The translations under genes and the position numbers were made by a program. From assembly GCA_025451045.1 (NCBI GenBank), contig JANWLD010000001.1, forward strand, positions 197,812 to 261,811: a stretch of DNA of 64,000 bases. Reading direction: 5' to 3'. Source of the DNA: Candidatus Saccharimonadales bacterium (lineage in GTDB: Bacteria > Patescibacteriota > Saccharimonadia > Saccharimonadales > 2-12-FULL-41-12). The notes beneath the pieces are model-generated. The model saw only the letters and a program-made list of their open reading frames with translations, was not told the origin of the DNA and ran no database searches. Positions 1 through 64,000 of this stretch are shown here, piece by piece (positions within the stretch are counted from its first letter, which is position 1; the number at the start of each line of letters is the position of its first letter).

Positions 1-35
1 ACTCATCTCGGGCCACAGCCTTCGCAAGAGCCTTC

Positions 36-1328
36 TTGCTTGCCGCAAGACTGGCTAATGATCTGCCGATTAACCCCAAAGAGTCACCAGTCATATTGAA
101 AGGCTACAAACCGAGTCTAGCACCAGAAATCGGATACCTGACACTCCGCGACTTGCCAAAACGGATAATGGGTCATGATGAGCTTGTGCCTGCCGATTTA
201 CAAAGCGTATTAGAGTTTAGCTATGAGGCTCCTCCTGAGCCCCCTAAGCCATCTCCCAGACCAAAGAAGCCGGCGACACAGAAACCGAAAGAATCACCAA
301 AATCGCCGCAAGCCCCTGATGAGACTCCTCCCGATAACAGCGAGCCGGAGTTCCATTCTGGAATCATCCTTCCGGACGGGTTCGTGACGGAAAAGCCGCC
401 TGCTGATCCGGCACTTCCGCCTGAGCTACCGGAGCCTGGAATTGTCTATCCGGATAATCCTCAAGAAACGCCCCCGGAGTGGAACTCGGCTAAACGCGTC
501 AAAGGCGCTATTGAACAAATGAGACCGCGGTATAAACTTGAAGATGTCGGTGGACTTGCACATATCAAGCAAGAAATTAAGGATATCGCCTTGGCGTTCA
601 ATAATCCAGAAGTCATGCAAAAATGGAATGCCGGCGGCGCACGGGGAATATTGTTATATGGTGAACCGGGTACGGGGAAAACGATGTTAGCCCATGCGCT
701 TGCGCACGAAACACGGTCCACATTTTGGGTGGTGGATAGCACTTCATTGTACGATGTGTGGCTCAGTTTTTCCGGTAAGAATATGAAGAAGATTTTTGAC
801 GAGATCAGGTCGTACGAAAACCGACTTGTAGTTTTTTTGGATGAAATGGACAGTATTCTCGGAACTGTAGAAGACCCTGGACCGGGTGGAGCTGACGCTG
901 AAAGAAATCAGGTTGCTGGTATATTCAAGCAAGAACTTAATACGCTCTTCGCGCAAAACCCCAACGTTTTAATCGTAGGTGCAACCAACAACCTTGAGCG
1001 TATTGATTCTGCCCTGACAAGAACTGGTCGTTTTGATTATAAGCTTTACGTTCCCCTGCCTGATGATGAGGGTCGCGGTCAGATAATATCTACGATCTTG
1101 GCTTCGAACATACAAGGCACCGTGGACGGTTCCACTTTATATAACCCAGATCTTGATGTGCCGGAAATCGTCAGGATGACCGAGGGCATGAACGGCGCGG
1201 ACATCAATGAGATTCTGGCCAGGGTGAGACGCAGTAAGGCGATGGGTGAAATACGCTCCGGGAAAATCAAGCCGGTATCGCAAAAGGATATAATCCAAGA
1301 GATAGATAAGTTTAGACAGATGGGCTAG
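36..1328 (+). CDS. AAA+ ATPase (classical Cdc48/FtsH-clade single AAA module) with proline-rich N-terminal region; possibly 5'-partial
   Basis: Walker A GEPGTGKT, Walker B VVFLDEMD, second region of homology ATNNLERIDSALTRTGRFD. The first ~150 aa are P/E/K-rich low complexity. The frame stays open back to position 3, so the true start may lie upstream of the window. Confidence 0.85.
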   Translation: MLAARLANDLPINPKESPVILKGYKPSLAPEIGYLTLRDLPKRIMGHDELVPADLQSVLEFSYEAPPEPPKPSPRPKKPATQKPKESPKSPQAPDETPPDNSEPEFHSGIILPDGFVTEKPPADPALPPELPEPGIVYPDNPQETPPEWNSAKRVKGAIEQMRPRYKLEDVGGLAHIKQEIKDIALAFNNPEVMQKWNAGGARGILLYGEPGTGKTMLAHALAHETRSTFWVVDSTSLYDVWLSFSGKNMKKIFDEIRSYENRLVVFLDEMDSILGTVEDPGPGGADAERNQVAGIFKQELNTLFAQNPNVLIVGATNNLERIDSALTRTGRFDYKLYVPLPDDEGRGQIISTILASNIQGTVDGSTLYNPDLDVPEIVRMTEGMNGADINEILARVRRSKAMGEIRSGKIKPVSQKDIIQEIDKFRQMG

Positions 1329-1359
1329 CTATTGCGCCGACAGCTCTTACCTAGACTGC

Positions 1360-2790
1360 TTAACCCATGTGGACGGCTTCGGAAGAAGCGGGTTCGCCTT
1401 TAACATGCTTGATAGCAAAGAAAGCTATAACTGACGCGGCGAGGGCAAAACAGGAACCAACTAAGAAAGCTTCGTGCGAGCCGGCAACTTGGGCTTCAGC
1501 CGGACTGCCGCCGCTCATTAGAGATTTGGTAAACTGCGAAGAATAAACCCCGGATAAAATAGCCAAGCCCAAAGCCCCGCCGATTTGCTGGGAGGTGTTC
1601 AAGATACCCGATGCTAAGCCGGACTTATCGTGAGGCACGCCGGAAGTTGCTGCGATAGTGATACTAACAAACATACTTCCGAGCCCTATAGCCATCAGCA
1701 TCAGCCCGGGGAAAACATCAGTCCAATAATCACCGCTGACCTGGAGGTTGGAAAATACTAACAACCCGGCCGCCAAAAATAACGGGCCAATTACCATCGG
1801 CGGTTTGTAGCCGATTTTATGTACAAGATTAGATACAATTGCCGAGCCCGCACCGATAACAAAGGTTACCGGCAAAAAGGCAAAGCCGGTCTTGACCGGG
1901 GAAAAACCAAGGACAATTTGGACATATAACGTCAAAAAGAAAAACATGGCGAACATGCTGGCAGTAATCGGGAATTGCACCATATTTGCGCCGCGCAGGT
2001 TGCGGATTTTAAAGATGGAAAACGGCACCAAAGGTTGTTTAGACCTAAGTTCGTTGAAAACGAATGATATCAAAAGTACTGCGCTGATACCGAAAAACAA
2101 TAAGCTCTTATTGCTGGTCCAGCCATAGCTCGGCGCTTTGACTAACCCGTATACCAGCGACATAAGGCCGGTTGTTACCAAAACGGCTCCAGGCAAATCC
2201 AAGTGAACGTGTTTTAGGTTCGCTTTGCTTTCCGGCACAACGCGGCTAACCATGATCGCAACGGCAATACCAATCGGCACGTTGACAAAGAAATTCCATT
2301 CCCAGCCTAGATATTCAGTCAATATGCCGCCAAACAGCAGGCCAGCGGCGGCTCCACCGGCGGCCACTCCGCCCCAGACACCGAGTGCTTTGTTACGCTC
2401 TTTGCCTTCTTTAAAAGTATTCACAATGATTGATAGTGCGGCAGGGGACATAAAGGCAGCGCTAAGTCCCTGTACGGCTCGAAGTGCAATCAGCATGGTA
2501 TCTGACTGGCTAAGACCAGCAAGCAGGGATGCGATGGTAAAGGCGGTAACTCCGCCCAAGAAAATTCTTTTCCGGCCAAACAGGTCTGCGGCCCGGCCGC
2601 CAAAAAGTAAAAACCCGCCGAAAGCAAGGGTATAAGCGGTAACAACCCATTGCAGGTCGCTAGGACTAAAGTTAAGCGCCTTTTGGATGGACGGTAAAGC
2701 GACATTTACGATTGATATATCAAGCACCACCATGAACTGGGCCAGCGCCATCAAAAACAGTACTTGGCCTTTATGAATCTTTTTCGGCAT
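1360..2790 (-). CDS. MFS transporter, DHA2 (EmrB/QacA-like) drug:H+ antiporter family
   Basis: 476-aa polytopic hydrophobic protein. N-terminal LFLMALAQFMVVLDISIVNVALPSI and GRAADLFGRKR motifs are typical of the 14-TMS EmrB/QacA subfamily. Confidence 0.85.
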   Translation of the reverse strand: MPKKIHKGQVLFLMALAQFMVVLDISIVNVALPSIQKALNFSPSDLQWVVTAYTLAFGGFLLFGGRAADLFGRKRIFLGGVTAFTIASLLAGLSQSDTMLIALRAVQGLSAAFMSPAALSIIVNTFKEGKERNKALGVWGGVAAGGAAAGLLFGGILTEYLGWEWNFFVNVPIGIAVAIMVSRVVPESKANLKHVHLDLPGAVLVTTGLMSLVYGLVKAPSYGWTSNKSLLFFGISAVLLISFVFNELRSKQPLVPFSIFKIRNLRGANMVQFPITASMFAMFFFLTLYVQIVLGFSPVKTGFAFLPVTFVIGAGSAIVSNLVHKIGYKPPMVIGPLFLAAGLLVFSNLQVSGDYWTDVFPGLMLMAIGLGSMFVSITIAATSGVPHDKSGLASGILNTSQQIGGALGLAILSGVYSSQFTKSLMSGGSPAEAQVAGSHEAFLVGSCFALAASVIAFFAIKHVKGEPASSEAVHMG

Positions 2791-2848
2791 TTTCCCTCTC
2801 TTTTTTATAAGACTTTATATATAGTTTAGCGGAAAATACGGCTAAAAT

Positions 2849-4381
2849 CTACGCCGCTTTTTGTGCTTTACCGCGGTCAAGATAGGGCTGGTAATACTCA
2901 AGCTCCTCGCGGCATCTTTCCCTGGATTGAATAGCTTTAGTTAGCCGGGCATAGGCATACTGGCCGCCCAATGAAGCATAAACACGCCAGTTTTTGGCCA
3001 GTTCGGCTTCGGAATTTGCCTTAGTCAACTTTGAAGCCAAGGCTCTGTGCATAGCCTTCACTTGGTCCGGGCTCATGCTGAGGTTCAAACGCGCAGTATC
3101 TATGAGTATATGCAGTCTTTCTTGGGCAACCTGAAACAAAACTTCCAATTCTTTTGCTTTGAATGTTACCGGCGATTCCGGGTTGGTTGCGTCATAAATA
3201 GTCTTAAATAATCTGAGCTCTTCTTCTATATTAGGAATCAATTCACTGATTTTATCAATTTTTCCTTCCATGGTATGTCCGCGTGAACGTCCAACCTTTT
3301 CATCAACACCTTTTATATCCGTATTTCCCGCGTTATGGTCCCTGGTCTTGGCTCCGGCAAACGCGGTCATAGCGCTAGGGCTGTGGGCGACCATGCTGAA
3401 TTCGTCTGCCGGCAGTACGACGCCATTTTCCGTGAGGTTCAAATCTTTCAAAATACGGGGCTTGGTAGAGCTAAAAGGCTGCTCGCCCCACGCCCATGCC
3501 AATTGCTGGGTACGATTGGGATTATCTTTTCTAACGCGTGAATAGCGGGGGTCAAACCGGTGAATATACAGACCATCCCGTAACACGCTAGGCCGGATAT
3601 TGGTAAAATCTTCAGGACGGACGTGCAGTTCTACATCTACGCCTTCTTCCAGCTCGGCTTTTCCAAGTACTGAGCCTCTTTCGCCCATGAACTTGATGAA
3701 TGTCATCTCCTGCTCCGGATTTATATCTTCCGACGCACCGGTCAGGATTCCGCCTGTTTCGTCCAGTTGCATTGACAATAGGGTAGGCTCGTCAGTATCG
3801 GCCGGTCTTTCCGGAGTTTTTTGGCTCTCTGGGCTGGCTATTCTTTCCCGAAGTTCTTTTAATCGGCCTTCCAGCTCTTTTATGCGGCTATTTTGGGCAT
3901 CTTTGTTCGTGATACCATAATAAGGCCGGCTAAAATTGTCGTAATCACTCTGTAATATTGAATCAATTACTATTTTGGGCCGCAGTTTAGCAGTTGCTAT
4001 AGCGGAGTATCCCAAAGCCCCGGCGAATTTGTTTTTGGCGGCTCTGTCTAGTCTTATTCTAGCTTCTGCCGATTCGTCATATTTTTTGTCGGCCGCGCCT
4101 TTGCCGTGCGCTTTGTCATATTGTTCCACGAAAGGCGAACCATCGCTGAATCGATTACGGAAGTTTTCGCCTTTGTTAATCTTGTCGAAAAACTTCAGGG
4201 TCGCTACCTGGCCTTCATAATAGTCAATCAGGTTAACACTGGGGCCGTCTATGACGGTTTCATATGCGGGCTGTTCTCTTTGCTGTTCCTTGGGAAAAGC
4301 CAATATTCTCTCAGCCATCGTGTCAGGATTAGCCTCCAGCATAACCATTTGTCCCTGGATAGGGGTTTTAGAATTCGCCAT
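2849..4381 (-). CDS. hypothetical protein, 510 aa, no recognisable domain
   Basis: Long uninterrupted ORF with ATG start, no TM segment or signal peptide, and a central coiled-coil-like segment (IKELEGRLKELRERI). A promoter lies immediately upstream with no Shine-Dalgarno sequence. Confidence 0.7.
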   Translation of the reverse strand: MANSKTPIQGQMVMLEANPDTMAERILAFPKEQQREQPAYETVIDGPSVNLIDYYEGQVATLKFFDKINKGENFRNRFSDGSPFVEQYDKAHGKGAADKKYDESAEARIRLDRAAKNKFAGALGYSAIATAKLRPKIVIDSILQSDYDNFSRPYYGITNKDAQNSRIKELEGRLKELRERIASPESQKTPERPADTDEPTLLSMQLDETGGILTGASEDINPEQEMTFIKFMGERGSVLGKAELEEGVDVELHVRPEDFTNIRPSVLRDGLYIHRFDPRYSRVRKDNPNRTQQLAWAWGEQPFSSTKPRILKDLNLTENGVVLPADEFSMVAHSPSAMTAFAGAKTRDHNAGNTDIKGVDEKVGRSRGHTMEGKIDKISELIPNIEEELRLFKTIYDATNPESPVTFKAKELEVLFQVAQERLHILIDTARLNLSMSPDQVKAMHRALASKLTKANSEAELAKNWRVYASLGGQYAYARLTKAIQSRERCREELEYYQPYLDRGKAQKAA

Positions 4382-4389
4382 TTAACAAC

Positions 4390-4418
4390 ATTATATCACA
4401 TCTGTCAAGGATTGTCAG
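4390..4418 (-). promoter_or_regulatory. sigma70-type promoter positioned for a leaderless transcript of the 510-aa ORF
   Basis: On the minus strand: CTGACA (4413-4418), 17-nt spacer, TATAAT (4390-4395), then 8 nt to the ATG at 4381. No SD in between. Confidence 0.5.
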
Positions 4419-4431
4419 GCAAAAGGCAAAT

Positions 4432-4463
4432 AAAAACTCCCGAGGTTTAATTCGGGAGTTTTT
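4432..4463 (-). terminator. intrinsic terminator downstream of the RRM protein gene
   Basis: Minus strand reads AACTCCCGA-attaaacc-TCGGGAGTT followed by a T-run. The plus strand also ends in TTTTT, so it may act in both directions. Confidence 0.7.
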
Positions 4464-4478
4464 CTGAGCAGAGTTTTA

Positions 4479-4775
4479 CTACTGCCAGTTCTTGTTGCCG
4501 CCGCCATAGCCGCCGCGGTTTTCGCGCGGTTGCTGGGGACGAGCCTGGTTGACGGTGATGCTGCGGCCACCGACTTCCTTGCCGTTCATCTCGGCTTCGG
4601 CCTTTTTACCTTCGTCGTCGTTTTCAAACTCGACGAAGCCAAAGCCTTTGCTTCGGCCGGTGTCACGGTCGGTAATGACCTTGGCACTGGCTACTGTTCC
4701 GAACTCGGCAAAAAGCTGCTCGAGCTCTTCGGATGTGGTCGAAAATGGCAGACCACCTACAAACAATTTGTACAT
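4479..4775 (-). CDS. RNA-binding protein with RRM domain and Gly/Arg-rich tail
   Basis: RNP-2 LFVGGL and RNP-1 KGFGFVEF motifs; C-terminal RGGYGGG tail; 98 aa. Confidence 0.9.
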   Translation of the reverse strand: MYKLFVGGLPFSTTSEELEQLFAEFGTVASAKVITDRDTGRSKGFGFVEFENDDEGKKAEAEMNGKEVGGRSITVNQARPQQPRENRGGYGGGNKNWQ

Positions 4776-4952
4776 TCTTTTAGTTCCTTCTATTACTTAA
4801 AACAATCGACCGAAAATCTACTCTATCTTCTTCGATCTGCAGTATTTTCCTGATTGACCTTATAAAAGGAACCTTAAATGAAAAAACTTTTTTATCTGAT
4901 CTAGAACATTTTTGAGATCTTGCAAGAGATATTAAAGCACACAATCAAGCTA

Positions 4953-4981
4953 TTGACAAATCAATGCCGTTTATGTATAAT
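4953..4981 (+). promoter_or_regulatory. consensus sigma70 promoter
   Basis: TTGACA (4953-4958), 17-nt spacer, TATAAT (4976-4981). Both hexamers match consensus perfectly. Confidence 0.7.
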
Positions 4982-5035
4982 GTTTTTTGTACTGACCTAA
5001 AACAAAAACACAATTTAAAAAAAGGAGCAGGCCAC

Positions 5036-5122
5036 ATGCCAAGCTATGAGTTTTCCGCTACGACGGACAAAAAAATTCTTAAACTCGACGGACTTATCAA
5101 GTCAATCTTAGAACAGACTTAA
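5036..5122 (+). CDS. candidate 28-aa micro-protein (MPSYEFSATTDKKILKLDGLIKSILEQT)
   Basis: ATG preceded by AAAGGAG at about 8-nt spacing and about 50 nt downstream of the perfect promoter at 4953-4981. Its stop overlaps the stop of the convergent gene 5119-5565. It is below the ORF-track size cutoff. Confidence 0.4.
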   Translation: MPSYEFSATTDKKILKLDGLIKSILEQT

Positions 5123-5565
5123 CGCTTTTTGCCAAGAGGCGCAGTGTTAGCGGCCACGCCAAAGGCAAGGGCGATGATGACTATATTCTTGATTATGTAT
5201 TGACCCTCCAGCGTTGGTACGGCAAAGGATTGCCAAGTGGCTTCCGGTACCAAAAACAGGGGCGAGCAGACTATTATCATATGGATAAAAAGTATCGGTA
5301 TGATGATTCTGACCGCCTTTGGAAAGAGAAATAAAATACCTATCGCGCATTCAATCAGCCCCAGCAGTTTATATAGAAAGTCAAAATGTTCAATGCCAAC
5401 GGTTTTTGCCATGAGTACTTCAGCCAGCGGCCCGGCCGGGCTGATGCCAGCGAGTTTCAAATAGCCAAACCAAAAGAAAACGATGAAAAATGCCATCCGC
5501 GCCAGCGGCAAATAAGTACGTTTAAAAAACCTTATTAAATCACTATCAAGCTTATGTATAGTCAT
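5119..5565 (-). CDS. integral membrane protein (DoxX/DUF417-like, uncertain)
   Basis: 148 aa with about 4 hydrophobic helices. The family assignment is only by general resemblance. Confidence 0.65.
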   Translation of the reverse strand: MTIHKLDSDLIRFFKRTYLPLARMAFFIVFFWFGYLKLAGISPAGPLAEVLMAKTVGIEHFDFLYKLLGLIECAIGILFLFPKAVRIIIPILFIHMIIVCSPLFLVPEATWQSFAVPTLEGQYIIKNIVIIALAFGVAANTAPLGKKR

Positions 5566-5591
5566 TCGAATTTTAGTATAACAAGCTGCGG

Positions 5592-5930
5592 TTAAACTTC
5601 TTCCGGTTCCGGTTTTGGTTCGAGCAAAGAATCTTGTTGTCTGGAGTGGAGTATTTTCTCAAGGCTTAGACCCAAGCCAACGCCAGCAACAAGTACTTCG
5701 ATTATCCCGGTGGATATAAGTATATCCCGTTTTATTGTGTCCATTTTCATAGTTCCGGGATCAGTAGCAACTCCGATGCATGAAGCCTCGTCAACAGGTT
5801 TCGGATTGATGCAAGCTCTTGCTGATTCCAGTCCACTTTCATAGTGCATAGCATGCTGTAAAGACAATTCGCCAGCCAGGGCACTAGTAAGGCTTATAGC
5901 GATGACAGCTGCCTGTTTTTTCAGATTCAT
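5592..5930 (-). CDS. hypothetical exported/membrane-anchored protein
   Basis: N-terminal signal-like MNLKKQAAVIAISLTSALA and C-terminal TM ILISTGIIEVLVAGVGLGLSL; 112 aa. Confidence 0.6.
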   Translation of the reverse strand: MNLKKQAAVIAISLTSALAGELSLQHAMHYESGLESARACINPKPVDEASCIGVATDPGTMKMDTIKRDILISTGIIEVLVAGVGLGLSLEKILHSRQQDSLLEPKPEPEEV

Positions 5931-6163
5931 TATTGTTCTGCTAACCTAACCATCTCTCGGCATCATAGGTCAGAGGACTGCTTTATACAAGGATAAGCAA
6001 GAACTGATTAGACTTATCTACAAAACAGATTAGGGATAACACCCCGACAGGAGTATACTAGTAAGTAACGAGTCAGTATCCATAACAATTTGGCAATGAG
6101 GAGGCCCGCCGCCAAAGCTGCTGTTTCTCAGCAACACAACCCTAAAAAGAAAGGAAGGCTACT

Positions 6164-6358
6164 ATGTCTTCACTAACAACAACTAAATTTCCAAGTACAG
6201 TTTACTTGACTAGCGATAGTGAGCCAGAGCCCAAAGACGAAAAGCCGGTAGAGAAGCCGGCTGAAGGGACAAAAGCTACCTGGAAACCCGGCGGCTATAC
6301 TCCTACTCGTGCCAGTCGGCACAGTGTAAGAGGCAGGATACAACGCTTCCTTGCCTAA
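6164..6358 (+). CDS. hypothetical small basic protein, 64 aa
   Basis: GGAAGG SD about 8 nt upstream of the ATG; followed directly by tandem hairpin terminators. Confidence 0.55.
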   Translation: MSSLTTTKFPSTVYLTSDSEPEPKDEKPVEKPAEGTKATWKPGGYTPTRASRHSVRGRIQRFLA

Positions 6359-6400
6359 AAACAGGCAAGGAAAAGACCCTGCTTAGGCGGGGTCTTTTTA
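6349..6400. terminator. tandem hairpins, probably a bidirectional terminator (small ORF on plus, tRNA on minus)
   Basis: CCTTGCCT-aaaaac-AGGCAAGG (6349-6370), then AAAAGACCC-N-GGGTCTTTTT (6371-6399). T-runs are present on both strands. Confidence 0.7.
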
Positions 6401-6411
6401 GTTAATGGCTG

Positions 6412-6488
6412 TGGTAGCAGGGGCGAGACTTGAACTCGCGACCTCAGGCTTATGAGTCCTGCGCTCTAACCAGCTGAGCTACCCTGCC
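6412..6488 (-). tRNA. tRNA with CAT anticodon (elongator Met or lysidine-dependent Ile2)
   Basis: Cloverleaf: GGCAGGG/CCCTGCT acceptor, D arm GCTC-AGCTGGTTA-GAGC, anticodon loop CTCATAA, T arm GCGAG-TTCAAGT-CTCGC, discriminator A, encoded CCA; 77 nt. Confidence 0.9.
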
Positions 6489-6574
6489 GCGTCAAAGCTC
6501 GGCAATGGCCTGCAAAGACGCGCATAAAACAAGTTTCTGCTTATCTTTGACTGGCCTAAGCCGGCTTTTCCTTT

Positions 6575-6609
6575 CGATTTTGCAAACAGTTCCTTTGCTT
6601 GCAAAATCG
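6575..6609. repeat. inverted repeat / hairpin between the Nudix gene and the tRNA
   Basis: CGATTTTGCAA-13 nt-TTGCAAAATCG, an 11-bp perfect stem with no flanking U-tract. Function unknown (processing site or operator). Confidence 0.3.
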
Positions 6610-6714
6610 TATGTAGAAATTATACGACAGGTTTCCTCATTACCAACTATATTATCCCAAAGCGTAAGTCTAAGCCGAAACGATTTGTAACAGGGGTAAA
6701 TATAGCATATTTTA

Positions 6715-7140
6715 TTACTTACCGACAAATAGTTCGGGTTTGGCTTTTTGGAGTTGCGTCAGGGCTAGGAATAGAGGCTTCGGCAGATTTTTAAAGTCGT
6801 ACCAGTCGATATCAATGAACTTATCCGGTTCCATGACTTTTGGTTCGCCGGAAGCCCAGTCGCTGAACATAAAGATAGTAATGCTGTGTTTCTTTTCATC
6901 ATGAAAAACATTGTTAACAGCTGTATAGAATCTAATGTTCTTGATTTTAACCCCGGTTTCTTCCATGACTTCGCGGGCTGCAGCCTCTTCAAAAGTTTCG
7001 CCGTATTCCAAATGCCCGCCCGGCACACACCAAGTACCGTAACCGTGCTTACCTACACGCCTGCCAAGTAAGAACTCACCGTCTTTAAATACGAAAACTC
7101 CGACGCCAACCGATGGCCGGTTCATTTTTTTGAAATCCAC
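6715..7140 (-). CDS. NUDIX hydrolase
   Basis: Nudix box GGHLEYGETFEEAAAREVMEETGV; 141 aa. Confidence 0.9.
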   Translation of the reverse strand: MDFKKMNRPSVGVGVFVFKDGEFLLGRRVGKHGYGTWCVPGGHLEYGETFEEAAAREVMEETGVKIKNIRFYTAVNNVFHDEKKHSITIFMFSDWASGEPKVMEPDKFIDIDWYDFKNLPKPLFLALTQLQKAKPELFVGK

Positions 7141-7373
7141 CAGTCCTTTACATAAGAAATAGTAAGCGTTGACAGCCCAAAGCCGGCGGCAGGGATAAGG
7201 GCGTTGATAAACGGCCTGTCAATTTCAGCCGCTTTCATGAAGACAACCATCACAAGGTAAGTCAGGGTAACTATCAAAATTCTTCTGGCAAAGCTGGTTT
7301 CCCAGGCTTTATCCAACTCAACTTTTTTGTTGCGGGCTTCTATTGCCTCGATGCGCTTTTCTAAATTGCTCAT
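7122..7373 (-). CDS. small 2-TM membrane protein with N-terminal coiled segment
   Basis: 83 aa, MSNLEKRIEAIEARNKKVE followed by two hydrophobic helices. Overlaps the downstream Nudix gene by 19 nt. Confidence 0.6.
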   Translation of the reverse strand: MSNLEKRIEAIEARNKKVELDKAWETSFARRILIVTLTYLVMVVFMKAAEIDRPFINALIPAAGFGLSTLTISYVKDWWISKK

Positions 7374-7383
7374 AGACTTAATT

Positions 7384-8283
7384 CTAAGCTGAGGCGGCAG
7401 GTTCGGACTTTTGTTTTGCCTGATGACGGGCGTTATATAATTGCACCGCGTAGTAAATGCTTCGCATTAAACCTTCTTTTTTTACGCCTCGGGATAAGTC
7501 ATGCCAATCTTTGGCAATGCCGTTTAGCATTGGGCCGACGGCTACATGCCCAGCCAGTTGTTCAACCAACTTGTAACCGATATTACCGCTGGCACCGTCC
7601 GGAAAGATGAATACGTTCGGCATCTTTCCATTGGAGAGTTCAATACCTGCTTGCTTAGCTTTTTTTATGAACACATCATGGTCTAGAGCTGCGTCCACCT
7701 GGATTTCTCCGTAGGCGGGTATGTCCGGATTTCTTTCTTTAAATCTTTGATAAGCTTCTCTGGTTTGTTGTACTCCCATTAATTTGCCCGCGTCCGCGCT
7801 TCCGAATGTCGAAAGTGACAGAAAAGCCAAAACCGGCTCATAGCCCAATTGCTTAACACTTTCCGCGGTTTCTTCAGCTATGTGTACTAATTCATGCGGC
7901 CTCGGCGCTTCATTAACAGCGCAGTCAGCAAAAAACAAAGGCTCTTCGCCGTCTCTCTCCATGACAAAAAATGAATGCACGAACCTTTTATGGTCTTCAG
8001 GATTTTCTGATTGCCTGTTGACATGGTGGATAGCGGTTCGTATTACATCAGGACTTCCGTGTGATGCCCCGGCGATTACGATGTCTACGCCGCCTTCTTC
8101 CCCGCCTTTATTTAATTCATCGGCCGCCGCTTCCAGACTCATCGGTTTGCCTTCATCGCCAAATTGTATTTTTGCACCAAGTTCCTCTTCAAACTTATGT
8201 AACTGAGGATCTTGCTGAACCTGAGCGACGGTAGGGTCGTCGGCTTCGGGCAATAAAACTGTTGGCATATAGTCTTCGCTCAT
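7384..8283 (-). CDS. pta: phosphate acetyltransferase (PTA_PTB family)
   Basis: Collinear with recalled Pta motifs: AGASHGS..VIRTA, FFADCAVNEAP, LSLSTFGSA, GEIQVDAAL, NVFIFPDGASGNIGYK, AVGPMLNG...DLSRG. Confidence 0.85.
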   Translation of the reverse strand: MSEDYMPTVLLPEADDPTVAQVQQDPQLHKFEEELGAKIQFGDEGKPMSLEAAADELNKGGEEGGVDIVIAGASHGSPDVIRTAIHHVNRQSENPEDHKRFVHSFFVMERDGEEPLFFADCAVNEAPRPHELVHIAEETAESVKQLGYEPVLAFLSLSTFGSADAGKLMGVQQTREAYQRFKERNPDIPAYGEIQVDAALDHDVFIKKAKQAGIELSNGKMPNVFIFPDGASGNIGYKLVEQLAGHVAVGPMLNGIAKDWHDLSRGVKKEGLMRSIYYAVQLYNARHQAKQKSEPAASA

Positions 8284-8438
8284 TTTTAAAATTCCTTGCT
8301 TATAAATCTAATTATCCTCTTTTTAATTAATAACCTCAACATTAATGAGGCCAGAAAAAATTCTAACACTCCTAAGCGTAAGCTAGCGGCTTTTGCCATT
8401 AGCCAGTAAAAAATCAGAAAAAATATATAATTTATGAT

Positions 8439-9317
8439 ATGAAACTGGAATTAAAGCCGGGGAAATATGTGGTAGCGGTCAGCGGCGGGGTGGATTCTGT
8501 CGTATTGCTGGATTTGCTCTATGAACAGTTGAAAAATCCTGAAAAAAACTTGGCAGTTGCCCATTTTGACCATGGCATCAGGGAAAATTCAGACCGTGAC
8601 CGAAAATTCGTGGAAAAATTAGCCCAAAGCTACAAATTGCAATTTTTTTATGAAGAAGGCGGTCTTGGACCGCAAGCCAGTGAGGCTCTAGCGCGGCAAA
8701 AACGTTATGAATTTTTAAAAAAAGTAAAAGAACAAACAAATTCGTCTTCCATAGTTACTGCCCACCATCAGGATGACGTGCTGGAAACGATAATCATCAA
8801 CCTGCTTCGCGGCACTGGCCGGAAGGGATTATCTTCGCTCGCCAGCCATGACGGCTTGGCAAGGCCGCTGTTGAATTTCCCAAAATCGGAAATTTTAGAC
8901 TATGCGAAAAGTAGAGGCTTGCGCTGGCAGGAAGACGAAAGCAACTTGGACCAAAAATACTTGAGGAACTACATACGACATAATTTGGTAAACAAATTAA
9001 GCCGCGCCCAAAAGAAAAAGCTGTTGGAAATTTCCCGCACCGCACGAGGCAAGAACCGGCAAATCGATGAGTCGCTACAAAATCTGTTTTTTCAAAATGA
9101 CGGAATCCCGCGCAAGCTGTTCGTTAGTCTTTCCCATGATATTTCATCGGAAATTATTGCGCAGTGGCTAAGGCGGGAAAATGCACGGCTGGATAAAAAA
9201 ACGATAGATAGATTAGTCATTCAGCTCAAAACAGCCCGGCAAGGAAAGATAATCGAAGCCAACCAAGCAAAATACTTTGTAATTAACCAAGGCATTATTC
9301 GCCTCAAGACCTCTTAA
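8439..9317 (+). CDS. tilS: tRNA(Ile)-lysidine synthetase
   Basis: PP-loop VAVSGGVDSVVLLD and HFDHGIRE; conserved position immediately upstream of ftsH. Confidence 0.9.
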   Translation: MKLELKPGKYVVAVSGGVDSVVLLDLLYEQLKNPEKNLAVAHFDHGIRENSDRDRKFVEKLAQSYKLQFFYEEGGLGPQASEALARQKRYEFLKKVKEQTNSSSIVTAHHQDDVLETIIINLLRGTGRKGLSSLASHDGLARPLLNFPKSEILDYAKSRGLRWQEDESNLDQKYLRNYIRHNLVNKLSRAQKKKLLEISRTARGKNRQIDESLQNLFFQNDGIPRKLFVSLSHDISSEIIAQWLRRENARLDKKTIDRLVIQLKTARQGKIIEANQAKYFVINQGIIRLKTS

Positions 9318-9340
9318 AGATGTATAATAAATTTCTGTAA

Positions 9341-11212
9341 ATGAGTAACAAGCCTTTCAGGATAAAAGGGAACGGACCGAAAAAACCCAACCGTCATTAT
9401 AAAAATGCCGGATTCGTGGCTTTATTACTTCTTTTCGGATTGATTATATATGCTTCAACCGCTCAGCCGAGCAGCCTGAAAGAAGTCGCGTATTCTGATG
9501 TCATAAACCGGGCGAACAAAGGGGAAATCAAGCAGATTGAGATATCCGGAAATGAACTTAAGATAACCAAAAAAGATGATGATAAAGCTAGTGAAAAATC
9601 ACTTAAGGAAGCTAGTTCAAGCATTTACGAACAAGGCTTGAACAAAGACGCGCCTGTTGTAATCGTCAACAAGCCGGAGTCCAATAGCAGTGCTTTCTGG
9701 CAACAACTAGGCCTGGCGTTACTTCCGATTTTCGTTATCGGGATATTGCTGTTTTATATGCTTAGAAGCGCCCAAGGGCAAGGCAATCAGGCACTCAGTT
9801 TTGGTAAAAGCCGGGCAAGGCTTTACGGCAATGAAAAGGATAAGGTAATTTTTAGCGACATTGCCGGTAGCATAGAAGCAAAAGAAGATTTACAGGAAGT
9901 GGTCGAGTTTTTAAAATTTCCTAAGAAGTTCGAACACGTTGGAGCGCGGATTCCCAAGGGGGTACTGTTAATCGGCCCGCCGGGTACCGGCAAGACGATG
10001 CTAGCCCGGGCAGTAGCCGGCGAAGCCAACGCGCCATTCTTTTCCATCAGCGGCTCGGAATTCGTCGAGATGTTCGTCGGTGTAGGCGCCAGCCGCGTCC
10101 GCGACCTTTTTGCCAAAGCCAAGAAAAACGCCCCGTGTATCATTTTCGTTGATGAAATTGATGCTGTCGGCCGCCGACGTGGTAGCGGCATGGGCGGCGG
10201 CCATGATGAGCGCGAACAGACCTTGAATCAGATATTGGTCGAAATGGACGGCTTTGAACAAGGCCAAAATGTGATAGTTCTAGCGGCGACTAACCGAGCC
10301 GACGTACTAGACCCGGCACTGCTTCGTCCCGGCCGATTTGACCGGAGGGTTAATATCAGTTTGCCCGATAGAAAAGATAGAAAAGCCATTCTTAAGAAAC
10401 ATTTTGACAAAAAGCCGCTTGAGAAAAATGTTGACCTTGATGCGCTGGCCGCAAAAACTGCTGGTACATCCGGTGCCGACTTGGCAAATATTACCAATGA
10501 AGCGGCAATTTTGGCAGCCCGTAAGAACCGCAAGACCATCAGTGAAGATATCGTTACCGAAGCTTTTGAAAAAGTAGCCATCGGCCCCGAGCGCAAGAGT
10601 AAAGTAATGAGCGATAAAGAAAAAGAATTGACTGCCTATCACGAAGCAGGCCATGCGGTAGTTGGACACGTTCTGCCGGATAGTGATCCAATCCATAAAG
10701 TTACAATTATCTCCCGTGGGCAAACCGGCGGGGTTACTTGGGCTATTCCTCCGGAAGACAAAAGCTATCACAGCATCATAGAGTTTAAAGACGTGTTAGC
10801 CCGTATGTTGGGGGGAAGAATTGCCGAAGAATTAGTATATGGCGAGGATAGGGTAACAACTGGCGCCGGATCGGATCTGCCAAAAGCGGCAGAACTGGCC
10901 CGCGAAATGGTAGTCAACCAGGGTATGGGCAAGAAACTTCGCAATCAGGTTTTTCATGTCGAGGAAGGTATGATGCTGGAGCGCATGGTGCATGAACGGC
11001 AGTATTCGGATGAAACAGCAAAAGTTATTGATGATGAAGTCGAAGACCTGATAAGCGAAGCGGCCATAAGGGCTCGTGAAGTAATTAAGGCCAATAAAGA
11101 CAAACTGGAAAAATTGAAAGACGTATTATTAGAAAAAGAAACAGTCGAAGCCGAAGAAGTAATTGAAATCCTTAAGGGCTCAGTGCTTCCAAAAACGGCT
11201 ATGCTCTACTGA
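9341..11212 (+). CDS. ftsH: ATP-dependent zinc metalloprotease FtsH
   Basis: Two N-terminal TM segments, Walker A GPPGTGKT, Walker B IIFVDEID, zinc site [10 protein letters not shown]; 623 aa. Confidence 0.97.
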
Positions 11213-11213
11213 A

Positions 11214-11240
11214 ATGAGAAACCCATTCTGGGTTTCTCAT
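11214..11240 (+). terminator. strong hairpin after ftsH (terminator-like, no clear U-tract)
   Basis: ATGAGAAACCC-attct-GGGTTTCTCAT, an 11-bp perfect stem starting 2 nt after the stop codon. Confidence 0.45.
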
Positions 11241-11343
11241 CGCGCGGCGCGCAGCAATAAATGCTGACGCTCCGGCTGCTCTTCCCAGTCTGTATGAATT
11301 TGGGTTAGAGTTTGTCCGCGACATTGAATATAATAAAGTGTAA

Positions 11344-12939
11344 ATGAGCAAAAATCGTTTTTTGACGCGTGCTAATAAACGCATATCGTTGAGCAGTGCA
11401 GCCACTTTATTGATAGTTACGACGCTAGCCGGCCAGATACTAGGCCTTTTCCGAACGAAATTGGTCAATGCCAACTTTCCACCCTATGGGCCGCAAAGCA
11501 CCGACGCTTACTTCGCTGCTTTCAAAATTCCGGATTTTTTCTATTTTACCTTAGCTGCCGGTGCGCTTGGCGTGGCCTTCATGCCGATTCTGGCCGACAA
11601 GCTGGCCAAAGGTGATAAAAAAGCGGTCTGGGAACTAAGCAACAGTTTACTTAACCTACTGGCAATGGTCATGATAGCCGTCGGGGTGATAATCCTTATC
11701 TTTGCCGAGCCGTTGATTCACTATGTGGTCGCTCCGAATATGACGCCGGAACAATTGCACAACGCCTCGACCATAATGCGGCTGATTGCTTTTAACCCTC
11801 TGTTCTTTACTATCTCGGCAATTTTTATGAGTGTTCAGCAGACTCTCGGCCGTTTCTTCTTCTATGCTTTCGCGCCGCTTTTGTACAACATCTCTATCAT
11901 AGCCAGTATATTCATATTCAGGGACAACCTTGGCTTAATCGGTTTGGGGATTGGCGCTTTGGTCGGTATAGTCCTGCAGGTATTGGTCGCGCTTTTAGGC
12001 TTTGTCGGTATGCGCTATCGTTACAACGCCAAAATAAAATGGCAGAACCCGGACTTTCGGTTGATACTGCGCCAATTGCCGCCGCGTTCAATCGATCAGG
12101 GAGTGGATTCACTGAACAGTATCGTAGAAACCAATTTTGCCCGGCGGCTAGGGGAAGGCAAGCTTAGCTTTTACGAAAACGCTAATGTTCTTCAGACCGC
12201 GCCGACGTTGCTTATTGGAACAACAATTTCCACCGCGGCTTTCCCGCGGCTTAATGACCGACTAGCCCAAGGCCGCAGCGATTTGTTCCGACGTGATTTC
12301 CTGCGGGTACTAAAGGTTATAGTTTGGATTATCATTCCGGTAGTAATCATATGTTATTTTGCCCGCGGCTACCTGGCTCGCTTGATTTTCAGCCGTAATG
12401 CTCCGGAAATAGCAGCTATTTTCGGTTTCTTTGCCGGCGCTATTTTATTTCGTACCATATATACGCTTATTTCCAGATGGTTCTATTCGCAGAAAGATAC
12501 AAAAACGCCGCTGTTTGTTTCACTTTTCGCGATAGTCTTAAACGTCTTTTTGGCTTACAAGCTATCACGGCCATCGGCTTATGACGTTTCCGGCTTGGCA
12601 TTAGCTCAATCCATAGTGGCGGCAGTCGAAGTAGCGATACTTTCATTTATAATGGTTATTCGCGATCACAAGCTCATCGATGCTTATTTCTGGAACGGGA
12701 TTTTCAGGATAATGGCGGCTACCGGTTTTACTATCGTCGCTGCTTATACCATGTTACAGATTTTCCCCCTTGAAGCATCCGATAAAGGATTTATCCAGCT
12801 GGGTACGAAACTGGTGGCCATATCGTTTGTTACTATGCTGGTTCATTTTCTCGCGTCACTCTTGTTCGGGGTTGAAGAGGCCAAGGTATTTATCGGCCGG
12901 GTTAAGCAAACTGTTATGTCTCCCATCCGCATCCAATAG
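11344..12939 (+). CDS. murJ: lipid II flippase MurJ/MviN
   Basis: 531-aa polytopic protein. The N-terminus (ILGLFRTKLVNANFP...TDAYFAAFKIPDFFY) is typical of MurJ. Confidence 0.9.
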   Translation: MSKNRFLTRANKRISLSSAATLLIVTTLAGQILGLFRTKLVNANFPPYGPQSTDAYFAAFKIPDFFYFTLAAGALGVAFMPILADKLAKGDKKAVWELSNSLLNLLAMVMIAVGVIILIFAEPLIHYVVAPNMTPEQLHNASTIMRLIAFNPLFFTISAIFMSVQQTLGRFFFYAFAPLLYNISIIASIFIFRDNLGLIGLGIGALVGIVLQVLVALLGFVGMRYRYNAKIKWQNPDFRLILRQLPPRSIDQGVDSLNSIVETNFARRLGEGKLSFYENANVLQTAPTLLIGTTISTAAFPRLNDRLAQGRSDLFRRDFLRVLKVIVWIIIPVVIICYFARGYLARLIFSRNAPEIAAIFGFFAGAILFRTIYTLISRWFYSQKDTKTPLFVSLFAIVLNVFLAYKLSRPSAYDVSGLALAQSIVAAVEVAILSFIMVIRDHKLIDAYFWNGIFRIMAATGFTIVAAYTMLQIFPLEASDKGFIQLGTKLVAISFVTMLVHFLASLLFGVEEAKVFIGRVKQTVMSPIRIQ

Positions 12940-12942
12940 ATT

Positions 12943-14727
12943 ATGAACCAGGAAAAAATTCGCAACTTCTGCATAATCGCGCATATTGACCACGGGAAAT
13001 CCACTTTGGCAGATAGATTGCTTGAATTGACTGGTACGGTCAATAAGCGTGATATGAAAGAACAGCTGTTGGACAAGATGGAGCTAGAGCGGGAAAAGGG
13101 AATTACCATCAAACTAGCGCCGGTCCGGATGGACTATAAAGGCTTTCAGCTTAATCTTATTGATACGCCGGGCCATGTCGACTTCAGCTATGAAGTTTCG
13201 CGCAGCCTGCAAGCCTGCGAAGGAGCAATACTGGTCGTTGATGCCAGCCAAGGCGTCCAAGCTCAGACCTTAGCTAATTTGTACTTGGCAATAGAAGCGA
13301 ACTTAAAAATTATACCGGTGCTAAATAAAATCGATTTGCCGGCGGCGGATGTCGAGAAAGTTAGCAATGAGATTATCAGCTTAACAGGCTGTTCTAAAAA
13401 TGACATCTTGCTTGTTTCAGCAAAAACCGGCGAGGGCGTGGAACAGATTTTAGAAAAACTAATTGCAGAAATTCCTCAGCCAAAGGGTAAAGAGAGCAAG
13501 CCCGCCCGAGCTCTTATCTTCGACAGTTATTATGATGATTACCGCGGTGTAATTCTTTATTTAAGGATTGTGGACGGGAGTATTGCTAAAAACGCTGAGA
13601 TAAAAATGCTAGCAACCAATGCACGCGGCATAGCGCTGGAAGCCGGCTCGCTAAGTCCGGTTATGAAGCCATCAAGCAAACTGGAAACCGGCGAAATCGG
13701 CTACGTGGTTACCAACTTGAAAAGTACCAAAGAAGCAAAAGTCGGCGACACCGTCACTTTAGCCTCTGAGAATGGCGGCATAGAGGCCTTGCCCGGTTAT
13801 AAAGAAGTATTACCCTTTGTCTACGCCGGCTTTTTCACCGAATCCAACGAAGGCTACCAAGACCTAAAGGACGCGATTGAAAAATTAAGCCTAAGCGATT
13901 CGGCGCTTCAGTATGAGCTTGAAAATTCGCCGGTGCTTGGCTTTGGCGTACGGATCGGCTTTCTCGGCTTACTTCATATGGATATAGTGCGCGAGCGTTT
14001 GGAACGCGAATATAATCTTGATTTAATCGTTACCAATCCAAGCACTGATTATCATGTAGTTTTAAATAATGGCGCCAATATTGATATCAAAAGTGCTGCT
14101 GATTTGCCTGACCCGGCGAATATCCGCGAAATTGCCGAGCCGTGGATAAAAGGCGAAATAGTCGTGCCAAAAGATTTCGTCGGCGGGGTAATTCAGCTTA
14201 TTTCAGCTAAGAGAGGAATTCATAAGAATGTCAGTTATGTTGACGAGCAGTTGGCGCTGATAAGTTTTGATGCGCCGCTGGCAAACCTTTTGACCGATTT
14301 TTATGACCAGCTTAAAAGCCTGACTAGCGGCTACGGCAGTTTTAATTATGAACTTGCAAATTACCGCCCGGAGGATTTGGTACGGGTAGATTTTTATGTG
14401 GCCGGGGAGATTGTCGCGGCATTATCGGTTATGGCTCACAAATCGGAGGCGGAATCATTAGGCCGAATGGTAGTGGAGAAGTTGAAGGAAGTCATACCGC
14501 GGCAGAACTTTCAGGTACCTCTGCAGGCTGCTATCGGCGGGCGGTTTATCGCTCGTGAGGACATCAAAGCTTACCGCAAAGACGTAACCGCCAAACTCTA
14601 TGGCGGCGATGTGTCCCGGCGCAAAAAACTTTTGGCCAAACAAAAGAAAGGCAAAGCCCGCGCCAAGAGATTCGGCAATGTAGATATTCCAGCCGAAGCT
14701 TTCACTGTGCTCTTGAAACGTGATTAA
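12943..14727 (+). CDS. lepA: elongation factor 4 (LepA)
   Basis: IRNFCIIAHIDHGKSTLADRLLE, DTPGHVDF and NKIDLP GTPase motifs, plus a LepA-type C-terminus; 594 aa. Confidence 0.97.
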   Translation: MNQEKIRNFCIIAHIDHGKSTLADRLLELTGTVNKRDMKEQLLDKMELEREKGITIKLAPVRMDYKGFQLNLIDTPGHVDFSYEVSRSLQACEGAILVVDASQGVQAQTLANLYLAIEANLKIIPVLNKIDLPAADVEKVSNEIISLTGCSKNDILLVSAKTGEGVEQILEKLIAEIPQPKGKESKPARALIFDSYYDDYRGVILYLRIVDGSIAKNAEIKMLATNARGIALEAGSLSPVMKPSSKLETGEIGYVVTNLKSTKEAKVGDTVTLASENGGIEALPGYKEVLPFVYAGFFTESNEGYQDLKDAIEKLSLSDSALQYELENSPVLGFGVRIGFLGLLHMDIVRERLEREYNLDLIVTNPSTDYHVVLNNGANIDIKSAADLPDPANIREIAEPWIKGEIVVPKDFVGGVIQLISAKRGIHKNVSYVDEQLALISFDAPLANLLTDFYDQLKSLTSGYGSFNYELANYRPEDLVRVDFYVAGEIVAALSVMAHKSEAESLGRMVVEKLKEVIPRQNFQVPLQAAIGGRFIAREDIKAYRKDVTAKLYGGDVSRRKKLLAKQKKGKARAKRFGNVDIPAEAFTVLLKRD

Positions 14728-14754
14728 AGGGGTAAAGTATCGTATTATCTAGGT

Positions 14755-15030
14755 ATGGCAATTAAAGAACTTACAAAAGAACAAATAGAAAACATAAATA
14801 AACAAGAAGAAAAAATCTTGACATTGCTCAAATCAGAGCAAAAACGGGCTAAAGAAAAATTTCCGCTGACATATGCTTTGCTTGCTACCTTCGGGGTTGC
14901 TTGCGTGTTCGCCGGCCTCAATAGAATAATTGCCAAGATTGATTTTTTAGATACCCACCCAATAACTCTTGTGGCATTGGGCTTAGTTATACTACTATTC
15001 ACCGGCGCGGCATATAAGAAGCTTGGCTGA
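14755..15030 (+). CDS. small 2-TM membrane protein
   Basis: 91 aa with a charged N-terminal helix followed by two hydrophobic helices. Its stop overlaps the gmk start (TGATG). Confidence 0.6.
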   Translation: MAIKELTKEQIENINKQEEKILTLLKSEQKRAKEKFPLTYALLATFGVACVFAGLNRIIAKIDFLDTHPITLVALGLVILLFTGAAYKKLG

Positions 15031-15737
15031 TGCAAAACGAACTTCTTGAAGCAATAAAAAACTACAAAATGCCCCATGAGGCAATCGAACTTTTGGACAA
15101 AGCAAAAGTAGTTTTTCTGGTCGGCGTTTCCGGTGCGGGCAAGAACACGATTTTAAGAGAATTATTAAAAACCGGTAAATATAAGCTGGTAATCTCGCAC
15201 ACCACCCGCAAACCGCGCAAAAATCATGGCGTCATGGAGCGTCATGGACAGGCCTATCATTTTATTGACGAAAATGAAGCCGTGAAGATGCTGGAAAACG
15301 GACAATTCATCGAAGCTAAGCAATACAGCGGGAATATTTATGGTACCAGCATAAAAGAAGTCGAAAATGCTTATAGAAGAGGTAAGATTGCAATATCGGA
15401 TATTGAAGTACAAGGCGTAGCGGAATATATGGGAGCTTCGGCAAATGTTACGCCTATATTTATCCTGCCGCCGGATTTCAATACGTGGAAACAGAGACTT
15501 AAAGATCGCTTCAGGGGCTTGAACCGCGACTGGCAGGAGATGCAAAAACGTTTGGATACCGCCAAAAAAGAATTGCATGAAGCCCTTTCCAAGGATTATT
15601 TCGAATTTGTGATTAATGACGATTTGGCTGCCACGGTAAAAATAGTAGATAAAGTTGCCCATGGCCACTTATCTATGGAAAAGAATGACCAGGCTCGGCA
15701 AGTTGCCCAAGATTTGCTTACTAAGCTAAGCGCTTAA
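15030..15737 (+). CDS. gmk: guanylate kinase
   Basis: P-loop GVSGAGKNT, SHTTRKPR...YHF and GNIYGT motifs. Confidence 0.85.
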   Translation: MQNELLEAIKNYKMPHEAIELLDKAKVVFLVGVSGAGKNTILRELLKTGKYKLVISHTTRKPRKNHGVMERHGQAYHFIDENEAVKMLENGQFIEAKQYSGNIYGTSIKEVENAYRRGKIAISDIEVQGVAEYMGASANVTPIFILPPDFNTWKQRLKDRFRGLNRDWQEMQKRLDTAKKELHEALSKDYFEFVINDDLAATVKIVDKVAHGHLSMEKNDQARQVAQDLLTKLSA

Positions 15738-15776
15738 CCTTGCAAAAACAATAGCCAATGCAATAATTAATAAATT

Positions 15777-16244
15777 ATGGGAAATCCACATCATTTTGAA
15801 CCGGCTGGCAGTATCCTCTATGACAAGGCCCAGGAATTAGGGCACGAATTCTTATTAGGACGGATCGGAAGGCTTACTTATGATTTGCCCCAGCGTTCAC
15901 TGCCCGGTCAATCACATAACGCCTTAGCTTCAGTCATTGCTTCGGAAGCTTCACTTGATATAAAACTGGAAAAAGCCTGGGAGGGTCCTGATCCATTACA
16001 TGGGGCCGGAACTACACAGGTTACAGAAGTTCGTATAGGCCGTGACCCGAAAAACCCTAGAAATATTAAAGAAATTGATGCTGCAAGGTATTATTTTAGC
16101 AATTCGCATAAATCAGCAAATGTAGCAGCCTTTAGTTTGAAAAGAGTCGCAGGAGAAGCTAATCAAATTAGTCAGAGCGGGAACATGGGGCTTTGGGTAG
16201 TCACGCGCTGCATCGGCAAAGCGGTACGAATTTCCTCACGCTGA
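15777..16244 (+). CDS. hypothetical protein, 155 aa
   Basis: ORF with ATG start. Promoter-like TTGCAA (15740-15745), 16-nt spacer, AATAAT (15762-15767), then only 9 nt to the ATG. No recognisable domain. Confidence 0.55.
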   Translation: MGNPHHFEPAGSILYDKAQELGHEFLLGRIGRLTYDLPQRSLPGQSHNALASVIASEASLDIKLEKAWEGPDPLHGAGTTQVTEVRIGRDPKNPRNIKEIDAARYYFSNSHKSANVAAFSLKRVAGEANQISQSGNMGLWVVTRCIGKAVRISSR

Positions 16245-16246
16245 AG

Positions 16247-16273
16247 TTGGCACTCTTGATTATTGAGTGCTAA
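16247..16273 (+). promoter_or_regulatory. CIRCE operator (HrcA binding site) overlapping the hrcA promoter
   Basis: TTGGCACTC-N9-GAGTGCTAA. It is embedded in TTGATT (16256-16261), 17-nt spacer, TATAAT (16279-16284), with the ATG at 16295. Confidence 0.9.
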
Positions 16274-16294
16274 TTTTATATAATCCAAGGTATT

Positions 16295-16990
16295 ATGTCG
16301 CCTCGTCAGGAGCAAATACTTAGAGCTATTGTCGAACAATATGCCGAAGTTGCCAGCCCGGTTGGCAGTAGCCTGCTGGCTAAAGTTTTTAATGTTTCAA
16401 GCGCAACAATCCGTTCCGAGATGGCCGAACTTGAAAAACTCGGTTTTATCTCGCAGCCTCATACCAGTGCCGGCCGTATTCCAACGGACAAGGGCTATAG
16501 GTATTATGTGAATAATGTTTCTGATTCACCAAACAAGGAAGAGTCCCGTGCAGAGAAAGCCCTTACTTCAAGGGTAAACCACGCTGGCTTGCCAGAACAG
16601 ACTATCCGAAATGCTGTAGATACTTTGGTGGAACTCACTCACAATCTTGGCTTGGCTACCATCGGCGACCAGCTTTATATGAGCGGGTTGTCCAACCTTT
16701 TTGGCCAGCCAGAATTCATGCATCCCGGCCAGGTTCAGGAAGTTGCACGACTCTTGGATAATCTAGAACCATGGCTTCAGGAAGCCGCACCAAATAAGCC
16801 CCTCAGCGTATTTATTGGCCAAGAAAACCCAATAGGCCGCGGTGCCGGCTGCAGCCTGATAATATCGAAATTCCGTAGTCCATACAGCGATAGAAGCTAC
16901 GTTGGCGTACTTGGTCCAACTAGGCAAAGTTACCGCAACGTAATGGGCTTGGTGCAACACGCCGGCAAATCCCTTGAGGAGATACTATAG
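16295..16990 (+). CDS. hrcA: heat-inducible transcription repressor HrcA (short form, 231 aa)
   Basis: N-terminal wHTH (ILRAIVEQY...VGSSLLA...SSATIRSEMAELEKLGFISQPHTSAGRIPTDKGYRYYV) and C-terminal YVGVLGPTRQSYRNV. Confidence 0.9.
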   Translation: MSPRQEQILRAIVEQYAEVASPVGSSLLAKVFNVSSATIRSEMAELEKLGFISQPHTSAGRIPTDKGYRYYVNNVSDSPNKEESRAEKALTSRVNHAGLPEQTIRNAVDTLVELTHNLGLATIGDQLYMSGLSNLFGQPEFMHPGQVQEVARLLDNLEPWLQEAAPNKPLSVFIGQENPIGRGAGCSLIISKFRSPYSDRSYVGVLGPTRQSYRNVMGLVQHAGKSLEEIL

Positions 16991-16991
16991 A

Positions 16992-17339
16992 ATGAGTACC
17001 CCAGAAGTTTTATCAAGCCGTGAAAAACGTGACCAGAAAAATCGAGAACGTGTCTATCTAGCATTGCCTCATCTGGAAAAATTGGTAGAGCTTTGGGCTG
17101 ATCACCTTGAGTTTTGGGATAGGAGCGGAGGTTTGGATAATGCTACTCAGGAAGAACTTGACCAAGCACGGGATAGCATTAAAGCCAAAGCCGAAAAAAT
17201 ATTAGAAGAACATTACCCCGGCGATATATCTATAGTAGAGGCTCATGTTAATCTTGCTCTTCACACCGCAATTGGTATGAGAAAAGAAGCCGCATTAGTA
17301 AGCCTGGGAGATTTTGATGGCCAAAAAGCCGACAGTTAA
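16992..17339 (+). CDS. hypothetical acidic protein, 115 aa, inserted between hrcA and grpE
   Basis: ATG 1 nt after the hrcA stop with GAGGAG about 10 nt upstream. The 3' end overlaps grpE by about 23 nt. No recognisable domain. Confidence 0.55.
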   Translation: MSTPEVLSSREKRDQKNRERVYLALPHLEKLVELWADHLEFWDRSGGLDNATQEELDQARDSIKAKAEKILEEHYPGDISIVEAHVNLALHTAIGMRKEAALVSLGDFDGQKADS

Positions 17340-17772
17340 AGAATTAGAGCAAAAAATCGGCGAGTTGACCGAAGCTCTGCAGCGTGAGCGTGCCGATGCC
17401 ATCAATATTCGCCGTCGGCACGATGAACAGATAAATCATCTAAGAGATATAGTAAAATCCGGAGTTGTTAAAGACTTGCTGCCTGTAATAGACAACTTTG
17501 AGCGGGCACTTTCGCATGTACCAAAAGATTTGGAAAACAATGATTACGTAAAAGGTGTCCAGGTTATAGTCAAACAGTTTGAGAAAACTCTGGAAGGCAT
17601 AGGTGTTAAGAGGATAAAAACCGTTGGGGAAGTTTTCGACCCACATTTACACGAAGCTGTGAGCGTGGAAGGCGAAGGCGCAGAAGAAATTATCAGCGAA
17701 GAACTTCAAGCTGGCTACACCCTAGGCGACGAAGTTATCCGCCACGCCATCGTAAAAGTAAAGAGTAATTAG
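17317..17772 (+). CDS. grpE: nucleotide exchange factor GrpE
   Basis: GrpE-like coiled N-terminus and a C-terminal region containing VKRIKTVGEVFDPHLHEAV. ATG at 17317 with GGGAG 6 nt upstream (the ORF track starts at TTG 17314). Confidence 0.92.
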   Translation: MAKKPTVKELEQKIGELTEALQRERADAINIRRRHDEQINHLRDIVKSGVVKDLLPVIDNFERALSHVPKDLENNDYVKGVQVIVKQFEKTLEGIGVKRIKTVGEVFDPHLHEAVSVEGEGAEEIISEELQAGYTLGDEVIRHAIVKVKSN

Positions 17773-17782
17773 CACTCTTGAC
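17769..17782 (+). repeat. isolated CIRCE left half-site plus -35-like TTGAC; direct repeat of 17951-17964
   Basis: TTAGCACTCTTGAC occurs identically at 17769-17782 (overlapping the grpE stop codon) and at 17951-17964. The first copy has no right arm. Confidence 0.8.
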
Positions 17783-17950
17783 GGCGTGTCAAAATCCTAA
17801 GTATCTTTCATTGCCTGAACTTCTTCATCACGCCAGATTTACTTACTTTTTGCTCCAGTCCAGCTTACCGTATCTAAGGATACGATTCGCTCAGGGCTTC
17901 GCAAAGAAGCAAGTCCTCTGGCTATTCAAAAGCTCAATCAACGAAACATG

Positions 17951-17977
17951 TTAGCACTCTTGACACGAGAGTGCTAA
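17951..17977 (+). promoter_or_regulatory. CIRCE operator overlapping the dnaK promoter
   Basis: Perfect TTAGCACTC-N9-GAGTGCTAA. TTGACA (17960-17965), 17-nt spacer, TATACT (17983-17988). Confidence 0.95.
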
Positions 17978-18030
17978 TTTTTTATACTGGCACTATATAG
18001 GTATGACTGCTAATTAAGAAAGGGTAATTA

Positions 18031-19947
18031 ATGGGTAAAATAATTGGAATTGATTTAGGTACAACTAACAGCGCGATGGCTGTGATGCAGGGCGGTAAAC
18101 CTGATATTATCGCAAATTCTGAAGGAAATCGCACTACGCCAAGCGTCGTTGCTATCAACAAGAACGGCGAACGGCTGGTCGGACAAGTAGCTAACAGACA
18201 GCGGGTTACCAACGCTACCAATACTATTTTTGGCGTTAAACGGCTTATCGGCCGTAAATTTTCCGATAAAGAAGTCCAAAAAGACATCGAGCTGATGCCA
18301 TATAAAATTGTCAAAAGTGGTACAGGTGTCAAAGTCACTATGGGCGACAAAGACCAAAGCCCGGAAGAAGTTTCCGCGATGATATTGTCCAAGCTAAAAG
18401 CCGATGCCGAAGCCTTTCTTGGCGAACCGGTAACCGAGGCGGTAATAACTGTTCCGGCTTATTTTGATGATTCCCAGCGGCAAGCTACCAAAGACGCCGG
18501 AAAAATTGCAGGGCTTGAAGTAAAAAGAATTATCAACGAGCCAACCGCGGCTGCGCTGGCTTACGGGCTGGACAAGGGCAAAGAAGAAAAGATCGCAGTA
18601 TTTGACCTCGGTGGCGGTACGTTCGATGTTTCTATCCTGCAGCTTGGCGAAGGAGTATTTGAAGTACTTTCCACTAACGGTGATACGCACTTGGGGGGTG
18701 AGGACTTCGACCTCCGAATTGTTAACCACTTTGTCGATGAATTTAAAAAAGAATCCGGAATTGACGTTAAAGAAGACAAGGCTGCCATGCAGCGGCTTAA
18801 GGAAGAGGCTGAAAAGGCCAAGAAAGAGCTTTCTACTACTGAAGTGGCTGATATAAACCTGCCATTCCTAACGGCCAATGCAAACGGGCCAAAACACTTT
18901 GAATACAAGCTAACGCGTGCAAAACTGATGGATTTGGTCGGCGAGCTGATTGATAAGACAGCCGCTCCTTGTGAGAAGGCTATAAAGGACGCCAAGTTAA
19001 AAGCGTCTGACATTAATGAAGTTATCTTAGTTGGCGGTATGACTAGAATGCCAGCTGTTATAGATAAGGTTAAGAGTATTTTCGGTAAAGAGCCGAAGCA
19101 AGGCGTGAACCCGGACGAAGTTGTTGCTGTAGGCGCGGCTATTCAGGGCGGCGTGTTGCAGGGTGATGTAAAAGACGTACTGCTTTTGGACGTTACGCCA
19201 TTATCTCTGGGCATTGAAACGCTCGGCGGTGTTGCCACTAAGCTGATTGAACGAAACACTACCATCCCTACCAGCAAAAACGAAGTATTTTCGACCGCTG
19301 CCGACAACCAGCCGCAGGTTGAGATCCATGTCGTACAGGGCGAGCGCGAAATGGTTGCCGATAACAAATCCCTCGGACGATTCGTATTAGATGGAATTCC
19401 GCCATCACCGCGCGGTGTGCCGCAGATTGAAGTTACTTTTAACCTTGACGCTAATGGAATCTTGAATGTTACTGCCAAGGACAAAGGCTCCGGCAAAGAA
19501 CAAAGCATTACTATCTCCGGCAGCGGCAATCTGAACAAAGACGAAGTTGAAAAGGCTGCTAAAGAAGCAGAAGCCCATGCTGATGAAGATAAGAAGAAGC
19601 GGGAATCGGTAGAACTACGAAACCAGTTGGAGAACGCGGTTTATCAAGCCGAGAAACTGAAAACCGAGCAAAAGGACAAACTCGCTGATGAAGATATGAA
19701 AACTATTAATGAAGCAGTTGATGCGGCCAAAAAAGTACTGAAGGACGAAAAAGCTGACTTTACCGCGCTGGAAAACGCGGCCAAAGAACTTAACGAGAAA
19801 ATCATGCCTATCGGCGCGAAAATGTACGAAGATGCTAGTAAAGAGAGCGAAGCCTCAACGGAAACCGATAAAAAATCAGAAGACAAAAAAGACAAGGACG
19901 AGCCGGTAGAAGGCGAAGTCGTCGACGACAAGGATAAAGGAAAATAG
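18031..19947 (+). CDS. dnaK: molecular chaperone DnaK (Hsp70)
   Basis: [17 protein letters not shown] and [11 protein letters not shown] signatures; 638 aa. Confidence 0.98.
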
Positions 19948-19949
19948 AT

Positions 19950-20174
19950 ATGATTGAAGCCAAGCACGGCAGTGATACTCCCTTGAGCGAAACAGCAGCA
20001 TGGCAGATAGCAAACGACCCATACGTCAGACATATCGTGCAGCTAACCATCGGTGGCAAGTTCTCGGAACCAGCCGCTGTCGCATCCCTTCAGGAAGAAT
20101 TGTTTGAGCGTATGGGAGAGCTGGTTACGGGCGAAGAAATGTATGACGCCCATTGGGCCCCGTCCAGAGATTAG
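19950..20174 (+). CDS. hypothetical acidic protein, 74 aa, immediately after dnaK
   Basis: ATG 2 nt after the dnaK stop (TAGATATG), consistent with translational coupling. No recognisable domain. Confidence 0.5.
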   Translation: MIEAKHGSDTPLSETAAWQIANDPYVRHIVQLTIGGKFSEPAAVASLQEELFERMGELVTGEEMYDAHWAPSRD

Positions 20175-20266
20175 GCAACTGATAGAATATGAGGTAGTGG
20201 CGAAGTCGTTGACGACACTAAATAACAAGCCATAACTTTTAAGCTAAACAGTGCTAGGATAGATTG

Positions 20267-20881
20267 ATGAAAGTGATTAAAAAAATATTTGAAAGCAAAA
20301 TCCATCAGACTTACCCTTGGATATTGATAGTCGGTGGACTCTGGTCTTTGTTCGCGGCATTCGCTCTAACTATTGAGAAAATCGCATTACTGCAGAATCC
20401 TAATCATCACCTAAGCTGCAGCCTGGACCCGATCCTATCCTGCGGACCGGTGATGATGTCAGATCAAGCAACTGCCTTTTGGAGCATTCCCAACCCGTCA
20501 ATTGGTTTAGTAGCTTTCGGCATGTTTGTAATGACCGGGCTTGTTATGTTGGCCGGCGCCAAGATGAAACGCTGGTTTTGGAACATGTATGCCGTCGGCG
20601 TTAGCGCCGGTATAGCATTCACCCTATGGCTGATGTACGAAACAGTTTACCGTATAAACGCGCTATGTATTTACTGCATGATGGTTTGGATAGCAATGTT
20701 TACGATCGATTGGTATTTATTCCAATACCTACTGGCGGAAAAGCACATAAAACTTAATAAAAAATTTACTAAATTTGTCCGCAAACATCATTTCGATATT
20801 TTGCTGGCTTGGTTCTTAATAGTCGTGGCAGTCATACTTAATCATTTCTGGTATTACTACGGTCCGAAGCTAGGTTTTTAG
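20267..20881 (+). CDS. vitamin K epoxide reductase (VKOR) family thiol oxidoreductase
   Basis: Polytopic membrane protein with loop cysteine pair CSLDPILSC and a membrane-embedded CIYC (CXXC) motif. ATG at 20267 (track TTG at 20264). Confidence 0.8.
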   Translation: MKVIKKIFESKIHQTYPWILIVGGLWSLFAAFALTIEKIALLQNPNHHLSCSLDPILSCGPVMMSDQATAFWSIPNPSIGLVAFGMFVMTGLVMLAGAKMKRWFWNMYAVGVSAGIAFTLWLMYETVYRINALCIYCMMVWIAMFTIDWYLFQYLLAEKHIKLNKKFTKFVRKHHFDILLAWFLIVVAVILNHFWYYYGPKLGF

Positions 20882-20884
20882 TCA

Positions 20885-21997
20885 ATGGCCAAGCGGGATT
20901 ATTATGAAGTTTTGGGATTGTCAAAAGGTGCCAGCGACGATGAGATAAAAAAGGCTTTCCGCCGCAAAGCGGTTGAGTACCACCCTGACAAACAAGGCGG
21001 CGATGAAGCGAAGTTTAAAGAGATAAACGAAGCTTACGAAGTACTGAAAGATTCCCAGAAAAGACAGCGTTATGACCAATTCGGCCATGCCGGAGTCGGT
21101 TCGTCTGCTGCCAGTGATGGCGGTAATCCGTTTGCCGGTTTTGGAGGATTTGGCGGTCAAGGCCAAAACGTTAATTTTGATTTTGGTGATTTAGGACTAG
21201 GGGATATATTAGGCAGCTTCTTTGGCGGCGGACGCACGTCAGGCGGTCGGCGACAGGCGCGGGGCAATGACGTTGAAACGGCTATTGAACTAACGTTTGA
21301 AGAAGCAGTCTTCGGCACGGAAACAGCATTAAATTTGAAATTAGACGACACCTGCAACCACTGCAAAGGTACGACTGTCGAGCCGGGACATGAGCTTAAA
21401 ACTTGCGACATTTGCAAAGGTTCCGGCCAAATCATAAAATCCATGCAAACGATTTTCGGCAATATCCAGCAACAGGCAATCTGTGATAAATGCAAAGGTT
21501 CCGGTAAAATTCCAGAAAAGGTCTGTAGTGTTTGCCGTGGCAAGGGCACGGAGCGGAAAAACCAGCAGGTAAAATTAAAAATCCCTGCCGGAATTGATGA
21601 TGGCGCAACCATCCGCTTGCGAGAACATGGCGAAGCGGTAGCAAACGGGCCGAAGGGGGATTTATACGTTCATATCAGGGTAAAACCGCATAAGAAATTC
21701 ACCAGAGAAGGCGAGCTAATCTTGAGCGAGGAACACGTGGATATGGTAGATGCGACCCTTGGGACGGAAATAGCAGTAGAAACGGTGGACGGACCGGTCA
21801 AAATGAAAGTTCCAACTGGCACACAGAGCGGGACCGATTTCAAGCTATCGGGCCACGGTGTGCCAAAGATCCGTAGTAACCAGCGGGGCGCTCATATAGT
21901 ACGGATTATCGTAGATACGCCGAAAAAGATTTCTAAAGAACAGGCGGAACTGCTCAAAAAATTCAAAGATGGTAAAAAATCCAGGTTTGGATTTTAA
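20885..21997 (+). CDS. dnaJ: co-chaperone DnaJ
   Basis: J domain with HPD (YHPDKQ), G/F-rich linker, and four CxxCxG zinc-finger repeats; 370 aa. Confidence 0.97.
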   Translation: MAKRDYYEVLGLSKGASDDEIKKAFRRKAVEYHPDKQGGDEAKFKEINEAYEVLKDSQKRQRYDQFGHAGVGSSAASDGGNPFAGFGGFGGQGQNVNFDFGDLGLGDILGSFFGGGRTSGGRRQARGNDVETAIELTFEEAVFGTETALNLKLDDTCNHCKGTTVEPGHELKTCDICKGSGQIIKSMQTIFGNIQQQAICDKCKGSGKIPEKVCSVCRGKGTERKNQQVKLKIPAGIDDGATIRLREHGEAVANGPKGDLYVHIRVKPHKKFTREGELILSEEHVDMVDATLGTEIAVETVDGPVKMKVPTGTQSGTDFKLSGHGVPKIRSNQRGAHIVRIIVDTPKKISKEQAELLKKFKDGKKSRFGF

Positions 21998-22019
21998 CTT
22001 TGTGTTATAGAATAATCTT

Positions 22020-22145
22020 ATGCTTAAAAGACTCAAAAATGACCAGCGGGGGTTGATTCCTATGCTAATTTTACTGATCGCCTTAATAGTTATTGCCATA
22101 GGCTATTCATATTTGCGCGTAAGGGCAAAACAACAGGGGTTATAA
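22020..22145 (+). CDS. possible 41-aa single-TM micro-protein
   Basis: ATG ORF MLKRLKNDQRGLIPMLILLIALIVIAIGYSYLRVRAKQQGL. No clear SD; below the ORF-track cutoff. Confidence 0.25.
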   Translation: MLKRLKNDQRGLIPMLILLIALIVIAIGYSYLRVRAKQQGL

Positions 22146-22146
22146 A

Positions 22147-22176
22147 TTGACCAAATAGCAATAAAAGTGCTATAAT
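22147..22176 (+). promoter_or_regulatory. sigma70-type promoter of the retropepsin-rimK-DUF192 operon
   Basis: TTGACC (22147-22152), 18-nt spacer, TATAAT (22171-22176). Confidence 0.55.
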
Positions 22177-22211
22177 ATGTCAATGAAAGACCAAATTACC
22201 GGATAACTCGC

Positions 22212-22673
22212 ATGAAGCCGAATATACACATTATTGGAGGCGAAGAGAAGGTATCTTTTCCTACGTTAGATATCAACGAGGTAATTGCTAAGGTAGATAC
22301 CGGCGCCGATACCTCTTCTATCTGGTGCAGCCAGGTAAAACGCCTGGAAAACGGCTTAGAATGTATATTCTTCGGTTCGGACAGCCAACACTTTACCGGT
22401 AAGACAATTTTTTTTAAAAATGGTGATTTCAAAGTAAGCCGAGTGCATAATTCATTCGGCCATAACCAAAGAAGGTACAAGGTAAAAATCCCGGTAATCA
22501 TCAGCGGACGCCGCATTTTAGCCAGCTTTACCCTGTCTGACCGGTCCAAGAAAACCTACTCCGTATTGATAGGCAGGCGGTTGTTAGCAAAGAAGTTTTT
22601 AGTCGATGTTACGTTAGCCGGAGCCAAGATAAGTAAAAAACTACAGAAAAAAGAAAGGGTGCTTGAGCAGTGA
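22212..22673 (+). CDS. retropepsin-like aspartic protease (RimK-associated, RimB-like, 'ATP-dependent zinc protease' family)
   Basis: DTGA active-site motif (KVDTGADTSSI); 153 aa; overlaps rimK by GTGA. Confidence 0.75.
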   Translation: MKPNIHIIGGEEKVSFPTLDINEVIAKVDTGADTSSIWCSQVKRLENGLECIFFGSDSQHFTGKTIFFKNGDFKVSRVHNSFGHNQRRYKVKIPVIISGRRILASFTLSDRSKKTYSVLIGRRLLAKKFLVDVTLAGAKISKKLQKKERVLEQ

Positions 22674-23572
22674 ACATTCTTATACTATCCAGAGGTTCTT
22701 CCAACTACAGTACCCAGCGGCTCAAAGAAGAAGCCAAAACACGAGGCCACGATGTGCGGGTGGTCAATTACGCGCTTTGCTATATGGCAGTAGAAAAGGG
22801 CAATCCAGTAGTTTATTACCGCGGCAAGCCTTTGACAGACATTGACGCTGTGATACCGCGTATTGCCATGCGCTACACTAAATACGGAACTTCGGTGGTA
22901 AGACAGTTTGAAATGCAAGGAGTGTATACGACCGACAGTTCAATCGCTATCAATCGGGTGCGTGACAAACTAAGAGCATATCAATTACTGGCCAAAACCG
23001 ATATAGGCATACCAAAGACGGTGTTCGCCCGCGAAACTTCTGATTTTGCCGATGTTATCGAACATGCCGGCGGTCCGCCGCTGATTATCAAGGTTGCCCG
23101 CGGCACACATGGCAACGGCGTAGTGCTGGCTGAAACCAAAAAAGCGGCCCAAGCCGTAATGCAGGCGTTTTATGTAGAAGATGTAAGCTTTTTGGTACAA
23201 GAATTCATCGCTGAATCCGCTGGAACGGACATAAGGGTAATAGTTATAGGCGGTAAGGTGATTGCTGCTATGGAAAGACAAAGCTTGGACAATGATTTTC
23301 GTTCCAACTTACATCAGGGCGGAGAAGGCAAAAAGGTAAGGTTAACTGAGGAAGAGCGTAAAACTGCCCAAAAAGCCGCCAAGGCCATGGGGTTGTCAGT
23401 CTGTGGTGTAGACATGATAAGGTCTGACCATGGGCCGCTGGTGTTGGAAGTAAATGCCAGCCCGGGCTTTAGCATCGAGAAAGTAACCGGCGTAAATGTT
23501 GCCGCCAAATTGATAAGATATGTCGAACAAAGCGCCAAGCGCAAAAAAATTAAAGACCGCGTCGGCGCGTAA
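22670..23572 (+). CDS. rimK: ATP-grasp ribosomal protein S6--L-glutamate ligase RimK
   Basis: 300-aa ATP-grasp protein collinear with RimK (ILILS...STQRL..EA..RGH, GTHGNGV, VQEFI, DIRVIVIGGKV, GVDMIRS..GPLVLEVNASPG). Confidence 0.88.
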   Translation: MNILILSRGSSNYSTQRLKEEAKTRGHDVRVVNYALCYMAVEKGNPVVYYRGKPLTDIDAVIPRIAMRYTKYGTSVVRQFEMQGVYTTDSSIAINRVRDKLRAYQLLAKTDIGIPKTVFARETSDFADVIEHAGGPPLIIKVARGTHGNGVVLAETKKAAQAVMQAFYVEDVSFLVQEFIAESAGTDIRVIVIGGKVIAAMERQSLDNDFRSNLHQGGEGKKVRLTEEERKTAQKAAKAMGLSVCGVDMIRSDHGPLVLEVNASPGFSIEKVTGVNVAAKLIRYVEQSAKRKKIKDRVGA

Positions 23573-24005
23573 CAATAAACCCACTACCGCCGCATTGTTA
23601 GCCATAAGTCTATTTGCTTTGCTTTCACTGGCTTTGATGCCAGCAAAACAAGCACAAAATCAACGGATTTGCTTTGGTTCTTCATGTATCATTGCACAAA
23701 GCGCCAGCACGGCAGAACAAAGGCAAAAAGGACTGTCCGGGCGGCTGTATATGCCAGCCAACGCAGGCATGCTTTTTGTATTTGGCCAAACGGACAGGCA
23801 ATGCATGTGGATGAAGGACATGAAGTTCAATCTGGACATACTGTGGCTGGACCAAAAAAGCAGGGTTATAAATATCGTCAGGAATATTAGCCCGGATACT
23901 TTTCCTAAGAGTTTCTGTTCGGATAATACTAAATATGTTTTGGAATTAAATCCGGGCAAAGCCGACCAGTTTAATCTGCATATCGGTGATTTTGTTCGTT
24001 TGTAG
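23520..24005 (+). CDS. DUF192 (COG1430) domain protein with N-terminal signal/anchor
   Basis: GLSGR...MPANAGMLFVF...MWMKDMKFNLDILWLD...YVLELNPG pattern. The ATG start overlaps rimK by 53 nt. Confidence 0.75.
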   Translation: MSNKAPSAKKLKTASARNNKPTTAALLAISLFALLSLALMPAKQAQNQRICFGSSCIIAQSASTAEQRQKGLSGRLYMPANAGMLFVFGQTDRQCMWMKDMKFNLDILWLDQKSRVINIVRNISPDTFPKSFCSDNTKYVLELNPGKADQFNLHIGDFVRL

Positions 24006-24020
24006 TATATTATTCATTAA

Positions 24021-24494
24021 ATGAACGAATTGCTAACGCTTGCTATATTGCCCGGTATTATTTGGGCGGCCTTGGTATTCTTGCGAGTACCGGGCGTTAC
24101 CCTTATCTTGAGTATTTTGGTTGGTAAGTTGTTTGCGGAGGAGTTATCACAAAATACCTATGATTTGGCCACCAAGACCGTTTCGATAAGCGACACGCAG
24201 CAAATACAATTATTCTTACTGTTTTTGCCGGTGGTTCTGACAATCATTCTAACCCAATCTAAAACTCCCAAATCCAAAGTACTGAGCAACGCGATACCGC
24301 TACTATTCGCAGCCGTGACTTTGATATTATTCGCACTACCTTACAGCGGTTTTTCGGATAAAATCAGCGCTAGCGGACAAGATATAGTCAATTCTTATCA
24401 AAGCTACATAGTCTGTGCAACCGGCGGGATCGGACTTTTGTTCGCTTGGTCCCCTGATTTGTTTAAATCAAAGCACAAGGGCAAACACAAATAG
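24021..24494 (+). CDS. integral membrane protein, hypothetical
   Basis: 157 aa with about 5 hydrophobic helices. Confidence 0.6.
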   Translation: MNELLTLAILPGIIWAALVFLRVPGVTLILSILVGKLFAEELSQNTYDLATKTVSISDTQQIQLFLLFLPVVLTIILTQSKTPKSKVLSNAIPLLFAAVTLILFALPYSGFSDKISASGQDIVNSYQSYIVCATGGIGLLFAWSPDLFKSKHKGKHK

Positions 24495-24496
24495 TC

Positions 24497-24988
24497 TTAA
24501 ACCGCGATATTTTCACTACTGTCGTCGGTGCTGCCGGCGGGAGTACTGTCGTCGGGCGTTTCTGGAGCCGCTGGAGCCGCTTCAGGTGATTCAGTCGGAG
24601 TTTCTTCAGCAGGCGGGATTGCCGGAGTTGAGTCAGGAGCTGGCTGGTCACTGTTGCCATCGGTTGGGGGCGGGGAAGCTATGCCAGGTGAACTAACGCC
24701 GCCTAGACTATCTGACCCGGAATCGACAGATGGAGCCTCTGGAACGGCAGAAGATGTATCATCTTGGCCGAAACTCGATATGCCGCCAGAATTATCCGGT
24801 AGCGGCGCTTGGGCTATTTGGTCGGAAACAGGACTTACTGACTGATCAGGCTGGCTTAAGCCGACTGCGGCGCCTACCGTACCTGAAGGCGGCACTGTAG
24901 CTCCGGCAGGAGAACTAGTTCCAGGTGCATCTTCATCCGGGTTATCTTTTTTCTTTTTAAAAATACTAAAGATTTTGCTCAGAAACAT
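24497..24988 (-). CDS. acidic Pro/Ser/Asp-rich intrinsically disordered protein with N-terminal amphipathic helix
   Basis: MFLSKIFSIFKKKK followed by about 145 aa of P/S/D/A/G low complexity. AAGGA SD 6 nt upstream of the ATG. Confidence 0.6.
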   Translation of the reverse strand: MFLSKIFSIFKKKKDNPDEDAPGTSSPAGATVPPSGTVGAAVGLSQPDQSVSPVSDQIAQAPLPDNSGGISSFGQDDTSSAVPEAPSVDSGSDSLGGVSSPGIASPPPTDGNSDQPAPDSTPAIPPAEETPTESPEAAPAAPETPDDSTPAGSTDDSSENIAV

Positions 24989-25069
24989 ATTTTTCCTTAT
25001 TTTGAATTATATATACGATTTAGATTACTGCTTTTGCTTATATCTTGCAATGGTTTAAAGCCAGAGCGA

Positions 25070-25097
25070 TTGACTTTTAATTGAAAATACAGATAAT
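25070..25097 (+). promoter_or_regulatory. sigma70-type promoter driving the leader RNA plus tRNA-Lys
   Basis: TTGACT (25070-25075), 16-nt spacer, GATAAT (25092-25097). Confidence 0.55.
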
Positions 25098-25121
25098 GTA
25101 AGAAGTTAATTCGACTTCCAA

Positions 25122-25281
25122 ACACTTGCGCTTGAATGAAATGCAAGGCGTTGCCGAGGAACGCCCGGAGGTGTAGTACACTACACCGAGGACGTACCGC
25201 AGGCAAGCAACATAGCAGTTCGTCAAGAGTGTCAGCAGGGTTCAAGCTCTGCTTGAAGCAGTGATGACACGGCGCAAGAGT
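25122..25281 (+). ncRNA. candidate structured RNA (~160 nt), class unknown, co-transcribed 5' of tRNA-Lys(UUU)
   Basis: No ORF. A long-range closing helix pairs 25122-25131 with 25272-25281 (9 of 10 bp). Internal hairpins are GGTGTAG-taca-CTACACC (25170-25187) and TTCAAGC-tct-GCTTGAA (25241-25257), the latter nested inside GTGTCA/TGACAC (25229-25234 with 25265-25270). Confidence 0.3.
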
Positions 25282-25285
25282 TTGG

Positions 25286-25362
25286 GGGCCGTTAGCTCAG
25301 CTGGTTAGAGCACCTGCCTTTTAAGCAGGGTGTCCCGGGTTCGAGTCCCGGACGGCCCTCCA
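25286..25362 (+). tRNA. tRNA-Lys (TTT)
   Basis: Acceptor GGGCCGT/ACGGCCC, anticodon arm CCTGC-CTTTTAA-GCAGG, T arm CCGGG-TTCGAGT-CCCGG, encoded CCA; 77 nt. Confidence 0.95.
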
Positions 25363-25370
25363 AAATCATG

Positions 25371-25393
25371 ACCGCCTTCAAGGCGGTTTTGTT
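25371..25393 (+). terminator. intrinsic terminator after tRNA-Lys
   Basis: ACCGCCT-tca-AGGCGGT followed by TTTTGTT. Confidence 0.7.
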
Positions 25394-25423
25394 ATAATTC
25401 AAGAAGTTAGAGGAAATTATTAT

Positions 25424-26155
25424 ATGGCAGGACATAGCAAATGGGCAAAAATTCATCGAGGTAAAGCGATAGAAGATGCCAAACGGGGTGCTATCTTTAC
25501 TAAACTTGGCAATGCTATTGCTATCGCGGCGAAAAGCGGCGATGACCCGAATTTGAACTTTGGGCTTAGACTGGCAATTGATAAGGCCAAACAATCCAAT
25601 ATGCCGGCCAACAATATCCAGCGTGCTATAGATCGTGGCAGCGGTAAGCTGGGCGGTGAACAGATTCAAGAAGTGATGTACGAAGGTTATGGTCCCGGTG
25701 GTTCAGCTATTTTGGTCGAATGCGCTACGGACAATATAAACCGGACTTATCCGGCAGTACGCCTGGCTTTTACCAAGCATGGCGGCAATATGGCCGAGAA
25801 AGGCGCGGTTGCTTTCCAATTTACCCGTAAAGGCGTAATTATAATCAAAGGTACCGGAGAAGAGCAGCTACTTACCATTTTAGATGCTGGCGCCGAGGAT
25901 GCGATTGAAGACGACGGAGAAACAACTGTCTACACCGACCCTAAGCAACTATTTCAGGTGCGTGAGAATCTTAAGTCGGCCGGCTTGGAAATAACCGAAG
26001 CCGAACTATCCTATGAGTCTAACAGTTTGATAAAGATTGAGGACAAGGCCGTAGCCGGTAAAATAATGCGTCTCATGGAAGCACTTGACGAAATTGACGA
26101 AGTTACTAAAACACACACAAACTTCGATATTCCCGAGGAACTAATCGAACAATGA
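25424..26155 (+). CDS. yebC: YebC/PmpR family DNA-binding transcriptional regulator
   Basis: MAGHSKWAKIHRGKA N-terminus and conserved synteny with ruvCAB. Confidence 0.93.
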   Translation: MAGHSKWAKIHRGKAIEDAKRGAIFTKLGNAIAIAAKSGDDPNLNFGLRLAIDKAKQSNMPANNIQRAIDRGSGKLGGEQIQEVMYEGYGPGGSAILVECATDNINRTYPAVRLAFTKHGGNMAEKGAVAFQFTRKGVIIIKGTGEEQLLTILDAGAEDAIEDDGETTVYTDPKQLFQVRENLKSAGLEITEAELSYESNSLIKIEDKAVAGKIMRLMEALDEIDEVTKTHTNFDIPEELIEQ

Positions 26156-26628
26156 AAGTTTTGGGGATTGATCCGGGCACAGGGATAGTTGGCTTTGGGG
26201 TAGTAGAATTAGTTTCCGGTAAGCTTAAGATGCTTGACGCTGGGGTCATCAGAACTCCTGTCAAAGAAGTTGACTCGGTTCGACTGAAAACAATTTATGA
26301 TGAAATTATGAGCATAATCAAACAGAACAATCCGGACGTGCTGGCTGTTGAGAAACTGTTTTTTTCAAAAAACGTCACAACAGCTATGAGCGTCTCGCAG
26401 GCACGGGGGGTGATACTGCTCTGCGGCGAGCAAAATAAACTGCCGGTTTTTGAATACACGCCGCTCCAGATAAAACAGGGCATCACTGGTTATGGAAAGG
26501 CAGAAAAAAGCCAAGTGCAGGAGATGGTGCGGATAATATTAAATTTGAAAGAAGTCCCTAGGCCGGATGATTGTGCCGACGCTTTAGCTGTCGCTATTTG
26601 CCACTCGATGACCCAGAGATTTGCCTAG
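26152..26628 (+). CDS. ruvC: crossover junction endodeoxyribonuclease RuvC
   Basis: VLGIDPGT..GFGVV start and C-terminal DDCADALAVAICH; ATGA overlap with yebC. Confidence 0.93.
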   Translation: MKVLGIDPGTGIVGFGVVELVSGKLKMLDAGVIRTPVKEVDSVRLKTIYDEIMSIIKQNNPDVLAVEKLFFSKNVTTAMSVSQARGVILLCGEQNKLPVFEYTPLQIKQGITGYGKAEKSQVQEMVRIILNLKEVPRPDDCADALAVAICHSMTQRFA

Positions 26629-26644
26629 GTTATAATATTATTTA

Positions 26645-27217
26645 ATGATTGCATATCTAGAGGGCACAGTACGTGATAAACAACCGGATCATGTTGTGGT
26701 GGACGTAGGCGGCGTGGGCTACGGCGTTTATGTAGCCAACGAAGACTTGGCTAAGCTTGAAGCTGAAAAATCCGTAAGACTTCATATATATGAATACATA
26801 AGAGAACAGGCACACGATTTGTTCGGTTTTTGCGAAAAAAGTACGAAATTACTATTTGAAAAATTACTAGAAGTTAATGGCGTCGGCCCTAAGATGGCGC
26901 TTAATATGTTAAGTATCGGCTCGGCAGAAAGCTTGAAAAAAGCGATAGCCGAAGGCGACACAATCTTTATCCAAAGTGCCAACGGCATTGGCAAACGAGT
27001 AGCTGAACGCGTAGTGGTGGATTTGAAAGACAAAGTCGGCTTGTTATCTTCCGAGTCGGCTACCGATTTTCTACAAATTTCATCCGAAGATGAAGCTGCT
27101 CAGGCCTTGGTCGGCCTTGGCTTTAGCAGTGTCGAAGCGGCGAGAGCGTTATCAGGAATTGACAAAAAATTGTCCGTTGAAGAAAAAGTCAAACAGGCGC
27201 TAAAGGCGAAAAATTAA
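26645..27217 (+). CDS. ruvA: Holliday junction branch migration complex subunit RuvA
   Basis: MIAYLEGTV N-terminus and HhH motifs (LLEVNGVGPKMAL, NGIGKRVAERV). Confidence 0.93.
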   Translation: MIAYLEGTVRDKQPDHVVVDVGGVGYGVYVANEDLAKLEAEKSVRLHIYEYIREQAHDLFGFCEKSTKLLFEKLLEVNGVGPKMALNMLSIGSAESLKKAIAEGDTIFIQSANGIGKRVAERVVVDLKDKVGLLSSESATDFLQISSEDEAAQALVGLGFSSVEAARALSGIDKKLSVEEKVKQALKAKN

Positions 27218-28245
27218 TGGCTGTTGAGAGAATAGTCCAGGAATTTGACGAAGAGCTGGACAAACAACTGGATAATTCACTTCGTCCCAAGGACTTTGAT
27301 AATTACATCGGCCAAGAGCGACTAAAAAAGAACTTGCTATTGGCGATAACAGCCGCCAAAAAACGGAATGAGCCTATTGACCATGTGCTATTGTTCGGCC
27401 CTGCCGGGCTTGGTAAAACAACCATGGCTACGGTGATTGGTAATGAAATGGGCCGGGGAGTACGTATAACTTCCGGGCCGGCTATTGAGCGAGCAGGCGA
27501 CTTGGCCAGTATCCTGACCAATCTGGAAGACAATGACATTCTGTTTATCGATGAAATACACCGATTACACCGTAGCGTAGAAGAGGTATTATATTCGGCA
27601 ATGGAAGACTTTAAGCTGGACATAATGCTCGGCAAAGGACCCAGTGCTAAGAGTATGAGGCTTGATTTGCCGAAGTTTACGATAATCGGCGCGACTACCC
27701 GTACCGGTTCACTGGCGGCACCGCTACGCGACAGGTTTGGTTTGCAGCACCGGCTGGAATTTTATTCTGATGAAGAAATCGCCAAGATTATCCGCCGCGC
27801 CGCCAAAATCCTTAAGATAAAGATAGACAATGACGCTTCGCTGTTTTTAGCCAAGCGGGCCCGGTTGACTCCCCGCATAGCCAATCGGTTGCTAAAAAGA
27901 GTTCGAGATTATGCCGATGTCCATGGCAAGGGAAAAGTCGACCTTCCGACTGCCGAAAAAGCCATGGCCATGTTGGAAATAGACGAACTCGGTCTTGATC
28001 CGGCTGATCGACGGGTACTGGTCACTATCATTGAAAACCACAATGGCGGCCCGGTAGGCGTAGGCACATTGGCTGCAGTCACGGGCGACGAGCGCTCAAC
28101 AATTGAGGATTTCTTTGAACCATATCTGCTACAGATAGGCCTGCTGGAGCGTACTCCCAGGGGTAGAAAAGCGACCTCTAAAGCTTATAAACATCTCAAG
28201 AAACCAATGCCTAAGCAAAACGGCGACCAAACTGAATTAATATAA
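27217..28245 (+). CDS. ruvB: Holliday junction DNA helicase RuvB
   Basis: LRPKDFDNYIGQ, Walker A GPAGLGKTT, Walker B LFIDEIHRL. Confidence 0.97.
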   Translation: MAVERIVQEFDEELDKQLDNSLRPKDFDNYIGQERLKKNLLLAITAAKKRNEPIDHVLLFGPAGLGKTTMATVIGNEMGRGVRITSGPAIERAGDLASILTNLEDNDILFIDEIHRLHRSVEEVLYSAMEDFKLDIMLGKGPSAKSMRLDLPKFTIIGATTRTGSLAAPLRDRFGLQHRLEFYSDEEIAKIIRRAAKILKIKIDNDASLFLAKRARLTPRIANRLLKRVRDYADVHGKGKVDLPTAEKAMAMLEIDELGLDPADRRVLVTIIENHNGGPVGVGTLAAVTGDERSTIEDFFEPYLLQIGLLERTPRGRKATSKAYKHLKKPMPKQNGDQTELI

Positions 28246-28257
28246 TATAATTATCAT

Positions 28258-28965
28258 ATGGACGGGGAGAACCAGCACCCTAATCCTGTAGAGGATTATA
28301 TACGTAAAATCATGTCCGACGGTTCTGCAGGCAAACAAGGAAAAGTTAATATTCCGGCTTCCGGACCGGAGATAATGGATAAGGCTATTAAACGTCGGAA
28401 ACCGGTTTTTGATCCGACTGGCCGGATTGAACAAATCAGCCCGGATGAAATCAAGATAGCCGATATCCGGCGGCATCCTTTTGGCCTGATTATCATTTAC
28501 GTCCAATTTATAATTGCAGCGGCCTTGTCTATAGGATTGTTGGTCTTCTTACTGCCAAGCGTTATAGGATCAAGCGCTTCCGTTAGAATGTTCTTGGGTC
28601 TTTTAGTACTTTTAATGACAACTTTCGGAGCGGTTTTTCTGATTCTGGCGACCAGAGTTTATAACGGCAACCAGCTCATAGTAACAGATGAAAATGTAAC
28701 AGAAGTCCAGCAACTGGGTTTGTTTAACCGCAAAGTTTCCGAACTTACTATGGAAGATATAGAAGACGTTACGGCTAATACGCACGGTATTCTTTCGACT
28801 ATCTTTAATTACGGTATTCTAACAGTCGAAACTGCTGGTGAACAAAGTAACTTTGTTTTTAAATACTGTCCTAACCCCAATGCTTATGCCAAGGCTCTTC
28901 AAGATACCCGGCAAAAGTATCAGCGTACACACATTAAATATAGATTATCTGCCGACGAGAGTTAG
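28258..28965 (+). CDS. membrane protein with bacterial PH (bPH_2/YdbT-like) domain
   Basis: IRRHPFGLIIIY followed by two TM helices, then the pattern LIVTDENV...GILTVETAG. Confidence 0.7.
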   Translation: MDGENQHPNPVEDYIRKIMSDGSAGKQGKVNIPASGPEIMDKAIKRRKPVFDPTGRIEQISPDEIKIADIRRHPFGLIIIYVQFIIAAALSIGLLVFLLPSVIGSSASVRMFLGLLVLLMTTFGAVFLILATRVYNGNQLIVTDENVTEVQQLGLFNRKVSELTMEDIEDVTANTHGILSTIFNYGILTVETAGEQSNFVFKYCPNPNAYAKALQDTRQKYQRTHIKYRLSADES

Positions 28966-29270
28966 TCTTTAAACGGATTATCGCGAGCTTTTTGGAATAA
29001 AGCTTGTACAGCTACATTCTGGTCTTCCAGTTTCTCAATCTTATAAATTGTTTCCTGGTCTATTTTCGGCCGTTTAATAATCTCAAGCTGGGCCGATATC
29101 TGTTCCTCGGTAGGCTCTTTATTTATTAATTGGTTAATTTCAAAAACTAAAAAGCCGATTAATACCATAATGATAATAATGAAAATAAACTTGGCATGTT
29201 TCAATAAATTTAACAACGCAGACTTGAGCATTTTAGGTATCTTCTTTAGGTCTATATTATTGCTGTTCAT
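28962..29270 (-). CDS. single-TM protein, last gene of the pilus operon (function unknown)
   Basis: 102 aa with one TM (FIFIIIIMVLIGFLVF); 4-nt overlap with the upstream pilO-like gene. Confidence 0.55.
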   Translation of the reverse strand: MNSNNIDLKKIPKMLKSALLNLLKHAKFIFIIIIMVLIGFLVFEINQLINKEPTEEQISAQLEIIKRPKIDQETIYKIEKLEDQNVAVQALFQKARDNPFKD

Positions 29271-29878
29271 GGTTTTAAATACGCGTTTAATATTAATGAA
29301 AAACTGACATTACTAGGATTATTTTCAGAAGGTGTTACGGTGATACTGCTGACATGGGCCGTTCGCCGGTTGGCTTCAAGATTTTCCAAAAATTTCAGAA
29401 ACTCATAATATGATATCGGATTATCTTCACCCGAACTGACAGTAATAGCCAATGAGTAAACGCCGCTGATTCCTTGAACTGGCTTAACCTGTGATAAATT
29501 CTGGTTTGATGTATTCGGCGTAGTAGAGCCGGTCGCCGTAAGACCCAAACTAGAGGTATCAAAAGCAATCTGCTGAAGCGTTATGCCGCTTTTGGCAGCT
29601 ATAGAATTTATCTCACGAACAGTCTTGGCCTGGTTCTTATCCTGTGGAACAACCGTTTTGGCAATTTCATCCAACGATGTATATTTTTTAATATCTGCTC
29701 TAGCTTGGGCCAAGGAAACTTCTTGTTCTTTAGTAACCTGATTTTGGGCTCTAAGGCCGCTTAATTTATCGGCTTGTTTCTGTAGCAGTAAGTCTCCGGC
29801 AATAGTCATGCCGACGATGGCTGCGAATAACAATATAACCAATCCTACCATTAGATAGGAAAATTTTTTCGAGCTCAT
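29267..29878 (-). CDS. pilO: type IV pilus assembly protein, PilO-like
   Basis: Bitopic protein with an N-terminal TM followed by a coiled coil, positioned after pilM-pilN with 4-nt overlaps. Confidence 0.6.
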   Translation of the reverse strand: MSSKKFSYLMVGLVILLFAAIVGMTIAGDLLLQKQADKLSGLRAQNQVTKEQEVSLAQARADIKKYTSLDEIAKTVVPQDKNQAKTVREINSIAAKSGITLQQIAFDTSSLGLTATGSTTPNTSNQNLSQVKPVQGISGVYSLAITVSSGEDNPISYYEFLKFLENLEANRRTAHVSSITVTPSENNPSNVSFSLILNAYLKP

Positions 29879-30480
29879 TGGCCGCCTCCTACTGGCTTGG
29901 CCGTAGTTGAAATATAGACATAAGGATTGTCTTTAGCGAACAGGGCCCTTAATTGAACAGTACAATCATAAACCGACTTGCTGGCCGGGTTACAGTTGAT
30001 GGATTCTATATCGGCTTTTTGGAATATCTTATTATTAGGATCAGACAGGTTAACCTGAATCTGAGTAGCCGACTCTACATCTTTAGCTAGGGCCTTTAGG
30101 GTAATTCCACCTTGGACTTTGTCTATTTGTATAGATTGAAGCGTAGTACCGGCGGGCAGTGAAGCCCCTAATTGTTTTAGCAACTTAGAAAAGAGTATCT
30201 CTCGCGACAACACTTGGAGGATTAATTTAGTGTTAGAAGATATTTCTTCCAACTGACCTTTGGTTTCGTCAATCTTTTCTTCTTTCAGATGCTGTCTGGC
30301 TGCCTCGGTCTGAGCTGACTGAGTCCGCATAGAATTATTTAAAAGTAGGTAACCACTGGCAATAACGGCTGCTAAAATCAACAATGAAACTACCATGGCA
30401 ATTGCCCAGTTGAATAAAGTCCGGTTGCGCCTAGCATATAGTATATTTTCCTTATAATCAGGAGGCAGTAAATTTATCAT
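29875..30480 (-). CDS. pilN: type IV pilus assembly protein PilN
   Basis: MINLLPPDYKE N-terminus (PilM-binding INLLP motif) followed by one TM. Confidence 0.8.
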   Translation of the reverse strand: MINLLPPDYKENILYARRNRTLFNWAIAMVVSLLILAAVIASGYLLLNNSMRTQSAQTEAARQHLKEEKIDETKGQLEEISSNTKLILQVLSREILFSKLLKQLGASLPAGTTLQSIQIDKVQGGITLKALAKDVESATQIQVNLSDPNNKIFQKADIESINCNPASKSVYDCTVQLRALFAKDNPYVYISTTAKPVGGGQ

Positions 30481-31547
30481 TGGAATAGCTCCGCGGGGTC
30501 AATAAGACACAAGCCGGCAACTGTCGCATAAACTGATTTTTCGTCCTGGCTCGGAGCTTTTAGCTTGTGTAAGTCAAAGTTTTGCCAAGGATCATAAGCC
30601 CTAACCGGTAGGCGCAGTGAATTGGTCAGATAGTCGCTTAATCCGGGCATATTTGCTCCGCCACCCATAGTAATTATCTGACCGATTTTTCGTTTTGATC
30701 CGGTACGTTCGGAAAAGTAACGCATCATTCTTTTGACTTCCCGGTTCAATTGATCCAGTTGCGGTTGCATCACTTCTATTATTTCCGGTTGTTTCTTGCT
30801 TTTGCTAATTCCGTATTTGATTTTAACAATATGCGCTTCCTGAAGACTGATGCCAAGCTTTTTGGCTACCAAACTGGTAAATATATCCCCGCCCGCCGGA
30901 ATAGTACTGGAAACTACGTTATTACCGTCGATGATGGTGATATCGGCCGAAATCGAGCCGAAATCGATAATAACCGAAGGTATATCACTACTAGGCTCCA
31001 AAACCCTGAACAGGCGGCCAGATGAGGAAATACTAGTACCAAAACTTATTGCTTCCAAACCAAGTATACGGGTCAATGCTAAATATGAATCGACTATTCT
31101 TTTCGGCGCGGCTACAGTTAATACCTCCAAGCTCTTCTGATTTCTTGATATTATTTCAAAGTCTATGTACAACTCATCTATGGGGGAAGGTATATACTGC
31201 TCACTCTCCAGCTCGACAGCTTCCTTTAGCTCGTTATCAGGTATCGCCGGCAGAGTTAGAGAGTGTGAATAGGTCAGTATCGCCGGAATACTTATTGCCA
31301 CCCGCCTAGTCGTGATTTCACCGATGATATTTTTAGCAAACAATTCTTTGATAGATCCGGCAATATCCTCAAAGTCGACTATTATTCCATCTTTTATAGA
31401 CTTGGGGTCAAAATTGCCAATACCGTAGCCTACTAACTCGTAGCCTTTGACCGATTTCTCCAGCTGCATTACCTTGATGCTGTCGAAGCCTATGTCGAGT
31501 CCGAAGATTGGTTTATCTTTGTAAAAATATTTGTTGGTTTTATCCAT
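30477..31547 (-). CDS. pilM: type IV pilus assembly protein PilM (actin-like ATPase fold)
   Basis: 356 aa, FGLDIGFDSIKVMQL start, collinear with PilM, operon context. Confidence 0.88.
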   Translation of the reverse strand: MDKTNKYFYKDKPIFGLDIGFDSIKVMQLEKSVKGYELVGYGIGNFDPKSIKDGIIVDFEDIAGSIKELFAKNIIGEITTRRVAISIPAILTYSHSLTLPAIPDNELKEAVELESEQYIPSPIDELYIDFEIISRNQKSLEVLTVAAPKRIVDSYLALTRILGLEAISFGTSISSSGRLFRVLEPSSDIPSVIIDFGSISADITIIDGNNVVSSTIPAGGDIFTSLVAKKLGISLQEAHIVKIKYGISKSKKQPEIIEVMQPQLDQLNREVKRMMRYFSERTGSKRKIGQIITMGGGANMPGLSDYLTNSLRLPVRAYDPWQNFDLHKLKAPSQDEKSVYATVAGLCLIDPAELFQ

Positions 31548-31601
31548 GCTTTGCCCGCCCGAAGCAGTTTAACTTCTTATGATTATACCGCATAACTTTT
31601 A

Positions 31602-32963
31602 TTAAAACGATCTTCTATAACCGCTTATTACCCAAAAAGTTAAGCCAGTGCCTATCGATGAACCAAAAGTTATAGTACCGCTGTTACTAATAGATATTGT
31701 CTGGCCTACTAAAGCCCCGATTTGGCCGCTATTAGCAACCTGTATCTTGGACCATTTTGTATAAAATATGGTTTGTGGTCCTGATGAGGCATTATCTAGT
31801 GATAAAGTGATTGTATTTCGGGAATTTGCTAGATCCGTGCCCGTTACATCATTACAGTCAGGCGAGCAGCTTGCATTACTCCAATAGGTGATGATCTGAG
31901 GGCCAGTGTTTTGTGAGTTACTTGCTATGGTTGAACTATTGCTAAAATTATTATTCTGCCCATCAATCATTATATTAGGCCTAGTAGTTCCTAGGCTGTT
32001 GTCGACCTTAAGCGTTCCCTGATTTGACATGTTTAATGTTCCCGTTATCCAAGTATCGCCCATGAGGGTTACGGTACAGGTTTTGCTAATAGTTACGTTA
32101 CCGGTGATTTTTAAGTGGGCAGGCCAAGTAACAGAGCCGCTATTGCTGGTACAAGAAGCAGCAGCCCCGCTCAGGCTATTAACTGCCGCGGCTTTTTGAG
32201 CGGTTCTATTATGGTCGGGAAGCGGTTGGGCGGATACGCCGCTATTTACAGTCAAACCCGGGTCGCTCATCCCGCTAGAAGATATCTGGTTATTGGCTTT
32301 CACATTTCCGTAGATGTGAGCCGTATTAGATATTGAAATAGGCTGGCCATTTTCTCCGCTGGCACATAATCTAGGATAAGTACTATCTGGTGGATTAGGA
32401 CAGCTTTGGTGGGCAACTTGCAAATTTACCGGGCTTAACAGTAAGCCAATCTGGGAACTATTACTCATTGTTATAGTTCCATTAACCAGAACATCTCCTC
32501 CTAAAACCTTGGCGCTATTACTTAAGACCAAGCCCCCGACTCCGGTTATTATGCTAAAACTTTGTGATTGTATGCCTTTAACATCCACAGTTATTTTAAT
32601 AACTGAATCTGGACTTGCCGAAGTGGCAGTTCTATAACTTCTACCGGTGCTTACTAATGTCTTTTTTTGTGACCCAGCGGCAGATACCACGGTTTCATAA
32701 GTTACTTTGCCAGTCGCGTCATTTTGTAAGGTAACTTCTCCATTTGTCCCTGTCCATGAACTGTCCTGATTTAGTTGCTCCATTGATTTATCTATACCCG
32801 CATCCGCGCCAAATTGCGCTAACGTTTTAAATTGGTCTTGGCGAGCGGTTCTAAAACCTGATACGGCATGATTCATATATGCCGTGGAAATGACTATGAA
32901 AAAGGGGAAGATAATTAATATTGAAATTAATATTGACCCGGAATTATTTTTTAAACGCTTCAT
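31602..32963 (-). CDS. PilX-like large pilus-associated protein with repetitive N/S/T/G-rich C-terminal region
   Basis: Hydrophobic N-terminus SILISILIIFPFFIVISTAYM...FRTARQ resembles the PilX N-terminal domain. Repeats such as SNSAKVLGGDVLVNGTITMSNSSQIG suggest a beta-helix. Contains 8 Cys. Confidence 0.6.
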   Translation of the reverse strand: MKRLKNNSGSILISILIIFPFFIVISTAYMNHAVSGFRTARQDQFKTLAQFGADAGIDKSMEQLNQDSSWTGTNGEVTLQNDATGKVTYETVVSAAGSQKKTLVSTGRSYRTATSASPDSVIKITVDVKGIQSQSFSIITGVGGLVLSNSAKVLGGDVLVNGTITMSNSSQIGLLLSPVNLQVAHQSCPNPPDSTYPRLCASGENGQPISISNTAHIYGNVKANNQISSSGMSDPGLTVNSGVSAQPLPDHNRTAQKAAAVNSLSGAAASCTSNSGSVTWPAHLKITGNVTISKTCTVTLMGDTWITGTLNMSNQGTLKVDNSLGTTRPNIMIDGQNNNFSNSSTIASNSQNTGPQIITYWSNASCSPDCNDVTGTDLANSRNTITLSLDNASSGPQTIFYTKWSKIQVANSGQIGALVGQTISISNSGTITFGSSIGTGLTFWVISGYRRSF

Positions 32964-33640
32964 GAAAAATCATTCCTCAATGTTATCCTAATGGTATTTT
33001 CAAATATAAGAGGCAGGCCAAAAGTTCTTTTCTCCAGTGATAAGTTTATCTTTATTGAACGGGCCGCAGTCGCTGTGTTTGTAAGTGCATTATCCTGATC
33101 ATATAAGGTAAAGGTCATGGTATCTATATTGTCAACAAGTTCTCTGTCAGCCGGACAAGTAGAAGTAGCAACATTGAATGGGCATGATGTTTTTAATTTA
33201 TTGCCAGAAGCATTAGGGTTGGCGAGGGTTCTTTTGTATAGTTTAGTCCCGCTTTTGTAATAGACGAACTCATTTTCATAGGGATAGCCTGTATCCGGAT
33301 CTAATATATATTGGTTAGAATTGTTTAGTGCCGGTACTGCAGTAATAATTACGAAATTCACGTTATCTGTATTCCAGCCTCCGGAAGGGGCGTGCGGGTC
33401 TGTAATGCTATTTGTTTGTCTGACGCCTGCGCCATAACGCAGCTCTTCTACCATAACTCGCAAGAGATTTTGGGAATCGCTAGTCATTTCGATAGTAGTA
33501 CTTGTACGAGTTTCTGCTTGTAGAAAATTAGTGAATATCGCTATAAAACTTACGCTGATTATTGCCATTAAAAGTATTGTTATTTCAAGTTCTACGATAG
33601 TAAAGCCGGCTTGGCTTAATTTTAATTTATTGGCCGACAC
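32960..33640 (-). CDS. minor pilin (prepilin-type N-terminal cleavage/methylation domain)
   Basis: SQAG|FTIVELEITILL class III signal with Glu+5; 226 aa; a Cys pair at CPFNVATSTC. Confidence 0.85.
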   Translation of the reverse strand: MSANKLKLSQAGFTIVELEITILLMAIISVSFIAIFTNFLQAETRTSTTIEMTSDSQNLLRVMVEELRYGAGVRQTNSITDPHAPSGGWNTDNVNFVIITAVPALNNSNQYILDPDTGYPYENEFVYYKSGTKLYKRTLANPNASGNKLKTSCPFNVATSTCPADRELVDNIDTMTFTLYDQDNALTNTATAARSIKINLSLEKRTFGLPLIFENTIRITLRNDFS

Positions 33641-34025
33641 CGATTTCTCCTATATAAGTTGTGTAAGAATAAGTCCGCGGATCTCCTTGATCGTCGTATG
33701 TGATAGATAAGACTATTTTCTTCATAGCGACCGGGTCGGTACTTATGGTCAGCGTAGCACTTCGCGGAGACTGTAATTCGCTAGGCAGTTCATTCGTTAT
33801 ATCGCTTGTACCTGTATTAACCGCCAGATAGCCCTTACTTCTAAGTTCTTCAATCTTATTTTCAGCAAATGAGTTGACTACTGAAACATCTCTTCCTTGT
33901 TGGCTCAGCTTGGATGTATTAACTTGAAGCATGGCTACTGTACCGACAAAAATAGCGCTTAGCGCTATTCCAACTAATAATTCGACAATGGTAAACCCGT
34001 TGTAATCTGAGCCTAAACCCCTCAT
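33627..34025 (-). CDS. minor pilin (prepilin-type N-terminal domain)
   Basis: DYNG|FTIVELLVGIAL class III signal; 132 aa. Confidence 0.85.
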   Translation of the reverse strand: MRGLGSDYNGFTIVELLVGIALSAIFVGTVAMLQVNTSKLSQQGRDVSVVNSFAENKIEELRSKGYLAVNTGTSDITNELPSELQSPRSATLTISTDPVAMKKIVLSITYDDQGDPRTYSYTTYIGEIGVGQ

Positions 34026-34041
34026 GCTTATCTGATAGTAT

Positions 34042-34073
34042 AAAAAACCCTGGTAAGTATTACCAGGGTTTTA
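34042..34073 (-). terminator. intrinsic terminator/attenuator after the major pilin gene
   Basis: Minus strand reads AAAACCCTGGTA-atac-TTACCAGGGTTTTTT. Confidence 0.8.
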
Positions 34074-34090
34074 TTACTTAAGCCGTTAAC

Positions 34091-34540
34091 TTAATTATTG
34101 GAGCCGGTTTTGACGAATGTACCGCCAGCTTCAAGATTAGCTGTCAGCGTAAAGCCAGTACAGTCACCGTTAGTGCCGTTATCACAGTTAGCTGGCGTCG
34201 CAGCATATACGTAATAATCAGTACCACTACCACTGGCCGCAAGAGCCGTAGTACTGTTCGGAGCGTGGATGGCATCATCCGTTAGTCCTTTGACGTTTGC
34301 ATCACGCCATGTACTGTCATTTAGGTTAGCCAATGTCGGATACTTGCTGTTTTGAGCAAAATATACCTCAACCTGACTATAAATGGCATTGATATCAGAC
34401 TTTCGATCCGCGTCGCGGCCTTTCTTTTGTACGCCCGTAAAGGTCGTTATTACGATTGCCGCCAAGATACCTATGACAACAATTACTATCAAGAGCTCCA
34501 CAATGGTGAAACCGCTTTGTTTACGTTTTAGTGAGATCAT
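34091..34540 (-). CDS. pilA: major type IV pilin
   Basis: KRKQSG|FTIVELLIVIVVIGILAAI prepilin signal; C-terminal Cys pair CDNGTNGDC; own promoter and terminator. Confidence 0.88.
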   Translation of the reverse strand: MISLKRKQSGFTIVELLIVIVVIGILAAIVITTFTGVQKKGRDADRKSDINAIYSQVEVYFAQNSKYPTLANLNDSTWRDANVKGLTDDAIHAPNSTTALAASGSGTDYYVYAATPANCDNGTNGDCTGFTLTANLEAGGTFVKTGSNN

Positions 34541-34623
34541 TAGGACCCACCCTTCTTTTTATTGTTTTATAACTAATGACCTTATCAACTCGCTAGTTAC
34601 GGAGTAGATAAGTATCTGTTCAA

Positions 34624-34652
34624 ATTTTAACCATAAGTATGATACGGGTCAA
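34624..34652 (-). promoter_or_regulatory. sigma70-type promoter of pilA
   Basis: Minus strand: TTGACC (34647-34652), 17-nt spacer, TAAAAT (34624-34629). Confidence 0.55.
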
Positions 34653-34663
34653 GTTAATAATTG

Positions 34664-35881
34664 TTAGTTATTACCGACATTATTGCTAAGGCTGGCTATC
34701 GGACCCATCACACTGGCGGCTATTAAGCCGACCATAGTACCCAGAACAATTATCATTACCGGCTCGATTAAAGCGCTTATACCATCGATAACCACATCTA
34801 CCTCTTCTTCGTAAAAGTCAGCGACCTTGATTAAAATAGTATCGATTTCACCGGTTTCCTCGCCAATAGCCAGCATCTGCGAAACAATAGAAGGGAAATA
34901 CTTGCTTTTAGATAACGGCTCGGACAATTGCTTGCCGTTCTTTACTTCTTTAGCGGCTGCTTTTAGTTCTTCTTCAATGACTTTGTTGCCGATAGCTCCG
35001 CCAGTCACTTCCAGCGCGTCAAGCACGGCCACGCCGGCTGACATAAGCGAAGCGAAGGTCCGGGCGAACCTGGCCAGGGCGATTTTAGTTATTATGTTAT
35101 TCAATACCGGGACGCGTAACAGAAAACTATGCAGGCGGTATTTTCCTTTTGGAGTTTTTATATATCTGCGAAAGAAAAATAAGCTAAATCCGACAATAAT
35201 TATAATAATTAATGCGTTGCTACGCATAAAATTACTTATGTTAAGCAAAACTTGGGTATATATAGGCAGTTTAGCGTTCGGACCGCCAAGGTCAGTCAAA
35301 ATCTTGGCGATTTTCGGAATGATAAAGAACATTATCCCGAAAAAGGCCAATACCGTAATACTCAGTATTACGGTCGGATAAGCCATGGCGCTTTTTATCT
35401 TTTTTCGGATAGCCGCGTCTTTTTCCACTTGGGCGGCCAGTCTTTTTAAGATGTCTTCGAGTATACCGCCGGCTTCGCCGGCTTGTACCATGTTCACATA
35501 TATCTCATTAAATACGTCCGGGTGCTTGCCGAACGCATCAGCTAAAGGCATACCGCCTTCAATATCTTTGGCGACATCACTGATTATAGTGTTGAAATAC
35601 TTGTTTACGGTCTGGTTCTGAAGCGTGGCCAGCGACCGGTTAAGCGGTACGCCGGCTGATATCATCGTAGAAAGCTGGCGGGTAAAGACGACTAAATCCT
35701 TAGACCTGACTTTGCCAGTGCCCAGCGTGAAAAAACTAGCGCCGCTTTTAAGCTCCTTGATGGACAGCGGATGTATATTCTGATGTACCAAAGTAGTGCG
35801 GGCGTTTTCTTTGCTGGAAGCTTCAACAACTCCGCTTACAGCCTTGCCGTCCTTGGTCGCGTTATATGAAAACTTAGTCAT
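34664..35881 (-). CDS. pilC: type IV pilus platform protein PilC (GspF family)
   Basis: 405 aa with duplicated GspF-type domains and 3 TM regions, collinear with PilC. Confidence 0.92.
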   Translation of the reverse strand: MTKFSYNATKDGKAVSGVVEASSKENARTTLVHQNIHPLSIKELKSGASFFTLGTGKVRSKDLVVFTRQLSTMISAGVPLNRSLATLQNQTVNKYFNTIISDVAKDIEGGMPLADAFGKHPDVFNEIYVNMVQAGEAGGILEDILKRLAAQVEKDAAIRKKIKSAMAYPTVILSITVLAFFGIMFFIIPKIAKILTDLGGPNAKLPIYTQVLLNISNFMRSNALIIIIIVGFSLFFFRRYIKTPKGKYRLHSFLLRVPVLNNIITKIALARFARTFASLMSAGVAVLDALEVTGGAIGNKVIEEELKAAAKEVKNGKQLSEPLSKSKYFPSIVSQMLAIGEETGEIDTILIKVADFYEEEVDVVIDGISALIEPVMIIVLGTMVGLIAASVMGPIASLSNNVGNN

Positions 35882-37698
35882 TATTTATCACTGGTTACTC
35901 TTAGTATTTCCTCTATGCTGGTTTGGCCGCGCAGCGCTTTGATGAAGCCGTCTACCTGCATAGTTACCATGCCCTCAGAGGTAGCTTTTTCTTGTATCTG
36001 TTCACTGGTACCGCTTCCGACAATCAATTTTTGTATCTCTTCACTGTTGGGCAGAACTTCATAAATACCAACACGGCCTTTATAACCGGTATGTCCGCAG
36101 GCTTCACAACCATTTTTATGGGCGCGCCATAATCGAATTATTTTACTTGGTTCAGTCGATAGTTTTTCAGTTGAATCACTACCTTTTTTACCGCTGTTAG
36201 CTTTGCCAATACCACCTTCTAGGGCCAATTTCTCCAGCTCGTGCACTTTTTTCATACCGTCCGCATCTGCCGTAGAAAAGATTTCTCCGATTTCTTTCAG
36301 CTCGACTGAATCCGGCGTATATGACTCTCGGCAATCAACACAAAGCCTGCGTACCAACCGCTGGCCAACTACGGCTCGGACGGTACTGGCAATCAAAAAC
36401 GGTTCAATTGACATGTCCAACAGCCGCGGCAGACAGGTTGCCGCGTTGTTGGTATGAAGAGTGGCAAATACCAAGTGGCCGGTTAATGCCGCTTGCACGC
36501 CCAGTCCGGCTGTTTCGGTATCGCGGATTTCGCCGACCATAATAATGTTAGGGTCTTGGCGCAATAGTGCCCTCAGCCCGGCGGCAAAAGTCATACCGGC
36601 TTTCGGGTTAACCTGAGTCTGGTTGGCTCCGTTTATCTTATATTCAACCGGATCTTCAATCGTAGATATGTTGACCGAAGGCCGGTTCAGCAGACTAAGC
36701 GTACTGAACAAGCTGGTTGACTTGCCTGAACCCGTCGGGCCGGTAACCAATATCATGCCATGGGGTTGGGTAATCGCGCTGTTTATAGTCTTGAGCGAAG
36801 GTCCCCAATAGCCTAGTTCTTCCAGGGTAGCCGGTTTGCTTGATTCGGATAAAATACGCATCACCACCTTTTCACCTTCGGTTATTGGCAGGGTGGAAAC
36901 GCGCAGGGCGAACACGCCGCTGCCGACCTGTATTTTGAACCGGCCGTCCTGCGGCGCTCGCCGTTCGTCGATCTTCAAATTGCTGAGTATCTTTATGCGG
37001 CTGACCAACGGACTAAGGACTTTCTTGGGTAATTTGTTGGCTTCACGCAGCACACCGTCCACCCGGTAACGCACCAGCACATGGTTCTCGCGAGGTTCAA
37101 TGTGGATATCGCTGGCACCTGCTTTGATAGCATATTCAATCACCAGATTAACCGTCTGGGCAATCGGTGAGTCTTCCGCTAAATCTTCCTCGTCTATTTC
37201 CTCGCCAGCCTCTTCGGCCTCGCCTTCCTCGGTGGTCAATACTTTAGTCAGTTCATTGCTAACATTGCCGCGGTATTGGTCTAAAGCGGTTTCGATTTCC
37301 GATGCGCTGGCAATATGGACTTTCAAGTTGGTGCCAAGTTGTTTTTGTAAAAAACTGATGGCCTGGATATCATCGGGGTCTTCCATAGCAATAAGTTTGC
37401 TGCCGTCTTCCTTAACGCCGAACAAAACTACCTTATACTGGCGGGCAACGCGCTCTGGAATCAGCGTTAATACTTCGCGCTTGATTTCTTTGGGGTTAAG
37501 TTCGATAAACGGTACATCTATCTCTTTGGCATACAATTTCGTTAGGTCTTTTTCAGTCACAACGTTATTGGCAATGACTATTTGCTGCAGATTCTGCTTT
37601 TCAGATTTCTCTTGTTCGCGCAGCGGTTTTAATTGGGTTGCGGTGGTCTTTCCCGCGTCAATCAATAGTTTTTCCACCAAAGAATCTGATATACGCAT
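35881..37698 (-). CDS. pilB: type IV pilus assembly ATPase PilB (GspE family)
   Basis: N-terminal MshEN-like domain, Walker A GPTGSGKST, Walker B IIMVGEIRD, and a tetracysteine motif (CVDC...CEAC). Confidence 0.93.
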   Translation of the reverse strand: MRISDSLVEKLLIDAGKTTATQLKPLREQEKSEKQNLQQIVIANNVVTEKDLTKLYAKEIDVPFIELNPKEIKREVLTLIPERVARQYKVVLFGVKEDGSKLIAMEDPDDIQAISFLQKQLGTNLKVHIASASEIETALDQYRGNVSNELTKVLTTEEGEAEEAGEEIDEEDLAEDSPIAQTVNLVIEYAIKAGASDIHIEPRENHVLVRYRVDGVLREANKLPKKVLSPLVSRIKILSNLKIDERRAPQDGRFKIQVGSGVFALRVSTLPITEGEKVVMRILSESSKPATLEELGYWGPSLKTINSAITQPHGMILVTGPTGSGKSTSLFSTLSLLNRPSVNISTIEDPVEYKINGANQTQVNPKAGMTFAAGLRALLRQDPNIIMVGEIRDTETAGLGVQAALTGHLVFATLHTNNAATCLPRLLDMSIEPFLIASTVRAVVGQRLVRRLCVDCRESYTPDSVELKEIGEIFSTADADGMKKVHELEKLALEGGIGKANSGKKGSDSTEKLSTEPSKIIRLWRAHKNGCEACGHTGYKGRVGIYEVLPNSEEIQKLIVGSGTSEQIQEKATSEGMVTMQVDGFIKALRGQTSIEEILRVTSDK

Positions 37699-37791
37699 AT
37701 TTAATCGTTATTATATCAATAAAAACATAAGCGGCTATTTAAGAAAAATTAAAGGATTAAAATGTTATACTAAAAAAATCAAAAAGGAGAG

Positions 37792-38820
37792 TTGAAATTG
37801 GCCGAAACTAAAAAATCAGGTGGGGCAGAGAAAACAGAAAAAGAAGGCAAGACCAAAGCATTGGGACTGGCGCTGGAAACCATAGAAAAACAGTTTGGTA
37901 AAGGTTCGATAATGAAGCTTGGCGACGCGCACAAGACTAACGTGCAAACTGTGCCGACCGGCAGTTTAAGCTTGGATATCGCATTGGGCGGCGGGATACC
38001 CAAAGGGCGTATTATTGAAGTCTACGGCCCGGAAAGCTCTGGAAAAACAACCCTGACGCTTCATGCTATTGCTGAGATTCAAAAACAGGGAGGCACAGCG
38101 GCCTTTATTGATGCCGAGCACGCGCTTGACCCGTCTTACGCCAAGAAATTAGGGGTAGATGTTGAGAACCTGCTAATTTCCCAGCCGGATAACGGTGAAC
38201 AGGCGTTGGAAATCGCCGAAACTTTGGTCCGTTCCAACGCCGTGGATTTAGTAGTTATTGACTCCGTCGCGGCTCTTGTGCCGAGAGCCGAAATAGAGGG
38301 CGATATGGGTGATTCGCACATGGGCTTGCAAGCCCGGCTAATGAGCCAGGCGCTTCGCAAACTGACTGGCGTAATCAACCGTTCGCACACCACGGTAATC
38401 TTTATCAACCAGATACGCATGAAAATCGGCGTGATGTTCGGCAACCCGGAAACTACTACCGGTGGAAACGCTTTAAAATTTTACGCTTCGGTCCGTATGG
38501 ACATACGCCGTATTTCCCAAATAAAACAAGGCGATGAAGTTATTGGTAATCGAACTCGCGTTAAAGTAGTTAAGAACAAGATAGCCCCGCCGTTTAGGCA
38601 AGCGGAATTCGACATTATGTACAACCAAGGCATAAGCAAAAGCGGCGATGTGCTGGATTTGGCAGCCGAGCATGAAATAGTTGAGAAAAACGGCGCCTGG
38701 TTTGCTTATAAAGGCGAGAAAATCGGCCAAGGCCGCGAAGCCGCCAAGCAGGCTCTTGAGCAATCCCCGAAACTGATGGAAGAACTTACCAAAAAAGTCC
38801 GCGAAGCCGCTAAGGAGTAG
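37792..38820 (+). CDS. recA: recombinase RecA
   Basis: [20 protein letters not shown], Walker [19 protein letters not shown]. The start is TTG at 37792 or, more likely, 37798 (8 nt after AGGAG). Confidence 0.97.
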
Positions 38821-38822
38821 CT

Positions 38823-39344
38823 TTGAGCCATAATGAACCATTGATTCAAATCGTTGATGAGAATGACAAGCCCATAAGCGCCATGTCTATTAAAGAAGCG
38901 CACGAAAAAAGCGCAACTCACCGTATCGTACGAGTTATGGTGGAAAACCCTAAAAACAAAAAAATTTTATTGCAAAAACGTTCAACCCAAATGGATACAT
39001 GGCCTGACTGTTGGGATAATTCTGCTGCCGGACATGTAGACGCTGGCGAAGATTATTTTACGGCAGCAAAACGCGAATTGCGCGAAGAAATTGGCATCCA
39101 AACAGAAAAACTGGAGGAACTAGGGAGCTATTATAGCGAAGATGACAGGGGCGATGGAATTATTGTAAAACGTTTCAATAAAGTCTACAGGCTTTTTAGC
39201 GAAGTAGATAATTTTAATATTGATAAATCAGAAGTTAGCGAAGTACATTGGTTTACGCTGGAGGAAATCAAAAGTTTGCTTAACAATAATGTTTCTGTGG
39301 TTACCGACGGAATGCAGGCCGTTATTAAAAAATATTACTTGTGA
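38823..39344 (+). CDS. NUDIX hydrolase (COG1443/Idi-like subgroup; Ala-Ala where I recall the isomerase Cys)
   Basis: LLQKRSTQMDTWPDCWDNSAAGHVDAGEDYFTAAKRELREEIGI. The Nudix box is present, and the motif reads NSAAGH rather than the Cys-containing form I recall for IPP isomerase. Confidence 0.8.
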   Translation: MSHNEPLIQIVDENDKPISAMSIKEAHEKSATHRIVRVMVENPKNKKILLQKRSTQMDTWPDCWDNSAAGHVDAGEDYFTAAKRELREEIGIQTEKLEELGSYYSEDDRGDGIIVKRFNKVYRLFSEVDNFNIDKSEVSEVHWFTLEEIKSLLNNNVSVVTDGMQAVIKKYYL

Positions 39345-39799
39345 CAGCGACGAACCATGCTTTGTCCGGGGCTGTAATCGGGCTTGCTATTACGCAGCCG
39401 GCTATTGCGCTGCCGTTGGCTTTTGCTTCGCATTTTGTTTTAGACGCCGTACCGCATTTTGGCATAGGTTTTTCTAAAAGCGAACAAAATCGGCGTCTTT
39501 TTCATCGCTATTTGCTGGTAGACGCAAGCCTACTTCTCTTAATAATATTGTACTTGTACTTTGCCGGAGCCGGCTGGCTGGTATTCGCTTGCCTGTTTTT
39601 GGCCGGTTGCCCGGACTTTTACCAAGCCTATAATTATCTTTTTAATAAAAAGTTTCGAGCTACCGGCGGCGGCATCTGGAATAATAAGTTTGCTAGATTT
39701 CACAAGGACATACAACGTGGCAAAGAGTCTATAAAAGGAATTTTTATAGAAGTACCGCTGGCTATAATTTTTACAGCAGCCATAACCTATCTCTTATGA
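39341..39799 (+). CDS. membrane protein, possibly DUF457/YdjM-like
   Basis: 152 aa, MTATNHALSG...SHFVLDAVPHFG plus hydrophobic helices; GTGA overlap with the Nudix gene. The family call is weak. Confidence 0.55.
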   Translation: MTATNHALSGAVIGLAITQPAIALPLAFASHFVLDAVPHFGIGFSKSEQNRRLFHRYLLVDASLLLLIILYLYFAGAGWLVFACLFLAGCPDFYQAYNYLFNKKFRATGGGIWNNKFARFHKDIQRGKESIKGIFIEVPLAIIFTAAITYLL

Positions 39800-39850
39800 A
39801 CCCTGTAGTAGATCCTTGATAGCCAAAATATCCTGTAGATATTTTGTTAT

Positions 39851-39874
39851 ACAATTATGCCCAGGCATAATTGT
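39851..39874. promoter_or_regulatory. 24-bp perfect palindrome upstream of recX (operator or hairpin)
   Basis: ACAATTATGCC-CA-GGCATAATTGT with 11-bp arms. Confidence 0.35.
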
Positions 39875-39894
39875 AATCAAGGGCTCACTACGGG

Positions 39895-40500
39895 GTGAAA
39901 ATTACCGATATAAAGCAACAGGTTAAACGTAAGGACCGTTATTCAATATTTATTGACGGTAAATACAGCTTTGCTTTAAGTGAAAGCGGACTTTTGAACT
40001 CAGGCCTTGCCATAGGCCAGGAGTTTTCTAAACAAGAACTTGAACGGCTGGAAAAAGTATCCGTCGAAGATAAGGCAGTTTACCGGGCGCTGGATTTGAT
40101 TGCCCGCCGGCCGAGGAGCGAAGGCGAGTTGCGGGACTATTTAAAGCGGAAAAAATATACGGACGAAGAGATTGTAAAAATACTTAACACGTTAAGTATA
40201 AAAGGCTATATCAATGACAAAGACTTTGCGCGGCGCTGGGTGGAAAGCCGCCGGCTGCTAAAACCTATCAGTATTAGGCGCTTAAGGTTGGAGTTAAGGC
40301 AAAAACGCGTCGCCGACGAAATAGTCAATGAAGCTTTAGAAAGCGACGAGACTAATGAGCCGGAAGTGCTCAAAGAATTAATCGAAAAAAAGCAAAAACA
40401 AACGAGGTATCGGGATAAACAAAAACTGACGCAGTTTTTATTGCGCCAAGGCTTTAACTATTCGGATATAAAATTAGCGTTGGAAGAAGCGGGTATCTAA
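39895..40500 (+). CDS. recX: recombination regulator RecX
   Basis: GTG start. Repeated three-helix pattern (ALDLIARRPRSEGELRDYLKRK..., LNTLSIKGYINDKDFARRWVESR) is typical of RecX. Confidence 0.88.
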   Translation: MKITDIKQQVKRKDRYSIFIDGKYSFALSESGLLNSGLAIGQEFSKQELERLEKVSVEDKAVYRALDLIARRPRSEGELRDYLKRKKYTDEEIVKILNTLSIKGYINDKDFARRWVESRRLLKPISIRRLRLELRQKRVADEIVNEALESDETNEPEVLKELIEKKQKQTRYRDKQKLTQFLLRQGFNYSDIKLALEEAGI

Positions 40501-41024
40501 GAATTTGCCGGGCTAGTCGCGGCTACGGTTTCGCCCGCTTTCTCAAGCGCATCCTCGATGATAATCCGATTATTGGTAATTTCCACTATTTGGGTACGGT
40601 CAATGCTGACATTTCCTCCGGACAGGCTTTTTATTATCGATTGGCCGGCATAGACTTTTTTAACCAGCAGACTTTCAGTTTCGACCGCGAAGTCTATGAC
40701 CTTTCCATATTTTTTACCGCTTTGGCTGATTACTTGTTTGCCAATTAGTTCAAAACCGATGTTTAGCACGGATTTTAAGCGCACAAGTTCCTCGGTTTCA
40801 GCCAAAACTTCGTGGTCATTGATGATTATGCCTTGGGCGGCTATATCGCGCACCTCGGCGCTTACCAGCACCATTTTCTTGCCGCTAAACCGATCCAGGA
40901 CATACCAACCTTCCACCTTTAGGTTGTTGGGATTGATAATCATAGTTGTGGCCGTCCCTACCGACCCGCCGGTGCGCAGGGACATCACTTGTGTGTTTAA
41001 AAGCGCATTGCTAAGCTTCAACAT
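40497..41024 (-). CDS. PRC-barrel domain protein (two repeats)
   Basis: LLNTQVMSLRTGGSVG...NLKVEGWYV, and a second repeat LIGKQVISQSGKKYGKVIDF. Confidence 0.75.
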   Translation of the reverse strand: MLKLSNALLNTQVMSLRTGGSVGTATTMIINPNNLKVEGWYVLDRFSGKKMVLVSAEVRDIAAQGIIINDHEVLAETEELVRLKSVLNIGFELIGKQVISQSGKKYGKVIDFAVETESLLVKKVYAGQSIIKSLSGGNVSIDRTQIVEITNNRIIIEDALEKAGETVAATSPANS

Positions 41025-41086
41025 ATCATTTTTAGTATACTTTATTGCTTATGCCTGCCCGAAACCTCTGTTTTATAATTATTACT

Positions 41087-41530
41087 ATGAATCAACTTAA
41101 GGTCACCTGTCCAAACGAAACTTCAACCATGAAAGTCGCCGAAAAGTTAGCCGGCCAACTTGCTAGTGGAGAATTAGTAGAGCTTGCTGGCGATGTCGGT
41201 TCGGGTAAAACCACGTTTGTTAAAGGGCTGGCCAAAGGCCTTGACAGTAATGACCGGGTTTCCAGCCCGTCTTTCGCATTAAAGAATATATATCATGGCC
41301 GTTTAAAGCTTTATCATTTTGACCTTTACCGTTTGAATGAAGCTGGGCTTATGGATCATGAAATAAAAGATTCGCTGGATGACAAAGACGCCGTTTCCGT
41401 CATCGAATGGGCTGGCGTAAGTTCCAATGTACTGCCAAAAACCAGGATAACCGTTAATTTCGAAATCATCGGCGAAAATTCAAGACAGCTGACTATCACA
41501 ATGCCTGATTTTAAGGAGCCGGAAAAATGA
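41087..41530 (+). CDS. tsaE: tRNA t6A37 biosynthesis ATPase TsaE
   Basis: GDVGSGKTTFVKGLAKGL, SPSFAL, HFDLYRL. ATG at 41087 fits the family N-terminus (the track start 41045 is probably too early). Confidence 0.88.
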   Translation: MNQLKVTCPNETSTMKVAEKLAGQLASGELVELAGDVGSGKTTFVKGLAKGLDSNDRVSSPSFALKNIYHGRLKLYHFDLYRLNEAGLMDHEIKDSLDDKDAVSVIEWAGVSSNVLPKTRITVNFEIIGENSRQLTITMPDFKEPEK

Positions 41531-41916
41531 TTCTAACGATCAAGACCGATCAGCCGGAAGCCGAGCTTGGGCTGTACCAAGGCAACAAGAAAGAGTCATA
41601 CCTAAAATGGCAGGCTGGCAGGAACCTGTCACTGGACATTCATGAAAAAATAGACGGACTTTTTAAAAAACAAAGCATCGGCCTTTCCGATTTAAAAGGA
41701 GTAGTACTTTATAAGGGCCCCGGTAGTTTCACAGGACTAAGAATCGGCGCGTCTGTCGCCAACGCCATAGCTTACGAGCTTGATATACCGCTTGCCGGCG
41801 CAAATGGTAAAGACTGGATAAAAACAGGCATAGAACTTTTGAAAAAAGAACCGGCCCGGCGTATTGCTAAGTTGGAATACGGCGCCGCACCTAAGACCAC
41901 GAAACCGAAAAAATAA
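41527..41916 (+). CDS. tsaB: tRNA t6A37 biosynthesis protein TsaB (short, N-terminal half only)
   Basis: GPGSFTGLRIGASVANAIAYELDIPL motif; 129 aa; ATGA overlap with tsaE. Confidence 0.8.
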   Translation: MILTIKTDQPEAELGLYQGNKKESYLKWQAGRNLSLDIHEKIDGLFKKQSIGLSDLKGVVLYKGPGSFTGLRIGASVANAIAYELDIPLAGANGKDWIKTGIELLKKEPARRIAKLEYGAAPKTTKPKK

Positions 41917-42133
41917 TTGCGTCCAACCTTGACTTAGCAGTATAATAATTACTGTAGGATTGTTGTCAATTGACAGTTTTCCACTTGCAGACTTAAAGAT
42001 AACTTCTAATAATCGACTTGAAGCAGTTTTGGGGAGTATTCGCTAAAAAGTTATTCGTCTAATGAAGTGATAGTGACGGCGATAACCCGCGAAGTATTAT
42101 TTCTCATCTGATAGCGATAGAAAGGATTAAACT

Positions 42134-43648
42134 ATGGATCCAATAACTATAGTATTGGCTCTTGCTGGTATTGGCATCGGTTTCGGTGCTTCTACGGCAG
42201 TAAACAAACAAAGGTTAAGCAATGCGGATGAGAACGCCCAGAAGGAGCTAAAAAAAGCGAAACAGGAGGCTGAAAAACTGGTGTCCAAAGCCAAGGAAGA
42301 AGCTTTGGAACTGGCAGAAAGCTCGCGCAAAGAAGACCAGGCCCGCCGCAAGGAGTTCAAAGATATTGAAAAACGTCTTTTGGACCGTGAAGAAGCGCTA
42401 GACAAAAAGCTGGACAACCTGGATAAACGTTCCGAGGCTTTGCGCAAAGGCGAGACCGAAGTTGAAGAACTGAAAAACGAAATCCGCGACATCAGGAAAA
42501 AACAGCAGGATAAGCTGGAAAAAATTGCCAAGCTAACCAAGGCCGAGGCGGCCGATAAACTGATGGCGATGACCGAACGCGATATCAAAAATGACCTCAA
42601 AGGCCTAATTGTCAAACTGCAAAATGATGCCCGTGATTTGGCCGAGGAAAAGGCCGGAACAATCCTTATTCAAACCATGGAACGGATGGCCAGCGAAGTA
42701 ACAGCCGAACGTACCGTAACTGCCGTCAAGCTGGAAGATGAAGAAATGAAAGGCCGCATCATCGGCAAGGAAGGCCGCAATATCCAATCCCTACAGCGGG
42801 CCACCGGCGTTGATATCATGGTTGATGATACTCCGGGAATGATTATCCTTAGCTCGTTCGATCCTGTACGGCGTGAAGTCGCCCGGGTGACGCTTGAGAT
42901 GTTGCTAAAAGATGGCCGGGTGCATCCCGGACGGATCGAAGAAGTAATTGAAAAAGCCCAAAAACAGGTGCAAAAGGACGTAATGCGCGCCGGAGAGGAT
43001 GCTGCCCGCGAGGTAGGTATCATCGGTATTCCCAAAGAAATCTTGCAGTATCTTGGCGAGCTAAAATTCAGAACTAGTTATGGCCAGAATGTGCTTAAGC
43101 ACAGTACCGAAATGGCACACATGGCCGGTGTGTTGGCTGAGCAGATAGGTGCCGATGTAAAAACTGCCAAATACGCTGCTCTCATCCATGATATGGGCAA
43201 AGCACTGACACACAAGATAGAGGGCAAGCATCATCATATTACCGGAGAGATTGCGCGGAAATATGGCGTTGATGAAGCGGTCGCACATGCCGCAGAAGCC
43301 CATCATGACGATATGGAAGCGACTACTCCGGAGGCATTAGTCGTGCGGGTAGTTGACGCTGTCAGCGCTGCCCGGCCGGGCGCGCGCAACATCAGCGCGG
43401 AGAATTTTTCTGAAAGGATGAAAGATCTTGAAAACGTAGCGACCGGGTTCAAGGGCGTGGAGAAGGCTTACGCTATCAGCGCCGGCCGGGAAGTCCGCGT
43501 ATTTGTAAAGCCGGTTGACTTGGATGATTTAGGCGCTATCAAACTGGCCCGCGACGTGGCTAACAAGATTGAATCGACTATGCAGTATCCGGGAACAATA
43601 AAAGTCAATGTGATAAGAGAGACAAGAGCGATTGAGTTTGCGAAGTAA
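42134..43648 (+). CDS. rny: ribonuclease Y
   Basis: N-terminal TM, K/E-rich coiled coil, KH domain ([18 protein letters not shown]), HD domain (HDMGKA...HH). Confidence 0.96.
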
Positions 43649-44214
43649 TGAAGTTTTTGATTCTTCACGGTACCGGGTCGGATAGCAAAGGTAACTGGTT
43701 TCCCTGGTTGAAAGGCGAATTGGAAAAACTGGGCCATGAGGTCTGGACTCCCGATTTACCGGATTCCCAAAGGCCGAATATACAGAAGTATAATGATTTC
43801 TTATTAAATAATGGTTGGGACTTTAATGATTGCGTTATTATCGGCCATTCTTCTGGTTCGGTGGCAATACTAGGCTTGCTTCAAGCGCTTCCCCAAAACG
43901 TAAAAGTTAACGCCGCGGTTTTAGCCGGAGCTTTTACTAAACGTTTGAGCGAAAGTCCAAGCTGGGAAATGCTCAGCGAACTTTTTGATAAGCCGTTTGA
44001 TTTCAAGTTAATCAAACAAAAAGCGGGTAAACTAATCTTTGTTCATTCCAAAGACGACCCAATTTGCGACATCAATGAAGCTAGAGAACTTTGTCAGCAA
44101 CTTGGCGGCGAGATGATAGAGTTTGATGGAATGAAACATTTTTCCGTAAGAACCGACTCTCGGTTTACTAAGTTCCCCGAACTACTTCAAATTATCCAAG
44201 ACAAAGTTTTATAA
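43648..44214 (+). CDS. alpha/beta serine hydrolase, RBBP9/YdeN-like
   Basis: [21 protein letters not shown] and a nucleophile elbow GHSSGS; TAATG overlap with rny. Confidence 0.8.
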
Positions 44215-44258
44215 ACGACCCTTATCTGTTAGAATAACCTCTGTTTAGTATAAATTTT

Positions 44259-44335
44259 CGGGGATTGGCGCAGTTGGCTAGCGCGCGCGGTTTGGGACCG
44301 CGAGGTCGCCGGTTCGAGTCCGGCATCCCCGACCA
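44259..44335 (+). tRNA. tRNA-Pro (TGG)
   Basis: Acceptor CGGGGAT/ATCCCCG, anticodon arm CGCGG-TTTGGGA-CCGCG, T arm GCCGG-TTCGAGT-CCGGC, encoded CCA. Confidence 0.95.
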
Positions 44336-44336
44336 C

Positions 44337-44370
44337 AAAATAAGTCTAGGCTGAAACCTAGACTTATTTT
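44337..44370 (+). terminator. intrinsic terminator after tRNA-Pro
   Basis: AAAATAAGTCTAGG-ctgaaa-CCTAGACTTATTTT. Confidence 0.8.
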
Positions 44371-44444
44371 ATTATGTTATTCTTATGCTAATCTTTTATT
44401 AATTTAATGATTTTTTAACCCAAACGAGCAATAATTGAACAATA

Positions 44445-45131
44445 ATGAAGTTGTTGATAGCAGAAGACGACTCTGATATCGTACTGGTTCTTTATCGTGC
44501 ATTGAGAGCTAATTATTTGGTTGATACTACCAGTAGCGTATCGGGCGCGTTAAAAAAACTGGATGACAATGAATACGATGCTATTATCCTAGATCTTAAC
44601 CTTACAAATGATACGGGTTTGACAATTTGTGAGAAAATCCGCGGCCAAGGCAGGCATACGCCGATAATAGTCTTAAGCGGCTGCGCCGATGTGCTGGACA
44701 AGGTCAAGCTGCTAGATAGCGGAGCAAACGATTATATGACAAAGCCTTTTGACATTGAGGAGCTAAACGCCAGGCTGCGCGTGCTACTTCGCCAGCCAGC
44801 CTCCGCGTCTGCGGCTCGTGACAGAATAGCCATCGGCGATTTGATTTTAGACAGTGTCAGGTATCAAGTAGAACGTGATGGCAAAAATATCGAACTGCGC
44901 AAAAAAGAATTCGCGGTACTTGAATGCCTGATGAAAAACGCCGGCAGAGTAGTCAGCCGCGGCTCACTTCTTAATTACGCTTGGGATGAGCAGGATTTTA
45001 ATGCTACCAACACAGTCGATGTCCACATCAAATATCTGCGGGATAAAATTGACAGGCCATATAACAGCGGATTGATAAAAACCATCCATGGAATCGGCTA
45101 TAAAATCGATATACCCAAACCTATCAGTTAA
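44445..45131 (+). CDS. OmpR-family response regulator (receiver plus winged helix); no histidine kinase gene adjacent
   Basis: LIAEDD, phospho-acceptor in ILDLNL, VLSG, KPF; C-terminal trans_reg_C pattern (VDVHIKYLRDKID...IHGIGYK). Confidence 0.9.
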   Translation: MKLLIAEDDSDIVLVLYRALRANYLVDTTSSVSGALKKLDDNEYDAIILDLNLTNDTGLTICEKIRGQGRHTPIIVLSGCADVLDKVKLLDSGANDYMTKPFDIEELNARLRVLLRQPASASAARDRIAIGDLILDSVRYQVERDGKNIELRKKEFAVLECLMKNAGRVVSRGSLLNYAWDEQDFNATNTVDVHIKYLRDKIDRPYNSGLIKTIHGIGYKIDIPKPIS

Positions 45132-45175
45132 TAGTCTTTTGTTAGAACACCATAGGTGTTGGTACAATAATTATT

Positions 45176-45544
45176 ATGCTTTTGTCCTCTTTTCTTAGTT
45201 GGTGGTATCTTTCCGGTTGGGGATGGCTGGCAAAAGATATAAAAAACCGGCTGCGGGCAATTAATGAAACGTTTTCGGTGAGTATACTGCTAAGGACCTT
45301 GTTTTCTCCCTGGAAACAAATACGTACGCCAGCATCTTTTCATAATTTCTTTCAAGCAGCGATAGACAACCTAGTCTCAAGGTTTATAGGCGCGATAGTA
45401 CGTATCGGCATGCTGCTGTCAGCCCTAGTATGCCTGATTTTTGTGGCCGGAATCGGCCTGGTATTTATGATATTTTGGCCGGTTATTCCGCTGATGTTAA
45501 TCATTTTCCCGATACTTTCAATAACCGGAACGGAACTTTGGTAA
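45176..45544 (+). CDS. small polytopic membrane protein
   Basis: 122 aa, Trp-rich N-terminus, 2-3 TM helices. Its stop overlaps the start of the Clp-like gene (TAATG). Confidence 0.6.
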   Translation: MLLSSFLSWWYLSGWGWLAKDIKNRLRAINETFSVSILLRTLFSPWKQIRTPASFHNFFQAAIDNLVSRFIGAIVRIGMLLSALVCLIFVAGIGLVFMIFWPVIPLMLIIFPILSITGTELW

Positions 45545-47934
45545 TGAATACTAATGTCAACCTGGCAGCAGCTCGTGTCCAAAAAGCCAGATTTTATTCC
45601 AAAATCGGTTCACGCCAAGTTAGCTGGGCATTATCGGCGGCAGGTCTGGCTGCTTTTGTCGGAGGTCTGATACTACTATTCTTTAATAGTAGTATTGGTT
45701 ATCTGGTTTTAACGCTGGCAATCTTGGTTTTGATGATAAAAACCTGGCAGGCCGGGGAACTTAAAAGTCTGGACAAAGAAATTACCGGACAAAACGTCGA
45801 GGATTTATTGGACTCAAGAATATTGGCAAAGCTGAAATCTGCTGACCCGTCAGCATTTGATATTTGGGTAGCCACAAAGGATACTACTGAGCGTTGGTTT
45901 TTTGAAAGCCGCTATTTGCTACACCATTCCATTTTCGAAGAATTACTCAACAAAAACTCCGGTTCAGCCACAGCAGTCTGGCAGGAAGCGTCTAAATTAC
46001 GGGAAAAATATCAAACCACAGGCTGGTCAGCCGCAATAATCATAGTTGCTTTGCTTCGAACCATACCCGATATAGAGGAAGGCCTTAAGCGAATCAAGAT
46101 AGAGCTTAGGGATATAGAGCTAGGTATAGACTGGTGGCTTAGCATAGATAGGAAAACACAACTGGCCCATCAGAAAAAATATTTCGGCGGATTGGCCCGG
46201 GACTGGGCCTATGGCTATACGCCGACGTTAAGTTATCTCGGCCGCAATATCAGTGAAGATATCCAATATGGCGGATTTTTCACAGATACAAAGATGCACA
46301 GCCAATTAGTGGAACAGATGATTAAGTCAATGGCTGGCGGCGCGCAGGCAGTAACCTTGATTGGTGAGAATGGGGTGGGCAAGACTACCAGTGTCCATGC
46401 TTTTGCCGAGCGCATACTCCAAGACGGAACTTTGCCCGAGAATATAAGATATCATCAGGTGGTAACGCTGGATGCACCGTCATTGGTTGCCCAGGCAGGC
46501 CGCCCGGGCGAATTGGAGGAACTTGTCATCAAAATGCTCGCTGAAGCACAGAAAGCTAAAAACATGATACTGTTTTTTGATGACGCGCAGGCATTCTTTG
46601 GCGATGGAGCAGGCAGTGTAGATTTGGGTAATGTATTGATGCCGGCGCTTGACGCTGGAACACCAAAATTGATTTTTGCTATGACACCTAAACAGTGGCA
46701 GAATATTGCTGCCGACAATTCTAATTTGTCCAGCAAATTCCAACCACTACAGGTAAATCCGGCCAATGAAGAAGAAACACTTGATGTACTAAGGGACGAG
46801 ATTCTTTTCTTGGAGTATCAAAAGAAAGCCCTTTATACTTACCAGGCTTTCCATGAGGCGTACAAGCTGGCTAAACGCTATGTTGACAACCTTGCTATGC
46901 CCGGCGCGGCATTGACAGTACTTAAAACTGCTGCGTCTTCATCCGAAGACGGCTTAGTAACGGCAGAGGTTATCAAAGCAAGCGTAGAGTCCACTTACGG
47001 CGTTAAACTTCAGCAGGCTACCCGAGAAGAAACCGATGTACTGCTCCACATGGAAGACGAACTTCATAAATACGTTATAAACCAAAAGCAGGCGGTCAGC
47101 GTGATTGCAAATGCCTTGCGCCGTTCGAGAAGCGGTGTAGGCAATCCGGAGCGGCCAGTCGGTACCTTTTTATTCCTTGGTCCAACCGGTGTTGGCAAAA
47201 CCGAACTCAGTAAAGCCTTGGCCAAGGTTTATTTTGGAGACGAAAAATCAATGATTAGGGTCGATATGAACCAATTCGTGAGTCCGGATGACGTTAATCG
47301 TCTTATAACTCCAATGCTTGGCGAACAACTTGGATTTTTAGGACAAGTCAGGAAACAGCCTTTCAGCGTCATACTGCTTGACGAAATTGAAAAAGCCCAT
47401 AAGAACGTAGTCAACCTGTTGCTTCAGATGCTCGATGAAGGGGTTATGAGGGACAATGATAACAAACCCGTTTCTTTTAAAGATTCGATAATAATTGCGA
47501 CTTCCAATGCCGGCGCGGATGAAATCCGACGCATGATAGACGAGGGCAAAGACATAGCCAAACTGCAGGAAAATCTTGTAAATACCGTGATAGAAAAAGG
47601 TATTTTTGCGCCTGAATTAATTAATCGCTTTGATGAAGTAGTAGTCTTTAGGCCGCTTAATCAAGACGAACTAATCCAGGTGATTGATTTGATAATCAAG
47701 GACATGAACAAAACACTGGATGCTCAGAAGGTTCGGGTTGAGTTAACGCAGGTTGCCAAAAAGTGGTTGGTGGACAAAGGTTATGACGCCAAGCTTGGTG
47801 CCCGGCCGATGAGGCGGGTAGTCCAACGTTACGTTGAAAATATTCTGGCCAAAAAATTGCTTGAACAAACGGCGGGCAGTGGTAGTAAAATAGAGCTTGA
47901 TGTCAAAGACTTTGAAGAAATGAAAGAGGATTAA
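45544..47934 (+). CDS. membrane-anchored Clp/Hsp100-like double AAA+ ATPase
   Basis: Two N-terminal TM helices and a Clp-N-like repeat region. D1: GENGVGKTT with Walker B ILFFDDAQ. D2: GPTGVGKTE with VILLDEIEKAH and sensor motif GARPMRR. ATG at 45544 (the track start 45430 would overlap the upstream gene). Confidence 0.85.
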   Translation: MNTNVNLAAARVQKARFYSKIGSRQVSWALSAAGLAAFVGGLILLFFNSSIGYLVLTLAILVLMIKTWQAGELKSLDKEITGQNVEDLLDSRILAKLKSADPSAFDIWVATKDTTERWFFESRYLLHHSIFEELLNKNSGSATAVWQEASKLREKYQTTGWSAAIIIVALLRTIPDIEEGLKRIKIELRDIELGIDWWLSIDRKTQLAHQKKYFGGLARDWAYGYTPTLSYLGRNISEDIQYGGFFTDTKMHSQLVEQMIKSMAGGAQAVTLIGENGVGKTTSVHAFAERILQDGTLPENIRYHQVVTLDAPSLVAQAGRPGELEELVIKMLAEAQKAKNMILFFDDAQAFFGDGAGSVDLGNVLMPALDAGTPKLIFAMTPKQWQNIAADNSNLSSKFQPLQVNPANEEETLDVLRDEILFLEYQKKALYTYQAFHEAYKLAKRYVDNLAMPGAALTVLKTAASSSEDGLVTAEVIKASVESTYGVKLQQATREETDVLLHMEDELHKYVINQKQAVSVIANALRRSRSGVGNPERPVGTFLFLGPTGVGKTELSKALAKVYFGDEKSMIRVDMNQFVSPDDVNRLITPMLGEQLGFLGQVRKQPFSVILLDEIEKAHKNVVNLLLQMLDEGVMRDNDNKPVSFKDSIIIATSNAGADEIRRMIDEGKDIAKLQENLVNTVIEKGIFAPELINRFDEVVVFRPLNQDELIQVIDLIIKDMNKTLDAQKVRVELTQVAKKWLVDKGYDAKLGARPMRRVVQRYVENILAKKLLEQTAGSGSKIELDVKDFEEMKED

Positions 47935-47942
47935 ACCGTTCA

Positions 47943-48611
47943 ATGGCAATTGTCCTCTCACTCGGATTGATTCTGATTATTCTGGTGGCTAATGAGCTGC
48001 TTTGTCGCAGCAAAAACTTGCAGCCGGAAACCGGCAGGAAAACAATCCATATATTAATCGGCAGCTTCATTGCTTTTTGGCCGCTTTATATGAGTTGGCG
48101 GCAGATTCAACTATTGTCTCTGGTGTTATTAGCAGGAGTATTTATCTCCTATCAGTTTGGAGTATTTGGCGCAATTCATAATGTTAAGCGCCGGACCAGC
48201 GGAGAATTGTGGTATCCGATAGGGATCGGCTTGTCGGCTCTTCTTACCACACAACCGTGGATATTTACCGTCGCCGTGCTCCATTTATCATTAGCTGACG
48301 GCCTAGCCGCTGTCGTCGGAAAAAAATACGGCCGGATGCATTACCGAATAGGCGAGCATACACGCTCAATTACCGGTTCCTTGGCTTTTTTGGCTGTTTC
48401 AATGGGCCTTTGTCTTTTTGCCTTCTTTGCGCTCAGGAATGAACTGCCCGGCATTTCCTTGGCAGTTTTTGCTGTCACGCCGTTTTTAGCTACGACGGCA
48501 GAAAGTATCTCCCGCCACGGATTGGACAATGTCTTTGTACCGCTGGCGGTAGTATTAGCACTATCCGTGCCTACAGCTACGCTTAGCTTCGGGGTTTATC
48601 AACTCTTATAG
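47943..48611 (+). CDS. CTP-dependent polyprenol (dolichol/phytol) kinase-like membrane protein, CdsA superfamily
   Basis: GRKTIHILIG, LADGLAAVVGKKYGR, RSITGSLAF, ESISRHGLDNVFVPL. The pattern matches the COG0170-type kinases I recall. Confidence 0.7.
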   Translation: MAIVLSLGLILIILVANELLCRSKNLQPETGRKTIHILIGSFIAFWPLYMSWRQIQLLSLVLLAGVFISYQFGVFGAIHNVKRRTSGELWYPIGIGLSALLTTQPWIFTVAVLHLSLADGLAAVVGKKYGRMHYRIGEHTRSITGSLAFLAVSMGLCLFAFFALRNELPGISLAVFAVTPFLATTAESISRHGLDNVFVPLAVVLALSVPTATLSFGVYQLL

Positions 48612-48621
48612 TTACGGATAA

Positions 48622-48699
48622 TGGGGCGAATGATGGGACTTGAACCCACGGCCTTCTGGACCACAACCAGACGCTCTAACCGACTGAGCTACATTCGCC
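48622..48699 (-). tRNA. tRNA-His (GTG) with encoded G-1
   Basis: G-1 plus GCGAATG/CATTCGC acceptor, discriminator C, anticodon loop TTGTGGT, T arm GTGGG-TTCAAGT-CCCAT, CCA. Confidence 0.95.
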
Positions 48700-48744
48700 A
48701 AAACAGGGGTAATTATATGGTAATCAATCCTTTTCTTCAACCTA

Positions 48745-49317
48745 TTAGTTTTTATATTCGGGCAGATTAACCAAGTCTTCTAGGCTTTGGCACGATTCGA
48801 TTACTTCTTTGGGCAAATTACGAGCCTTAGGATTATTAACAAGTTCTTTAAATTCGTCAAAATCCATCAATTTTACTTCAATTTTTTCGCCGGTGTCCAA
48901 CTTCTGTTCTATCTGGTTTTCAAAATCGGTAGCCAGAAATAGATAAATAAACCAGTCGATTTCACCGTGAGGCTGCTTAACCTCGATAAGCCGCCAAGAT
49001 TTAAATGACATGCCGGTTTCTTCAAGCAGTTCTCGTTTTGCTGCGTCTAACTCTGTTTCCGCATCCACATCATGCCTGCCGCCGGGCAAACCAAGGTAGG
49101 CTTTATAATGAGGTTGCTCCTCGTTAATTACTACGATTTTCTGGTCTTTTACAGCTATGATCTTTATTGTGTCCTGCCGTCTGAGCATTTCAAATGTTTC
49201 ACTACTTCCATCAAACATTTTCTGCTGCCATTGGTAAACGGCAAAGATTTCTCCCCTAAAAACCTGTTTTGCATTCTCCGGAATCAATTTGGCATTTTTA
49301 GGAACAATCGTGCGCAT
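48745..49317 (-). CDS. NUDIX hydrolase (ADP-ribose pyrophosphatase-like)
   Basis: Nudix box GLPGGRHDVDAETELDAAKRELLEETGM. Starts 3 nt downstream of the PEPC gene. Confidence 0.88.
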   Translation of the reverse strand: MRTIVPKNAKLIPENAKQVFRGEIFAVYQWQQKMFDGSSETFEMLRRQDTIKIIAVKDQKIVVINEEQPHYKAYLGLPGGRHDVDAETELDAAKRELLEETGMSFKSWRLIEVKQPHGEIDWFIYLFLATDFENQIEQKLDTGEKIEVKLMDFDEFKELVNNPKARNLPKEVIESCQSLEDLVNLPEYKN

Positions 49318-49320
49318 GCT

Positions 49321-50826
49321 TTAACCCAGGCTTTTTCGCAGCAATGCGGCTTCGACGATTTTGTCAGTCAATTCTTTACCGCTTCGGTTAATTATCTCTG
49401 AAGTAACTTCGCAATGTTTTTGCTCGTCAGTCGTCTTTGGGCCAATTTTTATACCTAAAATTTCTTGTACCAAAACGACGTCTTGTTTTACTTCTTCCCA
49501 CGCCGGGTTACGTTCTATTAGGCCATCTAAGTTAACGTTATTGAAATAACCCCCGGCTCTTTCAAGGTCAATTTTAAGCAGTTTGTAATGTTTGGACACC
49601 AATTCCAATTCATCTTTGTCGAGTTCTTTTAAAATCCGCCCGGCGGCAATAAATTCGGGCGGTATACCCAAGGAATAAAAACCTGCCGTAAAAGTAATAG
49701 CCCGTGGCATTTTCTGCGCTCCAAGTTTGCGTCCATAAGCTAGCAAGCCGATATGTTGCCGGCGTTCACGTCTTTTCGGTACTGCCGCGAAAATGTTTTT
49801 TAAGTCAGGAGCTATAGAAGTTAATGTTGCTTGATAAATTTGTTCGGCACGTTTGCTTATCTGGATTAACTTTTCTTCTTCGGCTTTCTCCAAGATAACA
49901 GGACTAGTCTTTGACAGGTTTTCTTCCAGCTTTTTGATAGCGGCCTTAACTTCAGACAAAGGATTGTCATAGCGGAACGACGACTGGACGGTAACAGTTC
50001 GCATGCCCGGATGCTCATTGATGTAATCATCAACAGTTGCCGGACTTAAGCCGCCACGGAAGGGCAGGCTGCCAACGCCGGAAATAGGGAAAACAGGAAT
50101 CTTACTCCCAGCCGAAAACTTATAGGCCTGTGACAAAGCAATCTTATTCGTAAGTACCGTGGCGAACATACCCGAAACCAACGCCGGGTCGGACCGGGCA
50201 AAGAACGGGCGGATATATTCGGGGTTCTTGTCGAAATGCTCGTTGTATTTGGCCGTGTATTTCTCAAGCAACCCGCCGGTAAGTTGCTGGCTCTGCACGC
50301 TCTCAACCAGCGGTATAAGCTCTATAAAATTTTGGTTGTCAGGGGCATCGTTAGTAAACTCTTTGGATTTAAAGTTAGCCAGCTTTTCAAATAATAAATG
50401 CATTTTCATCAACTGGTCGGAGGTTTCGGTCATCGGCAAGATAACTTCAAACAGCGGACGTTTTAAAAATCCGAGGTCGTGAGCGAAATCCTCGGCAGTT
50501 AATATAACCGTCATAGCCTGAAGCAGACTGTAACCTTTCTCTTCCCAGATGTTAGGCAAGCGGAAGGTCAGGAATTTATCTCGGTTGAGCTGGTGGTCCT
50601 TGAAATATTCATAGTGTTCGCTGAACAGCTTGTCGATAACTGCCGCGTCGGCATGCTTGCCCTCCCAATCCCACATATATTCGGAAACGCCTAGCTGTTC
50701 AAAGCAAATTACCGCCTCATCAATTTCTTTATAAACCGAAACAAACGGATTTTTTTGTTTGTCCCAAAAGGGCGCTGAGGCATTGTCCGGGTGTTGGGTG
50801 GCCATAGTCGCCGGAATCTTCCTCAT
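49321..50826 (-). CDS. pepcA: archaeal-type phosphoenolpyruvate carboxylase (PepcA)
   Basis: KIPATMATQHPDN N-terminus, ARSDPALVSG, GVGSLPFRGG, MPRAITFTAGFYSLGIPPEF, and a C-terminal ...KSLG. All are collinear with my recollection of archaeal-type PEPC; 501 aa. Confidence 0.88.
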   Translation of the reverse strand: MRKIPATMATQHPDNASAPFWDKQKNPFVSVYKEIDEAVICFEQLGVSEYMWDWEGKHADAAVIDKLFSEHYEYFKDHQLNRDKFLTFRLPNIWEEKGYSLLQAMTVILTAEDFAHDLGFLKRPLFEVILPMTETSDQLMKMHLLFEKLANFKSKEFTNDAPDNQNFIELIPLVESVQSQQLTGGLLEKYTAKYNEHFDKNPEYIRPFFARSDPALVSGMFATVLTNKIALSQAYKFSAGSKIPVFPISGVGSLPFRGGLSPATVDDYINEHPGMRTVTVQSSFRYDNPLSEVKAAIKKLEENLSKTSPVILEKAEEEKLIQISKRAEQIYQATLTSIAPDLKNIFAAVPKRRERRQHIGLLAYGRKLGAQKMPRAITFTAGFYSLGIPPEFIAAGRILKELDKDELELVSKHYKLLKIDLERAGGYFNNVNLDGLIERNPAWEEVKQDVVLVQEILGIKIGPKTTDEQKHCEVTSEIINRSGKELTDKIVEAALLRKSLG

Positions 50827-51974
50827 GAGCTACTCACCGCGCCTTCTTCTACGAATTCTTTTATTTTGCGCAAACCTTCTTCCAATGTAGTTTTATCTGT
50901 AGTAAATGACAAACGCACAAAACCCGGAGCAAAGAACGCCTCACCGGGTACTAAGGCCACGCCTTTTTCATCAAGCAGTTTTTCGCACCAAGCCATGCTA
51001 TCGCTGGTTATTTCCCGAATATCGAAGAAGACGTAAAAAGCTCCGCCGGGCGGAGTAAATTTTATTTTTGGCGTCTGGCTCAAGGCATTATTAACTATCC
51101 GCAAATTTTCTTTCAAATCATCATACATCGGCGGTTCATCACCGCGGGCCAGCCCGCCCAAAGCTGCATACTGGCTAAGGTTGGAAGTGTTTCCCAGAAG
51201 GTGGCTCTGCAGCTTTACGATGGCTTTTATCATATCTTTTTCAGCGATGACATAACCTATACGCCAACCGGTCAATGCTTGGCTTTTGGAAAAACCACTG
51301 GATATTACCAGATTATTGAAACCAAAACTGGTAATCGGCTTGAAGCTTTCGGCATAAACCAGCTTGGTGTACATATCATCTGCCAGCACCGTTATGTCAG
51401 TCTGATTTAATTTATCCGCTAGTTTTTGAAGAGAAGAGGAGGAGTATACCGAGCCAGTCGGGTTGTTCGGCGAATTAATAATAATCACTTTGGTCTTGTC
51501 GGTTATTTTTGCTTCAATTTCTGAGATATCCAAATCAAAGTTGTCCGCCAGCTTTGCTTCTATAACTTTGCCGCCAGCGAGTTCGATTAAATATTTATAA
51601 CTTACCCAGGCGGGCGAGGGAAGGATGACTTCATCTTCGGAGTTAAGAATGCTCAGCAAACTAAAATAAAGTCCCGGTTTGCCACCGGCAACCACCGCGA
51701 CATTTTCTTGCTTTATCCAATCGGCCGAATAAAATTCCCTGCAATGTTTCGCAATAGCCTCGCGTAACTCGGGCATTCCGCCGACCGGTGTGTAGTGGTT
51801 CTGGTCAAGCTTGCCGGCTACCGACTCTTTTATATAGTCAGGCGTGTCGGTGCTCGGCTCGCCAGCAGTGAAGTTATAAATCTTCTTCCCCTCGGCCGCC
51901 ATTTTTTTGGCTTGGGTATTCAGCGCCAAGGTCGCGCTTTCTTCAATAGTGTTGAGTTTATCTGCTAATTTCAT
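50823..51974 (-). CDS. class I/II pyridoxal-phosphate aminotransferase (aspartate aminotransferase-like)
   Basis: NSPNNPTG and the PLP-lysine motif SGFSKSQALTGWRIGY; 4-nt overlap with pepcA. Confidence 0.88.
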   Translation of the reverse strand: MKLADKLNTIEESATLALNTQAKKMAAEGKKIYNFTAGEPSTDTPDYIKESVAGKLDQNHYTPVGGMPELREAIAKHCREFYSADWIKQENVAVVAGGKPGLYFSLLSILNSEDEVILPSPAWVSYKYLIELAGGKVIEAKLADNFDLDISEIEAKITDKTKVIIINSPNNPTGSVYSSSSLQKLADKLNQTDITVLADDMYTKLVYAESFKPITSFGFNNLVISSGFSKSQALTGWRIGYVIAEKDMIKAIVKLQSHLLGNTSNLSQYAALGGLARGDEPPMYDDLKENLRIVNNALSQTPKIKFTPPGGAFYVFFDIREITSDSMAWCEKLLDEKGVALVPGEAFFAPGFVRLSFTTDKTTLEEGLRKIKEFVEEGAVSSS

Positions 51975-51981
51975 AACATTT

Positions 51982-52058
51982 TGGCACCCCGGGAGGGACT
52001 CGAACCCCCGACCTTGACGTTAGAACCGTCTTGCTCTAATCCACTGAGCTACCGGGGC
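51982..52058 (-). tRNA. tRNA-Arg (TCT)
   Basis: Acceptor GCCCCGG/CCGGGGT (G1:U72), anticodon loop GTTCTAA, T arm GGGGG-TTCGAGT-CCCTC, discriminator G, CCA. Confidence 0.9.
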
Positions 52059-52105
52059 AGGTTTACCATATGCCTTCATTATAACAGGGGGAAAGAATAA
52101 TATTT

Positions 52106-52894
52106 CTAGTTGTAGCCTAAATGGCTCAGAATTTCATCCATAAGATATTGGTTAGCACCCACACAATCTCTTCGCTCGTCAATTTTTGTCTGCGGGCCGG
52201 CACTTGTCCAGACCTTGCCTCCGGCTTCTTTGACTATCATTTCCGAAGCCTCAATATCCCAAAGCGCTGGATAGCTGTCAAAACAAGCATCGGCGACACC
52301 TTCAGCAACATACATAAATCCTAGGAAGTCACCGGCCTGCCTTTGCCGCCAAGTCTTGCGCAAAAGCCCCAGTAGCTTTTCTAGCCCTCCCTCTTTTTTA
52401 TCCCAGGTCATTACAGAATTGTGTAGAACGAATGAGTTGGATAAATCTGATATCCCAGATGCTTTAATCTGTCGTTCTTTGCCACTGACATCGCGAGTAA
52501 AAGCTCCGCCGTTTTTAACTGCCCACCAGCGCCGCCCAAGCGCAGGCGCGGAAACTGATGCAACAATGACTTCATCGCCGTCTTTTAAAGATATGAGACT
52601 GCCCCAGACCGGAAACCCGCGCAGAAAATTCTTAGTTCCGTCAATCGGGTCGATTAGCCACACTTTTTTGCTATTTCCGCTGCGGGTGCCTTCTTCGCCG
52701 ACGTATGAATCGCCGAACTGCTCAATTACAATTTTGCTCAGGGCTTTTTCAATTTCAGTATCACCCTCTGTAACCGGCGTGTCATCAGGTTTGGTGGTGA
52801 TTTTAAGTTCACGCGACAGAAAATATTTCATACCGATTTCATCAGCGGCATCCGCTAACCTAAAAGCTTGTTTCAATTCTTTATCGTATTTCAT
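52106..52894 (-). CDS. inositol monophosphatase family phosphatase (IMPase/HisN-like)
   Basis: EEG...WLIDPIDGTKNF and WDIEAS motifs. ATG at 52894; the longer track ORF to 53074 runs through tRNA-Gly. Confidence 0.88.
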   Translation of the reverse strand: MKYDKELKQAFRLADAADEIGMKYFLSRELKITTKPDDTPVTEGDTEIEKALSKIVIEQFGDSYVGEEGTRSGNSKKVWLIDPIDGTKNFLRGFPVWGSLISLKDGDEVIVASVSAPALGRRWWAVKNGGAFTRDVSGKERQIKASGISDLSNSFVLHNSVMTWDKKEGGLEKLLGLLRKTWRQRQAGDFLGFMYVAEGVADACFDSYPALWDIEASEMIVKEAGGKVWTSAGPQTKIDERRDCVGANQYLMDEILSHLGYN

Positions 52895-52950
52895 AATTGT
52901 TCTCTTAAATATAATTTTGTATGCGAACGAAATTGATACATATTCCGACG

Positions 52951-53025
52951 TGGTGCGGGATGGGAGAGTCGAACTCCCCTCCTCAGTTTGGAAAACTGAT
53001 ATATTAGCCGATATACGAATCCCGC
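52951..53025 (-). tRNA. tRNA-Gly (TCC)
   Basis: Acceptor GCGGGAT/ATCCCGC, anticodon arm TCAGT-TTTCCAA-ACTGA, T arm GGGAG-TTCGACT-CTCCC, CCA; 75 nt. Confidence 0.93.
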
Positions 53026-53082
53026 ATGTAAAACAGAGGTAATTATAATCAATAATCCCTTGTGTTACAATCAAATATAAGC

Positions 53083-54312
53083 ATGATACTTACGGCCAAA
53101 CATTTAATCGAAAAAGCCGGAAAGCATCTGGGACTCAGCCAACAAGAAATAGATTACATTCTGAAAATCGACCACGAGCACGTTTTTGACATTGTTTTGG
53201 ACAACGGCAGTACCCATAAGGCCTATCGTGTCCAGCACAACAATTCGCGCGGGCCATATAAAGGCGGTATCCGTTTTCACCCGCAAGTTGATTTGAACGA
53301 AGTTCGGGCCCTGTCGATTCTAATGAGTTTGAAAACTGCCGCTGTCGGTTTGCCGCTGGGCGGCGGTAAAGGCGGCGTAGCTATTGATCCCCGAAGTTTG
53401 TCTGAAACCGAATTGGAGCAATTGTCCCGGGCATATGTAGGGCACTTACATCCGCATATAGGCCCGGATACCGACATACCTGCGCCTGACGTGAACATCA
53501 ATTCGCAAATAATTGATTGGATGGTGGATGAATATGAAACAATAACCGGTGATAAATCCAAAGCCAGCTTTACCGGCAAATCAATCGGTAAAGGAGGCAG
53601 TTTCGGACGTGAGGCCGCCACCGGCCGCGGCGGCATGATAGCCATCGGCGAGTATCTGAAACTTGCTGGGAAAAACCCTAGTGAAATGACTTTTGCGATT
53701 CAAGGCGTCGGTAATGTAGGCGCGTTTTTTACTAAACTGGCGGAAACAGAGCTTAGGGCGCGTATAGTTGCAGTATCTGATTCACAAAGAACGCTTGTCG
53801 TTAAGGATTTTAGCAACAATAAGGATTTTATAAGTCTTGAAGGTCTTAAAAATCGGCGCAAAGGCCTGATTGATGATTTGGCTAATTCCCATGTTGAATT
53901 TTTGGATAGAGACGCAATATTAGAACTCCCGGTTGATGTTTTAGTCCTGGCCGCTTTGGGCGACACCGTAGTTAAAGGCAATGCCAATATGGTTAAAGCA
54001 CCTATTATCCTAGAACTGGCTAACGGACCAATTGATGAAGATGGGTTCGATACTTTAACTGCTAAGGGCACTGTAATCATTCCTGATATTGTTGCGAATG
54101 CCGGCGGTGTTATTGTCAGTCATCTCGAATGGCTGCAGAACAAAGCAGGCGAAAGCTGGAGTGAAGAACAAGTCAATGAAAAGCTGGCTGAATATATGGT
54201 TGCGGCAACCCGAGAAATCTACGAATACGGAAAAGAGCATAATATCCCGCTGAAACAAGCCGCCTTGGCCTTGGCTATGAAGCGTTTGCTTGAATCCAAA
54301 AAAGCTAAATGA
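53083..54312 (+). CDS. gdhA: glutamate dehydrogenase (Glu/Leu/Phe/Val dehydrogenase family)
   Basis: GPYKGGIRFHP and the catalytic-Lys motif LPLGGGKGG. ATG at 53083, 11 nt after an extended -10 TGTTACAAT. Confidence 0.93.
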   Translation: MILTAKHLIEKAGKHLGLSQQEIDYILKIDHEHVFDIVLDNGSTHKAYRVQHNNSRGPYKGGIRFHPQVDLNEVRALSILMSLKTAAVGLPLGGGKGGVAIDPRSLSETELEQLSRAYVGHLHPHIGPDTDIPAPDVNINSQIIDWMVDEYETITGDKSKASFTGKSIGKGGSFGREAATGRGGMIAIGEYLKLAGKNPSEMTFAIQGVGNVGAFFTKLAETELRARIVAVSDSQRTLVVKDFSNNKDFISLEGLKNRRKGLIDDLANSHVEFLDRDAILELPVDVLVLAALGDTVVKGNANMVKAPIILELANGPIDEDGFDTLTAKGTVIIPDIVANAGGVIVSHLEWLQNKAGESWSEEQVNEKLAEYMVAATREIYEYGKEHNIPLKQAALALAMKRLLESKKAK

Positions 54313-54361
54313 TAAAAGGGGAGAGCAGACCGAGCGTCGGATTTATTCCGCGCCCGGCTCG

Positions 54362-54385
54362 ATGAGAGGGGTAAACCCCTCTCAT
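54362..54385. terminator. bidirectional hairpin terminator between convergent gdh and HTH-murA
   Basis: ATGAGAGGGG-taaa-CCCCTCTCAT, a 10-bp perfect stem. Confidence 0.65.
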
Positions 54386-54397
54386 AAGGCGAAGCCG

Positions 54398-55918
54398 CTA
54401 TATATCGTGAATAATCTCGATTTTGGCACCAAGTTTGTTTAAGCGCTCAGCCAGATATTCGTAGCCGCGATTAATAGAGTAGACATTTCGCAGAATTGAA
54501 ACGCCATCAGCCGCCAGCATGCCGATTAAAAGCAGCACCGCCGGCCGCAGGGCTGGTGGACAGATTATATCGTCAACATGCCATTTAGTCGGCCCGTCGA
54601 TATAAGCTCGGTGCGGGTCAGCTAAGGTTATATTAACGCCGAGTTTGCGAAGCTCGGTATAATAAAGCGCCCGTTCTTCATAAACCCAGTCGTGGATTAA
54701 CGTACGTCCTTTGGCTACGGCGGCAATCGGCACGAAGTAGGGTAGGTTATCAATATTCAGCCCCGGATAAGGTCTTCCGTAAATCTTTTCATCCAGAGCT
54801 TTTAGCTCACCATTATGCTTATGGACCGTGATGTCAGCCAGCAGGCTGTGGCCATTGTTGGCTTTATAGTGCTTGCTGATGTCAACTTTCAAGCCCATTT
54901 TTTCCATTTTTAAAAGCTCAAGCTCCAAAAACTCAATTGGCGCTCGTTTGACAGTCAGCTCTGAGTTGGTAGCCACCGCGGCGGCAACGAAAGTCATTGA
55001 TTCTATCGGATCCTCCGTAGGGTAGTAAGTTATGTTGCGGCGAGCTTCTTTTACCCCGCGGATTTTAAGCGTGCTGGTACCGATACCTTCGATTTTTACC
55101 CCAAGTTTTTTGAGGAAGAAACACAAGTCTTGGACCTGATAATTGGCGCTGGCCATCTTGATTATTACTTCTTTTTCCTGATAAGCTGCGGCCATAATGG
55201 CATTTTCAGTCGTAGTGTCGCCGGATTCGTACATGATGACGTATTCAGGCTGTTTTTTCTTTACGGTTACGTGATAATTTCCAGATTTGGTCAGTACCTC
55301 GACACCAAATTCCTCCAATGCGTAAAGATGTGGTTGCACGGTTCTCTTGCCTAGTTTGCATCCGCCGGCATAGGGGATGTTGAATTCTTTGAACAGATGC
55401 ATTAGCGGACCAAGCATCATGATTACACTGCGCGTACGCCGTGCCGCGTTCTTGTCCATCTTGTCCAGCTGAAGTTTTTCTGGCGGCCGGATTTCGAGGT
55501 CGTTGCCGCCCATCCAGCGAACCTTCACCCCAATGCTGATAAGTACTTCAATCAGCCGGTTAACTTCTTCAATCCTCGGCATTTTCTTAAGCCTTGTAGT
55601 GCCTTTATTTAGCAAAGAAGCAAAAAGCAGACATACCGCTGAGTTTTTCGCTACGCGTGTTTCGATTGATCCGGACAGTTCGTGTCCGCCTTCAATTCTC
55701 AGGTTTACCGCATCACCGCCAAGACTGATTATTTGCTTGTTAAGTACATCGCTGATACGACCCAGAGTATCCAAGCTCAAGTTCTGCCGGCCTTTTTCAA
55801 TACGGTTTATTGCACTCTGTGAGGTGCCAAGCCTGCGGGCAAACTCGGCTTGCGTTAAACCTCTTTCTTGTCTGATTTGGTAAATTAATTGCCCGATTTT
55901 CTCGTTAGTATTGGCCAT
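54398..55918 (-). CDS. murA: XRE-family HTH domain fused to UDP-N-acetylglucosamine 1-carboxyvinyltransferase (MurA)
   Basis: Residues 1-65 are a Cro/C1 HTH (RGLTQAEFARRLGTSQSAINRIEKGRQN). The remainder has the MurA fold with VAKNSAV, AGGCKLGKRT, NIDNLPYF and YSINRGYEYLAERL. Confidence 0.85.
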   Translation of the reverse strand: MANTNEKIGQLIYQIRQERGLTQAEFARRLGTSQSAINRIEKGRQNLSLDTLGRISDVLNKQIISLGGDAVNLRIEGGHELSGSIETRVAKNSAVCLLFASLLNKGTTRLKKMPRIEEVNRLIEVLISIGVKVRWMGGNDLEIRPPEKLQLDKMDKNAARRTRSVIMMLGPLMHLFKEFNIPYAGGCKLGKRTVQPHLYALEEFGVEVLTKSGNYHVTVKKKQPEYVIMYESGDTTTENAIMAAAYQEKEVIIKMASANYQVQDLCFFLKKLGVKIEGIGTSTLKIRGVKEARRNITYYPTEDPIESMTFVAAAVATNSELTVKRAPIEFLELELLKMEKMGLKVDISKHYKANNGHSLLADITVHKHNGELKALDEKIYGRPYPGLNIDNLPYFVPIAAVAKGRTLIHDWVYEERALYYTELRKLGVNITLADPHRAYIDGPTKWHVDDIICPPALRPAVLLLIGMLAADGVSILRNVYSINRGYEYLAERLNKLGAKIEIIHDI

Positions 55919-56095
55919 ACTGCAATAAAAATATCATAAAAGGTGTCAAAACGAAAGAGAGGAATTTGTAAAACAAACCTAGAATATTACAGAAAATTGG
56001 GAAAGCCGCCCGGGTATAGTTATAATGAAAACCATGATATAGCTGCGTTAACCACTTTGTATTTTTATCAAGTGAACGTAGTTAGGAGTAGATTT

Positions 56096-57361
56096 ATGAA
56101 AGATAAGAAAATTGCCGAATTGATTTTGGCAGAACGAAAACGTCAATCGGAAGGCTTGGAGATGATTCCAAGTGAAAACCATGCCTCAAAGGATGTTTTA
56201 ACGGCTCTGGGAAGCGTGCTAACGGATAAATACTCCGAAGGCTATCCCGGTATGCGCTACTACGGCGGCTGTGAAGTCGTTGACCAGGTTGAAAATCTGG
56301 CGCGGGACAGGGCAAAGAAGCTGTTTGGCGTCAATCATGCCAATGTGCAAGGCTATTCCGGTTCGCCGGCCAACCAAGCTGTTTATTACGCCCTACTTAA
56401 TCCGGGTGACAAGGTCATGGGTCTCAAGCTTTATTTCGGCGGGCACATGACGCATGGTTTGAAAGTCAACTTCTCCGGTACTATCTACGACTCCGTACAG
56501 TATGAAACCGGCAAAGACGGCTATTTGGATTATGACGCGATGATGAAACAAGCCAAATTTGAGCAGCCAAAGATGATAGTCGTCGGCGCGACGGCTTATC
56601 CGCGGATTTATGACTGGAAAAAATTGCGCAAAATCGCCGATGAAGTAAATGCTTGGCTGCTGGCTGATATATCGCACATCGCCGGCTTGGTCGTGGGAGG
56701 CGTTCATCCGTCACCGGCGGGGATAGCCGATGTTATTATGACCACCACCCACAAGACACTACGCGGTCCAAGAGGCGCGCTAATTTTGTGTAATGGCAAT
56801 CCTTCCACTCCGCTGAAAAAAGCTGAAAGGACCAAGGAAAATCTACCAACCTTGATTGACCGGGCGATAATTCCCGGCCTTCAGGGCGGCCCGCATAACC
56901 ACCAGACGGCGGCTATTGCCGTGGCGTTGGGCGAAGCTTCTCAGCCAGATTTTAAGACGTACGCCGCCCAAATTGTGAGAAACGCTAAGAAACTAGCTTC
57001 AGAACTGTCAGATCGCGGCTACAACTTAGTAACTGGCGGCACGGATAACCATTTGTTGCTGATTGACCTAACCAACAAAAAAGTGACCGGCAAGGAAGCC
57101 GAAGACGCATTAGGCAATGCTGGAATTACTGTTAATAAAAATACCGTGCCATTTGACCCGCGGCCGCCGTTCAGCCCTAGCGGCATTCGTTTGGGCACGC
57201 CGGCTTTGACTAGCCGCGGACTGAAGGAAGATCATATGGTACAAGTAGCGCAGTGGATAGACGAAGCCATAACCAACAGGAATAACACTGAAAAGCTTGG
57301 CGAGTTAGGAAAACAGATTAAAAAGTTCGCAAGCAGTTTTCCACTACCCAGCGATAGATAG
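56096..57361 (+). CDS. glyA: serine hydroxymethyltransferase
   Basis: LEMIPSENHAS and TTTHKTLRGPRG (PLP Lys). ATG at 56096 with AGGAG 8 nt upstream; the track start 55943 lies in the promoter region. Confidence 0.96.
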   Translation: MKDKKIAELILAERKRQSEGLEMIPSENHASKDVLTALGSVLTDKYSEGYPGMRYYGGCEVVDQVENLARDRAKKLFGVNHANVQGYSGSPANQAVYYALLNPGDKVMGLKLYFGGHMTHGLKVNFSGTIYDSVQYETGKDGYLDYDAMMKQAKFEQPKMIVVGATAYPRIYDWKKLRKIADEVNAWLLADISHIAGLVVGGVHPSPAGIADVIMTTTHKTLRGPRGALILCNGNPSTPLKKAERTKENLPTLIDRAIIPGLQGGPHNHQTAAIAVALGEASQPDFKTYAAQIVRNAKKLASELSDRGYNLVTGGTDNHLLLIDLTNKKVTGKEAEDALGNAGITVNKNTVPFDPRPPFSPSGIRLGTPALTSRGLKEDHMVQVAQWIDEAITNRNNTEKLGELGKQIKKFASSFPLPSDR

Positions 57362-57475
57362 AATTAAAAAATATTATTTTCCGCTTGCGTTTTTATATGC
57401 ATGGGTATATAAATTAGCTTTAGAGTAACGATTTAAGATAAAAACCCATCGTTGCAAATAAACAGGGAAATAAAA

Positions 57476-57961
57476 ATGGGCGCATACAAATCCCCAATTC
57501 CAACCTTTAGAGCCGACCGGTTCGAGTTAGGAAGTCGCCGCGCGATGATGGAAACGCTATTGCCCATGCATCACAATCGGATGCCGTCGGAAGACCAGAA
57601 GGACCGAGCTCTATGGGCGGTTGAAGGACTACTGATTCCCGGGCGCGAAGACACACGAAGATTGCTTGCGATAAATATTGATGATGTAGATATTCCTGAT
57701 CCGGTCGATCCGGAAGAGACGATAACCATTGAAGGGGAAGACATCGCCGGTATGCTGGCCTCGGCCCGCTATGGTCGCATTACGGCAGAATTTCCAGACT
57801 TGGAAAGCTTGGATGACAACGTAGTTCGCATCGTACTACCCCAAGAAGCAAAACTGCCCCTATATGCGGCAGGTGTTGAAAAGATGCAAGAGACTTTTGC
57901 ATCTATTGGCGGCGTGGCCAGCTTAGGTGCTGAAGCTGTACCAATGCCGGCCGCGGCTTAG
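57476..57961 (+). CDS. hypothetical acidic protein, 161 aa
   Basis: ATG with an AGGGA-type SD. No TM and no recognisable domain. Its 3' end overlaps the convergent murB by 4 nt. Confidence 0.55.
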   Translation: MGAYKSPIPTFRADRFELGSRRAMMETLLPMHHNRMPSEDQKDRALWAVEGLLIPGREDTRRLLAINIDDVDIPDPVDPEETITIEGEDIAGMLASARYGRITAEFPDLESLDDNVVRIVLPQEAKLPLYAAGVEKMQETFASIGGVASLGAEAVPMPAAA

Positions 57962-58989
57962 ATTAATTCCGGTTCTTGCTTGAGCGTAACACCGAACTTT
58001 TGTTCGGCTTTTTTGATTATTGCGTCGCGAAAGGCTAATAATGACATGGTATTCGGCGCTTTTTCATTAACAAATACCAGAGAGTGCTTATCCCAGATGG
58101 CCATACCGGTATTTGGCTCGTGGTAGCCTTTCAGCCCCATTTGTTCCAGCATCCAGGCGGCAGAAAGCTTAACGTTGCTGCCATCAACGTCCCAATGCGG
58201 CAAACCGGGATATTTATCTACCAATTCCTGCAACCTAGCATTGTCTACTATCGGGTTAGCAAAGAATGAACCGCAGTTTGCTACTTTGCCCGGGTCAGGC
58301 AACTTGCTGTTTCGTATATCAATCACCGCTTTGCGGATAACTGCTGGCGTATAAGCTGTTATCTTGTGCTCGCTCAGATAAGCTTGAAGCGTCCCGTAAA
58401 ACGGCGGCATTGGCGGGTTTTTAGTTACTGCAAGAGTTATTGAAGTTATCAAAAACCGGCCCTTGTCCTGACTGTTAAAGCGGCTCTTGCGGTAGGAAAA
58501 ACCGCACTCTATCTTTGGAATGACCTTCATCTGTTTTTCAATAGTGTCATAGGCTTCGACACAGACCAGCGTGTCAGCAATTTCCTTGCCATAAGCCCCG
58601 ACATTCTGCACCGGCGTAGCTCCGGTCGTACCGGGGATCAAAGACAATTGTTCGACGCCAGATAAACCTGCCTCAACTATCCGGGCAACCGCGCTATCCC
58701 AATTTTCACCAGCCCCGATATTGATAAATGACTCGAACTCCTGCTCCTGGATTTCAAATCCCATTATCTTATTGACCAGCACCAGTCCGTCGAAACCTTG
58801 GTCGTTCCAGATTATATTACTGCCGTCGCCAATCATAATAATCTTGCACTTCTGTTCATCAGCCCACTCAAGAGCAGGCCTTATCTGTTCCGACTTGGTT
58901 ATTTCCAACAAATATTTGGCCGGGCCACCCAGCCGCATAGTCGAATGTTGGCTTAACGGCACGTTCTGTAAGGGGCTAACGGGCTCCAT
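57958..58989 (-). CDS. murB: UDP-N-acetylenolpyruvoylglucosamine reductase MurB
   Basis: FAD-binding domain (MRLGGPAKYLLE, MIGDGSNIIW), MurB C-terminal domain (SAAWMLEQMGLKG). ATG at 58989; the track start 59007 uses a non-standard codon. Confidence 0.92.
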   Translation of the reverse strand: MEPVSPLQNVPLSQHSTMRLGGPAKYLLEITKSEQIRPALEWADEQKCKIIMIGDGSNIIWNDQGFDGLVLVNKIMGFEIQEQEFESFINIGAGENWDSAVARIVEAGLSGVEQLSLIPGTTGATPVQNVGAYGKEIADTLVCVEAYDTIEKQMKVIPKIECGFSYRKSRFNSQDKGRFLITSITLAVTKNPPMPPFYGTLQAYLSEHKITAYTPAVIRKAVIDIRNSKLPDPGKVANCGSFFANPIVDNARLQELVDKYPGLPHWDVDGSNVKLSAAWMLEQMGLKGYHEPNTGMAIWDKHSLVFVNEKAPNTMSLLAFRDAIIKKAEQKFGVTLKQEPELI

Positions 58990-59063
58990 AACACTTAAGT
59001 ATATCAATAGTGTGCATCATAAACCTGCTTGCATCGAAAAAAACATAGGAGTAACATAAAATC

Positions 59064-59609
59064 ATGGCAAAAAACAAAGATGAGCCGTATAAGGCTCTCG
59101 GCGCAAAAATCAAACACTTAAGAAAACAATGGCACCAAAGCTTAGGTGAAGTTTCCGGCACTCTTGAAATAGACGAGAAAATTCTAAAAGAAATCGAATC
59201 TGGCAAGACTTTGCCGCCGGAAAATATCATGAATATGCTTATCAACCATTTTTTGCTTACTGATGACCAGGCGGATGAACTTAGAGGCCTTGCAACGATT
59301 CAGCGCGAACAAGCGACAGAAGCACTGGTTAACGGTCTTGAAGATATGATAATGAAACAGATAGTTATGTATCTGCCGGTTGAAAACAAGGTCGTTTATA
59401 CAGACAGTATGAACGCTATTGTTAACAAGCATGGCGTGGTACTTCAGTTTCTGCAAAATTCAGCGGACAACGGCTCCAAACCTATTACCGTTAGCCAAGT
59501 TGGTATGAGCCGAGAGCACGCCGAAAAAGTCATAGAAGTACTGACCAAAACGCTCAAAGAACACGATCAAAATCAGAAGCAAAAACTTCTGCCCGATAAA
59601 ACAAATTAG
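59064..59609 (+). CDS. XRE-like HTH domain protein, 181 aa
   Basis: LGAKIKHLRKQWHQSLGEVSGTLEIDEKILKEIESGKTLP resembles a Cro/C1 HTH; the C-terminal part is unknown. Divergent from murB. Confidence 0.65.
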   Translation: MAKNKDEPYKALGAKIKHLRKQWHQSLGEVSGTLEIDEKILKEIESGKTLPPENIMNMLINHFLLTDDQADELRGLATIQREQATEALVNGLEDMIMKQIVMYLPVENKVVYTDSMNAIVNKHGVVLQFLQNSADNGSKPITVSQVGMSREHAEKVIEVLTKTLKEHDQNQKQKLLPDKTN

Positions 59610-59665
59610 AGGTGTAAAAATAGTTAAAACAGGGTATAATCCAATCTGTTAATTCTTTTAAGTTT

Positions 59666-59742
59666 GCCCGCGTAGCTCAGCGGATTAGAGCACTGGTCTT
59701 CGGAACCAGGTGTCGGCGGTTCGAATCCGTCCGCGGGTACCA
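59666..59742 (+). tRNA. tRNA-Arg (TCG)
   Basis: Acceptor GCCCGCG/CGCGGGT, anticodon arm CTGGT-CTTCGGA-ACCAG, T arm GGCGG-TTCGAAT-CCGTC, discriminator A, CCA. Confidence 0.93.
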
Positions 59743-59822
59743 CTAACACTTTATTATTATCTAGATTTAATTTGTAAACAATAATACTATTAAATAGATA
59801 ACAAACATAAGCGGACAATCAT

Positions 59823-60323
59823 ATGGAAAACCAAACAATTACACCAAGCCAAAACAGCCAAACCCAACCGGCACCTCAGCCTTCATTATCAAATACTCCG
59901 CCAGAACTACCAGCAAATCCTATCCCAGCTCCTGTAGCGGATTGGAGCACGGGATCCCAGCCCTCAAATGGAAATTTTGGCCGCTTATCTTTACTGTTCA
60001 GCTCGCTTGCGGTCGGAATCTTCATCTTACTTATCTTTGCCACCGGTCTTGTTGACTCGCTATCCAAAGCCTATATATGGTTTTTTATCATTTTAGCTTT
60101 AGGCATTGCCGGGCTGGTACTGGGGTTAATCTCGGAAAAAGGCAAAGACAAGATCAATTTGCTTGGCTTGGTAGGGATAGTTGTTTCAATAATAGTTTGT
60201 ATCAATTGTTTAATCATCGGCTCATATTACATAAAGCTTCAAATGACTCTAAATAGTTTTAAATCCCAATATAACACTTCTAGTTCCTCTGGTGCCTTAG
60301 AGTCGACTTACAGCACACAGTAA
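59823..60323 (+). CDS. membrane protein with Pro/Gln-rich N-terminus
   Basis: 166 aa; about 55 aa of P/Q/S-rich sequence followed by 3 TM helices. Confidence 0.6.
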   Translation: MENQTITPSQNSQTQPAPQPSLSNTPPELPANPIPAPVADWSTGSQPSNGNFGRLSLLFSSLAVGIFILLIFATGLVDSLSKAYIWFFIILALGIAGLVLGLISEKGKDKINLLGLVGIVVSIIVCINCLIIGSYYIKLQMTLNSFKSQYNTSSSSGALESTYSTQ

Positions 60324-60364
60324 ATTAAACTGAGTTATATTGTACTGGCGAAGAAATCTTTAAA

Positions 60365-61588
60365 ATGAAGACATTTACTCAAGTAAATCGTGCCGTTGAT
60401 AATTTTGTCGTCGCTTTAGACAGGTCTGCCAGTTATTCTTTGGATAGAATCAAAGATTTGATGGATGAACTGGGGAACCCGCAGGATAACTTTAAGACGG
60501 TTCATATTGCCGGCACTAGCGGCAAGACTTCAACGGCGTATTATGTAGCGGCTATGCTGGAAACTGCCGGGTACAGAACAGGCCTAAGCGTCTCGCCTTA
60601 CGTCGAAGAAGTAAATGAAAGGGTCCAAATAGGCACCAAACCCCTGTCGGAGCCTATTTTTTGCCAGCAGTTCAGCGAATTCTTCAAAATAGTTAAACGC
60701 CTCAGTATTAAACCGACTTATTTTGAACTGTTCGTTGCTTTCGCTTATTGGTATTTTGCCAAAATAAAAGTCGATTACGCAGTAATCGAAGTTGGTTTGG
60801 GCGGCCTGCTGGACGGCACGAATGTAATAGAGCGGCCGGATAAAATATGTGTCATCACTGATATCGGTGTTGACCATACCCATATTTTAGGTAGTACCAT
60901 TAGTGAAATTACCCGGCAAAAAGCCGGTATTATTAAGAACCACAACCCGGTGTTTATGTACCACCAAAATGAAGAGGTGGAACAAGAGATATTCAAGCAA
61001 GCTTTTAGCGAACACGCAGCCGTACATTACGTTAAGCCGCCCAAGCTTTCCGGGTTTGTGCGCCGAAACTGGAATTTAGCAAAAAATGTCTGCGAGTATA
61101 TTTTTAGCAAAGACGAGCGCAAAAATTTGACCGAAGCACAATGGGAAAAAATCGCAGAGATAACCATACCCGGCCGGCTTGAAATATTGAAATTCAAAGG
61201 CAAAACTATTGTCTTGGACGGGGCGCATAATTCACAAAAGATAAGTTCACTAGCTGAAAGTTTCAAAAAGAAATATATAGGCGCAAAGGTCGCAATACTT
61301 TTTGCAATTGGTGAAAATAAAAGCGAGCATCTGCAAGCCATGGCCGATGAGCTTAACAACTTGTCTGATTTTGTAATCGCAACTAATTTTTATAAGGATT
61401 CACAGGTTGAGAAATCATCTGTTGAGCCAGAAATAATCGCTCGGTATTTTGATAAGCAAAAACTATTGATAGAACCGGACCTTAAAAAAGCCGCACAGGC
61501 TTTGCTTAAAAGAAAAGAAGACGTGCTTTTGGTAACCGGTTCACTTTATCTGGTCGGCGCTGTCAAAAAGATACTTAAACAACGTTGA
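60365..61588 (+). CDS. folC: folylpolyglutamate synthase / dihydrofolate synthase (Mur ligase family)
   Basis: P-loop VHIAGTSGKTST, EVGLGGLLDGTN, DGAHN. Confidence 0.9.
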   Translation: MKTFTQVNRAVDNFVVALDRSASYSLDRIKDLMDELGNPQDNFKTVHIAGTSGKTSTAYYVAAMLETAGYRTGLSVSPYVEEVNERVQIGTKPLSEPIFCQQFSEFFKIVKRLSIKPTYFELFVAFAYWYFAKIKVDYAVIEVGLGGLLDGTNVIERPDKICVITDIGVDHTHILGSTISEITRQKAGIIKNHNPVFMYHQNEEVEQEIFKQAFSEHAAVHYVKPPKLSGFVRRNWNLAKNVCEYIFSKDERKNLTEAQWEKIAEITIPGRLEILKFKGKTIVLDGAHNSQKISSLAESFKKKYIGAKVAILFAIGENKSEHLQAMADELNNLSDFVIATNFYKDSQVEKSSVEPEIIARYFDKQKLLIEPDLKKAAQALLKRKEDVLLVTGSLYLVGAVKKILKQR

Positions 61589-62078
61589 TTATTTCCTTTT
61601 CGGTAATAATAGTTTGAATTTTTCGGTCGTGTGGTTCGTCAGGGATTTTGTCAATCTCCGAAAAGCTATAAGCTAGCCCGATAGTCTGTTTGCATCTGTT
61701 TTTTGCTAGAAACTTATCGTAATATCCACCGCCATAACCAAGCCGGTAACCGCGCCGGTCGAAGCCGACGACAGGTAATATTACCAAATCATAGACGTTT
61801 CCTTCGGGTATTGTTGGCATCGCTTTTTTCGGGGCTATTTCAATCTGAATATTGGGATAATTCTCTCTAAGAAAACCTATTAGTTTTTTAGTATCAACTT
61901 CATTATGTTCCTTGATTGGCAGATAGATATGGAGTTTATCGATTTCCTGCCAACTTATATATTTACTTAACGTGTTAAGTATTTTTTCCGAATATTTATC
62001 AACTTCTATCGTACTAAGCTTGAGTTTCTTCTCCATCAAGCTTTTCCTTAACATTTTTTTCTCATCAAAGGCTGTCAT
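61575..62078 (-). CDS. 5-formyltetrahydrofolate cyclo-ligase
   Basis: LPVVGFDRRGYRLGYGGGYYDKFL motif; 167 aa; overlaps the folC 3' end by 14 nt (convergent). Confidence 0.88.
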   Translation of the reverse strand: MTAFDEKKMLRKSLMEKKLKLSTIEVDKYSEKILNTLSKYISWQEIDKLHIYLPIKEHNEVDTKKLIGFLRENYPNIQIEIAPKKAMPTIPEGNVYDLVILPVVGFDRRGYRLGYGGGYYDKFLAKNRCKQTIGLAYSFSEIDKIPDEPHDRKIQTIITEKEIINVV

Positions 62079-62088
62079 ACAAAATGCT

Positions 62089-62165
62089 TGGAGGGCCAGG
62101 AGGGACTCGAACCCTCGACACCCTGCTTAAGAGGCAGGTGCTCTAACCAGCTGAGCTACTGGCCC
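62089..62165 (-). tRNA. tRNA-Lys (CTT)
   Basis: Acceptor GGGCCAG/CTGGCCC, anticodon arm CCTGC-CTCTTAA-GCAGG, T arm GAGGG-TTCGAGT-CCCTC, CCA. Confidence 0.95.
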
Positions 62166-62189
62166 ATAAAGCCAATGTCTTGGCTTTAT
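62166..62189 (-). other. perfect hairpin abutting the 5' end of tRNA-Lys(CTT), downstream of folA
   Basis: ATAAAGCCAA-tgtc-TTGGCTTTAT, a 10-bp stem. Could be a terminator or a processing element. Confidence 0.4.
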
Positions 62190-62277
62190 GTAGCCACGAA
62201 CGAAGTGTCATTCGTGATAAACAGTATAGGCTTACATGCGCCAACCACAAATACTTGAACTTGCATAGCATAGCAAA

Positions 62278-62751
62278 TCACTTCTTACGTTTCCAGTTTT
62301 CGTAGTGAAATGTGGTGCCGTTTTCGGTCATCGGCTCAGACTTGCTGACTAGCTCGAAGTCCTTTTCATATGGCGGGAAGAATTTGGTGCAGTTGAAGTC
62401 CGCATGGACCAATGTAAAGACCAGCTCATCGGCAAACTGCAAAGTGGAAGTAAACAGTCCCGCGCCGCCGATGTTATTGATAATTTCACCTTCATGCTCT
62501 TTTAAAAAAGCCGGAATATCAATCACCAGCTCAAAGCCGGGCTTTAGCTTCTTATTGCTGCGGCTGGTTACGTAATTAGGCGTCTGGTGCATCGGTTTCT
62601 TGAATTCTAGATATGTAGCGTAACCCATCAAAATAACCCCGTTTTTTGTTTGGTCGACAAAGTATTTCCTATCGGTCGGTAAGTCCCACGGAATGCCTCC
62701 ATCATCAGCTATTCCGCGTTTTTCATCAATTGCGGCCACGAAACGTATCAT
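62278..62751 (-). CDS. folA: dihydrofolate reductase family protein
   Basis: MIRFVAAIDEKRGIADDGGIPWDLPTDRKYF...ILMGYATY pattern. ATG at 62751 (the track CTG start at 62787 is unlikely). Confidence 0.8.
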   Translation of the reverse strand: MIRFVAAIDEKRGIADDGGIPWDLPTDRKYFVDQTKNGVILMGYATYLEFKKPMHQTPNYVTSRSNKKLKPGFELVIDIPAFLKEHEGEIINNIGGAGLFTSTLQFADELVFTLVHADFNCTKFFPPYEKDFELVSKSEPMTENGTTFHYENWKRKK

Positions 62752-62806
62752 AAAACCAGCATAGACCAACGCTGCATATACCTGCAAGAAACATAATGCT
62801 TATGTC

Positions 62807-62835
62807 TTGATTTATTATAAAAAATAGTATATAAT
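62807..62835 (+). promoter_or_regulatory. sigma70-type promoter positioned for a leaderless transcript
   Basis: TTGATT (62807-62812), 17-nt spacer, TATAAT (62830-62835), then 7 nt to the ATG at 62843. No SD. Confidence 0.55.
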
Positions 62836-62842
62836 TAAAATT

Positions 62843-63463
62843 ATGTTAGTAAATGGCGAGGGTGGCGGAGAAAAGATCAGATCACACATACCTAAATGGT
62901 TAAGAAGAACTGATGTGAAGCCTAAAAAACCAGTTTCGGAAGGGAACACTGAAAAGATTACCCAAGCCAATAAAGAATTAATCCAGCATCTTAAGGCTTC
63001 CAAAGGCACAGCTCCGGAACTTTTACTTGGGCAAACTACTGGTAAACTTGCACTAAACTTTCTTGTCGATATGTCATCGCGCGGTATGCCGGGGGCTGAA
63101 GAAATCTCCATAGGCAAGAATGAATACACAAAAGCTTATATGATAGGCGTCACAGAGTTAAGTGGTCTGCGCACGAATACGGACGAAAGAGGAGAATATT
63201 ATACGGTGTTTGGCGCAAAGGTTTATGCGTGTGAAGACGGACAATTACGCGCGCCAGTTAAAGAAAGTTACGAAAACCATGCTTTTGAACCTTTTTCTTT
63301 CCCCTTTGAGCCGGATCTCCATTCTGACGTGGTCCAGGGCGATTTTGCCAGTGGCCGCATAGAAGCAAGTACTGAAAATGGAAAAGAACGGTTCTATCCC
63401 GTGCCATTAGAGGAAATCCTAGGAAGCATAGCCGCTAATCATTTTTCCGAAGGACTTCAATAG
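62843..63463 (+). CDS. hypothetical protein, 206 aa
   Basis: ATG ORF with no TM, signal peptide or recognisable domain. Its stop TAG is immediately followed by the next ATG. Confidence 0.6.
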   Translation: MLVNGEGGGEKIRSHIPKWLRRTDVKPKKPVSEGNTEKITQANKELIQHLKASKGTAPELLLGQTTGKLALNFLVDMSSRGMPGAEEISIGKNEYTKAYMIGVTELSGLRTNTDERGEYYTVFGAKVYACEDGQLRAPVKESYENHAFEPFSFPFEPDLHSDVVQGDFASGRIEASTENGKERFYPVPLEEILGSIAANHFSEGLQ

Positions 63464-64000
63464 ATGAGAAACCCGAAATTCCCAGAACATGGACAAGGGG
63501 AAAGATTAAGCGGCCGATATGTTTTGCCCGTTGAACATGAAAGTAAAGAAGCCGATGAAAAGGCTGCCAAAGAAGCTGATCAAACAAGAAAACTGGACGA
63601 AAGGCAGGCACTAACAGCACAGCGTAATCTTCATAATTTTGCCCAGTTGGAAACCGCCGATTTTCCCGGTACTGTAACTTTAGAATTCAACAAATGGGTA
63701 GATAGCAAAATTATCGGGGCCTTTGCATCTAGATGCATGCGTAAACAGGTTAGAAAAACTCATCATGATACTCGTATCATTAGAATGCATACAGATAAAG
63801 GGTATTTTATTCCGGCTAAACAGGAGATAAAAGAAACTGGTGAAAAAAAAGACTCAGACACTGGCTTTGCTTTGACAACAGAAGGATTGGTCTATCGGGT
63901 AGCACACTGGAGCAAAGACCGAAATTGTGCCGAAATCGATGAAACCGGGCTAATTCCTAATCGAAGGGCATATAAAAATGTTGGGCACAATCTCGCGGAC
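63464..64000 (+). CDS. hypothetical protein, 3'-partial (runs off the window end)
   Basis: I translated from the ATG at 63464 (MRNPKFPEHGQGERLSGRYVLPVEHESKEADEK...). It is 179 codons with no stop up to position 64000. It is absent from the ORF track, presumably because it lacks a stop. Confidence 0.6.
   Translation, partial: MRNPKFPEHGQGERLSGRYVLPVEHESKEADEKAAKEADQTRKLDERQALTAQRNLHNFAQLETADFPGTVTLEFNKWVDSKIIGAFASRCMRKQVRKTHHDTRIIRMHTDKGYFIPAKQEIKETGEKKDSDTGFALTTEGLVYRVAHWSKDRNCAEIDETGLIPNRRAYKNVGHNLAD

What the first reader, a model, noticed from the sequence alone, without database searches (positions are those of the whole stretch)
25070..25393. Dedicated transcription unit with promoter, ~160-nt highly structured RNA, tRNA-Lys(UUU) and terminator
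TTGACT-16-GATAAT (25070-25097) should start transcription near 25104, and an intrinsic terminator follows the tRNA (25371-25393). The tRNA therefore has a leader of about 180 nt, far longer than usual and without any ORF. The leader is closed by a long-range helix (25122-25131 with 25272-25281, ending 4 nt before the tRNA). It contains perfect hairpins GGTGTAG-taca-CTACACC and TTCAAGC-tct-GCTTGAA, the latter nested inside GTGTCA/TGACAC. The motif GAGGA(A)CG is repeated on both sides of the central hairpin. I could not match it by eye to SRP, 6S, RNase P or tmRNA. It may be an unclassified small RNA released by RNase P cleavage, or a tRNA-maturation regulatory element.
Basis: seen in the sequence. 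Interest (0 to 1): 0.55.

Follow-up and report, generated by a model that had tools for sequence, protein, structure and literature searches.

The report
Structured repeat element in tRNA-Lys leader
The long folded stretch in front of this lysine tRNA gene is one copy of an uncatalogued 170-base folded repeat that is scattered through the tiny genomes of Saccharibacteria-type bacteria, even inside protein genes, much like the selfish palindromic elements known from Rickettsia.

Summary
A promoter (25070-25097), a ~180-nt ORF-poor leader, tRNA-Lys(UUU) (25286-25362) and a terminator (25370-25388) are all present. The leader folds far better than shuffles (z = -5.4). No Rfam family matches it.

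The leader is not a dedicated small-RNA gene. Positions 25116-25285 are one copy of a dispersed ~170-nt three-way-junction element. A covariance model finds 14 copies in this 833-kb genome. It finds up to 18 copies per genome in 78 of 151 genomes of the same order, and sparser copies elsewhere in the phylum. Copies are only ~54% identical, yet 58 of 61 base pairs show compensatory changes.

Copies sit directly 5' of tRNAs, 5S and 23S rRNA, at start and stop codons, and in frame inside ORFs (11 of 67). Two in-ORF copies in this genome are missing from every congener that has the gene. Two congeners have the same promoter and tRNA with only an ~8-nt leader, and others hold decayed remnants.

Best reading: a selfish, MITE-like or Rickettsia-palindromic-element-like insertion. 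It would be co-transcribed with the tRNA and removed by RNase P. The rival is a host-used RNA module placed at gene starts. This is a new family of a known kind.

The parts
25070..25097 (+). Sigma-70-type promoter of the tRNA-Lys(UUU) unit: -35 TTGACT at 25070-25075, a 16-nt spacer, and -10 GATAAT at 25092-25097.
   Evidence: Consensus scan. The same block is conserved upstream of tRNA-Lys(UUU) in 17 of 21 family loci, read by eye. It is also present in the metagenome and genome homologues L085 and L137.
25098..25115 (+). Conserved start-of-transcript block (gTAAGAAGTTAATT) plus a short unstructured 5' leader. The transcription start is inferred near 25103-25105.
   Evidence: The sequence block is conserved with the promoter across family loci. 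In G001 and G005 the tRNA follows directly after this block. The start site itself is inferred, not measured.
25116..25285 (+). One full copy (170 nt) of the dispersed three-way-junction repeat element. This is the 'structured leader RNA' of the finding.
   Evidence: Covariance models score it over its full length: R1 gives 194.7 bits and R2 gives 169.4 bits. The minimum-energy fold and the RNAalifold consensus agree.
25118..25132 (+). 5' strand of the closing helix (P1). It pairs with 25271-25285.
   Evidence: RNAalifold on a MAFFT alignment of three position-orthologous copies. Across 67 copies, helix 1 has 15 of 15 pairs with changes on both sides.
25136..25223 (+). Its apex is the hairpin GGTGTAG-TACA-CTACACC at 25170-25187.
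   Evidence: The family consensus keeps the GA loops and the G-U-A / U-A-C core of the apex helix in 65-66 of 67 copies.
25224..25228 (+). Junction between the two arms (CAAGA of the family's conserved ..AAGAG.. motif).
   Evidence: The consensus 'aAgAg' is conserved at 60% or more (A and A at 90% or more) in 67 copies.
25229..25270 (+). Arm 2: GTGTCA/TGACAC encloses TTCAAGC-TCT-GCTTGAA. The conserved unpaired AGGG and GCAGUG flank the inner hairpin.
   Evidence: Helices 9 and 11 covary at 9 of 9 and 7 of 7 pairs. This arm is missing in the G002 copy and in the ~125-nt short forms.
25271..25285 (+). 3' strand of the closing helix. It ends at position -1 of the tRNA.
   Evidence: The same 0-nt abutment to tRNA-Lys(UUU) is seen in L137, L085 and L169.
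25286..25362 (+). tRNA-Lys(UUU) with an encoded CCA end.
   Evidence: ARAGORN and Rfam RF00005 at 71.3 bits.
25370..25393 (+). Intrinsic-terminator-like hairpin (GACCGCC-TTC-AAGGCGGTT) followed by a T-rich tail.
   Evidence: Consensus scan: 8 pairs, 5 of them G-C. Comparable hairpin plus T-run sequences follow the tRNA in most relatives, read by eye.

Best explanation
Positions 25116-25285 are an insertion of a member of a dispersed, ancient repeat family. The family is a ~170-nt element that folds into a closed three-way junction: a closing helix, a long arm with two GA/GNA internal loops, and a short arm. It behaves like the small structured selfish repeats of other bacteria (MITE-like elements, and above all the Rickettsia palindromic elements). 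It survives where it does no harm. Such places are leaders and spacers that are trimmed off stable RNAs, intergenic gaps where its ends can supply a Shine-Dalgarno sequence or a stop codon, and surface loops of proteins when it lands in frame.

At this locus it lies between the tRNA's own promoter and the tRNA. It would therefore be transcribed as the 5' leader of pre-tRNA-Lys. It would fold on itself, with the closing helix ending at -1, and be cut off when RNase P makes the tRNA 5' end. It is not needed for tRNA-Lys expression.

Shown here: family membership, the structure with covariation, the dispersal and contexts of copies, and the absence or decay of the insertion in close relatives. 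Inferred: transcription from the promoter, removal by RNase P, mobility, and the selfish nature of the element.
For: (1) It is a repeat family, not a single gene. Model R1 was built from three tRNA-Lys-linked copies. It finds full-length matches in 78 of 151 genomes of the order (66 of 131 high-quality genomes), with up to 18 per genome. It finds matches in 19 of 30 genomes of the family. Model R2, built from 67 copies, finds 14 copies in this genome and matches in 13 of 151 genomes of a phylum-wide sample.

(2) The structure is real. A MAFFT plus RNAalifold run on 3 copies gives 15 of 62 pairs with compensatory changes. On 67 copies, 91.2% of cells are paired against 63.8% in shuffles and 23-38% in slid controls, and 58 of 61 pairs have changes on both sides. 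By minimum free energy alone, 13 of the 14 own copies fold into the same topology.

(3) The contexts are typical of selfish small repeats. Of 67 copies, 11 lie in frame inside ORFs with at least 40 aa on each side. Nine are in sense and share one frame that encodes a homologous peptide, and two are antisense. In this genome a copy splits the Peptidase_M1_N domain and another splits the PF01035 domain.

(4) Presence and absence vary between relatives. The aminopeptidase insertion is absent in 5 of 5 congeners. The PF01035-gene insertion (174 nt) is absent in 4 of 4 congeners that have the gene. Whole genomes lack the family: G005 (95% complete), G004 and all 5 genomes of genus g2 have 0 copies.

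(5) The locus shows a decay series. G000 has the full copy. G002 lacks arm 2 (112 nt; R1 54.8 bits, R2 38.5 bits). G009 and G016 keep mainly the CCAAAC...GTTTGG closing helix. G001 and G005 have nothing between the conserved promoter block and an identical tRNA.

(6) One copy (L211:3212-3377) is flanked by an 11-nt direct repeat, as after a staggered-cut insertion.

(7) Published analogues share the in-frame fusions, the 3' extensions of genes and the stable RNA folds (passages read in PMC10969869, and PMC3184786).
Against: No mobilising gene was identified. Only reverse transcriptase (PF00078) was tested: it is present in 5 of 30 family genomes against 19 of 30 with the element. No transposase families were tested.

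No near-identical copies exist. The median pairwise identity is 0.54 and the best within-genome pair is about 0.74, so there is no sign of recent bursts.

Target-site duplications are not detectable in general. The observed distribution of flank repeats is about the same as the control, and only 1 of 67 copies has a clearly significant repeat.

Position-orthologous copies show many double and few single changes in helices: 19 vs 4, 23 vs 4, 25 vs 2, and 11-13 vs 4-7. This looks like long-term preservation of the fold at fixed loci, which a decaying passenger would not obviously show. Alternatively, palindrome-correcting template switching could do this without selection; that is my inference and was not tested.

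The 3' end of the element abuts functional starts more tightly than chance would suggest. The gap is 0-5 nt to tRNA-Lys, tRNA-Asp, 5S and 23S in 10 of 11 sense cases (and coordinates in 8 and 54). Shine-Dalgarno sequences or start codons lie inside the 3' closing strand. That could mean function.

Unpaired loop and junction nucleotides are conserved in all contexts. Expression is unknown.
Confidence: 0.65

Rival explanations
1. The element is a host-used RNA module. In this reading it is an autonomously folding three-way junction, bound by a protein or RNase, that marks or insulates the 5' boundary of functional RNAs. It might help 5'-end maturation of tRNA, 5S and 23S rRNA, or gate translation starts by holding the Shine-Dalgarno sequence or start codon in its closing helix.
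For: Sense copies end 0-5 nt before the mature 5' end of tRNA-Lys(UUU) (4 loci, plus 2 more tRNA-like matches by coordinates), tRNA-Asp, 5S (2 loci) and 23S (2 loci).

At least four own copies end 0-14 nt before, or overlap, a start codon. An AGGAG or GAGG motif lies inside the 3' closing strand. At C1:85913-86085 the closing helix contains the start and first codons of a TsaD-like ORF.

Unpaired GA/GNA loops, the AAGAG junction and a GCAG motif are conserved in 67 copies. Position-orthologous copies keep the fold through many double changes. G-U exceeds A-C by 106 to 39 in well-paired columns, which fits selection on one strand.
Against: Orientation is mixed. Antisense copies lie in transcribed spacers after 23S and 5S, and after stop codons within operons. 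In-frame copies sit inside ORFs in both orientations.

Whole genomes of close relatives have none (G005, G004, and genus g2 0 of 5). The tRNA-Lys leader lacks it in G001 and G005 and carries decayed forms in G002, G009 and G016. Copy number varies from 0 to 18.

The strand in the G-U test was chosen by the model, which biases that test.
Confidence: 0.2
2. The element acts at the DNA level, for example as a cruciform or hairpin site for a DNA-binding or recombination protein, or as a structure maintained by replication template switching. In this reading the RNA fold is incidental.
For: Copies occur in both orientations relative to host transcription. Double changes greatly outnumber single ones in helices, as expected if one arm is copied from the other. 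When weakly paired columns are included, G-U and A-C are near parity (151 vs 126).
Against: The conserved unpaired motifs are purine-rich GA/GNA loops typical of RNA tertiary motifs, and they are strand-specific. In well-paired columns G-U exceeds A-C 2.7-fold, including in the 6 antisense-transcribed copies (11 vs 2). No partner protein is known.
Confidence: 0.08
3. One reading: a dedicated small RNA, or a tRNA-Lys-specific maturation regulator, encoded in the leader and released by RNase P.
For: It has a dedicated promoter and terminator, a very stable fold (z = -5.4), and a closing helix that ends exactly at the RNase P site. Homologous leaders precede tRNA-Lys(UUU) in distant relatives (L085, L137, G083).
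Against: The same element occurs 13 more times in this genome in unrelated contexts. The leader is absent or decayed in congeners with an identical tRNA. No expression data exist.
Confidence: 0.05
4. A divergent known housekeeping RNA (SRP RNA or 6S RNA) that Rfam models miss.
For: No SRP RNA or 6S RNA was detected anywhere in this genome. Arm 2 carries a GAAGCAG-like motif that, from memory, is reminiscent of SRP RNA helix 8.
Against: There are 14 copies per genome, some inside ORFs. The genome has no Ffh M domain and no clear SRP54-type GTPase, and 0 of 101 genomes of the order have PF02978, so no SRP RNA is expected. Rfam gives no SRP or 6S match to the region even at E <= 10. The shape is a three-way junction, not a 6S-like rod.
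Confidence: 0.01

Closest known systems
Rickettsia palindromic elements (RPE). Source: Ogata et al. 2000, cited through the reviews PMC10969869 and PMC3184786, of which I read passages. The original paper was not read.
   Same: Both are small (~105-150 bp for RPE against ~170 here) dispersed palindromic repeats in reduced genomes of host-dependent bacteria. In both, many copies are inserted in frame into unrelated protein genes and encode a conserved peptide, while other copies are intergenic. Both are old and diverged, and no transposase is known for either.
   Different: The phylum is different, and sequence homology was not tested because no RPE sequence was at hand. The fold here is a three-way junction with conserved GA/GNA loops. 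Only about 1 in 6 sampled copies lie in ORFs (11 of 67). There is a marked association with the 5' ends of tRNA, 5S and 23S genes.
MITE-like structured intergenic repeats such as bcr1 (Bacillus cereus group, ~155 bp, two stem-loops), ERIC, BOX, the Neisseria Correia/nemis elements and REP2 (passages of PMC3184786).
   Same: The size is similar and copies are many. Both have stable predicted RNA folds and are transcribed with neighbouring genes. Copies can supply ribosome-binding sites or extend the 3' ends of genes, and some are fused in frame to ORFs.
   Different: The termini pair with each other but are not conserved in sequence, so there are no recognisable terminal inverted repeats for a transposase. 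Target-site duplications are mostly undetectable. Copies are far more diverged (median 54% identity) while their base pairs are kept.
Structured RNAs released from tRNA precursors by RNase P or RNase Z. Examples recalled from memory, not checked here: the 3'ETS-leuZ sRNA of E. coli and the MALAT1/mascRNA arrangement.
   Same: A structured RNA shares a primary transcript with a tRNA, and a tRNA-processing enzyme would define one of its ends.
   Different: Those are single-locus functional RNAs. Here the leader is a repeat copy, it is dispensable in congeners, and no stable product has been shown.
Rfam 15 families (4227 covariance models).
   Same: Nothing is shared. The only hits at or above gathering score in the window and in 26 related loci that hold more than 30 copies were tRNA and rRNA.
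   Different: No family matches the element. The best sub-threshold hits on the leader score 17.1 bits or less at E >= 1.5.

Membership tests
   Window 25116-25285 scores 194.7 bits with R1 and 169.4 bits with R2 over model positions 1-170. R1 was partly built from this copy. R2 was built from 67 copies including it.
   15 of 62 pairs are compensatory in an unfitted 3-sequence alignment. 58 of 61 pairs show changes on both sides in 67 model-fitted copies, and 0 of 500 shuffles reach the observed values.
Rickettsia palindromic elements | Dispersed copies of a ~100-150-bp palindromic repeat | tested here: met
   There are 14 copies in this genome and 0-18 in relatives.
Rickettsia palindromic elements | In-frame insertion into unrelated protein genes, with a conserved encoded peptide | tested here: met
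   11 of 67 copies lie inside ORFs. The 9 sense copies share one frame and a homologous peptide. Hosts in this genome are an M1 aminopeptidase and a PF01035 protein.
Rickettsia palindromic elements | Sequence homology to an RPE family and occurrence in Rickettsia | not tested
   No RPE sequence was available from a tool. The host here is a different phylum, so I claim only 'works like', not membership.
MITE | Conserved terminal inverted repeats matching a parent insertion sequence | tested here: not met
   The termini pair as the closing helix, but their outer ~10 positions show no conserved base across 67 copies. No parent element was found.
MITE | Target-site duplications | tested here: inconclusive
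   The longest flank repeats do not differ from the control. One 11-nt repeat (L211:3212-3377) and one 8-nt repeat (own C3:36446-36615) were found among 67 copies.
MITE | A cognate transposase or other mobilising enzyme in carrier genomes | tested here: inconclusive
   Only PF00078 (reverse transcriptase) was tested. It is present in 5 of 30 family genomes against 19 of 30 with the element. Transposase families were not tested.
Riboswitch or cis-regulatory 5' leader | Consistent sense placement in 5' UTRs of a coherent gene set | tested here: not met
   Copies occur in antisense, inside ORFs, after stop codons, and next to tRNA and rRNA genes.
SRP RNA / 6S RNA / RNase P RNA / tmRNA | Match to the Rfam model, and single-copy housekeeping status | tested here: not met
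   No match on the leader at E <= 10. RNase P RNA and tmRNA are found elsewhere in the genome. RF00169, RF01854 and RF00013 find nothing in the genome. The element has 14 copies.
Stand-alone small RNA released from a pre-tRNA | A stable discrete RNA species | not testable with these tools
   No sequencing run was listed for this stretch.

The most novel reading that the evidence does not exclude
The family is not junk. It would be an order-wide, anciently conserved RNA module whose fold is kept by selection at fixed loci. In this reading it serves as a universal 5'-boundary device in ultra-reduced Saccharibacteria. It would be placed with its 3' end exactly at the first nucleotide of tRNAs, 5S and 23S rRNA, and at start codons. 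It would be read by one protein or RNase through its GA/GNA loops, either to direct end maturation or to gate translation. Alternatively, it is a mobile element with a so far undescribed structure-guided insertion mechanism that targets gene boundaries.
Probability: 0.2. Interest if true: 0.85.

Novelty: new member of a known kind. Interest (0 to 1): 0.6.

Why it matters
Genomes of the Candidate Phyla Radiation are thought of as streamlined. Yet an 833-kb genome here carries 14 copies of an old ~170-nt element, and relatives carry up to 18. Copies even sit inside conserved enzymes and right at tRNA and rRNA genes.

The family is absent from Rfam. It has unusually strong covariation (58 of 61 pairs), and it is widespread in one order and present elsewhere in the phylum.

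Practical consequences:
- The family explains 'orphan' structured leaders, odd intergenic gaps and unexplained 57-58-aa inserts in proteins of these organisms.
- It gives annotators a model with which to mask or label these stretches.
- It offers a second, independent system beside Rickettsia for asking how palindromic elements enter coding genes, and why their fold is preserved.

If the fold proves to be used by the host, it would be a new RNA-processing or translation-control signal in a lineage that cannot yet be studied easily.

Tried and rejected
Known RNA families. Rfam was run at gathering score on the window, at E <= 10 on 24900-25450, and at gathering score on 26 related loci. Nothing but tRNA and rRNA was found.

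SRP RNA or 6S RNA. I considered these because neither is detectable in the genome. I rejected them on copy number, on context, and on the absence of Ffh and FtsY.

BLAST of the leader against 60 relatives and against its own genome. Only the tRNA part matched, plus a 25-nt rplP match. BLAST is blind to this family, because copies are only ~54% identical.

Relation to a ~180-nt palindromic repeat of Planctomycetota MAGs, with single loci in a Bdellovibrionales MAG and a Clostridiales MAG. These share the apex CCGGAG.TGTAG....CTACA..GAGG. They score only 18-30 bits with R1 and 13-24 bits with R2. They were picked by my own pattern, so the resemblance is circular. Membership is not established.

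Target-site duplications: no general signal.

Reverse transcriptase as the mobilising enzyme: no correlation with element presence.

Word-based protein search with the 57-aa insert peptide against longer proteins: it found only the window genome's own protein. Pfam has no family for the peptide.

Second leader type. BLAST of the different ~165-nt tRNA-Lys leader of G024 against the family found only G024 and G011, at the same locus. This is uninformative on whether that leader is also a repeat.

Expression: no RNA holder was listed and no run of any kind was listed for window:24400-26400.

Literature. Searches listed no paper describing such elements in Saccharibacteria or Patescibacteria. These searches cover only the held library. 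plus the passages: the mentions of signal recognition particle in the TM7x transcriptome paper concern genes with the host's locus tags. Supplementary files were not consulted.

Caveats on counts:
- The tally of 78 of 151 includes one hit in G062, a genome flagged as unpublished. No other claim rests on that genome.
- Alignment A3 is fitted to the model, so the pair counts lean towards the structure. The unfitted checks are and the independent minimum-energy folds.
- The boundary counts cover 75 copies and still include the in-ORF copies, which create about 6 artefactual 'start codon' calls.
Full report
WHAT IS AT THE SITE

The window lies in an 833-kb genome of three contigs that is 97.7% complete. 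Record titles of near relatives found by a pattern scan read 'Candidatus Saccharimonadales bacterium' and 'Candidatus Saccharibacteria bacterium'. The former record carries the same leader sequence as congener G002.

ARAGORN and Rfam place tRNA-Lys(UUU) at 25286-25362. A TTGACT-16-GATAAT promoter-like site lies at 25070-25097, and a terminator-like hairpin lies at 25370-25388. The scan by itself is no better than chance: 2 promoter-like sites were found against 1.6 expected. However, the promoter block and the following TAAG.AGTTA.TT are conserved upstream of tRNA-Lys(UUU) in 17 of 21 loci of the family (by eye).

The 182 nt between the inferred start and the tRNA fold at -74 kcal/mol against -51.6 +/- 4.2 for shuffles (z = -5.36, 0 of 200 shuffles). 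The fold is a three-way junction. Its closing helix (25118-25132 with 25271-25285) ends at tRNA position -1. Rfam has no match for the leader even at E <= 10.

FIRST COMPARATIVE LOOK

BLAST against 60 relatives matched only the tRNA. I then read the regions upstream of tRNA-Lys(UUU) in the family. They show the same promoter followed by very different leaders:
- G001 and G005 (same genus, identical tRNA) have about 8 nt.
- G002 has a 112-nt homologue that lacks the second arm.
- G009 and G016 keep mainly the CCAAAC...GTTTGG closing helix.
- G003 and G004, G011 and G024, and G006 and G022 have other sequences.

The leader is therefore not a conserved partner of this tRNA.

FINDING THE FAMILY

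I scanned public collections for a pattern from the apex of arm 1. This gave three further full or partial homologues, each directly upstream of a tRNA-Lys(UUU) whose own sequence differs: L085, L137 and L110. L161 repeats G002.

A MAFFT/RNAalifold analysis of the window copy, L085 and L137 gave 62 pairs, 15 of them with compensatory changes on both sides. From this I built covariance model R1.

R1 found full-length (1-170) matches in 78 of 151 genomes sampled from the order, and in 66 of 131 high-quality genomes. Copy numbers reach 18, 16, 14, 13 and 12 per genome. One of the 78 is the unpublished genome G062. R1 found 6 copies in the window's own genome and copies in 19 of 30 genomes of the family.

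Sixty-seven copies were aligned to the model (A3) and used to build R2. R2 finds 14 copies in the own genome. In a phylum-wide sample it finds matches in 13 of 151 genomes: the own genome, 3 of 6 others of the order, and 9 outside the order. Outside the order a ~125-nt form lacking arm 2 is common.

THE STRUCTURE IS REAL

On the 67 copies, 91.2% of pair cells are standard pairs, against 63.8% in column shuffles and 23-38% when partners are slid. Changes on both sides occur in 58 of 61 pairs, and 0 of 500 shuffles reach any observed measure. This alignment is fitted to the model.

Two unfitted checks agree. The first is the three-sequence RNAalifold run. The second is that 13 of the 14 own copies fold into the same topology by minimum free energy alone.

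Copies are otherwise very diverged. The median identity is 0.54. The maximum is 0.90, between orthologues in one genus. The best pair within one genome is about 0.74.

The conserved unpaired positions are two GA / GNA internal loops placed pseudo-symmetrically in arm 1, an AAGAG junction, and a GCAG motif 3' of the arm-2 hairpin. The G-U-A / U-A-C core of the arm-1 apex helix is also conserved.

WHERE COPIES SIT

Sense copies end 0-5 nt before the mature 5' end of stable RNAs:
- tRNA-Lys(UUU) in G000, L137, L085 and G083.
- tRNA-like matches in G018 and G015, by coordinates.
- tRNA-Asp in G044, with a 3-nt gap.
- 5S rRNA in G156 and G126.
- 23S rRNA in G161 and G070.

The own genome has a copy about 120 nt upstream of the 23S 5' end. 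It has an antisense copy right after the 23S 3' end, as in G126. G126 has three copies around its 5S gene.

Eleven of 67 copies lie inside ORFs with at least 40 aa on each side. Nine are in sense, all in one frame, and encode a homologous peptide (..LDGVQG..EQR.E.Y..Y.E..A....T.QSA.S..). Two are antisense. In that standard frame, 8 of 9 in-ORF sense copies are open, but only 6 of 58 other copies are.

In the own genome, one copy (171 nt, 57 aa) splits the Peptidase_M1_N domain of a 904-aa aminopeptidase. Another (antisense, 174 nt inserted) splits the PF01035 domain of a 166-aa protein.

Other own copies fill intergenic gaps. Sense copies end 0-14 nt before, or overlap, a start codon, with AGGAG or GAGG inside the 3' closing strand. 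One of them contains the start and first codons of a TsaD-like ORF. Antisense copies overlap or touch the stop codon of the preceding gene.

Across 75 copies the boundary counts are as follows:
- The 3' end lies within -20..+15 nt of a sense start codon in 20 cases, about 6 of which are in-ORF artefacts.
- The 3' end lies within -9..+6 nt of an antisense stop codon in 16 cases.
- At the 5' end, gaps to a sense stop are -2 to 20 nt.
- At the 5' end, gaps to an antisense start are mostly 16-26 nt.

GAIN, LOSS AND MOBILITY

The aminopeptidase insertion is absent from all 5 congeners, where a 7-residue loop stands in its place. The PF01035 insertion is absent from the 4 congeners that have the gene. 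G005, G004 and all five genomes of genus g2 have no copy at all. The tRNA-Lys locus shows the decay series described above.

One copy in G137 is flanked by an 11-nt direct repeat. In general, however, flank repeats are no longer than in controls. Reverse transcriptase does not track the element: 5 of 30 genomes against 19 of 30. No other enzyme family was tested.

POINTS AGAINST A SIMPLE 'DECAYING JUNK' VIEW

Copies at the same position in different genomes differ by many double and few single changes in helices. The counts are:
- 19 against 4 for an insertion at the same site of an RluD-like gene in G137 and G083.
- 23 against 4 for the copy after the 23S 3' end.
- 25 against 2 for the copy before 23S.
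- 17 against 3 for the copy before 5S.
- 11-13 against 4-7 for the copy before tRNA-Lys.

G-U pairs outnumber A-C mismatches 106 to 39 in the 48 well-paired columns, although the model chose the strand. The tight abutment of the 3' end to functional starts is also notable. These observations keep a functional reading alive.

INTERPRETATION

The combination of features matches the small structured selfish repeats of bacteria. The features are dispersal, 0-18 copies per genome, patchy presence among close relatives, lineage-specific in-frame insertions into conserved enzymes in either orientation, copies that supply ribosome-binding sites or stop codons, and decay at the locus in question. The best match is the Rickettsia palindromic elements. 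These are ~150-bp repeats with a conserved encoded peptide, inserted in frame into many unrelated genes (passages of PMC10969869). The features also match the wider class reviewed by Delihas: in-frame fusions, 3' extensions of genes and stable RNA folds (passages of PMC3184786).

At this locus the element would simply ride in the pre-tRNA leader and be removed by RNase P. I put this at 0.65.

NOVELTY

Rfam 15 has no such family. Three literature searches listed nothing on such elements in Saccharibacteria or Patescibacteria. These searches cover only the held library.

It is a new family of a known kind. It is notable for its deep covariation, its three-way-junction fold with conserved loops, its age, and its presence in genomes regarded as streamlined.

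LIMITS
- There are no expression data.
- Counts from the order and phylum are from samples, so 'not found' applies only to those searched.
- The promoter, the transcription start and the RNase P step are inferred.

Noticed in passing
whole genome G000 (outside the finding); L071 = G000:C3:39007-42222 holds the only weak PF00448 hit: The signal recognition particle seems to be missing. The own genome has no Ffh M domain (PF02978). Its best SRP54-type GTPase (PF00448) hit scores only 21.3 bits, below the cut-off. It has no SRP RNA (RF00169, RF01854). PF02978 was found in 0 of 101 sampled genomes of the order, and RF00169 scored above cut-off in 0 of 41 relatives. One literature search listed no statement on this.
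   Followed up: partly
window 25137-25161, matching G000:C1:493150-493174 (L032:1501-1525): 24 of 25 bases of arm 1 equal the own rplP (L16) coding sequence (E about 3e-5). The match is better than to the rplP genes of congeners, and the G002 leader does not match its own rplP. About half of the matched positions are family-conserved bases of the element, which partly explains the match. The rest is unexplained.
   Followed up: partly
window 17809-17945 (- strand): A weak, short-form match to model R2 (26.4 bits, arm 2 missing) lies in a ~260-nt intergenic gap between ORFs that end at 17772 and start at 18031. It is possibly a decayed copy.
   Followed up: partly
L020:1580-1750 (- strand; G024) and G011:C3:27834-27999: A different ~165-nt leader stands at the same place, between the conserved promoter and tRNA-Lys(UUU), in two genera. 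The two are 71% identical, and a hairpin is kept by compensatory changes (GATACGA/TCGTATC against GTTGTGA/TCACAAC). R2 does not recognise it. BLAST finds it only at this locus.
   Followed up: partly
L045 (G006) and L046 (G022), upstream of tRNA-Lys(UUU); also L039 (G010): These leaders contain a direct duplicate of the first 19 nt of the tRNA, an inverted piece of its D arm, and a duplicated ACCGGATT.. leader segment. In G010 a disrupted tRNA-like copy lies upstream. The locus looks prone to local duplication and inversion (by eye).
   Followed up: no
downstream of tRNA-Lys(UUU) in L006, L009, L018, L020, L021, L023 and L030 (about 40-120 nt after the tRNA): A conserved stretch follows the tRNA terminator in many relatives but not in the window. 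It resembles the tRNA's own variable and T-arm region and is followed by a hairpin (..gggtgtcg.gg..ga.a.tgcc.g.ggca.t.gcaagg..). It may be another RNA gene or a tRNA fragment (by eye).
   Followed up: no
L112-L167 (Planctomycetota MAG contigs), L116:3593-3771 (Bdellovibrionales), L140:4390-4507 (Clostridiales): A highly repeated ~180-nt imperfect palindrome is found in two Planctomycetota MAGs and related metagenome contigs, often at contig ends. Its apex, CCGGAGGTGTAG-N4-CTACAGTGAGG, equals that of the window element. It scores only 13-30 bits with R1 and R2, so kinship is unproven.
   Followed up: partly
G000:C3:2080-6053 (L199, L202): The 23S rRNA gene is flanked by two copies of the element in inverted orientation, both with their 3' ends towards the gene. 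tRNA-Ala and tRNA-Ile lie divergently upstream, so the rRNA genes appear unlinked. G126 has the layout 23S, antisense copy, sense copy, 5S, antisense copy.
   Followed up: partly
L239 = G000:C3:89277-92699 (match at C3:90777-91199): A reverse-transcriptase domain (PF00078, 51.2 bits) lies in a 473-aa open frame. Its type was not determined.
   Followed up: no

Follow-up and report, generated by a model that had tools for sequence, protein, structure and literature searches.

Background

A single reading frame from a Saccharimonadales genome, in which an XRE (Cro/C1-type) helix-turn-helix (HTH) domain precedes the enzyme MurA, raises the question of whether an enzyme of cell wall synthesis can also be the regulator of its own gene. 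MurA is the gatekeeper of peptidoglycan synthesis; it carries out the first committed step, it is the target of fosfomycin, and it is feedback-inhibited by UDP-MurNAc. The genome-reduced Patescibacteria have few regulators, and to our knowledge their promoters and operators are almost unknown. Several transcription factors without catalysis derive from enzymes, i.e. MocR/GabR from aminotransferases and the ROK repressors from sugar kinases; nonetheless, we know of no report of an EPSP-synthase fold as the effector domain of any transcription factor. Enzymes that also control gene expression are grouped under the concept of the trigger enzyme, which reportedly was put forward by Commichau and Stulke in 2008. 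This class includes BirA, PutA, NadR and the archaeal RbkR; in BirA, the group II biotin protein ligase, an N-terminal HTH is joined to the enzyme and the protein represses the bio operon (PMC4016012, PMC5397151). In Firmicutes, MurA is controlled by ReoM/ClpCP-dependent proteolysis (PMC7286690).

In this work we analyzed the fusion gene, its promoter region and its relatives, together with the whole stretch of DNA that contains it (64 kb, referred to as the window). From these analyses we consider it likely that the product is bifunctional, a MurA enzyme that is also the autorepressor of its own gene, where DNA binding, repression and enzyme activity are all inferred.

Results

The gene encodes an HTH domain fused to a complete MurA

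The fusion gene occupies positions 54398-55918 of the minus strand and, according to the open reading frame listing, has an ATG start and 506 codons followed by a TAG stop. Its first 62 residues (55733-55918, minus strand) form the XRE/Cro-C1 domain, which is supported by the Pfam family HTH_3 at aa 12-62 (E 7e-17) and by the helices that AF2 predicts at aa 2-18, 23-30, 34-41 and 49-59; the predicted recognition helix corresponds to aa 34-41 (TSQSAINRIE). A flexible linker follows at aa 63-72 (55703-55732, minus strand), recognized by its low identity among relatives and by a pLDDT of approximately 50 that drops below 50 at aa 65-68. The remaining residues, aa 73-506 (54401-55702, minus strand), make up the MurA (UDP-GlcNAc 1-carboxyvinyltransferase) body, as indicated by profiles, PDB matches, residue alignment and fold; Pfam EPSP_synthase (PF00275) matches aa 76-493 (E 2e-44). 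The AF2 model of the whole protein has a pLDDT of 89 and a pTM of 0.83, and its MurA part superimposes on 1uae and 6q03 with a TM of 0.93, and with 0.90-0.93 across MurA structures. As in canonical MurA the Cys loop is flexible, and the UDP-MurNAc/PEP "dormant" complexes of MurA (PDB 3swd and 3su9) are among the structure matches listed.

The sequence-only reading of this DNA had proposed an in-frame fusion to a catalytically intact MurA without any ATG, GTG or TTG between the HTH and the lysine motif of the enzyme, and had considered that the N-terminal segment could fail HTH models. The frame that it quoted agrees with the sequence, and the HTH_3 match is well above the gathering score (61.6 vs 23 bits). 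The in-frame fusion is real, given that Pfam detects both domains and many assemblies carry the same architecture. The codon listing also bears out the absence of internal starts: in-frame ATG, GTG or TTG codons are present only at codons 1, 47, 49, 102, 113 and 131, and since none of them lies between the HTH and Lys91, an internal start cannot yield an active enzyme devoid of the HTH.

All the top PDB sequence matches are MurA (5ujs, E 9e-51). At the level of NCBIfam profiles, the protein exceeds the cut-off of the MurA subfamily PRK09369 (328.1 bits, cut-off 297), and remains under those of the murA equivalog TIGR01072 (312.6, cut-off 392.7) and of PRK12830 (224.8, cut-off 552); it belongs to a divergent clade of Patescibacteria MurA. 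The protein shares merely about 26-27% identity with E. coli MurA. For the residue alignment we used an E. coli MurA reference identical to PDB 1uae in 419 of 419 positions. The E. coli residues K22 (K91 in the fusion protein), N23 (N92), R91, C115 (C187, in the loop GGCKLGKRT), R120, D305 (D390), R371 (R458) and R397 (R484) are all kept, so that the claim of catalytic integrity holds for the eight catalytic and PEP-binding residues checked. D369 is the sole checked residue that has changed, to Pro or Ala depending on the alignment, and an Asp at this position is also missing from unfused Patescibacteria MurAs of the same clade. Judged by its residues, the enzyme part is thus a complete MurA with an intact active site, and enolpyruvyl transfer activity is inferred from this. 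No second murA was found within the 64-kb window, which is only part of the genome.

The fusion is widespread and its HTH is conserved

The HTH-MurA architecture is present in more than 200 protein clusters of Patescibacteria, whose named carriers include Saccharimonadales, Paceibacterota, Liptonbacteria, Taylor-/Harrisonbacteria and Patescibacteria without further name. Among 327 full-length homologues collected, at least 227 carry the fused HTH and have the signature KNRCRDRR intact, and the best 120 clusters (77-100% identity) all have both domains and a length of about 506 aa. An artefact of sequencing, assembly or frameshift that joined a small xre gene to murA had been named as one of the outcomes that would refute the fusion. 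We found nothing in its favor and give it practically no credence; it is already refuted by NCBI, JGI, ENA and Logan data, where the identical architecture recurs in hundreds of independent assemblies, the HTH-MurA junction has neither a stop nor a start codon, and no HTH-less locus has a matching HTH as a separate neighboring gene. An unfused xre-murA arrangement as a precursor was likewise discarded, given that tblastn with the HTH revealed no separate HTH gene in any of 17 HTH-less murA loci. The sequence-only reading had also allowed that the architecture might be already common and characterized: it is indeed common, whereas no description of an HTH-MurA fusion was found in the literature searched. 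In databases, every fusion cluster is labeled plainly as MurA.

Compared pairwise, the HTHs are on average 61.5% identical, the MurA parts 57.4% and the linkers 33%. In 47 fusions, which go down to 38% identity, 13 HTH residues are invariant (R16, T22, Q23, A27, T32, Q34, S35, A36, R39, E41, G43, Q45 and N46), and they fall in and around the recognition helix. The dN of the HTH domain is 0.007-0.12 and synonymous sites are saturated, for which reason no dN/dS ratio is available for most pairs. By these comparisons, the HTH is under purifying selection and is the best-conserved segment of the protein, at least as conserved as the enzyme.

A palindrome overlaps the predicted promoter of the fusion gene

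The gap between murA and the divergent glyA, whose ATG is at 56096, is 177 bp. The small inverted repeat TTTGT-aaa-ACAAA that had been noticed in it is in fact present (TTTGTAAAACAAA, 55965-55977). As an operator it was rejected: it is missing at the equivalent place in the two closest relatives (L001 and L004), and a logo of 23 promoters has no information content upstream of the -10 element. The conserved element lies 20 bp nearer to the gene, and is a 16-bp palindrome that reads ACACCT-ttta-TGATAT on the gene strand (55931-55946, minus strand) and ends 12 nt before the ATG; in the family its consensus is ATAYCA-N4-TGRTAT. We refer to it as a candidate operator, for which there are no binding data.

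The right half of the palindrome overlaps a TG-extended -10 element (55928-55936, minus strand; TG at 55935-55936, hexamer TATTTT at 55928-55933) that is supported by position-specific conservation: numbering from the palindrome, G+11, T+13 and A+14 are found in 23 of 23 promoters and T+18 in 18. An A at +25 is enriched (14/23), and together with the geometry of the -10 element it allows a transcription start to be predicted at the A in 55921, leaving a leader of 3 nt (55919-55921, minus strand). No Shine-Dalgarno sequence precedes the ATG, and the murA mRNA is inferred to be effectively leaderless. The promoter model predicted from the family consists of a -35 TTG, a 17-nt spacer, the TG-extended -10 and a leaderless start. 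For want of a good -35, the murA promoter was missed by a consensus sigma-70 scan, and the extended -10 was recognized only through the multi-locus alignment. No known RNA element was found in the intergenic region (no Rfam match at E <= 1).

The palindrome strictly accompanies the HTH: it is observed at 23/23 fusion loci vs 0/17 murA loci without HTH. When the best match within 70 nt upstream was scored, at least 10/12 positions were matched in 21 of 21 scored fusion loci and in none of the 17 HTH-less loci, compared with 2.1% of 70-nt windows drawn at random (Mann-Whitney p = 5e-8). The site lies 12 nt from the ATG at 12 of the 21 scored loci. Some of these loci had served to derive the motif in the first place, a circularity that is mitigated by five independent loci (L036, L039, L040, L041 and L042) that were obtained after the motif had been defined and carry perfect 12/12 sites. 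Exact matches in 40 loci amount to 10, of which 8 immediately precede the fusion gene; the remaining two, in L021 and L026, were discarded as operators, as they correspond to terminator hairpins after dnaJ.

Given that its right half coincides with the -10 box, part of the conservation of this half is due to promoter function. This coincidence favors the idea that the HTH is a passenger without a DNA-binding role, or one that makes only protein-protein contacts, and that the palindrome is merely the promoter of a leaderless gene; an 11/12 match at the tilS-ftsH promoter of the window (8425-8440), apparently an ordinary TATAAT promoter, points the same way. Nevertheless, the left half is located within the promoter spacer, which is normally unconstrained, and there C+4 is kept in 22 of 23 loci, while the left half is missing from HTH-less murA and control promoters. 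Among control promoters that bear TGRTAT, none has a left half with 5/6 or more matches, except for three cases: the same sites on the other strand, the L021/L026 hairpins and one unexamined 5/6 match in L032. The dyad is also kept by symmetric substitutions (ATAGCA/TGCTAT in L014, TTACCA/TGGTAA in L027). On these comparative grounds the palindrome is more than a -10 box. The purifying selection on the HTH, its persistence after catalysis has been lost, and the same palindrome next to related HTHs in unrelated toxin-antitoxin (TA) operons (both described below) also speak against a passenger, which we regard as unlikely without dismissing it.

The earlier suggestion of autoregulation thus gains strong comparative support from a conserved, palindromic putative operator on the gene's own promoter. 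The window site itself is a 10/12 match, and its left half, ACACCT, is a strict 3/6 match to ATATCA that ranks among the weakest of the 23 loci, each of its substitutions recurring in others; in consequence, repression of this particular gene may be weak.

In addition to the tilS-ftsH site, an operator-like site is present in the rimM-like/tsaE intergenic region (41023-41038). Both look like ordinary AT-rich -10 regions and remain unresolved. A wider regulon was not supported, as no convincing trans sites were found in 434 kb of loci plus the window (sites with at least 11/12 matches), and no convincing additional operators at cell-wall genes were detected in 120 operator-bearing metagenome loci or in the available flanks; accordingly, the regulon may not go beyond the local promoter.

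The HTH and the operator resemble those of Gp49/XRE toxin-antitoxin operons

Among 120 unbiased metagenome occurrences of ATATCATATATGATAT, 7 are located 3-63 nt upstream of HTH-MurA genes and another 12 or so stand at the head of Gp49/XRE antitoxin operons, where the antitoxin HTH is 40-53% identical to the HTH of the window. Fusion genes and Gp49/XRE operons have in common the promoter-operator layout TTGACA-N2-ATATCATATATGATAT. The HTH is related to that of Gp49/HigB-family type II XRE antitoxins (TIGR03070, with a HigA2-like layout), with which it shares the recognition helix GT(S/T)QS..ARIE.G.QN and an identical promoter-operator cassette; the cut-off of TIGR03070 (Y4mF-family antitoxin, 71.65) is not reached, as the full protein scores 51.1 bits and the HTH alone 56.9. 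In contrast to these antitoxins, HTH-MurA has neither a toxin partner nor a toxin-neutralizing N-terminal extension, and its HTH makes up the N-terminal part of a fusion with an enzyme. No toxin gene (Gp49/HigB/RelE) is found beside the window fusion, where the neighbors are gdh (convergent) and glyA (divergent), and there is no room for a toxin ORF, since the fusion gene begins 12 nt past the operator. Nothing relevant on the palindrome was found in the antitoxin literature searched. An autoregulated TA module of the Gp49/XRE kind is the likely source from which HTH-MurA apparently acquired both its HTH and its promoter-operator cassette.

The use of the same 16-mer by TA operons with a related HTH leaves room for the palindrome being bound in trans by another XRE protein, for instance a Gp49-partner antitoxin of the same genome. 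We think this very unlikely: in genomes and neighborhoods of very diverse kinds the palindrome goes in cis with the fused HTH, it is missing when murA has no HTH, and the window contains neither a TA module nor a second similar HTH.

Gene contexts and a catalytically dead branch

In several relatives the fusion gene is placed next to other cell-wall genes. It is divergent from murB in L115 and L143, heads a murA-murB-Mur ligase operon in L053, and is divergent from mreB in L041, L042 and L154. A side branch of the HTH-"MurA" family lacks R91, C115, R120, R371 and R397. The HTH and a perfect operator are preserved in this branch, and so is a good part of the pocket on its UDP-sugar side; its genes are divergent from operons that include murB, Mur ligases and a canonical murA as a separate gene. 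In this respect the branch, which comprises relatives and not the window protein, is similar to MocR/GabR and the ROK repressors, in that catalytic residues were lost and the DNA-binding domain was kept. The conservation of HTH and operator beside mur operons indicates that selection acts on the DNA-binding function regardless of catalysis, and links this function to mur genes.

It could be argued from this branch that the window protein is mainly a transcription factor with a MurA-fold sensor, and that bulk MurA catalysis depends on another gene elsewhere in the genome, as clearly non-catalytic members co-occur with a separate canonical MurA and the window protein scores below the TIGR01072 cut-off. 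However, the eight catalytic and PEP-binding residues are all kept, both in the window protein and in 227 further fusions, the same divergent features are seen in unfused members of its clade, and no second murA is found in the window or adjoining the catalytic fusions of L041 and L042. Moreover, the canonical MurA beside the degenerate copies is of a type found in Microgenomates-like lineages, with no Saccharimonadales names among its top 120 relatives. We therefore hold this explanation to be quite unlikely for the window protein, and favor the bifunctional enzyme.

The dead relatives keep residues on the UDP-sugar side and lose those on the PEP side, which is only an indirect hint on ligand control.

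Discussion

A mechanism for the bifunctional HTH-MurA can be proposed. What is observed is a fusion with an intact active site, and an HTH that is conserved and strictly co-occurs with the palindrome; DNA binding and repression, like the leaderless start, are inferred. Two HTH domains would bind ATAYCA-N4-TGRTAT as a dimer, with half-site centers 10 bp apart, i.e. one helical turn. MurA is usually monomeric, hence dimerization must come from the HTH or from the DNA. As the palindrome extends over the spacer and the TG-extended -10 box in murA's own promoter, bound HTH-MurA would exclude RNA polymerase, and the rate of murA transcription would be governed by how much MurA protein is present, a case of direct negative autoregulation. 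In lineages with shared promoter regions, it may also act on divergent murB, mreB or mur-operon promoters.

It is plausible, as an inference only, that a ligand controls DNA binding, in line with the metabolite-responsive control suggested by the sequence-only reading. More speculatively, and without data, the open or closed state of MurA (with bound UDP-GlcNAc, or the UDP-MurNAc/PEP adduct) could modulate the binding to DNA. A broader reading, which we advance only tentatively and consider less probable than its opposite, is that the MurA fold is the effector sensor of an unrecognized family of one-component regulators, bifunctional in Saccharibacteria/Paceibacteria and reduced to a dead, UDP-sugar-sensing repressor in Microgenomates-like lineages. 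One polypeptide would then make enolpyruvyl-UDP-GlcNAc and report the status of UDP-GlcNAc, UDP-MurNAc or PEP to its own promoter, the signal being conveyed as the two MurA lobes open and close, and the dead protein of Microgenomates-like lineages would repress the divergent mur operons. If so, a domesticated TA HTH/operator cassette would provide direct feedback from metabolites to transcription for peptidoglycan precursors.

The closest parallel is BirA. In both proteins one polypeptide combines an intact catalytic domain with one for DNA binding, a palindromic operator (putative for HTH-MurA, on comparative evidence only) is located at promoters of the own pathway, and relatives without the DNA-binding domain exist (group I biotin protein ligases and unfused Patescibacteria MurAs). 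In contrast, the enzyme of HTH-MurA is an enolpyruvyl transferase of EPSP-synthase fold, its HTH is of the XRE/Cro-C1 type and not a winged helix, its main target would be the enzyme's own gene, and ligand control, central in BirA, has not been shown. With the canonical MurA of E. coli/Enterobacter cloacae (PDB 1uae) it shares fold, catalytic residues and flexible Cys loop, and it differs in the additional 72 aa of HTH and linker, in the replacement of D369 and in its low overall identity. The proposed regulation is transcriptional and self-contained, unlike the proteolytic or purely allosteric controls of canonical MurA. A self-repressing MurA would represent a third, much simpler control beside UDP-MurNAc feedback and ReoM/ClpCP proteolysis, and one that suits genome-reduced, regulator-poor Patescibacteria.

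The putative operator, promoter model and protein-DNA pair could be useful for the emerging genetics of Saccharibacteria. The family would also provide an evolutionary series from enzyme to enzyme-regulator and to pure regulator, the last being the dead branch beside mur operons, and its link with Gp49/XRE systems would be a case of a mobile autoregulatory module domesticated for housekeeping control. Meanwhile, database labels do not reflect this, since the whole family is named MurA, dead members included.

Other elements of the window

Further cell-wall genes of the window are murB (57958-59007) and a Mur ligase (60365-61588), so that the fusion gene has the company of other mur genes that is expected for a murA. 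Between the convergent gdh and murA, 13 nt past the murA stop, a stem-loop was read from the sequence (ATGAGAGGGG-ttta-CCCCTCTCAT, 54362-54385, minus strand); it was not called by a consensus terminator scan, and is probably a terminator without a T-run.

An HTH domain fused to a catalytically intact MurA

The sequence-only reading proposed that the gene at 54398-55918 (minus strand) joins an HTH in frame to a catalytically intact MurA, with no internal start that would spare the catalytic lysine, and these points were borne out. Within the single ORF of 506 aa (N-terminus MANTNEKIGQLIYQIRQERGLTQAEFARRLGTSQSAINRIEKGRQN), Pfam recognizes HTH_3 at residues 12-62 (E 7e-17) and EPSP_synthase at residues 76-493 (E 2e-44). 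When aligned to E. coli MurA (the reference used is 419/419 identical to 1uae), the protein keeps all eight residues checked, K22, N23, R91, C115, R120, D305, R371 and R397; D369 has given way to another residue, and the unfused Patescibacteria MurAs of the same clade lack it too. Given that the only in-frame start codons are codons 1, 47, 49, 102, 113 and 131, an HTH-less enzyme that retains Lys91 cannot be produced from an internal start.

The AlphaFold2 model, obtained with an input of 47 family members (pLDDT 89, pTM 0.83), places helices at 2-18, 23-30, 34-41 and 49-59, followed by a disordered linker (60-71) and a MurA body in which the Cys loop (187-190) is the sole floppy part. This model superimposes on solved MurAs with TM values of 0.90-0.93, and the top sequence matches in the PDB are MurA without exception; the appended HTH is absent from all the solved MurA structures matched by the model. 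The score against PRK09369, the NCBIfam MurA subfamily, is 328 bits (cut-off 297), and that against the strict equivalog TIGR01072 is 312.6, below its cut-off of 392.7. The protein is thus a divergent member of the MurA family by its fold, its residues and one curated threshold, and its HTH belongs to the XRE family. Purifying selection acts on both parts. A second murA was not found within the 64-kb window; one elsewhere in the genome is not excluded.

Distribution of the fusion

Both domains, in proteins of about 506 aa, are present in all of the best 120 clusters (77-100% identity), which come from NCBI, JGI, ENA and Logan assemblies, and this rules out a sequencing or assembly artefact. 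The cluster of the window protein itself is annotated as Candidatus Saccharimonadales. Full-length fusions down to 32% identity were detected when 1.8 billion cluster representatives were searched exhaustively without a profile. Among the genome loci, the fusion was seen in Saccharibacteria, Taylorbacteria and Harrisonbacteria, and more distant members carry the names Paceibacterota, Liptonbacteria and 'Patescibacteria group'. At least 227 of the 327 full-length homologues collected carry the HTH and have the signature KNRCRDRR intact; judging from these sequence collections alone, the fusion is not rare. It is annotated as plain MurA in every source, and no description of it was found in the literature searched.

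The closest HTH-less MurAs (48-58% identity; Paceibacteria, Magasanikbacteria and Nomurabacteria) begin at the start of the MurA core, and no separate gene for this HTH was found in their neighbourhood. The neighbour-joining tree is too crude to tell how often the HTH was gained or lost. Another MurA fusion that was observed, P0204, is of a different kind and far larger, with 1204 aa and a MurA-like region at 755-1198.

A candidate palindromic operator overlaps the putative promoter of the fusion gene

When the 300-nt stretches preceding the fusion gene were compared between the window and 17 genome loci, an inverted repeat with the consensus ATAYCA-N4-TGRTAT was found directly 5' of the ATG. 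A best match of at least 10/12 within 70 nt upstream is present in 21/21 fusion loci, against 0/17 HTH-less murA loci and 2.1% of random 70-nt windows (Mann-Whitney p = 5e-8), and in 12 of the 21 the distance to the ATG is exactly 12 nt. The motif was originally derived from part of the test set; perfect 12/12 sites occur in L036, L039, L040, L041 and L042, all fetched after its definition. Symmetric substitutions that preserve the dyad were observed in two loci (ATAGCA/TGCTAT in L014 and TTACCA/TGGTAA in L027).

A profile over 23 fusion promoters, numbered with the operator at +0 to +15, includes a −35-like TTG at −10 to −8, a spacer of 17 nt, a TG extension at +10/+11, a −10 hexamer at +13 to +18, an enriched A at +25 and the ATG at +28. 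From this layout we infer a putative extended −10 promoter that would yield an essentially leaderless mRNA; a Shine-Dalgarno sequence is absent before murA, and AGGAG precedes the opposite gene, glyA. Because the −10 box overlaps the right half-site, this half-site doubles as promoter and its conservation is confounded. The left half-site sits in the spacer, which is not conserved in ordinary promoters, and yet it shows strong conservation (C+4 in 22/23). No control promoter bearing TGRTAT has a left half of at least 5/6, save for the same sites viewed from the side of the divergent gene, two terminator hairpins and a single 5/6 match in L032 that was left unexamined.

The operator of the window lies at 55931-55946 (ACACCT-ttta-TGATAT); its left half-site is among the weakest of the set, and all the substitutions in it are also seen at other loci. 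The sequence-only reading had noted an inverted repeat at 55965-55977, which is not conserved in the nearest relatives, and no Rfam family matches the murA-glyA intergenic region.

A caution for operator scans comes from L021 (413-428) and L026 (485-500), where GTATACCA-gaaa-TGGTATAC followed by a T-run fits the pattern exactly and is an intrinsic terminator. It follows dnaJ, and the next gene encodes an ECF sigma factor.

Catalytically dead relatives retain the HTH

Several full-length members of the family (P0128, P0131, P0140, P0144, P0150, P0168, P0193, P0271, P0272, P0364 and P0379) have lost R91, the entire Cys115 loop, R120, R371, R397 and sometimes K22. Where any source names them, they are called MurA. 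They keep N23, H125, the E160-T164 segment and D305-N306, which we take to line the UDP-sugar side of the pocket, and their HTH is conserved equally to that of the active proteins. Their hosts are Microgenomates-like Patescibacteria.

In L036/L037/L038, L039 and L040 the dead gene (L036 9975-11477; L039 10001-11518; L040 3498-5003) is divergent from an operon that holds a separate, unfused and intact murA together with Mur ligases, and also murB in L036-L039; ddl and/or Mur-ligase genes lie downstream of the dead gene itself. The short shared intergenic region carries a perfect operator, 10-47 nt from the divergent start. The neighbouring MurA shows 22-28% identity to both fusion types and belongs to a distinct lineage, typical of WWE3, Collierbacteria and similar groups, so that a recent duplication cannot account for the pair. 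In these loci catalysis falls to the separate MurA, which leaves the HTH-'MurA' as a putative local regulator. Binding data are lacking, and the strongest indirect case for DNA binding by the family's HTH as a selected function with ties to mur genes comes from this branch.

Proposed autorepression

The HTH and the palindrome are strictly associated across the loci compared, and we consider it likely, without binding data, that HTH-MurA is an autorepressor. Two HTHs would occupy the dyad, in which one helical turn separates the centres of the half-sites (dimerisation is unverified); once bound they would cover the spacer and the −10 box, so that RNA polymerase would be blocked and MurA abundance would thereby feed back on murA transcription. 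More speculatively, the ligand-dependent open/closed transition of MurA might modulate DNA binding. The MurA structures matched include a UDP-GlcNAc-bound form and a UDP-MurNAc/PEP-adduct form, and a hint of such ligand-modulated binding comes from the dead branch, which has selectively kept residues of the UDP-sugar side.

The closest known parallel is the biotin protein ligase BirA, which likewise joins an N-terminal HTH to an enzyme. HTH-MurA has another enzyme and another class of HTH, and its main target would be its own gene. Elsewhere, MurA is known to be controlled allosterically. Proteolytic control occurs in Firmicutes (PMC7286690). A self-repressing MurA was not reported in the literature searched.

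The candidate operator is shared with toxin-antitoxin operons

In an unbiased reverse test, metagenome contigs were scanned for the perfect 16-mer, with at least 120 occurrences. At least seven of the matches listed precede an HTH-MurA gene by 3-63 nt (L053, L080, L090, L113, L115, L143 and L154), and at least about twelve others are linked to genes for small XRE proteins with a C-terminal HTH that shares 40-53% identity with the one fused to MurA (L047, L059, L065, L088, L097, L098, L107, L111, L112, L136, L139 and L142). Wherever this was examined, the site and the XRE gene are separated by a Gp49 (PF05973) toxin gene, and the promoter layout, TTGACA-N2-ATATCATATATGATAT, is the same as in the fusion promoters. 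TIGR03070, the Y4mF-family antitoxin, is the best match of both HTHs, each below the cut-off.

HTH-MurA itself is not an antitoxin, given that it has no toxin partner and scores below the TIGR03070 cut-off. Since type II antitoxins are autorepressors that bind palindromes in their own promoters, joint capture of HTH and operator from a Gp49/XRE toxin-antitoxin module is the most likely origin, and such operons are the probable evolutionary source.

Genomic context and other operator-like sites

The operator region is common to the fusion gene and a divergent murB in L115 and L143, and in L053 it stands at the front of an operon of murA, murB and a Mur ligase gene. The divergent neighbour of the catalytic HTH-MurA gene in Paceibacterota and Liptonbacteria is consistently mreB (L041, 6619-7683; L042, 6855-7862; L154); in Saccharibacteria the divergent partner is glyA.

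Two further sites in the window match the operator at 11/12. The first, ATATAAtttaTGATAT (8425-8440), directly adjoins the start ATG of a tilS-like PP-loop gene (8439-9317), with ftsH (9341-11212) as the next gene; the site may be a second binding site, or merely the TATAAT promoter of a leaderless gene. The second, ATATCAttttTAGTAT (41023-41038), lies where 20 bp separate a PRC-barrel protein gene (40497-41024, minus strand) from tsaE (41045-41530, plus strand).

From 55943 to 63463, cell-wall genes are interleaved with one-carbon genes: glyA (56096-57361), an unknown ORF of 169 aa (57452-57961), murB (57958-59007, minus strand), two unknown ORFs, a Mur ligase (60365-61588), 5-formyl-THF cyclo-ligase (61575-62078, minus strand) and DHFR (62278-62787, minus strand). 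Between murA and the convergent gdh (53062-54312), a stem-loop that the consensus scan missed, ATGAGAGGGG-ttta-CCCCTCTCAT (54362-54385; perfect 10-bp stem, 4-nt loop), probably serves as a bidirectional terminator that lacks a T-run. This Saccharimonadales genome also encodes, within the window, an archaeal-type PEP carboxylase (49321-50826, minus strand; PF14010 PEPcase_2, E 3e-126) beside an aminotransferase gene; MurA uses PEP as its co-substrate.
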